NCBI GenBank assembly: GCA_973895155.1 | Contig: OZ316893.1 | Location: forward strand, 18,728,857 to 18,792,856 | Direction of reading: 5' to 3' | DNA length: 64,000 nucleotides | Source: Marsupella aquatica | Taxonomy: Eukaryota > Plantae > Marchantiophyta | Part shown: in pieces, positions 1 through 64,000 of the stretch | Numbering within the stretch: the stretch's first letter is position 1 | How the letters are laid out: the number at the start of each line of letters is the position of its first letter | Program-made: the position numbers and the translations under genes | Notes under the pieces: model-generated | What the model was told of the DNA's origin: nothing | Seen by the model: the letters and a program-made list of their open reading frames with translations, nothing else | Database searches by the model: none

Positions 1-193
1 CTCCCCCTAGACTCTAGTCTAGGAGAGGGTAAAGATTGCTACCAATATGATTGCTCAGCGGGATCAAAGTTCTAGAAAAAAAGACCAAACCGGTTTTTCC
101 CTCTTTATACAAGAGTAGACCAAAACTAAGCCGTAGCCTACACAAGGAATGAGAAAGAGAATATCTCAATATCTACACAAATGTTAAGTAACC

Positions 194-874
194 CTACTTG
201 TGAGGCAATTGCAAGACCTGCAACGCATCATGGTGTCTAGAAAAAGTCCCCAAAGGAATCACTTTGGTAAAAGCGTCAGTCAAGTTGAGTTTACCATCAA
301 TCTTGACTAGCTCAAACATATTATCAGACACAACCTGCCTGATAAAATGGTACCTAACATCAATGTGCTTCATTCTGCTGTCCATCACCTGGTTCACAAC
401 AAGGTGGAGCGCACTCTGACTATCACAATGAAGCTTCACATTCCCATGTGGCAATCCCATCTCAGTGATCAGTCTATCCAACCAAATCGCTTTCTTAGCT
501 GCTTCCGCTACTACAACATACTCCACTTCTGTAGTAGACTGAGCAATACACTTTTGCAAAGTAGACCTCCAACTTATGCATCCACCGCCAAGTGTGAACA
601 CATAACCTGTTGTTGACCTCCTCCAATCCAGATCCTATGCATAGTCAGCATCTACATAGCCCATCAATGATCTAGCATTATCAGCATGTGCATCAAACAA
701 TAGACCATGATCCATGATACCTTTCAAGTACCAAATAATCCACTTCACTGCTTCCCAATGTACCTTCCCTGGATTTGACATGTACCTATTCACCTTGCCC
801 ATAGCCGTGGCAAGTTCAGGTCTAGTGCAAGTCATCAAATACATGAGACTCCCCACTGCCTTGTCATAAGGAAT
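194..874 (-). pseudogene. Copia-A RT C-terminus and RNase H (stop/frameshift)
   Basis: IPYDKAVGSLMYLMTCTRP, GYVDADYA, QSTTEVEY, CDSQSALHL, KHIDVRYHFIR and DAFTK are Copia RT/RNase H motifs. Confidence 0.95.
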
Positions 875-1210
875 CACTAGTAGAAACCGGGGTAATTTAG
901 ACCATACCTTATAGGACTAAGCCCACTAAGTCCTTCTTCCATACTTTAAATGACTTGCACCCATTGCCAAGGTTTTGTTAAAGACTATAAAAGACTTTGA
1001 GTGTTTTCCGGTTTAGTTAAAGACTATGAAAAGTAACCTTGCTACTTTGTGAAGGGTGAACACTCTAGGACATCATGGGTTTTGTTCTTGGAATCACTCT
1101 AAAGGTCCACACAAAGACTAGTATAAGACAAAGTCTTCCAAGGGTTCATGATAAGAGTATACTTAAGAAGGACCGGGTCCTACTTTGGGCCTAAGTGCTT
1201 AAGGACATGC
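875..1210. repeat. CACTA-1 5' TIR and subterminal short-motif array (AAGACT/GACT/AGTC)
   Basis: There is a dense cluster of (a/g)gact and agtc motifs, mirrored at the 3' end. Such arrays are typical TnpA-binding subterminal repeats. Confidence 0.7.
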
Positions 1211-3390
1211 CTTGTATATATCACCAACCTTAACTAACATTGCACCATAAATATCCATGTAACGGGTACTTTTCATAACTTAGGGTACAACTGTACTGGA
1301 GGGCTTAGGGTGGTTTCTAACCAGAACCGGAACTAATGCATCACTATAACCCTAGCTAGGTACAACTCCCACACCATGATATATTCCGCATTGCCAACTA
1401 GTGTTGTTTTGACAGGGTCATGGGCACTAATTGACACAATGAACAGTCCACAACTTGATTGATTTGAGTGTAAATGATGGTGCCTTTTGATCCAAGATTA
1501 ATTCCACAAGGGGGGGGGGAGGGTTAGGGGGGCCCACAACTAATTAAGTGGCCATGACTTTGTCACCAAAGGGATTTATTTAAAGTTATCCTTAACCCTC
1601 TTTAGTTTTGTGTGTTGCCTAACACTCTGGCGCAAACGTACTTATTATGCTCAACGGGTCACCTCAACGGAAACGAGCTTACATGACTGCTTGCACTAAG
1701 TATTGGGTTAGGGTGAGTGTGCTTTGGTCATCAGGTGATTATTGGGTTTTTGTGAAGGGAACTATCGAGTACTTGCGCCCATGTGTTCGGGCCCCATTGT
1801 GCGACAGAACATTGTGCTTTGCTTCTATGAGTGGAGCATACGAGTAGGGTTTAGGGTTAACATTTTGCGAGGGAAGCTGGGAGGCGATTGTAGTCAATTG
1901 TTGCCATCCACTCCTGCGAGCGCTTTTGACAGTTCTACCTGCATGCCCCTTACAATTGTTTGGACAAAGGAGTTCAGCAAGTGGTTTGCGCTGGTTTGGG
2001 ACCTTGACAGTCGTGAGGTGGTGAGGACATTGAGGCATCCCTGGGAAGCGCTTGATGGTAAGGACATTGAGGTGTTGGAGACATTGAGGCGTTGCGGACA
2101 TTGCCTTAGAGGCTCTTGAGGCCAGTGACAGCTTTTGGCGCGAAGGCAAGCGGAGATTTGTCTCCTGCCTGAGAGCTGACAGCTTCGGATTGAGACAACG
2201 TGGGCGCACCAAGATTCAGAGAAGACTGACTGGCTGGGACCGACCGGTCTTGGGAAGTTGCAGCCGTGGAGGGACCGGGAGCGCTAAGGTACATTGCAGC
2301 TACGAGCAGCAATGCACCTGCCATAGTGACATTGAACTGCCCTGAATCACCCTGGTTAGTCCAAACTTCCATTTGCAAGTTAGTTTTGGTAGTGGCTTTG
2401 GTTTTCTAGGCGGAATGAGCTCCGATGCCATGCATTAAGAATGTGGGAAATGCTATTTTGTAGCTTGCTACCTCATAGTGCTAATTTCAACTTCAGGTTT
2501 GCGTGGTTTTGGGCGATAAGCTTGTGGCTCATTCGGACTGAGTGACCTTCCTGCGGGCCCTGCCCTAAGTGTTCACACTTCTCGCCGTCCCAAACTGCGA
2601 AAGGCTTCTCCCCGTTCTATATCCCTGCTTCAGTAATTGTATTGAGGTCTTTCAATCAGTCTCATAGGGGAGGTCATTGTCTTCTCTGTAAGTTGTTGCT
2701 CCTATCGCACTACCAAGCTTGTTGAAGGGAGCTACTATCGCGAGCTGCTACCATTGCAAGCTACTACCATCGCAAGTTGTTGAGGAGAGGGCCAGTTGTT
2801 TGCGAAAGGATTTCCAGATTGTGTCGGAGGTCCAGATTTCTTGCCTGTGGGTCCCCATGTTTGCAGTTTTTTCCTGGCTTCTTGCGCAGTGCTCCGACGT
2901 AGTACCCATGATGCTAGTCTGAACGGATTCATGAGCTGTGACTGATTTGCTGTTCAAATGATGTCTTCAACTAGAGCTACAATTAGTGTCTGCGGAGCTG
3001 CCAACCAGGTGCAGGTGTGATTGAGGTCAGTTCAACTGTTGGGTTGCCCGAATGTTCCGTTGCCATCATTTGTAACCACGAGCAATGGACTTTAGAGGCG
3101 GGATTTTCTAGGGATTTCTGCTCAACCCTTTGCTGGCTTTCTACTTTGAGGTCTATTTTGGGGTTCGGGCAAAGGGCGGAGGGCGAAGATCAAGCATTGC
3201 AGTTTTGCTAACGCTGCATGGTGGAAATTGGACCAGCCAACTCCTTGTCTACGGTGTTGTGGAGCTGGGCGAGCTGCGACAAGGGACCAAGCCAGGCGAC
3301 CTGTGAATCAAAGCCCATTGACCGCTGCTGAAGATTTGATGTTCTATATTTGAAGCTCTTGTTTGCTTTCTATTTGTCAGTCTTTCACAG

Positions 3391-3531
3391 CTGCGCATTA
3401 GTGTTGGCCCTATCCTCCGTCCCTCTGCTGGCCTGCTACTGACATTTGGTTAATCATAGTTGTTCACTACTGTGCATTAGTGTTGGCCCTATCCTTCGTC
3501 CCTCTGCTAGCCTGCTACATTTGGTTAATCA
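3391..3531. repeat. Imperfect ~62-66-bp direct duplication inside the CACTA 5' arm
   Basis: ctg(c/t)gcattagtgttggccctatcct(c/t)cgtccctctgct...catttggttaatca occurs at 3391-3456 and 3470-3531. Confidence 0.85.
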
Positions 3532-6191
3532 AAATGCAATGTCTGTCTGAGTGAGCTGATCATCTCCAATGTAGTATGGGCTTGGGATTTACATATATGT
3601 TTCTTGCTTCCAGCAGATAGGCAATTGCTTCCAAGCTCTTTGGTGCAGACGTCTCTATGGAATGCAATGCCCTATATGCCAGAGCTTTCATATATTGGCA
3701 TGTTCACATTTGCTCTTGGAATATATGATCCCGAAAGCTTCATGAGCAGTTTATGTTCAGAATTCTGTTTATGTTATTGTTTCTGTCAATTGCAGCTTGG
3801 ATTTTTGAATATATGTCCTGTCATTGATGATAGAGGGTGGTTGAGATTGGTTTTCTTTCTTCTTGGTAGTGGGTCAGTGTGTTGGCATTTTCCTCATGTC
3901 ACTCATTCTCATCGGACGAGCTGCGGATTGGTACTGAATAGTCATTTAGCCTATTGCTGCCTCCCACCGCCATTGCCGATTGCCGCTATCATCGTGTATT
4001 GCTTGCTTGCTTGCCACTGCCTTTGTTGGTTGCCACCCTCTTCACACTCTCTCGCATCTATCTTCCGATATGAACGCGCAGCCAAGCCCACCAAAAGCTC
4101 TGTCCCTACAATCCCTCCCAAATCAACTTCCTTGTTTCCTGCTGCTCATGATCACCGCATTGTTCTTCCCTATTTTTGTTTACTTATTGGTCTCTCCACA
4201 CTTGTTGCTTCACATGACTATTTTGCTCCTCCCTGGATCCGAACATGCCTTGTGCCCAATGCTCCCACGGTGGAGTGGGGTGGTGAATAGACGACCTCAA
4301 CACCATTGCAATCACATTTGGATGGGTTAGTTTTTTGCAGCTTAAACCTGTCGGGATTTTGCGCTTGTGGCGACGCTATCCTTTCTGCCACTTCATGAGT
4401 TTGTTTATGCTGCAGTGGGCGGTCTTGCGCAACTCAATGAGCCAATTTCATTTTCCCTGTGCACTTCTATTTCTCAGAGAATTCCCTGGTCATGCTCATT
4501 TGCCCCAGAGTTAGAAAACAAAGAAGAAGAAGAGCTGACTAATTGTAATTCCAATCCATATCCTGATCGGTCAAGGATTGTGAACTACATTGGCCTTGTC
4601 ATTGGCCGAGGTCACCAAATTTTGCTTGGTTTCATTCCTGTGGAGCACTGTTGTGATGGATGAATAGTTGTCGTAGCATTCTGCAAACTCTCACGGTTTG
4701 CTTATGGCCATTATTTGCAATTTGCTGCTACTAATATGTCTCCGACTGAGCAGCATACACCGGAAGTAAGCAATAGTGGAGGTTTAACTGCACATCAACA
4801 CATCCAGTGAACTACCTCTCTGCTGCTCACTGGAGGGTGAGACTTTCACTCTTTCTGGATATTGTAGTTTGTAAGCAAGTTGATTAGGAGTGTTTCATGC
4901 TATGTTTACATTGTGACCCCTAGCTGGAACCAATGGAATGACACAGTGAGTGGGAACTGATAATTTAAGGTTGGTTGCTGTTGGTGAGGCAAGTACAGCT
5001 CCTGCTCACCTTGCTGATCGAAGGTGCTTATCAGAGGACGTGAACACACGACACTCCACAAAAGCAACACTTATGGTGAGGACCCGCAATGCTGAACATG
5101 TGCGGCTTGCACGCAAGGTAGAGATGTTGCACCTTGAGTATGTCAGACTTGGGATCCTTCCAGCCCAGTCTGCATGGTACTTTGAGTACCCAGTTGTTGC
5201 CAGGAATAACTACAGCAGCCCTGTACCTGCTTCTCCACCCTTCCCAACATCCTTGGTATTTTTGTCTCTCGTACATGACCCGCCACAAATTAGGGCCCAA
5301 GGGTGTGTGCATAGTTGCCAGTATGACTGTCCTGCCTGTAGGGCTTCTGGCCTAGAGTTGGATGACCGTTCTCTTGGATGTCGGTTTTTTCATAGAGCAC
5401 AATGTATCATCTGGAACCACTCGCCATCCTGTAGTGTGCCTGGCGATGTCACTTGTCCTGCCCTCCCAGACCCCACCACCGGTCACTTTGGTGTCTACAC
5501 ATGTTTGGATCACACGCTGTAGAAGACCACTTGTCACACCGCATGCACAAACCAGAGACCATTGACCTATAACTTAACACTTTGACTTGAACAGAGAGGA
5601 TATTTACTTAAGATTTTGAATTATGAGCAATTTTGGGTCCAGGGTTTACGGTCAACAGTACATAACTTATCCTATTATGGCTGCACTAAGTACAATATCC
5701 TAATTTAAGAGGCTAGCAAGCTCACTTAAAAGTCTCCTTTCAAAGACTGGAATTAATGGGCCATGTGATAACCTGGAAAAAGTGATTTATGCCTAACTTA
5801 TTTGTCTCATTCACTATCATAGCCTATTTAGGATGTATAAATTACAACCCTGATCACACTGCTTGATACCAATCCTGTTCAAAAAATGCCTATTTTACAT
5901 GTCACGACTGTTATATGTGATTCAAATGCATTAAATCTTGTTGCAGATCTCCTTTGGTGAATCATAGCCACAAAATTGAGGTGTAGGTGGAGCTATTGTA
6001 TGAGGGGATCAGTTTTTAGTGTGGGCTCAACAAACCAAAAAGTATGTCTACTCTGCACATGTGTGTGAACATTTCATTGTAGTAGCAATTGCCACTCTAG
6101 TCTATATGCTACACTGTACTTTTTGTACACTGCACTAAATTGTATTGTCTATGCACTCTGCTAAATTGTACTATCTGTCTCAGGTGTAGGC

Positions 6192-6872
6192 ATGGCACGC
6201 CCTAAAATCCGAGCCAAGAAGCAGGGGACAGAGGTGAGCAACACAGGTGTAGTTGGGCCAGATGGTAGTAACTTCTCTGCAAGTCAGATTTTCCAGAAGG
6301 CAGCTCATTGTTGTGCCATTTGTGACGATGGTGGTGGCTTAGCCATATGTGAGGGCCCTTGCATGAGGCATTTCCACCTCAACCCGGAGTCTGACCTTGC
6401 TGCAGAAAACAACTGTCCAGGGGTGGGCCTCCCGTCAGCACACCAGGGAGGCTGGATGTGCACTGATTGTTTGGAGAAGCAGGCTAAGTGTGCACAGTGT
6501 GGGAAGTTGGGGTCTTATGAGGGCTCTGTTGATGCTCCACCACTTGTTAGGAAATGCCCTGACAGATATTGTGTGAGGTTCTTTTGTTTTTCATGTTTGC
6601 CCGATCTTGCCACAGCTTGCCCACTTCATAAGTGCAAGGCATGTGGTCAGCACGATGAAGATTTCTGGGTGGACATAGTCCACTGTGTTAGGTGTCCCAC
6701 CATGTGGCACTTTCATTGTTTGAAGGAGCGTCAAGCAGAAGGCTATGCTTGTGATAGACACATCTATGATCACTCTGCACATGGTGTTGATCGATGGATC
6801 TTCTATTGTCATCGCCATGCCATAGATCCTACTTTGCACACTCCCATGAGAGATCACATTTCTTGGCTTTGA
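6192..6872 (+). CDS. EDM2-like: Stand-alone EDM2-like atypical PHD-finger cassette protein (226 aa), CACTA cargo
   Basis: The ORF is open from ATG to TGA and preceded by a splice acceptor (ctcag, 6183). It has a basic N-terminus (RPKIRAKK). Its motifs CAICDDGG.L.ICEGPC.R.FH, C.DC....KC..CGKLGS, CPLHKC..C, C.RCP..WH..CL and IFYC..H.ID..L.TP.RDHI are colinear with the PHD region of plant EDM2 as recalled (CAICDNGG..LCCEG.C.RSFH...CPLHKC...CRRCPKSYH.KCL...IYC..HEIDE.L.TP.RDH). Confidence 0.85.
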   Translation: MARPKIRAKKQGTEVSNTGVVGPDGSNFSASQIFQKAAHCCAICDDGGGLAICEGPCMRHFHLNPESDLAAENNCPGVGLPSAHQGGWMCTDCLEKQAKCAQCGKLGSYEGSVDAPPLVRKCPDRYCVRFFCFSCLPDLATACPLHKCKACGQHDEDFWVDIVHCVRCPTMWHFHCLKERQAEGYACDRHIYDHSAHGVDRWIFYCHRHAIDPTLHTPMRDHISWL

Positions 6873-7470
6873 ACCTGAATAATGTACATGCATAGTGCAC
6901 CTGATGTGGATACCTTGGATATTGCAGACATTCCAATTTTGAGAAGAAGGACCTCTGTAGGAGAGGATGCTTAGGCAACAAGTACCCTAAGTTCATTACT
7001 TGTTCCTGGGTACATGCCTTCAAAAACTCCCCTTAAGCCTTCTAGGAACTTTTTTAACTCTGCAATCATTTTGATCACGACTTACATGACATTGCTTAAA
7101 TTAAATCAGGACTTCTCATTATGAGCATATAAGTTACAAGGCTATTTAATTTGCGAGAATTCCCTTAAAGTGTACCAACATTTTGTATTGTCATTGAATG
7201 TCTGCCCATTTACAACATCTGTATGTGGCATCACAAAACAATTGCACTTGTCACCTTCAATATTGTGAAGGCACATATTCAAACTATGAGGTGCATGCTT
7301 GCAGGTGTCTAGTACGTTTGTCCCAATATTTCTCCCGTTTGGAATCGGAGCAGAGACTCACCAGATGACTGGACTGGACCAAGTTATAAACGCAGCATTT
7401 TAAGGGCCCTCCGATTATCAGGTGAACGCATTATCTTCCGGTCTGCAGTGATTAGGTGGCCCGTGTGTAC

Positions 7471-8319
7471 ATGGCCTCTAGGAAACGTACAAAGGTTGAC
7501 CACCCGCCTCTGTTGGCTAGAATCAAAGCCATTTTGATTCCTGGCCACTATGGGTTCACCCAAGTGAGTTGGCCAATCGTACAAAAATGATTCTCAGAGT
7601 TCCATGGGACTGAAGTCAAGGACATCACTCCACAGACTACACATGTTGTTGCGGGGACATGGCTGGATGTGATGAACAACTGGTCATGGTCCTTCATTGA
7701 TTCTACCATTACCAACCAAGGTCTAAAAGTAGTTGAAGTCTCTTGGCTGACCGATTCTGTTAAACATAGGTGTGTACAGAGTACTGAGCAATATGAGTTG
7801 TGGGAGAGTGAGGAGGCCACTGCAGAGGCTTTGGCTGAAAAGGAAGCCTATGAAGCAGCGGCAGAGAAACCCAACTTTGCTTCTGTCCAATATGGACCTG
7901 TTGTCAACATAGGACACCATCCTATGCATGCAGATGCTATATTGAATGAGCATGGCAAGGAGAGAAATACCATTATGAAGGGGTTCAGTGTGGTATTTGC
8001 AGAAGAAGGAATTGGGGAGACTAAGTGCAGATTGTACAAGTCTATAGTTGTTGAGCTAGGTGGGACAGTGGAGGAGAGTCTAACAGAAACCTCCACTCAT
8101 GTTGTAGGTCTGTCATACATGAAAATATGCAGAAAATTCTTTAAGACAACAGTGCGTGATTTTGTCATGAACAACAATCTTTGGGTGCTTTCCCCTGATT
8201 GGCTTCTGGAATCAGCAGCTAGAGGGAAGCGACAGAATGCTTGGGACTTTGATATTTTTGAGGCCTGGCCCTCCAAGATTCAGTGGAGATGTATGCTTAG
8301 CAAAGGTGGGAGAGAGTGA
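7471..8319 (+). pseudogene. Tandem-BRCT domain protein, CACTA cargo; one in-frame TGA at 7588-7590 in this copy
   Basis: ATG 7471 (MASRKRTK, NLS-like) is in frame with ORF 7669-8319. There are two BRCT-like repeats: ...FHGTEVKDITPQTTHVVA...VVEVSWLTDSVK...EQYEL and MKGFSVVF...IVVELGGTVEESLTETSTHVVG...VLSPDWLLESAARGKRQNAWDF. Confidence 0.8.
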
Positions 8320-8495
8320 GGAGTAGGAGTCCCTCATATTTTTGTATAAATCACAATTTTGTAATAAATGTGATCCTTGAACTAACTCATCTTGTCATGG
8401 TTGGTCGCAGTTGAAGTGATTGTTGTTTCCTGCTGCGTGGGGTGTGACTGTGAATCTACTTGCTGGGCTATGTTTGGCTGAAGACTTTGGTGGGT

Positions 8496-9029
8496 ATGCT
8501 GCCTCTTCCAGACCGTCAAGCCCTATGTAGGGTCCTCCTACGGGTTGCATCGTGCATGGCTACTGCTTGGGCTTACTTGTGTGGATTGGTAACCAGACAG
8601 AGTGTAGCTCCATCCGAGATAATGCCTGCAGACCTTGGATGTGTTGTGAATGCTGTGGTGAATGAGGATGCACAATCGGAAGAGGACATTTACTTTTCAG
8701 CAGATGAGTTAGACAAGCACGATGCTGTAGGTGGTTCCTTGTTGCCTGATTTGGCAGATGATATAGTTCTTACACATGTCTGGCCAAGGGTTCTTGTGGT
8801 GTCTGGCACACAAGATATCTGCAAATATAGACTAATTAGTACCCAGTGGAGGGACTTGGTAGCAACATGTGCACCATGGAGGGCACTGCTGCCACTGCTT
8901 GTAGGCACGGATCGAAGACCACCATGGCATGAGCAGGGTTTAGACCTTGATGACTTAATGTACATGCTTGAGTACCTCAGGGCTGAGTGGCATCGACAAC
9001 AGGATTGGTATCCGTATTTGATGTGGTAG
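8496..9029 (+). CDS. F-box-motif protein, CACTA cargo (start uncertain: ATG 8496 or 8556)
   Basis: SLLPDLADDIVLTHVWPRV...ICKYRLISTQWRDLV (~8736-8860) fits the plant F-box consensus L(I/L)PxLPDDI...LxRV...RxV(C/S)xxWRxL. Confidence 0.65.
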   Translation: MLPLPDRQALCRVLLRVASCMATAWAYLCGLVTRQSVAPSEIMPADLGCVVNAVVNEDAQSEEDIYFSADELDKHDAVGGSLLPDLADDIVLTHVWPRVLVVSGTQDICKYRLISTQWRDLVATCAPWRALLPLLVGTDRRPPWHEQGLDLDDLMYMLEYLRAEWHRQQDWYPYLMW

Positions 9030-9355
9030 TAAGATGAGGACATCTCACACCGGTCTCGCACCTGGCACCTGTGTCTATGACTATACATGATTGGACTCTG
9101 ATATGGTCATGGATGTACGTGCAGAGGCAGTACATGTGAGGACAGCGGAGGAGTTGACACCCTCAAACATTTAGGAATTTTGTCTCATTCACTTGAGAAT
9201 AGGTACATGACTCAGGCACCTATATTTTTTGTTTTTTTGTTTTTTTGGAACGTTACGTATTTTGGCAAGTACAGTCGGGGGTGAAATCCTTAACAGGAAG
9301 TGTATTTTTCACTTGCATAATAAAATGACAAGGTGCTGAGTGCGTGTGTATAGTG

Positions 9356-12300
9356 ATGGCTCCAAGGTTGCCTCTTCACAACCCATTTAGGATTAGGCAT
9401 CATGATTCTAAATTGTGGATGCGTGAACAAGCCCGGGCCGCCCAAGGTAGGAGTAGGAGGATGAGATGCCCATGCACACAGTGCCAAGGATTCAAGTCGT
9501 TGAGTTTGAACACTGTGCACCTTCACCTGCTGCGGCATGAAAGGCACCCTCGGTGGAGGGTTTGGAATGTACCAGCAGAAGAAGACTCCTCTGATGAAGA
9601 GTGGAGAGCTGACTTTGTGGATTCTAATACAGCTAGGCGTAGAGACTACGTAGAGCAGGACATAGACTGTGCAGAGGATGGTCCTGGGGTCCAACATGAG
9701 AACGTGGATGACCAAGATGGAGATGTAGAGGCAGTCACTGAGGACGGTGGGATGGATGTCCCAAGAATGGTTCAAGAGATTTTTGAAGACCTTGATGCTT
9801 TTTACGACACAGTGGAATCAGAAGAGGACAATGAACCGCAGCCACACATTGGCGACGGCCAAGCTGAACCTGACTTTGACATTGGGGAAGGTGCAGCAGA
9901 GAGGGAGTGGGTGTTTGGGGGCCCAAAACACATCAAAGAAGCTTGCATTCCTATCTACGAGGGGTCGAACTGCTCCAAGCTGGGTTTTGTCGTGTTGTTG
10001 TTGAACATCTGTGGCAATCACAATGTTCCCAATATATTTGTGACAGAGTTGTTGACCTTCCTGCGCCGAAATGTGTTACCAGATGGTAATTCAATTCCAA
10101 AAAATATGTACGAGGCTAGGAAATTGATGTCTAACCTTGGGCTGAACTATGTGTCTATTGATGCATGCCCTGATGGGTGTGTTCTCTTTCGCAAAGAGCA
10201 TGCAGATAAATTGACATGCCCTCATTGTGGTAAGCACAGGTACAAGAATGTAGGGAAATGTACACACCCTGCCAAGGTTCTTCGTCATTTTCCTCTCATT
10301 CCTAGACTACAACGTCTGTTTAGATGCCCTGCCATTTCCAAGCTGATGACATGGACTCCTGATAACAAGAGCAGTGATGGCCTGCAGCGTCACATTGGAG
10401 ATTCCAACCATTGGAAATTTGTTGATGAGAGGTGGCCACAGTTTGCTGCAGAGAAGCGGAACTTTCGATTTGGTCTATCACTGGATGGAGTAAACCCATT
10501 TGGAGACAAAAACAACCGTTATTCATGTTGGCCGGTTACGCTGCTAAATTACAACCTTCCCCCATGGATGACTACAAAGAGGTTTTTTGTCATGATGGTG
10601 CTGTTAATCCCTGGACCAGCTTCTGTGACCGAGCAATTCATAGATATCATGTTGGCTCCAGCAGTGGAAGAGTGGAAGACTTTGTGGATAGAAGGGGTGT
10701 TAACCCATGATGTTCTGAAGGGGCTTCTTCGACCCAGCCCCTTTAGACTGCATGCAATTTGTTTGCTGGATATAGCAGATTACCCAGGCCATGGCATCAT
10801 ATCTGGACGAGTGACAAAGGGCTATGTGGGGTGCACACCATGTGGGAAAAATGTGACAAGTGAGTGGTCGCATGCCTTGCACAGTATGAAATTTCAGGGG
10901 CATAGAAGGTATCTGCCTATTGATCATCCTTACAGGCACACACGGTCTCAAATTGCACACTTCAACAACAAAACAGAGCTCCGTGGCCCACCACAGAGGG
11001 TCACCAGAGAGCAAGTCCTGAGGTGGGCAGCCAGGAAGGCTGATTGGGACAAGAGAAGTGCCACTGATCGAGAACCTGAGGATCCAGTGGTGAAACACGG
11101 TGTGAAAAGACAGACCTTGATGGACTTGGAGTTGGAGTACTGGAGGGTAATGTACTTAGCCTCCAGCCCCTGTATGATTGCAATTTTAGATTGGAGCAAT
11201 GGTGGATTGATGTTGGTTACAATCCTCCTATGTGGTTAATTAGTGTTTCTGTTGTTGAATTCTTTGCTTTGTGGAGTGCAGGAATTCGAGCCCAGCAAAC
11301 ACAATGTGGACGTCATGCACATTGAGAAAAATATTTGTGAGAGCTTGCTGAAGTTCTTGTCGGGTGAGAAAGATACAGGAGCAGTTCGAGCTGATATGCA
11401 ACAGAAGGGGATTCACCCTCACCTTTGGTTGAAGCCCCATGCAAGCAATCCCAATGTACTTCTCAAGTTCCAAGCTCCCTATGTGTGCACACAGGATGAA
11501 TGGAAGACATTCTTGTATAGATTGAGCTGTCTGAAAGTGCCCTCTGGCTATGCTGGTGCCTTCAAGAAGCATATTACAAAGAATAAACTTGGCAGTATGA
11601 AAACACATGACTACCATGTGTTGATGCAGCACATTCTGCCCCTATGCCTCAGAGGTCTCATGCAGAAACCAGTCCGTAATGTCATTCTTCGACTGTGCAA
11701 TGTATTTCGCCGTATATGTGTGAAAGTGTGGGATCCCCAAGGATTGGAGCAGTTGAAGCAGGATGCTGCTTATGTCCTCTGTGACTTGGAGATATACTTC
11801 CCCCCTGCTTTCTTTAATGTTATGACTCATCTCCTAATCCATGTGGTAGAAGAGCTAGGGCAGTATGGGCCAGTCAGTACCAGATGGATGTACCCTATGG
11901 AGCGATACATGAAGTTGTTGAAAGGTCATGTGAGAACATACTATAGGCCAGAGGCTTCCATGGCATTGGGGTACATTAAGGATGAGACGTTGGGATTCCT
12001 AACAGAGTACATGGCTGGGTCTGGTGAAGCTATGACAAGAGTTTGGAAATCTGGTGAAGATGATGGAGTGAGTGGCGAGGTTGTTGAAGGTGTGGGACGT
12101 GCTGTTCAGCTGCCTGTTGCGATTCGAGACAAGGCTCATTCATATGTGCTGGCAAACACAGAGCCTATGCAACCATGGTGGAGGTGAGTGATTGAATTGA
12201 CTTGCCTTTGTTGTGATGCTTCTTGTCTGTTCCAAGGGTGATCTTAGGTTGTCATGTGTTGTTTAGACCTAATTATGCCTGTACCTCATATTGCAGGGAA

Positions 12301-13056
12301 TATGATATGCAAAAAGCTGCACACTCTAGGCAGCAGGATCCCTTCCCACAGTTCGAGCAGTGGATTCGGGTGACAATTCGAGAGCATAGTAGACATCACC
12401 CAGATATGGAGAAGGATTTGTATCTTCTATCTGTGCCACCACGATTGTCTATTCTAACCTACAAACAGATGAGAGCTTATGGAAATCATTATCGAGTGAG
12501 GGATGAGCAGGGTGACCATTGTGTATCATATGATTGTGGTTTGATTTCTGTGTTTGAGCAGAGAACCTCTGAAGAACAGAGGGGGTGGATGAAGATGGGT
12601 TACGTGGGGGAGTTGATCGACATTTGGGTGTTGAATTATGGTAACACAAGTGTCCCAGTGATATTGATGAAGGGATCATGGGTGAAATCAGAGTGGCAGA
12701 GACCAAGGGCCACCATGAAGCGTGATCATGATGGGTTCTTGTTGGCCAATTTTAGGTCCAGAGTACCAGAATGGTCTGAGCCTTTTGTTTTCCCTAGCCA
12801 AGTTGAACGGGCTTTCTTTGCAGATGTGGAGGAGTCACATGGCTAGAGGGTGGTATGCCATAGCCAAGCACGGAACAGGCGGATGGATGGAAGTAAAGTA
12901 GAGTTCAGTTTGGATGACCATGCTGCATTCGAGCATCCTAGTCATGAGATTGTACTTCCAACTCGGGCAGGGACTGACTACATCCCCTTAACATTGAGAG
13001 AGACATATGATGAACCTGGGCAAATGGAATATGATGAGGTTGATGATTTGCAATAG
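9356..13056 (+). pseudogene. tnpD: CACTA TnpD-type transposase (Transposase_21, DUF4218 and DUF4216 architecture); exons 9356-11146, 11282-12183, 12297-13056; premature TAG at 12844-12846
   Basis: Motifs include RCPCTQC...HL, IDACPDGCVLF, VLRHFPLIPRLQRLF, LSLDGVNPF, YNLPPW, DYPG, HNVDVMHIEKN, WMYPMERY and EPFVFPSQV. GT-AG introns at 11147-11281 and 12184-12296 restore the frame (LEYWR|EFEPSKHNVDVMHIEKN). Confidence 0.95.
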
Positions 13057-13233
13057 GCAACAGCTGGCGATTGGCAAGTATGAGGTTGAGGATGACTACC
13101 TGCACAGAGTCACAGAACGGGAATTGCTGCCTGGAATGATGTTTAGGATAGTTGGATATGCATGAAATTGATTGATACTTTGAATTTAGTGTGCTGATTC
13201 TCCCTGTTTGGTTGTGGGTGATGTGCAGAAGCT

Positions 13234-16200
13234 ATGGGGGAAGAGGGTGATGACATGGAGACAGACATGGGGCTTGGAGAGTGGGGTGAAGAGGAAAGAT
13301 TGGATATGGATGGAGACCCAGATGCAGGGGGCTCACAGAAAAATGCACCTGTGCAAGATGCACAGGGCCCTCATCAAGTCCCAGGTAGGTGGGCAGCTAG
13401 AGAGAAATCACATAATCCATACCCTAGAAGGAGCCAGAGTTATTGGCAAGGGACGCCTGATAATTATGATGATGACTATGATGGAGCAGAAGATGGATGG
13501 GATGATTATGAACACCCAGAGCGTGGTAGAGACGGGTACAGAGGGCAATGGAAAGGTGAGGAGGATGATTGGACAAGTAAGTGCCTTGTGCTAGTGATTT
13601 TGTGATGGTAGTAGAGATTTAGCTCAATATGCACTTATCTGATGTGTAGCTAGGGCAAAGAGTTTATCTTACAGGTCCATGAGTGTGGCATGTACCTGTT
13701 GGTATGCAGACTCTGATTGGGACAATCACGAAAACAACAAAGGCCATCCACGTTCAGATAGGAGGCAATCATTCACAGGCGGGAGAAACGCCCCTAATTC
13801 ATCAAGACAAAGCAATAGGACAGGTGGTCCAGAACCATCTATGCGCCAAGGGAGAGGTAACTTGGTCATTGCAGAATTGCTCTGAAGTCCACTGTATATT
13901 TGGCAGCGGGATTTATGATTCATACTTACCTAATGTAAGTGACTGTAAATGGATCCTGTAAATGTGCAGGGACTCCAGGGAGGTTTGGACAATGCAATCC
14001 AGGCCGTGGGGGGAGATCAGGCCGTGGAGGGACCCCAGGCCGTGGGGGGACACCAGGCCGTGGAGGGACACCTAGTAGCACTTCAGGGAGTACCAAGGCA
14101 GGAGACAGTAACAAATTTGGTAAAGTAGAAGTGAATTCCGAAGGTTGGATAACTCCCACATGTGATGGTAAGAACCGTTGGCATTCTGACCTAAGAGGAG
14201 AAGTATTGCGTTGGTTAGATTTGAGCATTACAGAGTTTAGGAGTCAGAACAAAGCTGATTGGGCTACTATCTGCAAGGACATTCTTGAACGGTGGGAGTA
14301 TGTTGGTAATGATGGTAAGGGCCCAGTTGAAGATTGCATATCAGATTATGCAATGAGGATTTTGAAACAAGAGAGGCATAGGTTGAAAAGGATGTGGATA
14401 GACAATGGTTCTAACAGGAGAATGCCACCACCCCCATCATTGGAACTGGATCAATGGACACGGTTAATCAAAGGGTTCATGTCGGAGGCTGGACAGAGCA
14501 AGAGTGAACTGATGTCAAATGCTCGAGGCAAAGTGAAACACCTTTCACAGGCTGGGAGAGGAAGTTATGCTCTAGTGAAAGAACAATTGGTAAGGCAGTG
14601 ACATGCCTGATAGTAAGCCTCAAACTTATCATCTTGCTACCATTATTACATTTTCATTGACAATCAACACTTGGTTTCATTCATATGTATGTTGATGTGG
14701 ACTGCAGAAGAAATTGACAGGTGAAGAACCATCAGCACAAGAAGTGAGAGAGGAGTTCATGAAACAAAGGAGTGAGGTGACAAGTGTAACTTCCAAACAG
14801 GTGATTATGTTGTAATTCTGTATGTTCTGTGACTATTTGGCCTTGAGCATCAGAAAGAAATGTAGTAGGAAGTAAACAACCAGTTCTTGGGGACAGTTAT
14901 CTGAGATATGTAAGCTGTGTTATGACAGGGAACTGTTACAACTCTCACAGAGATGTGTGAACGGTTGAAGTCATTAGAGTGTGGACTCCCTCAAGTGGAA
15001 AGTAAATTGGCTGATCGTTTGGATATTGTGGAGGCATCTGTAGCGAACCTTCTTGCATCAGTGGAATCTAATTTCAAGCTTGTGATTGAAAAATTGGGTG
15101 GTTCCCAACCAAACAATGAGGGCAACATTGTACAAAGTGTGCCCTTATTAACAAAAAAGGGAATTGGCAAATCTGACACAGGTATGGAAATGACACCGGC
15201 CCATTGTTCATTGTGTCCTATGTTCAAATGTTAGAAGTAAGTTTTCATGAATTGAGTGAATGGTTTGAATGCAGGAAGAGTGGAGGCAGAGAAGGACCCT
15301 GTAATCAGTAAGCAGAAGGGCAAGAAGGTTGCTGAGACAGGTAACCTGCTATGATCCAGTACATTACATTTGAAAAGTGCATGGAGTTTTGTGAAGCTTA
15401 AGCCGGTTGGAGGTAATCTTTTCTGTAAGAACTGGTTGGATGAACTGGGATCTGAAGTGACATCATGATTGATGTATCAGGTGATTCAAAGAGCAATAAT
15501 GAAGAAGATGTGCCCAGTGCCTCAGTGACCATAGCCAAGGAGGTATCAGGTAAGCTGATGCTTTAAATTCCTCTATATGAATGTTGAGAAACAATTCAGT
15601 GGTTAATAGATTCAACTTGAATATTGTGGTGTGTTTATTGATCAACAGAAGCAGACATGGAGCATATGGCAATGGCAAAGAAGGGGAAGAAGGCTGTTCA
15701 TAATGGAAAGGAGATAGTGACAACTTTGTGGTTGGTGACATGTACATTTAGCACATGTGATGAGTGATTGACTTATGTTGGACATGACACTGAATTGTAG
15801 TTGATGCAGAGTTGACAGACTCTCAACCAAGTGGGAGCAGGGTGAAGCGAGGTCGAAACTTGGGAGCAACATTGGATGCAAGTAAGATTGTAGATGCTTC
15901 AATTGAAGCAAGTACAATGTTGGCAGATACTGAGATGATGTCGCAGGGAAATCCTGCTACACAGTCAGAAGTGTCAAATATGGATGCAGATTCTTTGAAG
16001 AAGAGTGTAGCCAATTCTCGATCACCAGCACAAAACACTCATGCCAAAGTCATGACTCGCAACCAAGGTATGAATAATGTCATGTATAAGCCACCCAGGA
16101 AAGCCAAGAAAAACAGCCAGGGTAAGGTGGAGGTGATAGCCACAACAGAGCCAGTCCATAATCTTCTATCATGGGAGGATGACTCGCAGGTATGTGTGGG

Positions 16201-16405
16201 TACAGGCATTTTGCGACCGGATCATGCAAAATTCCATGGCAAAGTGGTCCCGGATGACCATGTAGTAGTGTTGTTGACTACAGTGATTGTATCTGATTGT
16301 AATTTGCCATTTCCGAATAGAGACGATGATCCACCTCAGGAAATAATTGCAGATGCAGTAGGATCTCTTGTGCTTTGGCCATCAGAGTGTGTTAGTCTGC
16401 AGTGA
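13234..16405 (+). CDS. tnpA: CACTA TnpA-like multi-exon gene (exon boundaries approximate)
   Basis: A series of short GT-AG-bounded exons follows TnpD. They encode an acidic N-terminus, RGG repeats, a Ptta/En-Spm-like core (RHRLKRMW...PPP...QWTRLI...SELMSNARGKV...GRGSY), a coiled coil, and the C-terminal FHGKVVP...LPFP...DAVGSLVLWP domain typical of plant CACTA ORF2. Confidence 0.8.
13998..14072 (+). repeat. 18-bp tandem repeat (~4 units) encoding (P/S)GRGG(T/R) RGG boxes in TnpA
   Basis: Units of ccaggccgtgg(g/a)gg(g/a).. translate as PGRGGRSGRGGTPGRGGTPGRGGTP. Confidence 0.9.
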
Positions 16406-16899
16406 CTGAATGCAAGTGTAGATAGAATCATGTGAATTGTGTCACATTTTGACATTGCCTTGGAAAGATCCAAGAAATATCTGTACCAATTTTTCCATTT
16501 GGTAAAGAGGATGAAGGAGCCGTTGTGTGTGACATTGATATTTCTGAATTCTGTATGTATGAAACAAGTGATTGATGTCAAACTATGGCTCTATGGTGAT
16601 TGTCTATGATATTTGAATCTGTTTTGTATCATTTCAGTATTAGTGTGTATGGTATAGAGGAATACTTTGTGACCTTCTTTGTAGTCTATGAAGTTTGAAT
16701 CTGTGAATTCATATTAGTGTACATGGTATAGAAGATGGCTTTCTGAAACTATGTATTCTAATGTTAACATGATGAATGGTGAACTTATAGAGTGAGTTCA
16801 TTCCAAGTACACAATAACACATGAATGCAATATGTTATTTGTGCACAAGAGTGGGTTCATTCCAAGTAGTATAGTGGGGTCTTCATCACTCATATCCAG

Positions 16900-17232
16900 T
16901 TGACATGAAAGACTTATACATACCCCACAAAGTATATTTAAAGACTACCCTCCATAACCTTTTTAGTCGTTCCCAACGACTCACCATCTCAGCCCATAAA
17001 AGACTGAAAATGACTCACCAAAGCTACCCACACAAAGACTAAAATAGATTGAAAATTCAGTCTATTAAACGACTTATAAACCAGTTCTATAAAGGACTCA
17101 GTTGATTATAGTAACAAAACATACGACTCGCAGTCCTATAAAGGACTGGAATCCTTCCCAGTCGTTTCCAAGTCCTACACGGTACTGAATAGTCATTAAT
17201 GGGGTCTAAATACCCCTCGGTTTCTACTAGTG
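16900..17232. repeat. CACTA-1 3' subterminal motif array and TIR
   Basis: Repeated aagact/gact/agtc motifs end in TTTCTACTAGTG. Confidence 0.75.
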
Positions 17233-17235
17233 AAT

Positions 17236-20200
17236 CTTTAACATCATCCCCTTCTCTATCTCAATTGTAGGACAGAAAGCAGATGACAACTTGAAGTGTG
17301 GAGCCAACGGGGTACTTACTGGCTTGCTATCCCCATGTTGAACCTTGCAATTACCTTCCTCGCATAATTGCTTTGCTTCGATCATAGTTTACCAGCCTCC
17401 AAGTCCCTAGTGATCTCCATACCCAAAATCCTCTTAGCTGGCCCTAAGTCCTTCATCTTAAACTTTGCACTTAGCAGTGCCTTGAGCTTAACAATCTCAG
17501 ACCTGTCCTTGGCCGCAATAAGCATGTCATCCACATAAAGTATTAAAATAATGAACCCAAAGACAACATTTGTCACCGGTTTAAGATATACGCAAGGGTC
17601 ACACACACTTTGGTGAAAGCCTTGTGCACGAATCCAATCATCAAATCGCTTATTCCACAGTCTTGGTGACTGCTTCAACCCGTACAAGGATCTCAACAAC
17701 CTACAAACCAAATCCTCTGGCCCTCTCTTCACAAAACCTAGCGGCTGTCTCATAAAGATCACCTCTTCCAAGGTGCCATAGAGGAAAGCAGTGACAACAT
17801 ACATCTGATCTAGCAGTAGACCAAACATAACAACAAGCACACACAATAGCCATATTGTAGAGTACTTAGCAACTGATCAGAAGACCTCATTGTAATCCAC
17901 ACCTTTTTCTTGTGTGAATCCTTTGGCTACCAACCTAGCTTTGTAGACCTTTGATCCACCTCCTATGGACTGATCCTTTAGCTTGTATATCCACTTGTTG
18001 TCCACCACTTGCTGTCCCTTAGCAAGTTTTGTTGTCTTTCAGTGACTGCATCTCTGTTTGCATTGCTGCAGCCCACTCTTGCTTCTCTTTTGAAGCACTT
18101 GCGTCATGAAATGAAGAAGGTTCCCCTTCTTCCAAAATCAACACATCACCATCATCATCAGTAACAAAATCCTCCTCTTGCAATTGAGATGAATCAACCC
18201 ATTGTCCATACCTTGATTGAGCGCGTACAGTGCGAGCAGATGTTCTTCTAGCCAATGACTCCAGTTGGTTTGCGTGTGCTGGTACAATCTGAAGCTCAGC
18301 AACATCCATTTACTACTCACCAGCATCAACAAACTCCTCTGGTTTCTGGTTCCTTTGGCACAGGAACCAACTCCATAATTGAAGCAAGTGAACTCCTTCT
18401 CTCCGGTCATGCACCTCATGACCAATCTCCCCCTCAATGAGATCCAGGATATGAGATTTTCCTTTGTCAGTACGAGAGACCTGAGTATTCTCCCCCTTCT
18501 TCAATAATCTGGATTCATTGAAGGAAATATCCCTACTGACAACCAGCTTACAAGCAATAGGATCCCATAGCCTAAAGGACTTCACACCACTCTAATACCC
18601 AAGAAAAACACATCTCTTGGAGGTAGGATTCAACTTAGTCCTATTCTGCTTTGGTGTGAGAGCATAATTATGCATCACTTCCCAAAACTACCAAGTCATG
18701 ATAGTCTGCTTGCCACTTATAGCGCATCTCAAACGGCTTGTGAAATTGATAGCACTAGAAGGAGAATGATTTACCAAATAAGTTGTGGTATTGACAGCTT
18801 TTGCCCAAAAATTTTGTGGTAAACTTGATTGACTCAACATACTCTATGACCACTCCAAGAGTGTTCGATTGAGCCTCTCAGCGATACCATTTTGCTGCAA
18901 AGTATAAACTGTGGTGAGATGGCGAGTTATCCCCTGTTCTAAATAATACTCTTCAAATTCCACTAAAGTGTACTCCCCACCGTTGTTTGACCTCAAACTC
19001 TTTACCCTTGTATCCAAACACTTGACCGTGTTTCCAGTCTGATTCTCCACCTGGGCCTTTCACTTCTTAAAAATGGACAAAATATCAGACTTATATGCAT
19101 CATGAAATAAATCCACACAAATCTTTAGTAATCGTCAATAAAGGATACATAGTACAACTTTCCAGAGTGTGAGGGAGTCGGGGATGGACCCCACACGTCA
19201 CTATGTATGTACTCAAAAATTGTCTTATAACAATGAGTTCCAATACAGAAAGCACGACGATGCTGCTTTCCAAGAATGCAATGCTCACAGAACTCTAATT
19301 TACAAGACTACAAATTAAAAATGAGACCATTCTTCCACAAGATAGTCAAACCCTTCTCACTCATGTCGCCTAGCCATGAATGTCATAGTTAAGTCATCTC
19401 CTTGTGAGACTTGGTTACATTGGCCTCTCCACATACAGTACTACCTTGCAACACATACAAATTATTTTGTCTGCTCCCCTTCAAAATCACTATCTCTCCC
19501 GACCTAACTTGAAGTTCACCATCAATAACTCTCCATTGATGACCATTTGAATCCAACACACCGAGTGGAATCAGATTCTTACGCATGCCAGGTACATACT
19601 TGACTCCAAACACTATGCGCACAGCGCCATCAAATATTTGAATCTTCACAGACCCAATACCCTCAATTTGATAGGAGTGATCATTTCCCATCAGAACTAA
19701 ACCGTTTGAAATAGAGTAAGAATTGAAAACTCACAAATGTAACAAATGTGAAAAGAGCAAGCACAATCAAGAATCCACACATCATTTGCTCTCCTAGATG
19801 ACGTGCATAGGGCATACTCCTGGCTTCATAACACATACTTATCATTGAGTAAATCAGCGTCTCCATCATCCCTAGCCACATTTGCCGATGAAGATTTGGC
19901 TGCCTTTCCCTTACAGACTCGCTTGAAGTGTCCAACCTGGTTGCACTTCCAACATGTCACTTGCCTTCTCTCTGGGGACTTGCCCCTTGATTTAGATGTG
20001 GATTTAGATCTAAACTGGGTTCTATGGTCCCCAGTTGATTGCTGCATACTCCTTCCACGGTTAACATTGAGAGCAGCACCAGATGATGAAGGTTGTGGAC
20101 ATGATTTGCATCTTCTGTTGAAGATCATCAGTAAACAAAGAACTCACCACCTCATTGTATGAGATGGTATTCCTATCACGATGCAACAACACTTGTGATA

Positions 20201-20360
20201 AGGAATTGTACAATGGAGGCAATGAACTAAGAAGCTGTAGAGCCTTCTTCTCATCATTCAATTCCTCCCCAAGGTTTTCCAAGTCAACGACCATGTCGTT
20301 GAAGGCATCCACATGGTCCTGCAACTTTGTACCGATTTCTTTCATCCTAAAACTCATCAA
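17236..20360 (-). pseudogene. Copia-A gag C-terminus, protease, integrase and RT (multiple stops/frameshifts)
   Basis: Motifs include the zinc knuckle CWKCNQVGHFKRVC, VKYVPGMRKNLI, LRSNNGGEY, QQNGIAERLNRTLLE, FRLWDP, SLYGLKQSPRLW and LYVDDMLIA. Confidence 0.93.
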
Positions 20361-20728
20361 ATGGGACTTTTGAAAAGTTGAAGTGGGGCTGGATTAGAAA
20401 GGGAGTTGTGAGAGCGGACAGAGCTTTTTCTCTTTGCTTTTTGACCTTGGCTCTCATCATTCGCCATAGATTACAATCCACTTAAAATTTCTACTATGCT
20501 CACCGATGGAAGGATGGAATTGCTCTGGCTCACAGCTCTATTCTGAATCTTTCTAAGCGCAGTTTGAGTTGGCAACGATTGAGTTCTACTTTTGAAACAT
20601 TTCTAGAATCTACTCAACCTGGACACTCCCGAGTTGAAGTCTCCCCGTTTGCATACTTGGCTCTACAAAGGCTCCACTTTTTCCAGCAAAGAATTGCATA
20701 ATGGACAATTCTTCCCGCTACGTACTAG

Positions 20729-22982
20729 TATGCAAAATCTCTCTTTTGCTGGCCGTGGACCAGGTCGATTCTATAATTCCTCCTTGGGGCGAGGATCAGG
20801 AAGAGACTCACACAACGATTCATGGAGGAATGATACTGGACGTTGGGTAAAAAAGGGAGATGATTTCTCCCGGATTGGGCCCGAGAAGGAACATAGCCGC
20901 TTCTCTATGTAGAATGCGCGAGGTGGGCCGAAAGCTACCCCTTACAATCTATTTGACAACTTTGGAGCTCAAGCTGAGAAAAAACCACTGGAACAGTCTA
21001 AGAAGAATTCACGATACATCCCCCGCAACGGTCCATCGTGGGCAGAACAAATGGAAGAAGAAACAATGGCGTAGGCAGGAAGAATACTGGCTTCTTCTCC
21101 TCATGGCATGAGGATCTCTGACCATGCTGGAGACATGAATCATTCCAATCCCCTCATCCCCAATTACAATCATTTGAACGGGTCAATTGAAAGAGAACAA
21201 CGAGAAGATTTGGGCTCCCAACACGATCACCTACCGATGCACTGGCAAGCAAATGCGGAGGTGCGCGGAGGCGCTGACTTCTTTGAAGGTTCCCAAGAGA
21301 CTTGCCAAGACATACTGAAGACTATTGCAAACAACTCCACAAAAGATTGGCCTAACAAACTCCACACCACCATCCGATGGCCCTTCGAGGAAGCAGCACT
21401 CTTGGTTAAAGAGCTTTCTAACTGCACGATGATGTGTTTCTTCACTGACCGTGCTCCTCTTCTTCCTGCTTTTCGAGACTAGGTAGAAGGGGGTTTTATC
21501 AGGGATATGAGTTGGCCAGTCACTCAAAACAAATTTTTGGGGAAAATTTTCTACAGAATTTCCTTTGAGCACCCAGAACACTAAGACGCGGCCTTGGAAC
21601 TCGCTCCACTTTTTATGGACCAAAAGTTTCTTCATACATTCCCATGGGAACCTTCCTTTGATGTGAGAAGCGATTCTTACATGAAGCTACCTGTTTGGAT
21701 CAAACTTCCCTTTTGTGCACTAGTTCTTGAAGGATGTCGGAAAATGATCACGGAATCCTTCGGTAAGCTTCTCTTTTACATTCAAGGTGATGTTTGCAGC
21801 TCTTTCCCACACGACCGTGCCTGTATTCTTTGGGATACCAGTCGGGAAATCCCGCGCAACGTTGGAATTCAGATTATGGATGACATCACTATCTGGCAGC
21901 CAGTTGTGTTCAAAAATATACCTTACCATTGCTTCAAATGCAACGAAAAGGGTCATCTAGCTAGAAATTGCATAGCTTTTGAAGAATAAGAGAAGAAAGA
22001 TATAGAATTGACCAAAACCAACAAGGAGGAAGAACTAAAACCCACTGATCATGCTGCTACTTCCGAATCTCCAAACCCACGCATAGAAGGCTCGGCAGAT
22101 CTATAGGGACAAATTCACCTGGATGCTGACACGTTACACCAATCTACGACTGCAAACACTGCACTTGAGACTAATCCGGTCCATTCTACCCCTGCAATTG
22201 TAGTGGCTGCAAATACCAACTCTGGATTGCATGATTTGAATCTGCGTCTAGAAGTCATGATGCTAGACGCTCTACCCCAAAGACACATGCTATTTCCTCA
22301 CCAGTCGTCTACTTGAGAAGTGCACTATCCCCCAACACTAATACTCATAATGTGGAGCATATCACTTCTCCTCCCCTCACCAGTGCGACGTTGAATACCA
22401 CCAAGTTTGCTGAAGACCACGGTCTCCCACCGCTAAGAGATAATTCTCTCTTCCAAGAACATCCAACTCCGGCAGAATACGCAGACCCTGAGAACAGGCC
22501 GAATCAAGAGATACATGCAATACTTGGCACCAGGCTCAGGCGCGGCTCTGGAGGAGCAGTCTACTATTCTCCCCCTGATTGCCACTTCAAACCCGCTTTT
22601 CCAAGATTTTGAGATGCACACAAATGATCAACTAACAACCCGGGCGGCAAGTGATGATGAGAATATATTAATTCTTGGCGGTTCTGATGTAGAAATGTCG
22701 GAGTATGAGGAATACATCTCCAAGAGCCAACTCAAGAAGGAGCGTGCCAGGAAGCTGGAGCTGCAAACACCCCCGTCGGATCAGAAGAAGAAAAAAGACA
22801 AGAAGGCTGACACAAAGAAAGGAAGATCAATCTGGTGCACAGGTTTGCATGCGCTCGAACTCTTATCTCCATTAAATGACCCTAGATTCATTGAGGGAAT
22901 TACTGGTCTGAGCACCTTTAGGGCCTCTCGTTTCTCCTCCCTCATTTTGAGGTACCTAGCACCTCAATTAGAAAGCTTTTGA
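20729..22982 (+). pseudogene. LINE ORF1 (DUF4283-like region plus CCHC knuckle), broken; start approximate
   Basis: FPWEPSFD...LPVWIKLP and CFKCNEKGHLARNC (21594-21989), followed by a low-complexity basic tail. Confidence 0.8.
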
Positions 22983-23026
22983 ATTTTTCCAATTTTCCCC
23001 TTTTTGCGGATTATAGATAGCTGAAG

Positions 23027-26000
23027 ATGAGCACAGAAATACACATCGGTTCCTGGAATGTTTGTGGCTTATGCGACGCAAACAGGAAACACATCGTTAA
23101 GAATTGGATCGCTTTGCTCAAAATTCCGCTGACAGCTTTAGCACTACAAGAAGTCAAAGCTGACAGGTTCCGCATGGATATTGCTCTACAAACAATCCTC
23201 CCAAGTTTCCAATACTTCTCGGCCAACTGCGTTGAAGGAAGGGGTGGCACTGCTCTTTTGATTCACTCTTCCTTCACTATCATACAATCGGGAATCATTG
23301 ACAAAGGGAGGGCTGTCTGGGTCAGAATCTCTCACTCGGAAGGCAATTTGGGGTTAGTTAGCCTTTATGCTCCTAACTCCCCTTGAGAAAGAGCTATCCT
23401 ATGGCATGATCTAAAGACCGCTCTTCCTCATGATAACTGGATAATCTGCAGAGACTTCAATATGACAGAAAGCATAATTGATTCTTCTGGACTTTCACCA
23501 CTGATCAAAGGGTGTGAGGTGAAATTTTGGAGATTTTTGAAAATGAGATTTGACTTAGAAGATGCGGCAAAAATCTCACAGGGTCTGAGGGGAGAAAAAT
23601 TCACTTGGACTTGATTCTATCTGAGGTTGAGAAGCAATGCACTCTTCTCTACGAAGCACCCGAGGATCTTATTCGTAGCGAATCCCTGGAGGTTAGGGAA
23701 GTGCGACGCAAATTGTTTGCTAACACTGGCAAGGCTCTCACAACGGCTGAGATTTCAAAACTTGAAGCACCACCGACGATGGATGAAATCCGCAGCACCC
23801 TATGGTTACTTTCGGCTGATAAAGCTCCTGGCCCATATGGGCTCACTGCAGAGGTTTTCAAAGCTTTTTGGAACTTCTTGAAGGAAGACTTGCTCAAAAT
23901 GATCCTTGACTTTTGGAGAACAGGCAACTTCTGGGCCAACATGAAAGGAGTAATCAAGTTGATCCCAAAGAAACCAGACAAAAGACGACTGAAAGATTGG
24001 CGCCCACTGACCATGCTCAACACCGTTTACAAAATTGTGGCAAAACTCTTGGTGCTTAGGCTCAAACCTCTCTTACATAAAATTATCAATCCTCAGCAAA
24101 TAGGCTTTATATCGGGCCGACATCTCTATTGCTTGGCTGACTACCGACTGAGTCGGCCATGAGAATTTAGTACACTTTTTCTTCTGTTAGATTTTGAAAA
24201 AGTCTTTGATAGAGTCAGCCACTCCTATATCTGGGAATCTATGCACCTGCTTGGACTAGGCAGCCACTTCATCAGTCTTGTTCGATCACTTCTCACTGGG
24301 GCGTGCTCCAAGGTTCACCTGAATGGCATGTTCTCAAGAGATATTCATATGCTTCGGGGGGTTAGGCAGGGATGCCCTCGCTCCCCCTTGCTCTTTGTGA
24401 CTGCTACTCAACCCCTTATGGATCATCTGGACAATGAGATTAGACGTGGCAGCTTTAGAGGCATACAAATATCAGACACATTGACGATTTCCTATTGTAT
24501 GTTTGCTGATGACTTGGGAATGGTAATACCTGCAACCAAAGAAGACTTCAAAGGGGCGACTGATGCTCTCGCCTGTTACAAATTGGCTTTCGGTGCCAAG
24601 CTAAATTTGAAGAAGTCGACTATGATTCCTCTCACGATGGAAGAGATCCTAGATTGGCTTACTAACACAGGATGCAAAATTAGCCTCAAAGGAGAAATTC
24701 AGCGTTACCTCGGGGCTCCCTTGGGCTGGGGACTGAATCCCTCTCAGTTGCACACTTTCTCCTTGACAAACTTAGCGCAAGACTCTCTATTTGGGCAGCC
24801 AGATTTCTATCATTCACAGGACATACAATTCTTGTAAAACACGTCTTCCAGGCAATCCCAATATATCACATGATGTTTCTACGCAGCTCCCACTCACTGG
24901 CAAAGATGATGGTGGCACTTTGCAGAGATTTCTTGTGGGGATATAATGAGAAGGGTGGCAGGAAAATACCCTTGGTTGCCTGGAGCACTTTGGCTCGTCC
25001 CCTGATTGACGGTAGCTTAGGCTTCAAAGATTTTAGAAGCCATTCAAATGCTTTACTGTGCCAATGGTTCAATAAGGCACTTGATCTCCGGAGTTCTAAA
25101 TGGTCATATCTTTTTGAGGAAAATCTCAAACTTGCCAAATGGAGGAATTCTAAGCACATTAGGAGGAACAGATACTCGCTCTCAAATCGTTTGCTACTTT
25201 GTTACCCACTTTCTTTCAGTTGCCTTCCCTACACTAGAAGTTTGTGGAAAGCGTGGGACTCTCTCCACTGTCACCTTATTTTCTCCCCTAGTAATACAGC
25301 AATGGCCTGCTGGTGGAGCATTGAGGATGTTCTACGCTGCTTAGATAACTTTCAACACCCGGACGACAACATGATTTGCGACATTATCAAGCTTTGTGGA
25401 AGAATTGGCATTAGGAAGATCACAGATCTTAGAGGCTCTCATGAATCGATTCTGGCACATTACACCGATAAGCTGATGCGCACCAGAGGCTTAGATGCTG
25501 CCACACGTAGATTATGCCTCCTCTTTGTTGATACAATCAAGAACACATCTGATGACCAGAGGTTTCATGGGACAATCGTTGCTCAATGGTGTTGGTCTGA
25601 CTAACAGGAGCAGCTGGCAAAATTTTCTCTCCCCAATGCTCGGATGTATCAATTGCTCCGGCCCAAAGGCACTGATCACAGTAGACTTAACAGGATCTGG
25701 AGCAGCTCACAATCTGCAACCGAATGGAACAAGGTTTGGATCTCTCTCTGGTCGTCTGATCTGCCCTTGAAAGCGAGAACATTTCTCTAGAGGATCCTAG
25801 CACAAGGTCTATTCACCGGATCTAGAGCTCAAAGGATTGGGGGGGAGAAGGCAAATGCACAATCTGCATTAATGATCTGGAAACATGTTTTCTTTTCCTG
25901 CTTTTTTGCCTAGCGCTGTTGGCTTCTGGTCCGACAGACTTTCCCGGACACTCTCAATTGGCGGCAAGTAGATCTCCTTTCTACTTTGGCTGAACGAGGC

Positions 26001-26204
26001 AGCTTAGGTATAGCAAAATCTCTTACAATGTTTATGATCTATCATTCCCTCTGGGCTCTATGGCTGGCCAGGAACGAACAACTTTTTAACCCAGGGAGGC
26101 TTAGACGTTTTAGCATTAATCTTGTTCTCTTGGAATTGCTAGACTCCTTACATGTACTTTGTGAAACTACTGGCCCAAGCAAGAAACATACTAGGATGCT
26201 GTGA
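23027..26204 (+). pseudogene. LINE ORF2 (APE endonuclease, reverse transcriptase, zf-RVT-like), broken, with an internal deletion near 23605
   Basis: Motifs include SWNVCGL, LQEVK, GGTALL, SLYAPN, KAPGPYG, WRPLTMLN..YKI.AK, DFEK.FD, GVRQGCP, MFADD, RYLGAPL and LGFKDF. Confidence 0.93.
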
Positions 26205-26503
26205 ATCCGCGAGATTGTAAAACAAGAACAAATACAATGGATTCCCCGCTCTGATGCTCGGCTTCACAGCTGAAGATACACTTGAGATTAGAATCAGGTT
26301 TATGGACTTTTGCTCTTTGCTACCTCTCCTGGAGCACTCTCTTTTTTGCTCCTTTTGCCCTCTTTTAGTTCTCACCAAGGTTTGTCTTGGTGGCTCTCCC
26401 CTCTTATGTTGGCTGTTTTGGCCCCCCTTCCCATGGGTTTTCGCGGGTTTTATTGAAATTAAAAAATAAAAATAAATAAAAATAGAACTCATCAATTTGT
26501 AGG

Positions 26504-26790
26504 CTTTGGGGGTTGACTATCAAAAATTTTAGGAACCACGTGCAATCCAAAATAGGTATTTTTGACTGATTTTAACTAAATTTTTAAAAAGCGTAGGAGG
26601 CAAAAGAAGGTATTATAAACTCATGTTTATAGAATATTCTTTAATATATACCCTTTATAAAGTAAAATAGGTTATTAATATTGAAAATAGAGAATATTCT
26701 TGGAATATTTTCTTTATAAAATAGGTCTATTTATATTAGGCTAGGATTGCACGTGGTACCCCAAAATATACACTTAGTTAACCCCCCGAG
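26504..26790. mobile_element. 287-bp MITE with 8-bp TSD (hAT-like by TSD length)
   Basis: The TSD TTTGTAGG is at 26496-26503 and 26791-26798. The ~45-bp TIRs are imperfect: ctttgggggttgacta...accacgtgcaatcc versus the reverse complement ctcggggggttaacta...accacgtgcaatcc. The interior is AT-rich, and removal restores the Copia gag frame. Confidence 0.88.
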
Positions 26791-27309
26791 TTTGTAGGAA
26801 GTGTAGAGCCGGTTTGATAACTCCTTGCGGTGATACTTGCTCTGCAACTTTGCAAACAAGGACATGCAATCCTTATGTGCACCCAACTGCTTGATGATGG
26901 GAAGCATGAGATAGAGTATAACACACCACACTCCCTGCTCCTGCATGCGGTCCCATTGTTTCTCATCAACATCATCTTCATGAGGGCTCAACAGTTGGCC
27001 CATTCCCAAAGCATAGAGCACTCCCTTCACCTGTTTCTCCCTAAGCAAGTAGTCAGAGCGCCCATCATACTTCATGACTTCATACTTGGGTCTCCCAAGC
27101 TTGAATGTCCCCATCTTCTTCTTCTGCACTACTGTTAGCTCCGGTAGTAGAATAGCTTCCTCCACCACACGCCGCACTGGTGATGGTACCGTTGTCATGT
27201 GCTTTTCCTCCTGCTCCTCTCTCTCCACCTCAAACCTTTGTGGTGATCCTCGTGCTTCAAGTTCCACGTCTTCAAAATCTCCTCCGAAATAGTCAAATGA
27301 GAAAATCAC
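26791..27309 (-). pseudogene. Copia-A gag N-terminal part
   Basis: KYEVMKYDGRSDYLL.EKQVKGVL is homologous to Copia-B gag (KFEVEKYDGRTDYLLWEKQVKGVL). Confidence 0.9.
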
Positions 27310-30267
27310 GAAAAAATGTCATTTTTCATAACTTCTCAAAAAACTCAAAACTAAACACCGCCGCATAGCCCACAAAGCTAGGACTCCAACACTGAAAACC
27401 AAAATCAAAATCAAAATTCAACGGAAAAGTTATTCAAATTTTGGTCGGGGTGGGTAAAACCTCGGGAAACTCCCCCATTTTGACTACCTCAGGGAATAAC
27501 CAAAATGCCAAGTACAACCTGTGATCGTAATTGCAATTATATTGGTGCGTCGCGTTGCTAACTTCAATAGCTACGACCTCGCCAAAAAAGAACCAAAAAT
27601 ATTACCGTTTGGTGCACAGAATCTTTGTCGGACGGCCAAAAACATGCTCTCTATATTTTTGGAATATTTTGTGTACAGTACAACAGGTCTCATAGGGGGC
27701 CGTTCCCCTTGTTCAAGCAGTTAAATTTGGGGGTCACCAGGCCTAGGACAGCCAATAGAAGAGCCGGCTAGAAAACGACAAGAAATTGGCCTTAAATGGG
27801 GTTTAAGGGCCCCTTTAGAAATATACAAGCGTATAATGCGCACACGCATTGCGCATACGCATGTCGAGCCAGGCAGGGGTACACGCAAGGGCTAGAAGCA
27901 GCTACGTACGCAACTACATACGAGCAAAAAATGGGGCTGAGGGGCATTCAGTCGTGAAAATGCGACTGCAGTCGCCGGTGCGCAAAGGGGTGAGGGCGGG
28001 GCGTAAACGGGCTGCTGATCACGAGCGGGAGAGGGAGGATGGCGGGTTGCATGCCAGCCGGTGCTGCAGACCCAATGACGGTCATGCCTGCGGGTGGAGT
28101 ACTCAGTGGGGAGGTGGGCGGGAACGCGAGGGCAAACAACGGGGGCCGAGGGGGTACCATGTGTGTATACACACACAAAACCCCTCCTTAAAGGGCACAA
28201 AAAAAATGCCTTTTTAACACAAAATTCCGATTACTCACCTTAATGGCCACTTTACACAAGGAAAGGGAACACCAACGACTAAGAAAAAGTTGCCAAATTG
28301 CACCGGCATAGTCTGGCATTCGTATTTTCGTTCCTCCTCTTGTCCATAAACCTCCCGATCTTCTCAATTTTAGCACAATTTAACTCTTCTTTCTGTTTTC
28401 TCAATAGTTTCGGTCCTCATGCTCTCAGGTCACTTTTATTTCACTTTTAAGAAAGTCCTCCACATCCACTTTTCAATGCAGCGCAACGAGTCGTAGCATC
28501 TCATACACACTAAAAGCATTAAAGCTCCTAATTTCCCTGTGCTAAGTATTTAGTCTCTCTTCCAGCCAAAACCCTTGAGCCACCATCACCCTCGCTGTTT
28601 CAATCTGAACCCGATCCTTTGCCTCTGATCACTTTGCTTTGTTTCACTCAAAACTCTGAAGCTCCGCCATCGCCCGAGGTTCAATTGTTCTTCTCCTCAG
28701 GAGCGCTCCTGTCTTAGTCGGAGGCGCTCTTCCTTTTATTCCGTTTCAGTCAAAATCTGACTATGTTCATAACAGTTTGCTCTAGTCCTCGCTCTTTCAT
28801 TTACAAGCATTCGTTCACCTCGTTCCAAGTTTTCAATCTCCTTCATATTTCATTGGCTTCCTCTCTTGATTTTTTTACTTTCCGTGTTCACACTATTGTT
28901 TACCATCCTATATACTTTCTTTCCTTAGATCTCCTTTCAACAATGCCATGAGGAATTCCAATCCTCCACCACTCTTCGCCTTAGCAGACAACGTCACTTT
29001 GCCTCCCAGCATCTCCCCTTCCCTTGGATCTCCCCTTCCTTCCAAACTCCTTTCTTGATACTATGCCTTTCCACTCTCTAGAACTCCTCATCACAAAACT
29101 GAAATTTTGTTTGTTTTGTTATCTATTGGACATAAGAGTGATTGCTACAAATGGCTATGTCCAATTTATGTTTTATGCATGACACCATGCCATCTTAATA
29201 TGCTATAACAAATTCATCTATTTTATATCCTAATGATGTCTATGCAATGCTGAAAGTTCATTTAATTACATTATGAAACATATATACGTACTTTTGATGT
29301 AGATTTGCTATTGACATTTTAATTTATTTGATATAAACCTTATGTTCCATCTATAATTGGTGTGTAAACTACACATATATAACTGTCATAAAGTTTTGAC
29401 CAAATAAGCTTAAAAAACTTTTGAATTCAAAAACTTTGGAGGAAATATTTAACCAAAATAGTGAAAGATTTCCACAAAATTCTCATAGAAGTTAAAGTAA
29501 GGAGAAAGGGAAAACTTTATTTCAATAAACTTTGTTCCTCTAAACTACATAGTATTTCCCAGAGTCTTGCTTTGTCAGCCAGTTTTGTTTGACTATTTCT
29601 AGAGATAACCTAATTCCATTAAAGTGTCAACATGTGAAGATACCACAGCCGGTTGGAGACATTCACCGGTGGTAACCTTTGAAAGAACTCACTGCCAGAA
29701 CATATTTGCAACTAACTACCCTTTTGCTCAGTCTGAAGACAAAAAATTGTCAGTTGGCACAGGCCGCTCCACCGAAACCTCAACATGAGCATATTCATCT
29801 ATTCAAAGGCCAACAGCAAAAGCTGCTGCATGGCTCTTTCCTATCTCTTGCACAACCCTTACTACCCCATGAAGGACTGGCCTTGAGTTGCTTCTTGACG
29901 CTGACTCCATCCTGTGGACCCAACAATTATGTGAGAAAAGCAAATCACACATGAAGACTCAATTACCTCTCCTGTCAAATGAATCCAGATCAAAAATTAT
30001 CAACAGCATAGACCTGGCAGGCTGACTCAAAACTATAGTACTACATCCACTATATACAAATCAATCAAGGGATTCCTTTTTCATACAAGTGAACCCATGA
30101 CGGAAAAATTGAATTACGGAACGTCACATGGAGAACAAAGTAGGAACAGTCAAGTCTGCCAGATTGTGTCAACAAGCATATGTCGTACCTTTCATTCCCT
30201 TTGACCTTCCCAAGAATGCACATTATGGCTTCAAAGCATACCCTTTCGCTTGGATCCAAAAAAAGCT

Positions 30268-30642
30268 TGATAAAGAATAGTACTGAAGTGAGATTTTAAG
30301 TCAAGCTCTCTACACAAACAAGTAAGGAACTTAAGTACAAGTTCTTTTTATTGAAGTTCATTCACAAGTTTGCCTAGAGTAGAATGACAGTTCTGAATGA
30401 TGAATTTACACGATGAATTGACACACGGTTTGGCGATTGCTGATTGCGGCTTACCATCAAGGGCAGGAGCACTTTATAATATATAATAGAGACGTGCGAG
30501 ATAAACTTGCACCAAAACATCATTCATTTGCAAAACATCCTGTAACGGTCCTACAAACTTGAACATGGGACTTAGTCCAATGCTCAGTGTATCTCGCCTA
30601 AGACATGTAAAATAAAAACTCGCAAAACTACCAATCTCCACG
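30268..30642. mobile_element. Possible solo LTR
   Basis: It starts with TG, has AAGCT on both sides (30263-30267 and 30643-30647), and contains tttatt and TATA-like tracts. However, it ends in CG rather than CA and has no partner in the window. Confidence 0.3.
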
Positions 30643-30829
30643 AAGCTCTAATATAGAGACAGGAACATAGAACAAACCAGTCAACAAAACCTAATAGAGA
30701 ATACCAAGGTTGAAAGCAAAGAGGGAGAAAGAAGAAGTACCTCCCGCAAGAGAGAGCTTGGCTACAAAGAAAGACGAGGCAGATAATAACAAGTGAGTGA
30801 GTTCATTCGTTCCCAAATGGTAATACAAT

Positions 30830-32100
30830 CCCATCGAGCTTCATTTGTTAGATAAAAAAGCTAGCCCCAATCATAGATATACTAGATGCAAAGAATCTTT
30901 TGATGCGAGTATGAAGGGATCAATTGGGCAACCCTCTGGCAATCTGGACAGCAAGATATCTAGGATACAATAAACATGAAGTAGGTGGAGACATGAATAG
31001 TGCTAGACAATGCCTTGAGAGGCTGTCCAAAGGTATGAGATTTCAGAAAACTTACCACTGCAATAGCAACACTAGAGGGATCTCCTGGGGCCAACATTGA
31101 AATCATTGCCAGTGCATGCGCACATCCTATATATACTATCTCGAACAAAATTAAATCAGAGATCATACAGGAGACACCTACAAATTGTGAGACACCTACA
31201 AATCATGCACTGGTAAGAGCAGAGCAAGATTGTTACTCATTGTAGACAAAGGAGTGTTAGATGGAAACATGATTGGCTATAAGAGATTCATGGAAATGTA
31301 TTTCCCGGACTACTAGTCAACAACAGACCCTCAAGAAATGTAGACATTTGGGAACCAAGAACTGACCTGCATTGCACGGTCCACCATTAAAGTTTGAATC
31401 TGTTTTCAAAATATGTGCCAACTTGAGCAAAATTAGGACACAATGAATCACTTTAGCAATGTTTGCTACCTCCACAACAATATAAGGCACTTTGGATCTT
31501 CTGTAAAGTGCTTTTCTGCTTGTAGAGGCTGTCGTGCCTTCATCAACCCACTGGAGTTTTGTGCAGTGCAATAACTTCCAATCTCCATCCCTTGGCAGCT
31601 TTTACATCATTCTAACAAATGCTAGATGCTTCATGATCTTCTTGCCACCCTCATCAATGACTTCACAAGAAATCAGCAACCTCAGTTGACCATAAGATGG
31701 TACAGGATCAACGCCAGCTTCTTCCATCTAAAGAGAGACGAATCCAAACCATTCTTTCATTCTTTACCATGGAAACTTCTGCAGGCACGGGTGTACATTG
31801 GCCAATCTCCAAATCGAATGCCTTCCCCAGCAGGCACTGCTAAGCTTTTCCAAAGTTGTATTATCTTTGGAACTGCACAATTCTCATCATTCAAGTGCAT
31901 AACAAAGGCTTCTCTGAGGTGTAGTTGTATTTCTGGTTGACAATGAAATAGTTCACTCACTTCTACAGGCACAAAGTCATTGTTACTTGCATCAAGCCAA
32001 CTCAATGTCAACCTTATATCCTTTCCAGATAGGGTGATCTGTCCTGTCAATACAGCCTGCACATATCAAATCATAAAGCACATGCATAAGTGCCTACAAG
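30830..32100 (-). pseudogene. Possible highly degenerate LINE ORF2 C-terminal remnant
   Basis: PKIIQLWKSLAVPAGEGIRFGDW resembles the LINE motif KIPLVAWSTLARP..DGSLGFKDF seen at 24870-25604. The region has many stops. Confidence 0.3.
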
Positions 32101-33725
32101 ACATCCTTTGTAAAGTGACATGTGTTGCTACACTGAAAGTACAAACTGAAAGTGTAACAGAAGTGGGAGGGAGGTAAGGGGAATAGTACCCGGTCCAGTG
32201 CAGTAACATCTTTTGCGTGCACTCTTAAGTCTTCTTGACAGCTCGCTTCGTCTAGTAAAATTCTAGTCCTCTGGCTATGCCTTGCTATTTGCCCCATGAA
32301 ATTTGTCATATTGTACTAGAGACACAAATCATCATTTAAGCTCTAAAACTTGGTATTTGTTCCCATGGAAGAACATGTTGGGAATGGTTTACAAACATTT
32401 AACACGAATGAATGACTAAGATAACAAAAACACAAAGATAAGCCTTTTACTTTGAATGCTCAGCAAGGCATAGTTTTAAATGTCTGCTTGACATTGTAAA
32501 TATAATTAACAAAATGGATGAAATTAACAAAATACAAGGAAATCTTGAGGTATGATGAGAGAGTCTGGAAAACACCAAGGTAACTTCTCAACAACACTTA
32601 ATTTGTAATGATTTAAGGTATTGAACTTGCAAGGAAATTTATGGAATGGAATACTTTACTGGGATGGTTGTTAGGGTGCATCTCAACCTTTCCTTTTGAG
32701 GTACTTAGTTAGAATTAACAGCCAATCACTTCAATATCCAGTCGGTACTTGAAGTCACAAATCACAATCACCGTCATCAACAAACTAAATCATGGAAAAT
32801 TGGTCAATGACATTCTTTGCAGGTCGTGCACAAGTAATGTCAAATCCAAAAACCACATGCATCAAGGACTTGAGTATGCATAGCCTTCACCATCATGGAA
32901 TCTATCTCTATACATTCAAAAGATTTTGACATGACACTATGTTTTACTTCATTGCTCAGAATTCACAACATTCCAAGTCAAGGAAGGGGGAAGAAATCCT
33001 TTGTATGCATTCACTCTTGACAAAAGCCAAAGTTTCTCTCTACAAAGTGAAGCTTGCCATGTTGCAAATCTGCAACACAGGGCTACATAATTTCCTCACA
33101 CCAAAAGTGTCACAAAGTTTGCTACATATAAGTCAGCAAGAACCCCAAGGAAAAGAAGATACCGAAGGGACATGCCCCTTTGGATCTCAAAGGTTCTTGA
33201 CTGAGAATCAAAGGTAACAAAAATATGTTACAAGGGTGCCTAAGATACACTAAAATACTCCCGGAATGTGAAACTAACTAAAAAAATGTCACTAGTGAAA
33301 ACTGACACAAAAGTATCATTTCAGTTTTTATCGGGAAAGTAGAAACAGTGAGTTTGTCCTAATTTTAACTTCTACATCAAAAGTCACAATGAAGTGAAAC
33401 TTTGTCAAGTGATAGATCTACATTCATATTTCATAGTGGCAAAATTTCAGACTTTTTGGAGGTGTCTAGGTGCCTCAAATAAATCAGAGATAAGTGCTGT
33501 GTGATAGAAGTTGCACAACTCCGGAAAACTTTCTAAGTGTCGGGAGTGCCAAAGCGCCAAAGCGCAAAAGCTACAAAAAAAACTTATAATTATGAGATCA
33601 CAAGTCGGTTTGAGTTGAAACTTTTGGGGTAGCTTCTACTACGTAAGGGTTATCTACTGGTGAAGTTTCAGGCATTCCTGAATACTTCAACAATTTAACA
33701 ACATATCTAATCTAACTGCGAAAAT

Positions 33726-36226
33726 TCAATCTTGCTGCATTAGAGCTTCAGGGTCTGGTTGCTGTACTCGTCTGAAGATCTCTCTCTGAATGACTTCACG
33801 GATTGCATCCATATCCTTGGAGTGGTGTCGAATGAAAGGAAGTGATTTTTGCTGACGCTCTATATTCAGCTCTGGAAGTAACCGCCTAGTAAACATGGTG
33901 TTGATCTTGCTGGCTTGCATGTAAATACCAACCAGGTCATAGGAACAGCAGGAAGCATGATAGTTATGTGGGAATTTTTGAATGAATGCTTCAGTATCCC
34001 TAGCAAAATCGAGAAGTGGATGAAGGGTAGAGGAAAGAACATGCCATTTCCTAGTATAATCTTTGAGTCGTTGGGAAGTGATGTTGTTCCAGATCCTTTG
34101 TTTCTCAGTAACTGGAGTGATAAATTTTTGTTTGATGAAAGGATACTCTGGAATGTTACGAGGATCAACTCGACTCATCCTGTTGGTCTGCTTTAGAAAT
34201 GAGATAATAAACTCAAGATGGTAGGCAGGAAGATTTCCAAAATAAGCTAAAGCTAAATCTCCATTCTCCAACACAATGTCACCAACCAGAATCATGGCAG
34301 CAAGGATGGGCCTGAAATATTCTGCCTCAGTCTAGATTTCATCCATCTCAGCTATTTCCAAGCGAGTGGTATCCCTCAAATGTAGCTTCAAGATATAGAG
34401 GCATTCAATTCTCCTCTTGTGATAATAATTCCAGTATTCTAAGATGGGAGGAGTTCTGAGATCTACCACTTTAAGAAATTCAGAAAACAGTTTGATATTC
34501 TCTGTGGTGGTCTTAGGATCTACATGGATGGTAGTGATAAGATTAACTTGGCAGGACTTATTCTTCCCAGGAGGTAGGGAATCAGGGTAGCCAACAGCTA
34601 GAGCTTCATCTGCAGGTGTGATGGTAAGGATTGGGAAACTAGGAAAATGGTGATCAGGACGATCGGAAGGACTATAAGGTGAGGTGGGAGAATGATCAGG
34701 AGAAGAGTGGGAGAGGGGAGAACCAAACTTGGAGGTGTGGTAGTATACTACAGCGTATACTTGAGTAGGTTCGCAGTTGAACATCTGGGTAAGCCTGATA
34801 ACAAGATTCTCACAATACTCCAAGTGATGATCTCGACTTATAACAGCAGTGGCTCTCTGTAATACTTCCTCCATCACTTCAACTATGTGCTCTGGATAGC
34901 ACTCTAACATAGAGGTAATCTTTGCAATTAATTCATAATGATACTGAACCTCTTCTGAAGCATGCTGAGGGATCGGAGGTTGCTGTTGGAGCTGCTGATT
35001 AACATCAGCCACTGGTTGATGTTCTTCTGCAATCCCCACAATATCAATGTCCATATCCTCACCACCAACTTGTTCTTCAACTTCATGAGAAGGTGGTTCC
35101 TGTAACAAACTTTGGATAACAGCTAGGGGTCCTTCGGTAGGTGAGTACATAGATGTAGGGTCCTGAGGTTCAGAGATAAGGACATCAGGAAAAACTTCTC
35201 TTTGTGGGACTGTTTTCAAGTCACGCACAAGAGTAACTACTTCTCCAGGGCTACAAGATAAAATCTCAGTCAAGGCTTCCACAATACCTTGGTAATAGAA
35301 AATCTGTCTTGCATCTTGATCAAGAGGATCTACTGGGGAGAGAGGAGCTTGGGGACTCTCAACACGACTGTCAGCGGAGCAGCTGCAAGGGGAATAACTT
35401 CAGCGGGTTCGGAAAGGAGAGGTGAGCTTGGTGGTGCAACGGGATCCCTTTCCTCACTAGTAGGACCATGCTGCTGATCTACTGGGGAAGGCATTGGTGT
35501 CTCTTCCTCACCTTCACCTTCAGGTAGATCTCCTTCTTCCGGAACTTCAAAGGGAAGTTCATCAAGTAGCCTTTGGGGCTCTATTTTCTCCTTAAGTAGC
35601 AAGCAATCTCCCTGGAAGTAAAGCTGGCTGAGATAAGCAGGTAAGCAGTTTAGCTTTCCAGTTTTAACTTCCTTCACTTGTGAGAGCACTGTCCTTCGTA
35701 GCAGCAGAGCCCAATTTACTTCAACAATCTTCTTCCAAGAAGTGTATAGAGTATTAGCTAAAGACACAGGAACCATCTGGGGTTGGTTCGGATGCAGGAT
35801 AGGAACGAGGAAATCAAGAATCAGTCGGAAGGTGTAGTCAATGCACTGATGCAGCTTTCAACCGTGTTTACTTCGTCGAACCCCTGCAAACATGGATTTG
35901 GAAACCGTGTCCCTTCCAGATACCAGATTAATCCCAGTCGAAGGACAATGAAAAGCTCGGGCAAATAAATTGATATCCCATTGTTCCACTTTGGCCCTCA
36001 CTGTATCCTCCATACCTTTGAGATGCGGGGAACGATCCCGAAATCCCTGCAAGTACGTAGGAGAAATAGTGTTCCAGGGCATAAGGAGTCATTTAAGATG
36101 CATTGCTTCCAATGCCTCAGCAAGTGCCATCAAATCCCGAGGAAGTGTTGGAAGTAGAGCTGGTACTGCTCTTGGGAGGCCATCGCCCACCGCAAGGTCT
36201 TCATCACTTCCTGTGGGCGAAGTCAT
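33726..36226 (-). pseudogene. ~830-codon orphan gene of probable LTR-retrotransposon accessory-ORF type (stops plus one frameshift near 35300)
   Basis: ORFs 36089-36280, 35858-36082 and 35330-35776 share one frame; 34332-35282 and 33726-34295 share another. The motif VRAKVEQW...LDFLVPILHPNQP...VSLANTLY...VNWALLL...LPAYLSQLY resembles retroelement-associated hypothetical proteins of non-seed plants (from memory). Confidence 0.55.
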
Positions 36227-36780
36227 GGTGAACTTGTCAAAAACACAAGGGCTCCAAAGCTCCAAAGCTCCAAAGTACAAAGGCGTAAAGGTGTATAGGC
36301 GCCTAAGTGCTTTTGCCCTACTCGGGAAAAAGAAAAGATCGCGACGCTACGGTAGATGTCGCGAGGTCCGCACTATAAGGAGTTTGGGGCTGCGTAGTTA
36401 TCTTCTTTGGTGCGCAGGGAGGATTAGGTCGATCCTCCTGGTTGATCTTGAGGTGTTGATCTTCTCTCCGAACTAACAATTAGTCACTAATCTATAGTTT
36501 AAGTGGTGTTTAACTCCTAATAACTTCTAAGTTCCTATAACACTACGTAGAGTAGTTATAAAGTCTTTGTTAGTTACAATTTTTTTTAAATTTTACTGTT
36601 TTTAATGATTCCTACTTAACCTACTATATTACAAAATTCCTCTTGTTGCTATTTCTGTATGGAACCTTCATAAGGGCAATGTGAAGATGTTCAAATATAC
36701 CTATGTCATATTCTAAAGGCAACCCACATCGTTTGATACAATCTTTCAGGTGACTCATGGCATGGACTTTTACAATGTTG

Positions 36781-37124
36781 TGTTGAGCATAGACGACATT
36801 CGTAACATCAAGCCCATGAACCATCCAACGCACAATAGTCGACACAGAGAGATACGTGGTTCACCTCCACATGAGGCTACGTCCACGGGAACACACAAGA
36901 GCTTTACTGCACTCTAGGCCGACAGGCCATACCAAGCATCCACAGCACAAGCTCTCCCTATCTCTCAACTAGCTCCGTAACAATGAGCCTAAGTTCCACC
37001 AGGGTCTGGCATCAGCCCTGACTATATGCACAATAGCACTACTGCTAACATTAGCTAAGTCCTAACCCGAGTTAGACTAACTGTGGTTAGCTCATGAGTC
37101 ACAAGACTAGAGCAACATCTAACA
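36781..37124 (-). repeat. Copia-B 3' LTR
   Basis: tgttgagcat...atctaaca is a direct repeat of 42815-43158 with 7 mismatches counted by eye. The PPT (aactccccct) is adjacent at 37125-37134. Confidence 0.98.
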
Positions 37125-37333
37125 AACTCCCCCTTGACTCTTGTCTTGGGGACTGAACTAAATGCTACCATATGGAATCCTCAGCGGGAAGTTCTAGACA
37201 ATCATCAAACCAGGTCTCTCCCTAAAAACCACAAAGGTTAAAACTAAGGGTTAACTAGAACTAAGCCGTAGCCAAACAGGAATGAGTAATCCATATACAA
37301 ATAGTCACACATTGCTAAATAACTCTACTTGCA

Positions 37334-40300
37334 CTACAACTGCAAAACCTGCAAAGTAGCACGGTGTCTTGAGAAACTCTCCAAAGGAATCACTTTGGTA
37401 AAGGCATCAGCGGGATTGAGCTTTCCATCAATCTTGACTAGCTCAAAAGTTTTATCAGACACTGCTTGCCTGATAAAATGGTACCTGATATCAATGTGCT
37501 TCACCCTGCTATCCATCACTTGGTTAGCAGCCAAGTGAAGAGCACTCTGACTATCACAGTTTAGAGTCATTTTGCCATGCTCTAAACCCATCTCCGCGAT
37601 CAACTTGTCCAACCAAATTGCTTCCTTTGCTGCTTCTGCTGCTGCAACATACTCTGCTTCTGTAGTAGACTGAGATATACACTTCTGCAAGGTAGATTTC
37701 CAACTGATACATCCTCCTCCAAGAGTATACAAATCCAGTTGTAGATCTCCTTGTGTCCAGACAGCCTCCATAGTCAGAATCTACATAGCCAACTAACTTT
37801 CTATCTGATCTGTTATCAAATAGTAATCCATAGTCCTGTGTTCCCTTCACATACCTGAGAATCCATTTCATAGCTTCCCAGTGTACCTTCCCTGGATTTG
37901 ACATGAATCTACTAACCTTGCCCATCGCTAGGGCCAAGTCAGGCCTAGTACAAGTCATCAAATACATCAGACTGCCTACTGCCTTCTCATAAGGAATCTT
38001 AGCCATCAGACCTTTCTCCACAGTATCTGTAGGAGAGAAAGCCGATGATAACTTGAAATGTGAAGCTAAAGGAATACTCACTGGCTTACAGTTCTCCATG
38101 TTGAATCGTGCAAGTACTTTCCTCGCATACTGGCCTTGACTCAAGCACAACTGTCCAGTCTCAGAGTTCCTAAAAATCTCCATCCCTAAGATCCTTCATC
38201 CTGAATTCAACACTCAGTTTCGCCTTGAGACTGTCAACCTCAGATTGATCTTTTGCCACAATCAACATGTCATCCACATAGATCACCAGAATGATGAAAC
38301 CAAATACATCATTCTTGACTGATTTTGTATACACACAAGGATCATAAACCATCCTTGTAAAACCTTGAGCAAGTATGAAATCATCAAACCGCTTGTTCCA
38401 CTGTCTGGGAGACTGCTTTAATCCGAGCTTTAATCCATACAAGGACTTGAGCAATCTGCAAACTAAGTTCTCTTGGCCCTTCTTCATAAAGCCTAGTGGC
38501 TGTCTCATGAAGATCAACTCTTCCAAGTTGCCATAGAGAAAAGCTATAACAACATCCATCTGATCCATCACTAGATTACAAAACACAACAAGCTGACACA
38601 AGATCCGAATTGTGGAATACTTAGCCACCGGTGAAAAGACCTCATTGTAGTCCACTCCTTTCTCCTGAGTGAACCCCTTGGCAACAAGCCTTGCCTTGTA
38701 GATCTTATCTCCACCCTCTGAAGGACTGCCCTTCAACTTGTAAATCCACTTGCTGACCTCTTGGAAGCTCCACCAGCTCCCATGACTTGTTGTCACTCAA
38801 AGATTGCAACTCCCTCTGCATTGTTGCATTCCACTCATACTTCTGTTCTGAAGCACAAGCCTTACTGTACAAAGAAGGCTCTCCTTCTTCCAAGATCAAA
38901 GCCATGTCATCATCATCAGGTGCAATGTCAATATCATCTAGCTTAGATGAGTCTGCCCATTGACCATACCTGGTAGGAGCTCTAGTAGAACGACTAGAAG
39001 TTCTTCTAGTAGATGACTCAGGCTAATCTACTGCTGCTGCTGGCTGAATTTGAGGTACCCCAGCAACAATCTGCTCCTCTTGTTCCATCACAGGAACCAG
39101 CTCCAAGCCCGGAGCTTCTCCATCTCTCCTGTCATGAACAACATCATGACTAATCTCCCCCTCAACCCGGTCTGGGATGGGAGATTTCTCCTTGTCAGTA
39201 TGGGAGTCCTGAGAACTTTCCCCCTCCTTTGATGATCTGGATTCATTAAAGGACACATCTCGATTGACAATTAGCTTACAGGTTACTGGATCCCATAACC
39301 TATAACCCTTCACACCTTTCTGATAGCCAAGGAAAATGCACTTCTTCGACTTGGACTCCAGCTTGGATCGAAGCTGGGAAGGTGTAAGCACATAAGCATC
39401 ACATCCAAAAATCCTCAAATGTGAGTAATCTGCTGGACGCCCGTACCTCATTTCAAATGGCGTCTTGAATCCAATAGAACTGGATGGAGAAAAATTTACC
39501 AAATAAGCTGCAGTGTTGACAGCTTTAGCCCAAAACTCATGTGGTAAGCATGATTGACTCAACATACTCCTCGAGCAGTCCAATAGTGTTTGGTTGAGTC
39601 TCTCAGAAACATCATTTTGCTGAGGAGTATAACTTGTTGTGAGATGGCGGGTTATCCCCTGCTCCTTACAATACGTTCTAAATTCACCAGAACTGTATTC
39701 ACTGCCGTTATCCGATTGTAGATATCTCACCTTATTACCAGTCTGATTCTCAACTTGGGCTTTCCACTCCTTAAAAGTGGCAAAAATATCAGACTTACTG
39801 TGTAGAAAGTATATCCACACATACCTTGAGTAATCGTCAATGAACGTGACATAGTATAACCGTCCAAAATGTGAGGGAGTAGGGGCTGGACCCCACACAT
39901 CAGTATGTACATACTCAAGTACCTCCTTGCTGGTGTAAGTTCCAACTCCGAAGGGTTTCCTATGCTGTTTTCCTAGCACACAGTGCTCACAAAATTCCAA
40001 CTTACAAGATAGCAAATTAGAAAGTAATCCTTTCTTCTGAAGAATAGCCAAACCTTTTTCACTCATATGGCCCAAATGGAAGTGCCACAGCCGGGCCGTC
40101 TCCTCATGAGATAAGGTTACATTGGCTTCATCACAAACTACACTGCCCTCCAAAATGTATAGATTGTTATGTCTCTTTCCCTTCAATACAACTTTAGTAC
40201 CAGTTGAAACCTGAAGGACACCATTAGCAGAACTCCACTAATGGCCATTTGCTTCTAAAATTCCAAGTGAAATGAGATTTTTCATCATGCTAGGAATATA

Positions 40301-41581
40301 TCTCACATTCCTCAATGTTCTTACAACACCATCAAACATCTGAAATCTAACAGATCCAAGTCCAACTACTTGACATGGGATTCCATTTCCCATCAACATT
40401 GACCCGTTGGATACCGTGTAAGAACTGAAAAAATCTCTCCTAGAGAAAATATGAAAAGTACATGCACTATCTAGAATCCAATCATCACTACCTGGATTTG
40501 ACACTACGTTGAGAGCACAACCTTGGCATCACAATATGTCATCATCATTGAGTAAATCTACCTCATGCGAGCTTGATGTTGCGTTAGCAGATGCAGTAGG
40601 GACCTTTACTCGACAATCCCTTTTCATGTGGCCAGGCTTGCCACAATTCCAACATGCAAGAGGCTTCCTCTCTTGCAATTTTCCTCTGGATTTAGATCTC
40701 CCCCGTGATGTAGATCTAAACCTGTTCTGTCCATTTGAGCGCTGCGCTGCTCTCCCACGGTTCACATTCAATGCAGTGCCAGAAGAAGATGTTGTCTGTG
40801 ATTGACCCAACTTCTTCTGAGCATCATCAGACAGTAAAGAGCTCACCACCTCATTATACAAAATGAACTTCAGATCTCTGTACAAGAGCACCTGTTCCAA
40901 GCCCTGATATGACGGCGGTAAGGAGCTTAGCAGAAGCAAGGTCTTATCCTCATCTTCAACTCTTTTTCCTAGGTTTGACAGATCCATCACTAGACTGTCA
41001 AATTCATCCAGGTGATCCTGCATCTTGCTCCATTCCTTGAGCCTGAGGCTCATCAAGAGAGACTTCTTGTACAGTCGGTCTGACGCATCTTCCCGGTAGT
41101 ACTTCTCTCTTAGAGCCTTGAACAGTGACACGCAATCCGCATAATCATCCAACTACTTGATGATGTGCGGCTTGAGATATAGCATCATTGCGTTGACAGC
41201 AATCACCTGCTCTTGTCTCCATTGCTTCTCTGAGATCTCCTCTTCTCCATCATGCTGCTCTCGCAAAGAGAGCAGATGAGCTAAGCCCATTGCACAAAGA
41301 ACACCCTTCACTTGCTTCTCCCACAGCAAGTAATCAGTACGACCATCGTACTTTTCCACCTCAAACTTCACTCCTCCGAATCTAGCCATCTCCCTCTTCT
41401 TCCCCACTACCGACAGCTCTGGTAGTAGAACAGCTTCCTCCACTGCACGCCGCACCGGTGATACCAGTTCCTCCTCAACCGGTAGCAGCTCCTCCTCAGA
41501 CTCTCCGTCTGACCGTCGCGATCCTGAAGCTCCACCGATGCCAATTCTTCCAGTATCCTCCGAGTCACTTATATGAAACAA
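37334..41581 (-). pseudogene. Copia-B gag-pol polyprotein (several stops/frameshifts)
   Basis: Motifs include CWNCGKPGHMKRDC, WILDSAC, WH.HLGHMS...CEHC, VHTDVWGP, IDDYSRY, SDNGSEY, YKARLVAKGF, IYVDDMLI and the RNase H motif STTEAEY. Confidence 0.96.
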
Positions 41582-41714
41582 TCACAAAAAAATGTCTTTT
41601 TTCAAAACTCCTTATAAAACTCAAAAACTCAACATCATCGCGTAGCCCACGAAGCTAGGAGTCCAAACACTAAAAAAGAAAAAATCGAAACTAAAATCCG
41701 TTGAGAGGCCACAG

Positions 41715-42045
41715 GCCGTGGGTGGTGGGTGCAAGCTAAACTTTCTAGATAATCTCGCATGGACCATGAGTCGTAGGCTATCCGCCCCCAAACTCAATAA
41801 TAATCAAGACCCCTCACAGACCGTGGGTCGTGGGTACATGCCTACCCAGGCATACCCACATGACTCACGAACCGTGGGTTGTGGGATATCTTCTCACTCA
41901 AATCAAAACCTCATGGACTGTGGGTCGTGAGCTCACTACTCACTCAAGCCAAGACCTCACCACCTATGGGTCGTGAGCTCACTGCTCACTCAAGCCAAGA
42001 CCTCACCACCTGTGGGTCGTGAGCTCACTACTCACACAAGCCAAG
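41715..42045. repeat. Tandem repeat in the Copia-B 5' UTR (three 46-bp units at ~41905-42045 plus degenerate upstream units)
   Basis: (g/a)tgggtcgtgagctcact(a/g)ctcac(t/a)caagccaag occurs three times. Related ccgtgggt cores occur near 41716, 41821 and 41872. Confidence 0.85.
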
Positions 42046-42800
42046 CGCTAAATACGGCGGAAATTACGGACAAAGTACTATTTCTTAATTTGTCGTTTTC
42101 TCTGTGCCCTAAGTCATAGTTGCACCTCGCCTTTCTACAGTGCCAAATCGCTGTTTCCAACGAGAAAAGTGAACGACGCCGACCAGAAATGTTGCCGAAT
42201 TGCACCGGCACAGTCTGTAGCTCCAGTAGAGTAAGAACTTCCGCCGCGTCGCCTTCACTTCGCGTCAAGTGCCAATCCCGGACTCAAAACGACCGCCTTG
42301 CCGCGATCTCTCCGTTGAGCCCTAGCACTTTGCGTTTCTTCCTTCGAGTTGAACGTCACGACGAGTAACCCGGTTTAGGGAAAAACAAGCACCATAGCTT
42401 GTCAAAAAACCAGAACTCAACATCCACCCATCACGTTTCACTCGGTAACAGCTCGGCAGTAACTCAGCTACCGAAATGACCAGCTCGCTTCAACCTTCAA
42501 CATGAGCAACAACATGTGACACCTACCGCACCGCACAACTCACACCGTTGAAAAATGCAAACTTTGGTCTCTCCCCCAAAAACCCGTCGAACACGAATAA
42601 AACCTGAACGACGTAAACTTTGATTCCTTTGCACCACGGATACCGATTAGCGAGTTCTAACCAACCGTTAGAAAGCCCTCTCACTAACCTATCCGCTCAG
42701 CCACACACATTTGAGTTTCATGTGAAGAAACTCCGAATTACCATCGACAATGAACGCTTGAAAAACCTGTCACAAAAAAACCTCGTCACCTCCCAGGCAT

Positions 42801-42812
42801 GCTCTGATACCA
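42801..42812 (-). promoter_or_regulatory. Primer-binding site (tRNA-iMet) of Copia-B
   Basis: The minus strand reads TGGTATCAGAGC, 2 bp from the 5' LTR. Confidence 0.95.
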
Positions 42813-42814
42813 CT

Positions 42815-43158
42815 TGTTGAGCATAGACGACATTTGTAACATCAAGCCCATGAACCATCCAACGCACAATAGTCGACACAGAGAGATACGTGGTTCACCT
42901 CCACATGAGGCTACGTCCACGGGAATACACAAGAGCTTTACTGCACTCTAGGCCGACAGGCCATACCAAGCATCCATAGCACAAGCTCTCCCTATCTCTC
43001 AACTAGCTCCGTAACAATGAGCCTAAGTTCCACCAGGGTCTGGCATCAGCCCTGACTATATGCACAACAGCACCACCGCTAACATTAGCTAAGTCCTAAC
43101 CTGAGTTAGACTAACTGTGGTTAGCTCATGAGTCACAAGACTAGAGCAACATCTAACA
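42815..43158 (-). repeat. Copia-B 5' LTR
   Basis: It is a direct repeat of 36781-37124 and adjacent to the PBS. Confidence 0.98.
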
Positions 43159-43268
43159 TGTTGAAACTTGACTTTTGCCAAGTTTTAGCATGTTTTATCA
43201 TCAATCCTATTGCTTTTTTCATTAACTGATCCATTTGATTCAAGGACCTCTCGGGAGTAAAGTTACAT

Positions 43269-43720
43269 CATCAGTTATCAGTGTTTTCCATCAGCCAACC
43301 TGATATCAGCTGCCATGTCAGCTCAGAGAGGCCGCCAAGTTGCAACGCCAAAAAAAATGCGGAAAAAAAAATCCAATTTTTTTTCTCAAAATTTGATGGA
43401 GAAAAAAAAACTTTTTTTGAAATTTTTTTACTATATATGTCCGTACCGTTCGGACACCACATCTTGGCGAGACCCGTTGAGATGGCCAGATGTCCGTACG
43501 GTACGGACACAAATTTTGTCAGAATTGCTAAAAAAATAAAAATTGAAATTTTCAAAAAGAGAAAATTTTAATTTTTTCCCATTTTTTTGTCCGTACGTCG
43601 ATCTTGGCGAGGTCAGCTGAGATGCGCGGAAGTGCGAAGACCCCATCTCAGCTGCTCAACTGAGATTCAAAAATTTCAAGACGAAAAAACTGATAACTGA
43701 TATCAGTCTGTTAACTGATG
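43269..43720. mobile_element. 452-bp non-autonomous TIR element (CATCAGTTA...TAACTGATG) flanked by AT
   Basis: It has a terminal inverted repeat and repeated atcagtta/ctgat motifs. Internal palindromes tgtccgtaccgttcggaca and tgtccgtacggtacggaca and A/T tracts are present. It interrupts the Plavaka coding region. Confidence 0.75.
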
Positions 43721-45738
43721 ATCCTTGCTACCCCACCTCTCAGAATGTTTTTACTCTGGAATGCTAGCAAATACCAATCTATGAAGTCCACAAAAACCTC
43801 AATGAGCGGATTTGGAATGACTCCAAGCAAACAAAATACCACAACCTGCATAACAAATTTATGCTCAAATTCATGAAAGTTAGCATTGCTTTGAAAGTAA
43901 CCACTTTGGTTACTCCCAGGCAATCTAAAGGAAGCATAACGACATTCCTTGTGTATTTTCTAGAGTCTTCTATCAAGTTCTTGCATAGGTTTTTTCACAA
44001 GGCTCTGGGAAGTAGCAGCCGATCTCACAATGCCCACTAGAGTCTTGAATACACCTAGTATGGACTGATGAAGACCATCTAATTGTATGCATCGATAGGG
44101 ATTTCCATATAGCAAATCACCTCCACAAAATCCCCATAGAGCACACTACAAGACATCACAAGAAAAAAATTCACTCACAGTTGACAGAAACAATAGAATA
44201 ACTGAACACATTCAAAACTCCCTTTGCACAATCAATGCTCATCTCAGTAAGAAGTGTTTACCTGTACTGGATAAATCGACTGCTCCTTAGACATCTGTTT
44301 CTGATCTTGCACAGAAGACTGCCGCATCTCTTCTAAGATTGCTTCCATTCCCTTCTCATCCCTGTAAGATATGTTCTTGCAACATTGCTAAGCGATTCTT
44401 TTGGACAGAAACAACAACTGCATGGATAATTTGACTTGTTTGTATTAAATGTGCATGTGATTCTACTCCCCTCTGTCTGGTCACAGATATACAGACATAG
44501 TCTTGGAAAGACCCACTGGGATTGACCAAATGGGTCTTTCATGTGAACTCATGTATGACTTGCCACCTTCAATGGTGGCAAAACAATCTCCTCACATTTG
44601 TGAAACAGTTCCAATTTGGCTGTACTAGGAACCTCTGTCTCCAATATACCTACAGCAAAAGAAATTAGTGTAAGTATTTTGAAATGAATATAAAGGTTGT
44701 AAGTGTTGGACTTTTTAACATCCTGGGAATATCTACATAGACAATGAGCAGTCAAATTCAACTGGAGGGGAATAATTGCAGTTTAAATCTCACCTGAATC
44801 ATTCGGACCAATAACAGGAAGAATAGCCAGCAAAGCATGACCTTCTGGCAAACTTCTAAGACTGCAATTAATATTGCCAATTGTCATGACTAAAGGCCAA
44901 CCCTGAGTTCTCTTGTTGTGAGACAAGGCATTCTGATCAGAATACAAAATGATGGGTGCAATCCCTCCTCCTTTGCAAGTAGATTCAACGTCTTGCTCCA
45001 TTTCCCTCCACCACTCAGCGGATTGCAAAGTAGTGTACAATCTCTCACTGCCCTCTATAGCAACTGAAGAGTGAAGTGCAAACTCTTCTTTATTTTTAGG
45101 AGAAGAAAATAGATCTTCCAAAACACGTAATGGATCACGATGCAACAAATGAACTGGAGCACTTTCAGTCTCCTCGCGGACTTCAACCTTTTCCCAATTT
45201 TGGTCACCCCTCTCACTTGTTAAACTTTCCTCATATTTACAAACCTCAGCAGCAGTATGAACCTGAACTTTTTTGGTATGGAATTGAGGGTGGTGCAGCA
45301 GCCAAAATAATCTATTCATATCTTCGTGAGATAATCCTCCTCCATTGTGGCATTGTCTCATAAAGAAGACAAGTTGAAAAGTAACATCAAATTTTTTATT
45401 ACATTGGGCAGGAGATGTGAATTCATTCTCAAACAGGTCCATGAATTCCTCAGAGGACTGCTCTCCAACTGTCTCAACATTGGCCTGTATAGATTTTGGT
45501 ATACATGTGTTCCCAAAGTTTACACTCGTACCAAACCCTTTGTGCTCTACCTCCATCACATGATCAGTCTGTTTAGCCCTTTGCACAGCTCTCTGTTTTG
45601 CTAAGCAAAGTCCATTTCATCCTTGGTGGGTCCGCAAAGTTGTATAATCCAGAAATCCCAAAGCTCCACAAAAATTACACTTAAAGTTTGAAGCCATCAA
45701 AAATCCTGTTGTCCCTACATAGTACAAAATCAATACAG

Positions 45739-48592
45739 TGTTGTAACTCATACTTGAGTTAAGTCTACCTTTGGGATAACTACCTATGTAACTACCCTAA
45801 CTACTTAGGCCGTAGCCACATGTACATATCCTACCAAGAGTAAAGATGGAACCAACTCTTTGTCTCATTTCTCCCACAACACGTTATCAGCACGTAGCTC
45901 TCCACGAGCAATCTTTTCTTTGAGAGAAAGGCCAGATTTTCATTGAGTGTTTATAGATTTGACATAACTGCCCCTCCCAAGAAGCTATGGATGAGAACTT
46001 CTCGATCACATTTCTAATTTTAGGTTTAACAAGGACGTTTGTGATTCCTCCAAATGTCATTGCGGAAGCCATGGACTACCTATGCCGAACCATGACGGAC
46101 CGATCTCATAAGGACATCGAAGATCACTTAAGGAGGCACGAGAGAGAGCGAGAGAAAACGATTAAGCAAGAATCAAGAAAGAGTCGGTGTGAGAGAAAGC
46201 ACTGGCAATGAACATTGGTAAGGCGCTGACAAAGAGAATCGAAAGTATTAAGGATTGAGGCGAGAAACAATAAGGATTGAAGGTGAAGAAACCCCTCTGG
46301 AAACGACCTTTAAATCTGAGAAGAAACGAAACAAATTCTGATAAGGATAGCAGATAAGGAAAATTACAGAGGATCGAGGCATAAATCGATCGAGAGAGGA
46401 GGAAAGGCATGAACAAAACAGAGGATCGAATGCAACCATTCAAAGACTGAGAGCGCATTCCATAAGGACAGCATTGAACAGAGACAAGAATTGAAAAGCA
46501 GTACCGCAGAACAGAATCCATAAGAAAAGACTGAACCTCACCCCACTGATCGAAGGCGAAAAAAATAAAAATTCAAGCAGCAAAAGCATCGGGAGGCACT
46601 GGCGAAGAAGCATAAGAGAAATGAATCGATCTAAAGCAAAGAAAATCGAAGCGCCAGCGCGAAACTGAAGGCAAACAGAAACCCATAAGGACAATCGAAT
46701 CAAGATTGGAAGATTGAAAACTCGGGAGAAATACAAGAGCAGAAAGAGAAAGGAAAAACAAATACTCAGGGGGAGTGGGCTATTCGCACATCCCCTGGTT
46801 TCTGTGTCGCACAGAAGGACACAGAATGCCAGTTTCGGTAAATAGTTCTCGTGAGATTGGCAGTATGCATGGACGACATGGAACAATCCACGACCAGGGG
46901 TAGGGGCATTGGTGTTATGAACTTACGAGTTGACCATTGGGAGCCAGTGCCTGCAGGGTTCGCTTCCTGAGGATCACACAATGACTTCCCGGGATTCAAA
47001 TCGGAGAGATGATCTACCCACAATACACCGAATAAATCACTGGAGATAGCGTAGGCAGGTCCAGCAAATTACCCTCAGTCGCCATTGCCCCTTCTGGAGA
47101 GCAACGATGGGTCTGTTCGAGAGCAACTAGTACCCTGGAGGAAGATGCTAAAGAAGAACGATCGGACCCAGATACGATTCGGCACACAATAATAAGGACA
47201 GGGGAACAAACATCAAGGAGGCCCAAGTCATTCGAGTAAGATAGCGCACCCAAAATGATACAAGTGCCGTATCAATTTAGACAAACAAGGATAACAAGGC
47301 ACTGACGTCGATGGCATTCAACATGAAATATCGAGGAGGGCCTAGAGATAAGAACCCAAAATGTCGAAAGAAGACGGCACAATTCACGGGACACAAACAG
47401 ACCACCACAGACCAAAATAGTGATGCAATGTGGAGGCGTCAAAATTTGGAAAGGAATGCAGCAAGAAGTGAAGTAGAGGGACGGAATGAAGGAAGGAACC
47501 ATGCCACAATAAGCGAGTGAAGCAAAAAAACAAAAAAAAGGAGTACAACAAAAAGAAGCCATCAAACCAAAGGAAAGTCCTCCACCTTTTCTTCTAAGCA
47601 GACCATTTTACACTAAGGAATGGAGAACTAAAGAACAAAGAGACTTTCTCTTCAAAAGGCAAGAAAAACCAAACAACAAGGCATGAAGTAAGGACATAAA
47701 GAAAGAAACTAAATTACAGAACCTACATGGCGACAAATGATGATTACTTCCACCAATTAATTTCATAAATTCAGGGGGAGAATTGTTTTTCCCAACGTGC
47801 CTACTGCACTTAAAAGTTAAGCTCTGTGCCTACTACACATGGAAGCCAATGAGTGCCTACTGCACATGGAAGTAAATGACAAATTGAGGGGGAGACCTCA
47901 AGTAAGACTTGACATCAAGCAATGTAACCCATGGGATGTGCCTATTGCACAAGTGCCTTTCGCACCAATGAATACCTAAAAATGGAACTCTATTCCATGC
48001 ATATGGCAAATCATGAAATCTAAGGAATTTTTATAAATGATTGAACATGGTGTTAACACAATCACTTACCAATACTTGATGAGGTATACTGGATATTAAA
48101 GTACCATATGATAATATGAGGTACAGTACCAGGTCATAAGGTACCATAAGGTGAGACATGGCATGGTAAGGCACCATAAGAGATGGTGCGCCATACCCCA
48201 ATATGATAACCCTATGTTGTGGATATGGTACGTGATGTGGTGCAAATAGGTTATGCCCACACCAAATCTAGGGTTGGACACCCAATCCAATTCCAAGGCC
48301 ATGGATTACACCATATCATCTTCATTTTGTACTAATACTTTGCTTTGTCATGGCATGTAATCGGTGACCATCAAGGAGTCTCCATTTCCCGATTGGAAGG
48401 AGACACGAGAAACAATCAACCAAGGAAGATCTTCAACAAGCCTATAGTGCACATACACTATATGCTTAAACCCAATTATGTTACACCCATGGGGATGGTA
48501 ATACTCTTTCCTCCCACAAAGAAAGTAGGGGAGGTTTTAATGAGGTTACATCCTCCACTTACACTTTACCATGCAACATGAATTATAAGACA
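45739..48592 (+). mobile_element. Non-autonomous Bianca-like Copia derivative (5' LTR 45739-45881; 3' LTR apparently lost)
   Basis: A 143-bp TGTTG...CAACA LTR is followed directly by CGTTATCAGCACG (Bianca-type PBS, 45882-45894). AGGGGGAG tracts lie near 47773 and 47887, and a tactctttcc...gttttaatgagg 3' motif near 48500-48545. The candidate TSD TACAG is at 45734-45738 and 48593-48597. No recognisable INT or RT is present. Confidence 0.6.
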
Positions 48593-49106
48593 TACAGTGT
48601 ATTAAAACCACTACTCTGCACATTGTTACTTATTGTTGATTACATTCATTTGAAGCTCATAAAATATTCATGGCAGTTCCAATTTTTATAATCGACTATT
48701 AAGGAGAAGAAGGCCTACTTTGGATTAGACAAATAGAAGAGAGATTACAAAGCTGTAAAGTGTATGCAAAAGAACTAAAAGTAGTACTGCAGAACCTGCT
48801 TGCTCAGTGCTACAAACGACCATTTGTTTGATGCCATGTGGAAGGGTTGATCCCGAGGAAAGCAGACCTAAGTGATCTAGACTAACTACAGTTGGGACAG
48901 AAGAAAAGATTGCAAAAATGTAAGTTGTTTTTTAACACTCATGCCTCAAATTGACCAAGTCGCCACAAACTACTCTAGACCACATGTAAACATTATTTTG
49001 CTTCTACACAATTGAAGCGACTGCCTAGTTTAGTCGAATGTCACATTTCAGTCCCTTCCAATTTTGAGTTTTGACCAAATCATCTTTGGAAACTAAGGAT
49101 TCCTGA

Positions 49107-52035
49107 CACTAGAAGAATCTGAGGTGAACTGAGACCGCAATATGTGACTCATTTTGGCTCATGTGACTTCATTGTGACTCAACGTGACGTGACCCACGCT
49201 GTGACCCTTGGAGTTGCAAAAGTTGAGACCAAAAAATGGAAGTCACTATTGATATTGGGCTTTGCAACTTACTACGTGACTGCAATGTGACTTTAACGAG
49301 TCACATGGTAAGTCATATACATGACTTACTTGCACTTAACAACGACTATCTTGTGACCATTTAGTGTCACAAGATAGACCAATGGAGACCCTGGTCCGGG
49401 TCACACAAGAGAACCATTTGGGCCTCTATATAGTCATGTTTATAACTAATAAGGTTCACATGCAAGTTGTAACCATGACTAATGAACAAAGAGGGACAGT
49501 TCATAAGGAGAGAGAGCACTCCACATTACAATACATAGAAACACTTATGTTCTAACTTTAGAAATATAACACGTTGAATACAAGAAATGAACAGAGCATG
49601 AATGACATCCACATGAAACAAAGCATCATATAAGCAGATCCTACATAAAACATTCATAAGAATTAAACAGAATCACTATCTTGCTAAAAGATGATGATCA
49701 TTTGAATTACAATGGAATAGTTTACAATGTGATCAATGTAATTCAGAGAAAACAGGAACTCATAAACTGATGATTGCAGGATGAGATAACTGAAAGCACA
49801 TGCATGATACTATGAATCTCCAAGAGGACATGATTCTTGTACTGCTTCTTGAGATCTAAAATCTACAGAACATGACTCACACTACAAACAAATAATGGCA
49901 TGACATTGTTATGGATCCTCTATGAACTTGCTTGGCCATAATACCAAAGAACCTGCAGCATCTCCAAGTGTCTTCTGAGGAGGATCATCATTTGCATTTG
50001 GAATGGGAAGAACAGCTTTAGGTTTCACTAGTAACATGACTAACACTACTGAATAACCTGGGGGAATCCTCTTGTCATGGAACGTTGTAGAACCAACCTG
50101 CACTCTGCCAAATCCTACTCGTGTTCCACTTTCATCAACAGCTAACAAGCCACTTTGTCCCTCAACATTAGGTGCTTTCCTCACTTCCACCTTAGATCTT
50201 TCTGCCAGCACCGTTCTTGGAGGTTTGTATGAAACCTTTGACGTGGCTCTACTCCCACCAACAGACTTACTTCGTGTGCGCAAGCTTCCTCTCTTCACAG
50301 TATTGAAGATAGGCTCAAAAGGTTCCTCTGTTAGGACTGTCACAATAGCAGGTTCCTCACCTGGGAGTGTCATTCCAACTAACTCTTTGGTTGGATTTAT
50401 CTCAACAAGAGGCACACCTGTCATTGAGAATGATACATTCTGCAAATCATTTATCTCAGCAATGGAGTCAAGATCTACATAGCATGATCGAATCTGGCTC
50501 AATGGTATCATTGTCATGCTTGCTGATATCCTCATTTGTCCCAACATTGATATCATCCACTCCCTTGCCAATGTCATCCTCGTCCAAACATGGTTGACTG
50601 CCCTCTGTCAAATTAGTTGCATGTACAGACTGCATCTTTGTTGCCTCTAAATTGCAGCGAGTCTTTGCCAGGTTCTCATACTTCTTCTCTACAACACCTG
50701 TCTTATTCTCTATGGACACAACAACCACAATATATGTTACTGAAAATCCCACATTCAACAAACAATGTCAATTCAAACTATACATTTAATAATCATATCC
50801 CACATAGTTATAAAGGCCTTACCTTCAAGCCTAGATGTCGTTGGCATGCCAGAAGAGTGCATCAACTTTGCCACCTCAAGTGGTGATGGTGGAACTCTTG
50901 CAGAATTGGAATCAACTTTATCTCTCACCGACACAACAGCTTCCATTAATGTCTTGAAGTTCACATGGAACAAGTCAGTCAATGAATTCAAACATTCATT
51001 GATCTGTGGAAGACATGTTTTCACAGCCTTCAAACGACCACTTATCTCTGTAAGTGAAGATCCACCTCCCTACATGACACAGGGGTATAGGTTCAATCAC
51101 TCCATATGAAATGTTGGCCAGGCAATATATGCACAATCAATGTTATATATAGTGTACACCTGAAATTCAATGCAGGTCATTCAATTACCAATCAGAACTC
51201 ATATAACTTACGTGCTTAGAGGATTCAGATGCACCCTCTTGAGCCCAGGTGTTCACAATTTCAGCCCTCAACTCTTCTTTTGAAGGGCTTTGCCCCAATT
51301 GGGCTTTTTGCACATGCATGGCAAACAGAAGTTATCATTATTATTCAGGGAATGTACACTAAAAAACAAAGTGAATAGTACATAATGTAGCATAAATTAC
51401 ATAATAAGCCATTGATTCTTACCAAGCATTTTGCTGTCGGTGCAGTGCCGGTCCTTCCTGTCAGATTAGGGTTCTGAACACTCTTCCTTCCAAGCCTTAT
51501 GCATTCTCCACCTCTCTTGCTTGATGATTTTACCTGTTGTACTCTCTAGGCAACCTATGTCCACACCATCATCACTGCCTACATAATTCCATTTGGCAGC
51601 AACATTTTCACATAGTCTTCCAATCTTTTGGATGTTGTTTTTTTTAAATTAATAACACTCACATCTAACCAACGCAATACTTTAGCTTTCAAATCAGCAT
51701 GTCATCGGTTCTTGCGAGGACACTCAGCATCCACCCATTGTCTCTCATTCAACTTTACGTTCCCTTTCTTTGTCACCTCCCCTCGTGCACTGCTCTCGGT
51801 AGTACTGGGCGTTGTATTGGCCACCCTTGATTCACCCTACCTAGGGTTGTGAAGCCACCTGGGAAAATACAATGCCATTCATGCTTGAGAACTACATACA
51901 GCAGAATGAATGATAGCAACATTCAATGCTTCACTTCAAGAAAAATTCTTCAAACATACATACCTGTAGCTCTGCCTATAGATGCCTATGCAGGGACTGC
52001 ACTCTGGAATTGTTGCAACCTTGGACCACCTGTCC
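49107..52035 (-). mobile_element. 3' arm of a second, diverged CACTA family (CACTA-2), truncated
   Basis: The terminus CACTAGAAGAATCTGAGG is at 49107, followed by a GTGAC/GTCAC subterminal array (49140-49480) and a TnpA-like gene homologous to that of CACTA-1. Confidence 0.85.
49909..52035 (-). pseudogene. tnpA: TnpA-like gene of CACTA-2 (3' exons, degenerate)
   Basis: FHDKRIPPGYSVVLV...LPIPNANDDPPQKTLGDAAGSLVLWP and KNR*HADLKAKVLRWLDVS align with CACTA-1 TnpA (PFPNRDDDPPQEIIADAVGSLVLWP and KNRWHSDLRGEVLRWLDLS). Confidence 0.85.
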
Positions 52036-52795
52036 AGCCTAGTACAGCAGCCAGAAAGAAAAAGCGTCTGGGAAAAGCAGGTGTATGCACACTCGGGAGG
52101 CACGGTACCCTATGCTGCAGGGCGAGGCAATGCCGAGGCTCGGTGACAACTTAATGGCTCCGGCCCTTCATAGGGCTTCGTGCCCCACTATGAGCTCCCA
52201 AAAAGATGGGAGCTACGAGCTTCCCCTATCCTCCTTTTGGGCCTCGTGCCCTGGAAGAGAGTGACTCCCGAGAGAGGAGTCGAGTGTACTCCCCCACCCC
52301 CTCTTTAATGTTGAATTATGGGCTGCGTGCCCTGCAAAAGACTCCCGTGTGAGGGAGTTTGAATTGAACTCCCCTCCACTGCTTCAATGTTGCTTAGGGC
52401 CTCGTGCCCTCTCCTGTGCTCCTGCCTTGGTGCCCCCTCCTCCCTGCTTTAATTACTCCATAGGGCTTCGTGCCCTCCGTCCCCTCTCGCTTGCAGGGCA
52501 AAAAGGAAGGGAGTCGCTCCCCCTCCCTTGGCTGCTTTAATTGCTGGCACAAATCAAGTTGCAGCTGAAGCAAGGCAGGAGCAACAGAAGTGAGGCAAGA
52601 AAAACAGGCTCGCGGCCCTATGCACACCCTTTACGACCCCAAAATGAGTCAAGTCGTAGCAAGGCAAAAAGGGAGAAAAACCGGCGAAAGAAAACGGGCT
52701 TGCGGCCCTATGCAGTCAGGAAGGGAGGTGAACCCTATAAACTTAGGTGGTCGCGCGGCTGAGGAACGACCACGGCAGGAAGCGGCAAAAACAAG
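52036..52795. other. GC-rich LTR-like fragment with repeated ggg(c/t)...cgtgccc palindromic motifs, joining CACTA-2 to a Sola2-like fragment
   Basis: Motifs gggcttcgtgccc, gggcctcgtgccc and gggctgcgtgccc occur near 52173, 52238, 52320, 52397 and 52463. There is no coding signature and no matching TSD. Confidence 0.4.
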
Positions 52796-53786
52796 GAAGA
52801 GATTAGAGGTGAAGTGGCCTGGTTTTGGGAGGTGTTTACTAGAGCTTCTCCAAACAAGGACGACAATGCTCCAAAATGGATTTCCAAGAATGAATATGAC
52901 GTCCACAGAGTTCATTGGCTAGAGGATACTGAGGTAAATGACACTGCTCATTAATTTAGTCATTGGGATTTGTCAGATTACAGTTCTTTGACCACAGTAT
53001 TTCTTGACGAGAGAGTTTACCTACAATAGGAACTGCACAATCTTTTGTTTCTCTTTTAAAGTAGTGATAGAAGTTGGTTCACATGCATGTTGAATTGATG
53101 TTTTCTAGCTTGCCATGGATTTTCTCAGGTGGAGTACTTCTTCAAGTTCCGAGATTGGTTGGAGAGTGAAGGGAAACGCTACACTATTGGATTGAGATCC
53201 TTTCAAGCAATGAAGCCTTATTTCATTCATACTATGAAGGATCAAAATGTTTGTTGTTGTAAGCAACACGTTGAAATGCAACTGATCTGTAAAGCCTTTT
53301 TCAAGCAATGACAGACTTTGCATCCTACCAACTGCAATTGTAGTTGTGATGTTTGTATCCCTCGACTTGTCTTGCTTGGCCCTGTTGAAAGAAATGGAAC
53401 ACCTCCGGTTATAGATCCACTTGTAGAAGAGCCTGTAACTTGCAAAGCCCATAAATGCTCACTACCTTCTACAAGAGCATGGTGTGCTAGTGCTTTATGC
53501 ATGAAAGCAAAAATTGATGACCGTTGGTACAAAAGAAAGTGCTTGGTGGGTCTTTGTGAAGATTGTGGGCCTAGCGGATTGGAATTGTGTCCATGGGAGG
53601 AGAGGTTTGATCCTGAGGCATGTGTTACTTGGGAAACTTATGAGTATGTGGTGCTCGATGATTTACCACAGCCGCACAGAAGGAAAAAGAAAGTACAGGC
53701 AGCTGATGATGGGCAGCCAGCAAAACCTAAGAAGAGGCTCCGATTGGTGAAGAAAACCACATCAATGCAAGTTTTCCTGGAGAAGG
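52796..53786 (+). pseudogene. Partial second copy of the Sola2-like transposase gene (direct repeat of 56220-57218)
   Basis: The sequence is near-identical to 56220-57218, including the intron. This copy has an extra in-frame TGA at 53309-53311. Confidence 0.93.
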
Positions 53787-55399
53787 CTCAAAGCAAGCTA
53801 GACTGGGTATTATTTGGTCCCAACTATGTCATACTCATCAATACTTTATGAAAGGTACTAATACAAAGGGAGGACCAAAAAGGACCATGGAATGGTGGAG
53901 ATGTATTTGTGATTGTGTGGCCAAGATGAGAGGGAGATCTAATACGGTTATACAACTGGATCACATTTGACTGAAGGACTTCTTACTCTTGTCCTCTATG
54001 GTAGCCAGGTAAGTACTTTCTTGGCATTTCAAATGCTTCAGGAGCGTAGCATGGTATTGTTGTCTATATTGGTACTTTCTTGGTATTTGAAATACTCTGG
54101 CTTTCTTGGTATTTTGAAATTATGCACGAGGGAGGGGGGGGGCAAGTTACTCCGAGGGGGGAGTATAGTTGCGTCCAAGTTACGGTCTATTGTTTGACCC
54201 GCAGTCTTGGTGCACAGTCCACAATTTGTCTTTAGTCGAGGCCTTTGAGAGCTTTGAAGAAAGTTTCAAGAACCACAATCGGATGGGGATTCGATACAAT
54301 TTTTGCAATAGAAATGTCAATAGAACTCTGATGGAACAACTTCTCAAGATTCAGGCGGGGATTCAGGGGTCTTCGCACGTTATTTTGCCCTGTTTAGTCT
54401 TGGGAAGGCTGTAGTTAGGATGCAGCGGAAGGAAGGGATGGAGAGCAGACAGTGTTCTTTGAACAGAATGTGTCGCTCGAGGCATCGTGTTTCTTTTTAC
54501 CACACCTAGAGGGTCCCAATGGAGTATCTTTCTTGCATCTCGATGATAGAAACCATCGATGACAACAAATCCATATCTTAAGCAAGATCGAACTCTAGCA
54601 TTGTAGATCTGGTGAGTTTGAACTGCTTGTTGCCAGCTACGACTAATTGCACATCGGTTTTGCATATCCCCCCATGGAAGCTTTGGAGTAATTAGCTGGA
54701 CCGCGATGTCATTCGGGATGTCAAAACGGTTAAGATAGTTCCTCTGATCTTGCCAATGTCATCACAGTCTTTGTGTCTGCAAGCACATTCAATCTGTTTA
54801 TCGGCATGGTTTTTGATCCCGTGGTTGCCTGCCTAAATCACAAAACTGGTAAACCCTCTGAAAAAATCACGAGGTCCTGGCAGGCTGCAATGCAAAATTG
54901 GAGATTCAAAAAACCATTTACGCAACATCTCCTAATCGTGACTGCTCAGAAAGAATAGACTTGAAGCGTCCTTGGTGTAAGAGATCATGGTGGCGGCTGT
55001 TGCTATGAGGATCAAGTTGCACTAGTGGGGTCGAGGGGAAGATCTAGCCAATTGAGAGAGCTGCCATTCACAGAATTTGTTCTCTCTGGTGTACTGTGCA
55101 AGGGGCAGCAGGCGCAATCTAAGAAGGATGTGAAGGGCAGGATAAGCACAGGCCTCGACATTGAACAATTGAATCGCCAATTGCAAGCCCAATTGCAGGT
55201 AAGAAGATTCATTGACCTTTCAGGTCTGATTCTCAATGTCACTCGTTGCCAACAAATTCACTTTAATTTCAGCTGTGTACTGGTTAGTTTTCAGGTACCG
55301 GTTGTTGTAGTTGTCAAACACTAAGCATTTGGTGTGTTGGCCTAATGCAGATTATTGGAGTTTGAGATTTAGGGTAGCCCAAGCTAGTTGAGTAGCGTC

Positions 55400-58300
55400 A
55401 TGACAATTTCATCCCACTCTTTGCAAGAATTAGAAGCTACAGCCAAGAAGCAGCAACGCAATCTCAGAAGAAAGGAGCGAAGAGCACGACAAGTAGTGAA
55501 CCAATTGAAAATTGATGCCAAACAAGTTATAGAAGCTGCAAACACAGAGGTGAGATGAAGCTAGAGTCTTCAAGGAGCAGGTGCTTGCTGAGATTGCTCA
55601 AGAGAGCGCTGCTACTCAACATCAAATTCAGGAGTTGGAAACATGTGTTGCCACTTTACAGACTTGCTTGAATGTCACAGCTAGGCGTGCATCGAATGCA
55701 AGTTCTCAACAAAGATGTAGAGAAAACAGAGGACGTCTTGTTGCAAAGCTTGTAGAAAATGACAACTCAGTGGTTCCTAATAGAGGACGTAGGAGTGAAA
55801 CATATGTGGTTTCACAGATTGTCAAAACTTTTAGGTCTTGCACCACACGCCATAACTTAGCCTCAAAGTTGTCTATTTATGAGGCGCTTTTGGCTCCACA
55901 AGGCTATGAAGCAATTGCATCCCACGTCTTTTGGTTGCCCTAAACAAGACCTGTCCTGGAGAACAGCAGCTATTGATATGAAGAAGGTATTGAAAATTGT
56001 CAAATATGCTAGGCGAAAAGATCACAAAGCTGCTAAAGATATCATCTTGAGCTCGTTGACTGGGACAGAAGTGGTGGGCAAGAGATATCAAAGCGCTCTT
56101 GCAAGAGCACTGTGTGTGAAGAGAGGGCCAATATCTACCGCAAGTAAGATCAGAAGTCTTTTGGATGGAGATGAAACCCTGAGGTTTCCCTTGGGTCAGC
56201 GGAATCTGATCGTCTTTCTGAAGAGATTAGAGGTGAAGTGGCCTGGTTTTGGGAGGTGTTTACTAGAGCTTCTCCAAACAAGGACGGCAATGCTCGGAAA
56301 AGGATTTCCAAGAACGAATATGACATCCACAGAGTTCATTGGCTAGAGGATACTGAGGTAAATGACACTGCTCATGAATTTAGTCATTGGGATTTGTCAG
56401 ATTACAATTCTTTGACCACAGAACCTCTTGACGAGAGAGTTCACCTACAATAGGAACTGCACAATCTTTTGTTTCTCTTAAGTAGTGATAGAACTTGGTT
56501 CACATGCATGTTGAATTGATGTTTTCTAGCATGCTAATGTGGATTTTCTCATTGTGATAGGTGGAGTACTTCTTCAAGTTCCGAGATTGGTTGGAGAGTG
56601 AAGGGAAATGCTACACTATTGGATTGAGATCCTTTCAAGCAATGAAGCCTTATTTCATTCGTACTATGAAGGATCGAAACGTTTGCTGTTGTAAGCAACA
56701 CGTCAAAATGCAACTGATTTGTAAAGCCTTTTTCAAGCAAAGACAGACTTTGCATCCTACCAACTGCAATTGTAGCTGTGATGTTTGTATCCCTCAACTT
56801 GTCTTGCTTGGCCCTGTTGAAAGAAATGGAACACCTCCGGTTATAGATCCACCTGTAGAAGAGCCTGTAACTTGCAAAGCCCATAAATGCTCACTACCTT
56901 CTACGAGAGCATGGTGTGCTAGTGCTTTATGCATGAAAGCAAAAATTGATGACCGTTGGTACAAAAGAAAGTGCTTGGTGGGTCTTTGTGAAGATTGTGG
57001 GCCTGGCGGATTGGAATTGTGTCCATGGGAGGAGAGGTTTGATCCTGAGGCATGTGTTACTTGGGAAACTTATGAGTATGTGGTGCTCGATGATTTACCA
57101 CAGCCGCACAGAAGGAAAAAGAAAGTACAGGCAGCTGATGATGGGCAGCCGGCAAAACCTAAGAAGAGGCTCCGATTGGTGAAGAAAACCACATCAATGC
57201 GAGTTTTCCTGGAGAAGGTATACAGTACTGTGGAGGCTTTCATTAAGCATGATTTCTATGCAAGATGGCAAGGAGAACAATATCAGAATTGTTTGAAGAC
57301 ATTTCAGAAGGGTACAATTGTTTCCTCAATAGATTTTGCCGAGAATTACACTTTTGCAGTACAAGATGAGGTCCAAAGTCTTCACTGGGACAATCATCAG
57401 ATTACAATTCTTGTGCTGATCACATACCGTCATCAGCATGATAAGGAGGATGACCCCATTGTGTATGACTCCCATGGTAAAAAAATTACCAGGTTCATTG
57501 AAGCTGATTACCACTTTTTCATTTCAGACGACAACAGTCATGACACTTTTTTCGTCCAACATTGCTTGGACTTTCATTGAAGCTGGATGCAAGAGCAGGG
57601 TTTCCTTGTCAACAACCGTATCATGTGGTCTGATGGGTGTGCAGCCCAATTCAAGGCTTGTCGGCCGTTCTCATATGTAGCCAAGTACTACAATGAATAC
57701 GGAGCAAGGATGATGTGGTGTTTTCATGCCTCGGGGCATGGGAAAGGACTACAGGTATATGTTGCATTCTTTGACTACAGTTTTGAGCCATGTTTTATGC
57801 ATGCATGCACTCTACTATGCTTGCAATCGTTTTAAATTATATTATGATTGTTTGTACTGTCATATACTTATTTCATTCCACAGGATGGTCTTGGAGGTGG
57901 AGTGAAGAGTGCCCTTCGAAAGGAGCAATTACGAACAGAAGGAGGGCATCCAATGGAGGGTGCAAAGGATGTTGTGGCATTCTTGAAAGAACGCTTTTGC
58001 CTGGGGAAGGAAAGGGAGTATGATAAGAAACAAGGAGTTCGACGTTTCTTTTGGGAGATAGGAGTGCAAGAAGTTCAGAGAATTCAGGCAAATGAATGCT
58101 TGTCTATCAAGGGTATTAGGCAGATGCACTGTTTTTTGGGGTACAGCAAGGAGAATCCGATGATGTTGAAATGTCGTGACCTGGCATGTTTTTGTGAGGA
58201 TTGTGTGGTTGATGCAGAGAATCATAGCAATTGCGAGAATCAAGCATGGGTCAACCCATGGGATGTTGACCATGTGTTTCCACTGCAGCCAATTGAGATT

Positions 58301-58744
58301 GCTAGTATTATTCAAGACATGCATGGTGGCCTAGATGCTAACAATTGTGACTATGAAAATTACCTTGGAGATCTGGTCGACGTTGGTGATTACTTTGCTG
58401 TTCTGGCTGAGGAAGGGAACATTTGGCATGCAGAATTTTATATTTTGCTGTGCACAAAGTTGGCTGCTATTGTTGAAGCAGACTTCACTGATGATTACGG
58501 TGCAAAGTTCTTGAAGGGTGATAGAGTGTTGGCTGGCACTTGGTATCAACAGTATGGCAGGTTATCGGATTATTGTTTTGTTAGATATGAGAAGGCTAGC
58601 TTGAGTTATGTGGATGTGTCCTCTGTGGTACACATCAAATTTGGTCTTGTACCAACAAAGGTTGTGAGCGGTTCACCAGGATTCAAAATTTCATCCAACA
58701 CCCTAGATGCAATTTTGTGTTCAACAGAAAGGTACTCAGTCTGA
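55400..58744 (+). pseudogene. Sola2-like DDD transposase gene (introns 56358-56560 and 57755-57883; 5' frameshifts; in-frame TGA 57578-57580)
   Basis: Motifs include IGLRSFQAMKPYF...NVCCCKQH, C..GLCEDC, IDFAENY..AVQDEVQSLHW, ISDDNSHD, WSDGCAAQFK, WCFHASGHGKGLQ|DGLGGGVK and RDLACFCEDC. This series matches Sola2-type transposases as recalled; the superfamily call is unverified. Confidence 0.72.
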
Positions 58745-59059
58745 ATGATGTCTGATTTAAATTTTGTATGATTTCAATTCTGAAGGGTTTATAATATCAG
58801 TTTAATACCAGTTTAGTACTTGAGTATAATACCAGTTTAGTAATTGGTCACCTGAGTTTAAGTATAGTTTAGACCAGTTTACATGAAGGGGCATCTAATT
58901 GCGAGTGTCTTTGTTTACTTCAGGGCGAATCCTTCAGTGAGTACATGCAATGAACTTGTATGGCTAAGTTAGCCTGCAATTCTCAAGGACAGGTAAACGT
59001 ACACACAAGATTCATAGAGTGACCCCATTATAATACTTGTTTCTTTGTCATTAATACTA

Positions 59060-59595
59060 ATTGCATCTTATGCAATACCTAGTCTGTAGTACTTAATGCT
59101 CATATAATACCAAGTACCAAGTACCAAATACCTACTTCATAATACTAAATAATACTTTAGAGTACTTGCCAATACCAGTCAATATTCCACAATACTGTTT
59201 AGTACCATAATAGCTTTTGTAATACTAATACTACACAGTACTCAATACCTAGTACTACGCAGTACTAAAGCAATACTCTCTCAGGTACCCTCTAATATCA
59301 TCAATACCGTTCCTAATTCTATATAGTACCAATAATTTCTAGTACCTAATACCTAGCATTCTGTAATACTAATACTATAACAGTACTCAATACCTATTCA
59401 GTAATACATCTAATACCATCAATACCTAATACTATATAGTACCTAATACCACGAATACCAAATACTTTGTATTTTGGATAGTACCTAATACCTAAAATAC
59501 CCAATACTTTGCATTTTGTATAGTACCATCAATACCTAAGATTCTGTAGTACCAATACTTCCAAACACATAGCATTCAGGTAATACTAATACTTT
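59060..59595. repeat. Low-complexity array of AATACC/AGTACC/TAATACT motifs (probable Sola2-like subterminal repeats), cut by CACTA copy b
   Basis: Many (a/g)tac(c/t) units are present. Complementary ggtatt/ggtact motifs occur upstream of the gene at ~53805-54115. Confidence 0.65.
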
Positions 59596-60423
59596 CACTA
59601 GTAGAAACCGGGGGGTATTTAGACCCCATTAAATGACTATTCAGTACCGTGTAGGACTTGGAAACGACTGGGAAGGACTCCAATCCTTTATAGGACTGCG
59701 AGTCGTATGTTTTGTTACTATAATCAACTGAGTCCTTTATAGAACTGGTTTATAAGTCGTTTAATAGACTGGATTTTCAGTCTATTTTAGTCTTTGTGTG
59801 GGTAGCTTTGGTGAGTCGTTTTCAGTCTTTTATGGGCTGAGATGGTGAGTCGTTGGGAACAACTAAAAAGGTTATGGAGGGTAGTCTTTAAATATACTTT
59901 GTGGGGTATGTATAAGTCTTTCATGTCAACTGGATATGAGTGATGAAGACCCCACTATACTACTTGGAATGAACCCACTCTTGTGCACAAATAACATATT
60001 GCATTCATGTGTTATTGTGTACTTGGAATGAACTCACTCTATAAGTTCACCATTCATCATGTTAACATTAGAATACATAGTTTCAGAAAGCCATCTTCTA
60101 TACCATGTACACTAATATGAATTCATAGATTCAAACTTCATAGACTACAAAGAAGGTCACAAAGTATTCCTCTATACCATACACACTAATACTGAAATGA
60201 TACAAAACAGATTCAAATATCATAGACAATCACCATAGAGCCATAGTTTGACATCAATCACTTGTTTCATACATACAGAATTCAGAAATATCAATGTCAC
60301 ACACAACGGCTCCTTCATCCTCTTTACCAAATGGAAAAATTGGTACAGATATTTCTTGGATCTTTCCAAGGCAATGTCAAAATGTGACACAATTCACATG
60401 ATTCTATCTACACTTGCATTCAG

Positions 60424-63400
60424 TCACTGCAGACTAACATACTCTGATGGCCAAAGCACAAGAGATCCTACTGCATCTGCAATTATTTCCTGAGGTGGAT
60501 CATCGTCTCTATTCGGAAATGGCAAATTACAATCAGATACAATCACTGTAGTCAACAACACTACTACATGGTCATCCGGGACCACTTTGCCATGGAATTT
60601 TGCATGATCCGGTCGCAAAATGCCTGTACCCACACATACCTGCGAGTCATCCTCCCATGATAGAAGATTATGGACTGGCTCTGCTGTGGCTATCACCTCC
60701 ACCTTACCCTGGCTGTTTTTCTTGGCTTTCCTGGGTGGCTTATACATGACATTATTCATACCTTGGTTGCGAGTCATGACTTTGGCACGAGTGTTTTGTG
60801 CTGGTGATCGAGAATTGGCTACACTCTTCTTCAAAGAATCTGCATCCATATTTGACACTTCTGATTGTGTAGCAGGATTTCCCTGCGACATCATCTCAGT
60901 ATCTGCCAACATTGTACTTGCTTCAATTGAAGCATCTACAATCTTACTTGCATCCAATGTTGCTCCCAAGTTTCGACGTCGCTTCACCCTGCTCCCACTT
61001 GGTTGAGAGTCTGTCAACTCTGCATCAACTACAATTCAGTGTCATGTCCAACATAAGTCAATCACTCATCACATGTGCTAAATGTACATGTCACCAACCA
61101 CAAAGTTGTCACTATCTCCTTACCATTATGAACAGCCTTCTTCCCCTTCTTTGCCATTGCCATATGCTCCATGTCTGCTTCTGTTGATCAATAAACACAC
61201 CACAATATTCAAGTTGAATCTATTAACCACTGAATTGTTTTTCAACATTCATATAGAGGAATTTAAAGCATCAGCTTACCTGATACCTCCTTGGCTATGG
61301 TCACTGAGGCACTGGGCACATCTTCTTCATTATTGCTCTTTGAATCACCTGATACATCAATCATGATGTCACTTCAGATCCCAGTTCATCCAACCAGTTC
61401 TTACAGAAAAGATTACCTCCAACCGGCTTAAGCTTCACAAAACTCCATGCACTTTTCAAATGTAATGTACTGGATCATAGCAGGTTACCTGTCTCAGCAA
61501 CCTTCTTGCCCTTCTGCTTACTGATTACAGGGTCCTTCTCTGCCTCCACTCTTTCTGCATTCAAACCATTCACTCAATTCATGAAAACTTACTTCTAACA
61601 TTTGAACATAGGACACAATGAACAATGGGCCGGTGTCATTTCCATACCTGTGTCAGATTTGCCAATTCCCTTTTTTGTTAACAAGGGCACACTTTGTACA
61701 ATGTTGCCCTCATTGTTTGGTTGGGAACCACCCAATTTTTCAATCACAAGCTTGAAATTAGATTCCACTGATGCAAGAAGGTTCGCTACAGATGCCTCCA
61801 CAATATCCAAACGATCAGCCAATTTACTTTCCACTCGAGGGAGTCCACACTCTAATGACTTCAACCGTTCACACATCTCTGTGAGAGTTGTAACAGTTCC
61901 CTGTCATAACACAGCTTACATATCTCAGATAACTGTCCCCAAGAACTGGTTGCTTACTTCCTACTACATTTCTTTCTGATGCTCAAGGCCAAATAGTCAC
62001 AGAACATACAGAATTACAATATAATCACCTGTTTGGAAGTTACACTTGTCACCTCACTCCTTTGTTTCATGAACTCCTCTCTCACTTCTTGTGCTGATGG
62101 TTCTTCACCTGTCAATTTCTTCTGCAGTCCACATCAACATACATATGAATGAAACCAAGTGTTGATTGTCAATGAAAATGTAATAATGGTAGCAAGATGA
62201 TAAGTTTGAGGCTTACTATCAGGCATGTCACTGCCTTACCAATTGTTCTTTCACTGGAGCATAACTTCCTCTCCCAGCCTGTGAAAGGTGTTTCACTTTG
62301 CCTCGAGCATTTGACATCAGTTCACTCTTGCTCTGTCCAGCCTCCGACATGAACCCTTTGATTAACCGTGTCCATTGATCCAGTTCCAATGATGGGGGTG
62401 GTGGCATTCTCCTGTTAGAACCATTGTCTATCCACATCCTTTTCAACCTATGCCTCTCTTGTTTCAAAATCCTCATTGCATAATCTGATATGCAATCTTC
62501 AACTGGGCCCTTACCATCATTACCAACATACTCCCACCGTTCAAGAATGTCCTTGCAGATAGCAGCCCAATCAGCTTTGTTCTGACTCCTAAACTCTGTA
62601 ATGCTCAAATCTAACCAACGCAATACTTCTCCTCTTAGGTCAGAATGCCAACGGTTCTTACCATCACATGTGGGAGTTATCCAACCTTCGGAATTCACTT
62701 CTACTTTACCAAATTTGTTACTGTCTCCTGCCTTGGTACTCCCTGAAGTGCTACTAGGTGTCCCTCCACGGCCTGGTGTCCCCCCACGGCCTGGGGTCCC
62801 TCCACGGCCTGATCTCCCCCCACGGCCTGGATTGCATTGTCCAAACCTCCCTGGAGTCCCTGCACATTTACAGGATCCATTTACAGTCACTTACATTAGG
62901 TAAGTATGAATCATAAATCCCGCTGCCAAATATACAGTGGACTTCAGAGCAATTCTGCAATGACCAAGTTACCTCTCCCTTGGCGCATAGATGGTTCTGG
63001 ACCACCTGTCCTATTGCTTTGTCTTGATGAATTAGGGGCGTTTCTCCCGCCTGTGAATGATTGCCTACTATCTGAACGTGGATGGCCTTTGTTGTTTTCG
63101 TGATTGTCCCAATCAGAGTCTGCATACCAACAGGTACATGCCACACTCATGGACCTGTAAGATAAACTCTTTGCCCTAGCTACACATCAGATAAGTGCAT
63201 ATTGAGCTAAATCTCTACTACCATCACAAAATCACTAGCACAAGGCACTTACTTGTCCAATCATCCTCCTCACCTTTCCATTGCCCTCTGTACCCGTCTC
63301 TACCACGCTCTGGGTGTTCATATTCATCCCATCCATCTTCTGCTCCATCATAGTCATCATCATAATTATCAGGCGTCCCTTGCCAATAACTCTGGCTCCT

Positions 63401-63595
63401 TCTAGGGTATGGATTATGTGATTTCTCTCTAGCTGCCCACCTACCTGGGACTTGATGAGGGCCCTGTGCATCTTGCACAGGTGCATTTTTCTGTGAGCCC
63501 CCTGCATTTGGGTCTCCATCCATATCCAATCTTTCCTCTTCACACCACTCTCCAAGCCCCATGTCTGTCTCCATGTCATCACCCTCTTCCCCCAT
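60424..63595 (-). CDS. tnpA: TnpA-like multi-exon gene of CACTA-1 copy b
   Basis: It mirrors 13234-16405. Confidence 0.8.
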
Positions 63596-63772
63596 AGCTT
63601 CTGCACAGCACCCACAACCAAACAGGGAGAATCAGCACACTAAATTCAAAGTATCAATCAATTTCATGCATATCCAACTATCCTAAACATCATTCCAGGC
63701 AGCAATTCCCGTTCTGTGACTCTGTGCAGGTAGTCATCCTCAACCTCATACTTGCCAATCGCCAGTTGTTGC

Positions 63773-64000
63773 CTATTGCAAATCATCAACCTCATCATAT
63801 TCCATTTGCCCAGGTTCATCATATGTCTCTCTCAATGTTAAGGGGATGTAGTCAGTCCCTGCCCGAGTTGGAAGTACAATCTCATGACTAGGATGCTCGA
63901 ATGCAGCATGGTCATCCAAACTGAACTCTACTTTACTTCCATCCATCCGCCTGTTCCGTGCTTGGCTATGGCATACCACCCTCCAGCCATGTGACTCCTC
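63773..64000 (-). CDS. tnpD: C-terminus of the TnpD transposase of copy b (partial; open through the codon that is a stop in copy a)
   Basis: It reads EESHGWRVVCHSQAR...; TGG at 63985-63983 corresponds to TAG at 12844-12846. Confidence 0.9.
   Translation of the reverse strand, partial: EESHGWRVVCHSQARNRRMDGSKVEFSLDDHAAFEHPSHEIVLPTRAGTDYIPLTLRETYDEPGQMEYDEVDDLQ

Follow-up and report, generated by a model that had tools for sequence, protein, structure and literature searches.

Why should a DNA transposon of the liverwort Marsupella aquatica carry, between one of its ends and its transposase gene, a row of small genes built from domains of host regulators? The question is raised by a 16-kb CACTA element in the 64-kb stretch of DNA analysed here, referred to below as the window. 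The original prediction described the row as a three-gene cassette, comprising an EDM2-like PHD reader, a tandem BRCT adaptor and an F-box protein, which might help the element to evade heterochromatin, steer the repair of excision breaks and degrade host restriction factors. Its observation was partly confirmed and its interpretation partly supported. Judged by profiles and homology, the PHD and BRCT identities are firm and the F-box identity is weak.

The element spans positions 875-17232 and has the anatomy of the CACTA/EnSpm superfamily: CACTA/G termini with TIRs, a 3-bp TSD, a TnpD gene and subterminal repeats, together with a candidate TnpA-like gene (Table 1). It is TSD-bounded, as had been proposed, with AAT on both sides, whereas a second copia copy has AAT only once at the homologous position. 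The RRGACT motif occurs 22 times in the 15,556 bp of the interior, against 7 and 8 times in the terminal 401-bp stretches. TnpD matches Transposase_21 (E 1e-59), DUF4218 (2.5e-27) and DUF4216 (0.002) in Pfam. In the studied copy it carries a stop at 12844-12846; a sister element, copy b, differs there and has no stop, a comparison that concerns only the 3' 4.4 kb of copy b, its cassette region lying outside the window. The TnpA-like gene scores 18.4 bits against Transposase_24, for a cut-off of 28.7.

Table 1. Coordinates of the CACTA element, its genes and its sister copy in the window.
Feature	Position	Strand	Remarks
TSD AAT, left	872..874	.	right copy 17233-17235
5' TIR CACTAGTAGAAACCG	875..889	+	imperfect match reaches ~30 bp
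Subterminal repeats RRGACT	875..1275	.	7 copies; last 401 bp of element 8
ORF0	5073..5522	+	149 aa, C-terminal half Cys/His-rich; no family
ORF1	6192..6872	+	226 aa, stand-alone EDM2-type PHD cassette, basic N-terminus; by profile, homology and tree
ORF2	7471..8319	+	282 codons, two BRCT domains; in-frame stop 7588-7590 private to studied copy
ORF3	8496..9029	+	177 aa: acidic stretch, F-box-like motif (~aa 83-130), conserved 45-aa tail
TnpD transposase	9356..13057	+	3 exons read by eye: ~9356-11146, 11282-12183, 12297-13057
TnpA-like multi-exon gene	13234..16405	+	Transposase_24 E 0.0025; bounds approximate
3' TIR	17218..17232	-	counterpart of the CACTAGTAGAAACCG TIR, outer end 17232
Copy b, 3' 4.4 kb of sister element	59596..64000	-	99.3% identical, 30 differences

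The cassette begins 5.3 kb inward of the 5' TIR, and its three ORFs are co-oriented and lie upstream of TnpD, as described. A fourth ORF, ORF0, was overlooked and is probably a further gene of the cassette. ORF0 has no meaningful Pfam match and no Atlas match. Among its listed variants, 9 of 14 are silent, a silent excess with a nominal p of 0.0013; the counts of this kind for ORF0 and ORF1 were taken from the best 40 of 532 rows plus further rows, several of them single contigs. TATAAA boxes occur, as raw motifs, at 5836, 7385 and 8345.

ORF1 proved EDM2-like down to its C-terminal TP..DH motif, which follows 2.5 atypical PHD fingers in the layout of the EDM2 family, and it has the predicted basic start MARPKIRAKK. 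It corresponds to the PHD part only, without the N-terminal RFD, which is found in host EDM2-type proteins, and without the C-terminal methyltransferase-like (ELP) domain of EDM2. Three NSD-type PHD models of Pfam match it, all below cut-off; NSD2/3 are matched at E 9e-11, and EDM2-family proteins are also matched. Five full-length relatives are 81-38% identical to it, and the position of the stop is retained down to 38%. Of the 22 cysteine positions, 18-20 are retained, whereas other residues are kept at 31-49%. Five of the 15 proteins viewed open like ORF1 and then diverge from it early, as would be expected of decayed transposon copies. The structure model of ORF1 is weak (pLDDT 51), and the fold search gave no match under E 0.001.

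The stand-alone proteins (187-245 aa) form a single clade (9 of 9 rows, support 100/100) on a long stem of 2.13 changes per site. The tree was built from 34 chosen rows, with 103 of 137 omitted, including the two longest branches, P0147 and P0148, and two near-duplicates of P0011. Common to the clade are the loss of about 21 aa and, in PHD2, the replacement of a His ligand by Cys, and 8 of the 9 members stop right behind a DH.[SA]W motif. Directly ahead of PHD1, host EDM2s have acidic residues (FDSIC, DDPPIC, GDAAFC), in place of which KAAHCC or SPHIC is found in the clade. An Asp of this type before PHD1 binds H3K4. This acidic patch is lost in the clade, and its histone preference may therefore be changed or lost. 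A near-identical host source, the captured exon whose presence would have pointed to recent capture, was not found among the named proteins searched, a set that excludes the host's own genome; the best EDM2-type proteins are only 28-35% identical. A liverwort paralogue is a possible donor of ORF1, hinted at by a quick 137-row tree but not resolved in the careful one. Viral contigs and prokaryote genomes scanned for the cassette context gave no match, and the nine loci of a metagenome scan (seven host-form EDM2-type, a match of 37 residues and a multi-PHD protein of another kind) included no member of the stand-alone clade.

ORF2 has the predicted start MASRKRTK and the predicted tandem BRCT, found as two PF00533 stretches (47.7 and 56.4 bits) joined by a linker of ~55 aa. 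Each ORF was described as having its own start and stop, but ORF2 is interrupted in the studied copy, where codon 40 is a TGA. Runs X1, X3 and X4 have a different base at this site at ~100% of depth, and the relative P0006, 60% identical, is intact and open across it: ORF2 is open family-wide, and the stop is limited to the studied copy. A 34-nt intron over the stop was ruled out because it would be too short and frame-shifting, and because the stop is private to this copy. Identity between P0006 and ORF2 is 64% and 66% over the two BRCTs and 45% over the linker. As to a packed BRCT pair with a phosphopeptide pocket, the structure model has a pLDDT of 33, too low for its fold search to be informative, and in the Atlas the second BRCT matches generic BRCT clusters only, with scores under 0.9. 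A Pol X-type origin of the BRCT was discarded: it came from a single match of P0006 to the TdT BRCT (PDB, E 0.061), not repeated with the window's own second BRCT, whose top PDB match is BRCA1 (E 0.13).

The F-box proposed for ORF3 stands in so far as the motif is retained in two relatives, but its 13.2 bits (E 0.086) fall below the Pfam cut-off of 20.5, as do the 19.3 and 17.7 bits of the two relatives. Between the relative P0007 and ORF3, identity is 67% over the F-box and 64% over the tail, against 26% over the N-terminus, and the top PDB matches of P0007 belong to the F-box proteins (E 0.036 and 0.27). No recognisable substrate-binding domain was detected in ORF3, and its tail fits no family. 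ORF3 is probably a derivative of a ubiquitin-ligase adaptor.

In the relatives of ORF1 to ORF3, conservation is focused in zinc ligands and domains. The ORFs were described as discrete modules, distinct from random exon fragments, and the full-length diverged relatives of each bear this out. Four replacements private to the studied copy (ORF2 aa 17 and 70; ORF3 aa 105 and 158) depart from residues present in the diverged relatives. The near-identical contigs of X1 have similar depths over the cassette (1648-2740, best 8 of 91 records) and over TnpD (1817 and 1912), contig depth not being equivalent to copy number; none of the contigs listed covers both. At 80% likeness, in bins that are not independent, coding depth exceeds spacer depth in X2 (p 0.011) and X5 (p 0.017), is borderline in X8 (p 0.078) and does not differ in X1 (p 0.63). 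At the sequence level, the cassette genes have the look of accessory genes that are old, under selection and carried by the element, rather than of recent Pack-type fragments, and their diverged relatives presumably also reside in CACTAs. Both selection on the cassette and its being borne by the element are likely. What it does can be stated more tentatively: these three, probably four, small conserved genes from host regulator domains may be CACTA accessory proteins that aid transcription and movement from silenced chromatin, a proposal that falls slightly short of an even chance. The chance that at least one of them counters silencing is likewise a little under even.

The PHD fingers of EDM2 are described as binding H3K9me2, and the ASI1-AIPP1-EDM2 complex as favouring full-length transcripts across heterochromatin (PMC7472560, PMC7529245). 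ORF1 would be the PHD module that remains of EDM2 once the RFD and the methyltransferase-like parts have been lost. It would likely bind histone tails or the partners of EDM2 and, within the pathway that permits full-length RNA through H3K9me2 chromatin, serve as a tether or a decoy. ORF2 would likely serve as a nuclear adaptor at double-strand breaks from excision, and ORF3 would likely plug into or jam SCF ligases. ORF1 to ORF3 have no known sequence-specific DNA-binding domain, so TnpA at the subterminal repeats, or else ORF0, would be needed to confer specificity for the element. EDM2 is also described as promoting silencing at some TEs (PMC7529245), and either direction of effect is thus possible. 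In a bolder version, a lineage of plant CACTAs would have taken from EDM2, which the host itself uses for transcription across heterochromatin, the part that reads histones, and retained it as a separate, rapidly evolving gene. Together with the BRCT, F-box-like and uncharacterised Cys-rich genes it would make up a counter-defence cassette of several genes, much as in viruses, and a form of anti-silencing independent of VANC and TnpA that acts at RNA read-through rather than DNA methylation; this is conceivable but on the unlikely side.

Several known systems offer points of comparison. VANC of Arabidopsis VANDAL MULEs is likewise a transposon accessory gene beside the transposase, with a proposed origin from a captured silencing factor (PMC13547354), the chromatin regulator MAIN (PMC10398659, PMC13547354). 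It belongs to another superfamily, has another donor, and is described as binding specific non-coding tandem repeats with demonstrated activity (PMC10398659, PMC13547354); no VANC/MAIN-like domain was matched by Pfam on ORF0 to ORF3. EDM2 itself, as described with ASI1-AIPP1-EDM2 (PMC7529245, PMC7472560), shares with ORF1 the 2.5-PHD module including the TP..DH end; unlike it, ORF1 lacks the RFD, acidic and methyltransferase-like domains, has the shortened and altered PHD region, and is located in a transposon. In KAONASHI-MULE and in ULP1-bearing CACTAs and MULEs, a captured ubiquitin-system domain is reported to have spread inside DNA transposons (PMC2528002), but it is one protease domain, whereas the present cassette consists of three or four distinct genes for adaptors without enzymatic function. 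Fungal TET/JBP DNA transposons include EnSpm elements likewise provided with a separate epigenetic gene, with a proposed role in escaping silencing; that gene is enzymatic, whereas the present cassette has no recognisable catalytic domain (PMC12730594). The TnpA of Spm is described as hypomethylating the element's termini, and the present element has a candidate TnpA-like gene and subterminal repeats, with the cassette in addition; that report mentions further accessory proteins of Spm elements, and its main text names no PHD, BRCT or F-box (bioRxiv 10.64898/2026.08.24.746577). Pack-CACTAs, finally, also hold host-derived coding sequence within CACTA termini, but they are described as non-autonomous and as carrying gene fragments (PMC6379663, PMC13317346). 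The present element has a TnpA-like gene, whole, old and diverged ORFs, and a TnpD, which is stopped in the studied copy though not in copy b.

Selected and element-owned genes might also serve transposition itself and leave silencing untouched, the PHD protein acting in target choice or timing and the BRCT pair in break repair. The same ligand and domain conservation and the same clade data fit this explanation. It gains from the weak model of ORF1, whose C-terminal half resembles NSD PHD5-C5HCH and PZP modules (E 0.002-0.04), from the PHD finger reported in Rehavkus transposases (PMC6446971), and from TdT, the best PDB match of P0006, being an end-joining polymerase. Yet the match to TdT lacks significance and gives way to BRCA1 when the window's own domain is used, and the role described for the donor family, EDM2, is RNA processing over heterochromatin. 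A role confined to transposition is unlikely, though it deserves serious consideration.

It is fairly improbable that the conservation reflects use by the host, with the diverged relatives being ordinary host genes and the CACTA a passive carrier of their block. Short PHD-only EDM2-like host proteins do exist (Miscanthus, wheat and Marchantia entries), but these named proteins fall outside the ORF1 clade, and none of the nine clade proteins looked up is recorded in NCBI or UniRef, all coming from Logan, JGI/IMG or ENA contigs. Close relatives likewise lend this explanation some weight. At sites where X4 but not X1 departs from the studied copy, 5 changes in ORF2 are replacements and 1 is silent, and ORF3 has 4 replaced codons against 1 silent; the differences are mostly amino-acid-changing, and there is therefore no short-term purifying signal in these two genes, which weighs against the main proposal too. 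Against host ownership, diverged contigs (~80-87% alike, depth ~30-170) over ORF0, ORF1 and ORF2 are found in runs that also contain the close family, and the three unrelated domains are compact, co-oriented and without coding introns.

One or two spliced transcripts could instead contain the ORFs as exons or cistrons, for instance with ORF0 joined to ORF1. They had been called intronless, which applies to their coding parts, but an acceptor-like GTGTAG|GC lies directly upstream of the ORF1 ATG, and in P0003 and P0015 a Gly immediately precedes the matching Met. Since every ORF has its own stop, that of ORF1 being kept in its most distant full-length relative, and since P0006 and P0007 have starts that agree with those of ORF2 and ORF3, such splicing is quite improbable. 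Neutral Pack-type cargo, open only because the family is young, would suit copies ~99% alike and the stops already present in ORF2 and TnpD, but full-length open relatives at 38-60% identity, with a bias to ligands and domains that the preference of databases for open frames does not explain, leave it very little credit.

Transposons with captured chromatin factors are already known; the combination of PHD, BRCT and F-box genes in a CACTA appears to be new. The original prediction knew of no such case, and the literature search agrees, none being found in titles, abstract openings and passages (Repbase, subscription journals and supplements lying outside its scope). The plant transposon anti-silencing factors in the literature searched are VANC, TnpA and the transposases. 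Whether transposons use the host pathway that guards genes with heterochromatic introns can be tested directly in this young, abundant family with its EDM2-derived gene, and for biochemistry ORF1 is a naturally minimal version of the EDM2 PHD module. Judged by the clade proteins looked up, the cassette is missing from annotated protein sets, and it may therefore mark an unexplored class of accessory genes, whatever their function.

The element that carries the cassette is a CACTA transposon by test. Exact matches to CACTAGTAGAAA are found at 875 (+), 17221–17232 (-), and 59596 (+), AAT flanks both ends of the span from 875 to 17232, and this insertion splits a copia element whose second copy in the window harbors one AAT only at the homologous site. 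The terminal inverted repeats and target site duplication of the original prediction are thus borne out. The RRGACT motif occurs in 7 and 8 copies in the terminal 401 bp at each end, against 22 in the 15.6-kb interior. TnpD matches Transposase_21 (E = 1.3e-59) and DUF4218 (E = 2.5e-27), and is followed by a TnpA-like gene with a sub-threshold Transposase_24 match. TnpD has a stop at 12844–12846, where copy b differs. Copy b comprises the 3' part of a sister element; over 4.4 kb it shows 30 differences, and its cassette region lies outside the window. The texts of PMC13547354 and of a 2026 survey of Spm protein structures confine TnpA-like proteins to flowering plants, to which the gene described here would be an exception if the host is non-flowering. 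The domain types seen and the EDM2 relationship point to a land-plant host. An open frame near the 5' end of the element had no match in a Pfam search.

Features of the window (positions in nucleotides)
Feature	Position	Strand	Description
Copia-type retroelement	1–874 + 17233–20357		interrupted by the CACTA
CACTA element	875–17232
Open frame	1739–2119	+	112–126 aa; imperfect repeats, 17-bp spacing (2014–2107)
ORF0	5073–5522	+	149 aa, Cys/His-rich; upstream of ORF1–3, same orientation
ORF1	6192–6872	+	EDM2-type PHD protein, 226 aa
ORF2	7471–8319	+	two BRCT domains
ORF3	8496–9029	+	F-box-like
TnpD	start 9356
TnpA-like gene	13234–16405		downstream of TnpD
Decayed LINE	about 21100–25600
Copia-type retroelement, second	37127–41581
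Plavaka transposase region	44786–50607	-	E = 2e-19
Transposase-like ORFs	52796–58744		internal duplication, 1 kb, 95.5%
Copy b	59596–64000

By itself, ORF1 matches three NSD-type PHD models, all below cut-off. Its full-length relatives (n = 5, 217–245 aa) are 81, 75, 54, 40, and 38% identical to it, and a profile of the six sequences retrieves NSD2/NSD3 from the PDB (E = 9e-11) and 546 representatives at E ≤ 0.001. Among the best 150 of these 546, the top matches are more stand-alone proteins of 166–245 aa; long proteins rank next, and those looked up (20 entries), from Marchantia, Riccia, Calypogeia, Ceratopteris, Diphasiastrum, Selaginella, and angiosperms, are EDM2 or EDM2-like. The predicted EDM2-like identity holds, since the alignment spans the entire PHD module of EDM2, complete in ORF1 through the TP..DH motif. 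A stop directly follows this motif in 8 of the 9 proteins of the ORF1 clade, which is also characterized by a basic N-terminus, a deletion of about 21 aa and a His-to-Cys change in PHD2, Cys retained at 18–20 of 22 sites vs 31–49% of other residues, and the loss of acidic residues that precede PHD1 in host EDM2s. An acidic residue before PHD1 would have a role in histone preference, and that of ORF1 may have changed after the loss of this patch. A careful tree, built from 34 chosen rows, groups the 9 stand-alone proteins in a single clade (support 100/100) with a very long stem, without resolving where this clade branches inside the EDM2 family. Named host-type proteins in the top 30 BLASTP rows are 28–35% identical to ORF1. 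Judged from this low identity, the complete module with its clade-specific changes, and the long-stem clade, ORF1 is a stripped-down derivative of EDM2, old and fast-evolving, and, as predicted, not a recent capture of host exons, within reach of the databases searched. Short PHD-only EDM2-like proteins are also named from Miscanthus, wheat, and Aegilops (clusters P0034 and P0045), and similar ones are encoded at metagenome loci L001, L002, and L004–L007. Both clusters fall outside the ORF1 clade in a tree, P0034 also in the 34-row tree.

For the other two genes, the original prediction of an intact BRCT adaptor and an F-box protein stands in part. The ORF2 frame from 7471 harbors two BRCT stretches, but also an in-frame TGA at codon 40 in the window copy. 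In three public runs, drawn from two studies, contigs have a different base at 7588 at essentially all depth, and P0006, a 294-aa relative 60% identical to ORF2 with a similar basic start motif, is open across the TGA site. P0006 also carries two BRCT stretches, and identity reaches 64% and 66% in these domains vs 45% in the linker. For the donor, weak PDB matches disagree: TdT BRCT for P0006 (E = 0.061) and BRCA1 for the second BRCT of the window ORF2 (E = 0.13). ORF3 scores 13.2 bits in the window against an F-box cut-off of 20.5, and two relatives (49–53% identity), in which the motif is conserved, score 19.3 and 17.7 bits. The best two PDB matches of the ORF3 relative P0007 are both F-box proteins (E = 0.036 and 0.27). 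Conservation centres on the F-box motif and a 45-aa tail that matched no known family. ORF3 is probably F-box-derived; given that it has no recognisable substrate domain and that SKP1 binding is putative, it could equally be a decoy or a degrader. Immediately before the start of ORF3, the stretch 8427–8525 shows the top summed contig depth in run X3, lies in a bin also high in X8, and is possibly a conserved regulatory element.

Part of the cassette is present in 10 public runs from 8 studies, none recorded as RNA, with more than half of the cassette words in 4 of the 10. Near-identical contigs of run X1 show depths of 1648–2740 across the cassette (8 of 91 records) and of 1817 and 1912 over TnpD, and at 93% likeness there are no majority indels or joints over the cassette. 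These similar depths are compatible with most family copies carrying the cassette, contig depth not being copy number. Among the contigs listed, none spans cassette and TnpD together. Diverged contigs (about 80–87% alike) overlie parts of ORF0, ORF1, and ORF2, and start aligning at 5058, just 5' of the ORF0 ATG. ORF0, without a meaningful match in a Pfam search or any match in an Atlas search, is a probable fourth cassette gene: 9 of 14 listed variants are silent, where a fraction of 0.23 would be expected (nominal p = 0.0013, from 40 of 532 variant rows, non-independent). Two contigs of run X2 jump over 5216–5989 and 5512–5959, which suggests deletion derivatives. Among ORF1 variants differing among runs, 6 of 8 are silent, five of them on one contig. 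Between runs X4 and X1, ORF2 shows 5 replacement differences and 1 silent, and ORF3 4 replaced codons and 1 silent; a purifying signal is absent from these counts, which are too small to interpret.

Elsewhere in the window, ORF 49912–50607 shares 36% identity with the C-terminal ORF of the TnpA-like gene, which suggests that the Plavaka region is another CACTA-related element, paired with a TnpA-like gene. The transposase-like ORFs farther downstream had no match in a Pfam search. On the opposite strand, ORF 54366–54758 gives a weak alignment to the P0007 F-box (30% over 46 aa, pairwise E = 0.016), which raises the possibility that F-box-like cargo recurs.

EDM2 PHD fingers bind H3K9me2 (PMC7472560), and EDM2, with AIPP1/EDM3 and ASI1, enables full-length RNA through intragenic heterochromatin (PMC7472560, PMC7529245, PMC10241880); EDM2 also backs silencing at some TEs (PMC7529245). 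A 16-kb CACTA with introns, inside silenced chromatin, would face the same full-length transcription problem as genes with intragenic heterochromatin. We infer a mechanism in which the PHD-only ORF1 would most likely tether or divert the EDM2 pathway, the BRCT pair of ORF2 would act at excision breaks, and ORF3 would act at SCF ligases.

Capture of chromatin or ubiquitin-system genes by transposons has precedents. They include VANC (PMC10398659), for which an origin from MAIN is proposed (PMC13547354), ULP1 in MULEs and CACTAs (PMC2528002), TET/JBP in fungal EnSpm (PMC12730594), and a PHD in Rehavkus (PMC6446971). Accessory proteins are mentioned in the 2026 survey, which covers 962 Spm protein structures and whose main text names no PHD, BRCT, or F-box; neither PHD nor F-box occurs in the available text of a 2026 gene-capture review (PMC13317346). 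Literature searches targeting the PHD, BRCT, and F-box combination in a CACTA found no description. The element is neither a Pack-CACTA nor a VANC system; what is new is an EDM2-derived gene inside a three- to four-gene cassette. These are probably selected, element-borne accessory genes, for which the predicted anti-silencing role is a tentative reading, with slightly less than an even chance of being right.

What the first reader, a model, noticed from the sequence alone, without database searches (positions are those of the whole stretch)
6192..6872. Intact, intronless, stand-alone EDM2-like PHD cassette inside a transposon
Seen: the 226-aa open ORF is colinear with the whole EDM2 PHD region, down to its characteristic end motif (IFYCHRHAIDPTLHTPMRDHISW versus EDM2-type IYC..HEID..L.TP.RDH). 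It stops right after that motif and lacks EDM2's other regions, including the C-terminal methyltransferase-like domain. Established: Arabidopsis EDM2 PHD fingers bind combinations of H3K9me and H3K4me marks. With ASI1/IBM2 and AIPP1/EDM3, EDM2 promotes full-length transcription and distal polyadenylation across intronic heterochromatic TEs (RPP7, IBM1). Inference: a TE-borne, reader-only EDM2 could act as a decoy/dominant negative, or could license transcription of the element's own heterochromatic, intron-containing genes. Its divergence while staying open suggests selection. Host EDM2 is multi-exonic, so the lack of introns hints at RNA-mediated capture or later intron loss.
Basis: partly seen in the sequence, partly recalled or inferred. 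Interest (0 to 1): 0.88.

Follow-up and report, generated by a model that had tools for sequence, protein, structure and literature searches.

The report
Transposon carries histone reader with H3-mimic
A plant DNA transposon carries an intact, conserved gene for a cut-down relative of the chromatin protein EDM2, whose first residues resemble the histone H3 tail, and it likely uses this protein to bind silenced chromatin and blunt the host's silencing of the element.

Summary
Confirmed. The 226-aa ORF (6192-6872) lies inside a 16.4-kb CACTA transposon (875-17232; terminal repeats, 3-bp duplication, TnpD). It is colinear with Arabidopsis EDM2 residues 225-432 (29%, E 3e-25), keeps 24 zinc ligands and folds confidently (pLDDT 88.5).

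It belongs to a distinct family of about 20 unnamed stand-alone relatives (38-81% identical among those measured) with the same stop position, and it is under purifying selection (core pN/pS 0.27).

Three corrections. (1) Only the coding region is intronless; a 5'-UTR intron is predicted. (2) 'Reader-only' EDM2 is not unique: liverworts and mosses have host paralogs lacking the methyltransferase-like domain, and discrete characters point to the liverwort ones as closest. Trees reject only a flowering-plant donor. (3) The module is remodelled: PHD2 has His-to-Cys and a short spacer, and the acidic stretch before PHD1 is gone.

New: the N-terminus matches histone H3 residues 1-9 in register, and liverwort EDM2 starts similarly. 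The same element carries tandem-BRCT and weak F-box-like genes.

Best reading: a selected accessory chromatin factor, likely anti-silencing (0.4). Expression, histone binding and the relatives' transposon context are untested. No paper describing it was found in ten searches.

The parts
872..874 (.). Left target-site duplication (AAT)
875..892 (+). Left terminal inverted repeat starting CACTA
   Evidence: (I7, 88% complementary)
980..1119 (+). Four copies of a 7-nt subterminal motif; four more at 16908-17040 (putative TnpA sites, inferred)
   Evidence: 22 in the window against 14 +/- 3.9 expected; 12 of the 22 lie near the three element ends
4950..5522 (+). 190-aa open frame with a Cys/His-rich end; no family; possibly further cargo
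   Evidence: no Pfam hit; no usable Atlas hit, low recognition
6042..6189 (+). Predicted 5'-UTR intron ending 2 nt before the ATG
   Evidence: prediction only, no RNA
6192..6872 (+). Stand-alone EDM2-type triple-PHD gene, 226 aa, one coding exon (P0001)
6195..6221 (+). N-terminal residues 2-10 matching histone H3 1-9 in register (A1, R2, K4, A7, K9 identical; R8 to K)
6312..6470 (+). PHD1 (C41-C93, C4HC3), AIRE/NSD-PHD1-like; acidic lead-in replaced by a family motif
6489..6629 (+). PHD2 (C100-H146), fifth ligand Cys instead of His, 7-residue spacer
6633..6866 (+). PHD3 (C148-H209, C4HC2H) plus the EDM2 end motif (205-225)
7471..8319 (+). Tandem-BRCT cargo gene; this copy has an in-frame stop at 7588-7590
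   Evidence: BRCT E 1.9e-12, 2 stretches; relative P0202 60% identical
8454..9029 (+). Open frame with a weak F-box-like stretch
   Evidence: E 0.066, below cut-off: a hint only
9356..13056 (+). TnpD transposase, three predicted exons (9356-11146, 11282-12183, 12297-13056); one internal stop at 12844-12846 in this copy only
   Evidence: Transposase_21, DUF4218, DUF4216; 1151 codons, stops at 1081 and 1151; the second copy and three laid runs differ at 12845
13234..16405 (+). Multi-exon TnpA-like gene (predicted)
   Evidence: Transposase_24 E 0.017 (weak); splice sites read
17215..17235 (+). Right terminal inverted repeat (to 17232) and AAT duplication
59596..64000 (-). 3' end of a second copy of the element, 99.3% identical; runs off the window before the PHD gene

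Best explanation
This is an intact accessory gene of a CACTA transposon, encoding a compact EDM2-type triple-PHD protein with an H3-like N-terminal tail, which was likely captured long ago from a non-seed-plant EDM2 paralog and likely works as a chromatin-binding anti-silencing factor for the element. Shown: the ORF, its place in the element, EDM2-type homology, the conserved family, selection, and the tail's match to H3 1-9. Predicted: a six-zinc folded module. Inferred: after initiator Met removal the protein starts A-R-x-K like H3; the PHD module binds H3 tails in H3K9-methylated chromatin, as EDM2 does; the tail acts as a mimic that either gates the protein's own PHD groove or draws host H3K9/H3K4 writers and readers away. 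Because it lacks EDM2's other domains, it would occupy or shield the mark rather than run EDM2's full RNA-processing function, so that the 16-kb, intron-containing element stays transcribable while methylated.
For: Family: 5 relatives of 217-245 aa at 38-81% identity. A profile search found more; I assign 20 database proteins plus locus L001 to the family, and the 9 rows in the careful trees form one clade (100/98; 100/100). None of the 7 relatives looked up comes from an annotated genome. 11 of the 21 assigned proteins lack the end motif and L001 is intronless with an in-frame stop, as expected of decaying transposon copies, though contig ends could explain some. Selection: of 38 best-supported coding variants in four runs, the core (codons 40-226) has 15 synonymous and 16 replacement changes, pN/pS 0.27, p 0.0004; none alters one of the 24 ligands; 0 stops. 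The neighbouring BRCT and TnpD genes of this copy each carry a stop while this ORF is open. In run X1 the contig identical to the PHD gene has depth 1978, in the same class as transposase contigs (1817-2073). Fold: pLDDT 88.5, pTM 0.82; best match NSD2 PHD-C5HCH, Z 5.3, rmsd 2.6, 75 residues. Tail: the best H3(1-9) window sits directly after a Met in 9 of 16 members scored, with shuffle p<0.01 in 7 of 16; M-A-R-x-K in 8 of 19 members against 3 of 179 other proteins, kept across 37-45% identical pairs while residues 10-25 diverge. Context from papers (passages): EDM2 is pulled down by H3K9me1/2/3 but not unmodified H3 (PMC6208443); H3K9me persists on activated Spm elements (bioRxiv 10.64898/2026.08.24.746577).
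Against: There is no expression evidence. Histone binding was not tested. The acidic stretch before PHD1 is lost (net -0.2 in 18 members against +6.9 in 53 long EDM2 proteins) and PHD2 is remodelled, so EDM2's specificity may not carry over. The genomic context of all relatives but L001 is unknown, and L001 (1.9 kb) shows no similarity to the element outside the gene. The tail motif was noticed after looking, members are related, 6 of 16 do not reach p<0.05, and a basic nuclear localisation signal would give part of the match. The A-R start is also found in 15 of 179 other proteins, including Marchantia and Riccia EDM2, so it may simply be inherited. In the model, residues 1-20 are low-confidence. 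The pN/pS rests on 40 of 144 listed differences, each counted alone against this copy, and about half are replacements. In Arabidopsis EDM2 represses Mu1 but promotes COPIA4 (PMC3632883 passages), so the direction of benefit is not obvious. The donor is not resolved by trees.
Confidence: 0.4

Rival explanations
1. Recently captured host gene or passenger: the host lineage already had a small stand-alone EDM2-like gene, the conservation seen among distant relatives reflects host function, and the transposon merely carries a copy.
For: Stand-alone or ELP-less host paralogs exist (Marchantia 280 aa, Calypogeia, Riccia, mosses), and so do short seed-plant-type ones. The context of the relatives is unknown. 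Pack-CACTA capture is well described (PMC13317346 passages).
Against: Selection is seen among near-identical copies in the laid runs, with two versions about 12% apart at similar high depth in one run. About half of the relatives look broken (L001). None of 7 checked is in an annotated genome. All 11 scored members share derived characters absent from every host EDM2 scored.
Confidence: 0.2
2. Targeting factor: the PHD protein tethers the TnpA/TnpD transposition complex to nucleosomes with a given mark and so steers insertion into heterochromatin; the BRCT protein would link to break repair.
For: This copy sits inside a Copia pol gene, and every ORF identified in the window is transposon-derived. 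The BRCT neighbour's best solved match is a Pol X-type BRCT, weakly (E 0.06). Reader-guided integration is known for chromodomain integrases and RAG2 (recalled).
Against: It is a separate protein with no shown link to the transposase. Nesting in other transposons is also what neutral survival gives. Only two insertion sites were seen. The H3-like tail is not needed for tethering.
Confidence: 0.15
3. Licensing factor: it recruits host AIPP1/ASI1 to the element's H3K9me2 chromatin so that full-length, distally polyadenylated transcripts are made.
For: This is EDM2's known role (PMC7472560, PMC9292364 passages). The element is long and intron-rich, and activated Spm elements keep H3K9me.
Against: All EDM2 regions outside the PHD module are absent. 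I found no passage placing the AIPP1 contact within the PHD module. The host already has full EDM2 if it resembles the liverworts, lycophyte and fern seen here.
Confidence: 0.12
4. Not a histone reader any more: the basic N-terminus is a nuclear localisation signal and the remodelled zinc module is a protein-protein or nucleic-acid adaptor for the element's other products (BRCT, F-box-like, TnpA).
For: Loss of the acidic lead-in and a changed PHD2; K/R-rich start; fold searches give only middling matches.
Against: A, R and K hold fixed positions at the very N-terminus across distant members, which an NLS does not need. PHD1 keeps the AIRE/BHC80-like core.
Confidence: 0.13

Closest known systems
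EDM2 (Arabidopsis EDM2_ARATH) and land-plant orthologues
   Same: Colinear three-finger module with C4HC2H fingers and the end motif; 29-34% identity.
   Different: No RFD-like N-terminal domain, no ELP methyltransferase-like domain, no acidic lead-in; PHD2 His-to-Cys with a 7-residue spacer; one coding exon; inside a transposon.
Liverwort ELP-less EDM2 paralogs (Marchantia MARPO_0005s0286 and MARPO_0172s0021, Riccia, Calypogeia)
   Same: End just after the module; aromatic-x-His before the last Cys (11/11 family, 5/6 plus one shifted, 1/87 others); R-[HQY]-F-H rather than R-S-F-H; several start M-A-R.
   Different: They keep the His ligand and 25-27-residue spacer, and most keep 400-500 residues upstream. 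Sister status is not rejected (p-AU 0.41 and 0.37) but not shown.
NSD1/2/3 PHD1-3 cluster
   Same: Profile match E 2.8e-11 over positions 34-166; sub-threshold Pfam NSD-type PHD hits.
   Different: The match stops before the EDM2 end motif; no SET or PWWP domain.
Transposon anti-silencing factors: VANC/KIU of Vandal MULEs, TnpA of Spm, TET/JBP of fungal DNA transposons
   Same: Accessory gene in a DNA transposon, some captured from the host (passages; TET/JBP from listing only).
   Different: Those act through DNA motifs or DNA demethylation; this is a histone-reader fold with a histone-like tail, and anti-silencing is untested here.
Histone mimics (influenza NS1, SARS-CoV-2 ORF8; host auto-methylation motifs)
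   Same: Short H3-tail-like motif in a protein of a conflicting genome (PMC13165374 passages).
   Different: Here it sits at the true N-terminus, covers both the K4 and K9 positions, is joined to a PHD module, and is carried by a transposon.

Membership tests
CACTA/En-Spm transposon | Terminal inverted repeats starting CACTA | tested here: met
CACTA/En-Spm transposon | 3-bp target-site duplication | tested here: met
   AAT on both sides
CACTA/En-Spm transposon | TnpD (Transposase_21) gene | tested here: met
   E 1.4e-59; spliced frame
CACTA/En-Spm transposon | TnpA-like gene and subterminal repeats | tested here: inconclusive
   Transposase_24 E 0.017; motif clusters at the ends, 22 against 14 expected window-wide
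EDM2 / ELP family | Atypical tandem PHD module with C4HC2H fingers and end motif | tested here: met
   PHD2 is a variant (Cys for His, short spacer)
EDM2 / ELP family | C-terminal ELP (methyltransferase-like) domain | tested here: not met
   No alignment outside the PHD module; tblastn of whole EDM2 on the window hits only the ORF
EDM2 / ELP family | N-terminal RFD-like domain and acidic stretches | tested here: not met
   DNMT1-RFD found in long EDM2 proteins, not in the family; acidic lead-in absent
EDM2 / ELP family | Binds H3K9-methylated tails; works with AIPP1 and ASI1 | not testable with these tools
   Needs peptide binding and co-IP
Liverwort ELP-less EDM2 paralog clade | Forms one clade with them | tested here: inconclusive
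   Quick tree joins them (SH-aLRT 92); careful trees do not; AU does not reject; discrete characters agree
NSD histone methyltransferases | SET and PWWP domains with the PHD cluster | tested here: not met
   226-aa protein with only PHD-type hits
Pack-CACTA passive cargo | Host fragment in an element without transposase, evolving neutrally | tested here: not met
   Element has TnpD and TnpA-like genes; pN/pS 0.27; family 38-81% identical with fixed ends
Transposon anti-silencing factor (VANC-like in function) | Expression in trans lowers silencing of cognate copies | not testable with these tools
   Needs transgene or knock-down with methylome and ChIP
Histone H3 mimic | Motif matching the H3 tail | tested here: met
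   sequence match only, found after looking
Histone H3 mimic | Motif is bound or modified by H3 readers or writers | not testable with these tools
   Needs in vitro methylation and binding assays

The most novel reading that the evidence does not exclude
A long-lived lineage of plant CACTA transposons encodes its own histone counter-measure: a miniaturised EDM2 that joins a heterochromatin reader to an N-terminal H3 K4/K9 mimic, so that it docks on silenced copies and soaks up or misdirects host H3K9 methyltransferases and readers. It would be produced, with BRCT and F-box-like partners, from a cassette of single-exon genes spliced to a shared leader. It would be the first transposon-encoded histone mimic that my searches could have shown, and it would reveal an overlooked H3-like self-ligand at the start of non-seed-plant EDM2 itself.
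Probability: 0.25. Interest if true: 0.85.

Novelty: new variant of a known kind. Interest (0 to 1): 0.62.

Why it matters
The transposon anti-silencing proteins I read about (VANC, TnpA) work through DNA motifs and DNA demethylation. A transposon that keeps, under selection, a stripped histone-reader module taken from the host's own heterochromatin read-through machinery would show a second front, at the histone level. The protein is small, single-exon and predicted to fold well, so it can be tested directly on peptide arrays. It also offers a minimal model for how EDM2-type PHD modules read H3K9me, for which my PDB searches found no close solved relative. The H3-like start shared with liverwort EDM2 gives a testable idea about EDM2 self-regulation.

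Tried and rejected
No whole genome is held, so copy number, synteny and host EDM2 could not be read. No RNA holder was listed; the five runs laid are contigs that cross the predicted TnpD introns without a joint, so they say nothing on expression. A search for longer proteins with the six-member profile gave only 2 distant NSD-like proteins among 3284 candidates; EDM2 came only from the full HMMER scan. The complex prediction of the tail (residues 2-31) with the module (19-226) gave no answer (score 0.01, mark 0.34); peptides are outside that test. The metagenome scan gave 1 locus from 147 stretches; the prokaryote scan 0 from 19. The second Atlas call, on 4950-5519, gave no usable hit. Earlier scan findings: none. 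Trees: the quick 60-row tree nested the family with liverwort short paralogs; the careful 33-row tree put it outside all land-plant EDM2 (96/90, long stem); the 27-row tree without outgroups left it unresolved. AU tests rejected grouping with three angiosperm EDM2 (p 0.003) but not with moss (0.25), liverwort full-length (0.23) or liverwort short (0.41; 0.37 with outgroups); the liverwort-short group was named after seeing the first tree. The careful 60-row tree was not finished. One character (residues after RCP) was mis-parsed in three rows and is not used. Rejected: that the ORF is an internal exon spliced onward, since the stop position is shared by most full-length relatives and no strong donor lies near its end; a coding exon upstream is not excluded. 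Rejected: a fusion with the BRCT gene, which has its own ATG matching relative P0202.

Full report
Observation. The ORF at 6192-6872 is open for 226 codons; none of 200 shuffles of the surrounding 8.5 kb gave one as long. Pfam gives three NSD-type PHD hits, all under their cut-offs. The pairwise match to Arabidopsis EDM2 (P0164, named) covers residues 41-225 against 225-432 at 29%, E 3e-25, and includes the end motif. An NSD profile match stops before that motif, so the module is EDM2-type. Whole EDM2 proteins hit nothing else in the window.

The element. Inverted ends starting CACTA at 875 and 17232 with AAT duplicated outside define a 16.4-kb CACTA element, inserted in a Copia pol gene. On the + strand it carries, in order: an unexplained 190-aa frame, the PHD gene, a tandem-BRCT gene (7471-8319; one relative, 60% identical), a weak F-box-like frame, a three-exon TnpD and a TnpA-like gene. 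A second copy begins at 59596 on the other strand, 99.3% identical over 4.4 kb. This copy has an in-frame stop in the BRCT gene and one near the end of TnpD; the second copy and three laid runs lack the TnpD stop. CpG is depleted in the PHD ORF (0.24 of expected), so the DNA has likely been methylated. In run X1 a contig identical to part of the PHD gene has depth 1978, like transposase contigs (1817-2073), while part of the left arm has about 260. Depth is not a copy number, but the gene appears to be a regular part of an abundant family.

The family. Five relatives of 217-245 aa (38-81%) came from 110 candidates. A profile scan gave 546 hits, 150 listed. By score and eye I assign 20 database proteins to the family, plus L001. 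The 9 rows in the careful trees form one strongly supported clade on a long stem. The 7 relatives looked up are from Logan or JGI only. 10 of 21 proteins have the full end motif and 11 do not; L001 is intronless with an in-frame stop. Their transposon context could not be read, which is the main gap.

Selection and fold. Of 144 differences in four runs the 40 best supported were shown, 38 of them coding. The core has 15 synonymous and 16 replacement changes (pN/pS 0.27, p 0.0004), the first 39 codons 2 and 5; no ligand is altered and there are no stops. In a 65-sequence alignment 23 of the 24 ligand positions are at least 90% conserved, the exception being the family's own Cys132. The model from that alignment has pLDDT 88.5, with residues 1-20 low. 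Fold searches return PHD clusters at middling scores: Foldseek best E 3e-05 with poor rmsd; VIA-align best Z 5.3, rmsd 2.6, 75 aligned, NSD2 PHD-C5HCH.

How it differs from EDM2. Characters were scored on proteins where my pattern found both ends (110 of 178 then held; duplicates dropped; three family rows added). PHD2's fifth ligand is Cys in 11 of 11 family rows and His in all 91 other rows that could be scored (4 of 95 could not); its spacer is 7 against 27 in 67 of 83 others. The acidic stretch before PHD1 is absent: net -0.2 (18 members), +1.2 (6 liverwort short paralogs), +5.0 (2 mosses), +6.9 (53 long EDM2). It is replaced by a conserved F-[ST]-x-x-E-x-x-Q-x-x-x-H motif that the model folds with confidence and that Calypogeia P0015 partly shares.

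Origin. Liverworts (Marchantia, Riccia, Calypogeia) and mosses have EDM2-like host genes with no ELP domain that end 3-47 residues after the module, one only 280 aa long. The family shares with the six liverwort ones an aromatic-x-His before the last Cys (11/11; 5/6 plus one shifted; 0/2 mosses; 1/87 others) and R-[HQY]-F-H (11/11; 6/6; 1/87 others). Trees are weaker: the quick tree joins them, one careful tree puts the family outside all land-plant EDM2, another is unresolved. AU tests reject only the angiosperm grouping (p 0.003). A non-seed-plant, probably liverwort-type, donor is inferred, not shown. Gene calls that leave Arabidopsis EDM2 after residues 268, 303 and 384 suggest introns inside its module; the cassette has none, but introns in the liverwort paralogs were not checked. 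A 5'-UTR intron is predicted.

The tail. After Met the protein matches H3 1-9 (sequence seen in PMC7192584) at A1, R2, K4, A7 and K9. Among 16 members scored, the best H3 window follows a Met directly in 9; shuffle p is under 0.01 in 7 and over 0.05 in 6. M-A-R-x-K occurs in 8 of 19 members and 3 of 179 other proteins, and holds between members 37-45% identical while residues 10-25 do not. Against: it was noticed after the fact, members are kin, and an NLS explains part of it. Full-length Marchantia and Riccia EDM2 score 5 and 4.5 on the same scale, lacking K4. So the H3-like start is probably inherited, and the cassette may be a whole gene compacted by internal deletion rather than a captured PHD fragment.

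Mechanism. I commit to a selected accessory chromatin factor that binds H3 tails on silenced copies and shields or decoys through its tail (0.4). Rivals: passenger or recently captured host gene (0.2), integration targeting (0.15), non-histone adaptor with an NLS (0.13), AIPP1/ASI1 licensing (0.12). From papers, passages only: EDM2's domains (PMC7529245; PMC3776765); the AAE complex (PMC7472560, PMC9292364, PMC10241880, PMC8762163); H3K9me pull-down (PMC6208443); opposite effects on Mu1 and COPIA4 (PMC3632883); persistence of H3K9me on activated Spm and alternative splicing of TnpD/TnpA (bioRxiv 10.64898/2026.08.24.746577); VANC/KIU and Pack-CACTA (PMC13317346); viral histone mimics (PMC13165374). 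Lei et al. 2014 is not held, so H3K4me binding is recalled. Met removal before Ala, PHD recognition of the free A-R end, and PHD fingers in LINE ORF1, Mutator elements and RAG2 are recalled.

Novelty. Ten full-text searches listed no paper on a transposon-borne EDM2-type module or a transposon-encoded H3 mimic. I judged most from listings, the library lacks most subscription papers, and I saw no supplements or repeat libraries. Captured accessory genes and PHD-bearing transposons are known kinds, so this is a new variant of a known kind, real and selected, with an untested but directly testable mechanism.

Noticed in passing
P0017, P0021, P0025, P0015, P0018, P0020, P0091 (database proteins): EDM2-like proteins of liverworts and other unnamed hits start M-A-R, and Marchantia and Riccia full-length EDM2 match H3 1-9 at A1, R2, T3, A7 (and K/R9); a possible self-ligand of EDM2.
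   Followed up: partly
P0033, P0035, P0043, P0044, P0061, P0098, P0137: Short (270-386 aa) stand-alone EDM2-like PHD proteins that group with seed-plant EDM2 in the quick tree; three start M-A-R-x-K. An independent origin of reader-only forms; context unknown.
   Followed up: partly
window 6189, 9353, 13228: PHD, TnpD and TnpA-like ATGs each have a YAG acceptor 2-5 nt upstream (3 of 5 ORFs checked; 96 of 455 ATGs in the element do so), hinting at splicing from a shared leader.
   Followed up: partly
window 7471-8319: Tandem-BRCT cargo gene; weak best PDB matches of its relative are TdT and ligase IV BRCT domains (E 0.06-0.2), suggesting a link to end-joining repair.
   Followed up: partly
window 4950-5522: 190-aa frame with a Cys/His-rich end, in a high-depth part of the element, with no Pfam or Atlas hit.
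   Followed up: partly
window 1351-4105: Left arm has about a tenth of the depth of the rest of the element in three runs, so it may belong to a minority subfamily.
   Followed up: no
window 44786-45616 (-) and 49912-50607 (-): A Plavaka-type transposase (PF18759, E 1.9e-19) and a frame resembling this element's TnpA-like last exon by eye; no PHD gene with them.
   Followed up: partly
window 52796-58744: Tandem duplication (95-96%, spacing about 3.4 kb) with Cys-rich frames of 339 and 298 aa that have no Pfam hit; look like an unclassified DNA transposase (recalled resemblance).
   Followed up: no
window 21585-25604 (+); 37313-41581 (-): A decayed LINE (DUF4283, zf-CCHC, RVT_1) and a Copia element related (72-82%) to the one split by the CACTA insertion.
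   Followed up: partly
P0144 (database protein): A 1635-aa protein with a kinase domain fused to an EDM2-type PHD region; may be a mis-joined gene model.
   Followed up: no
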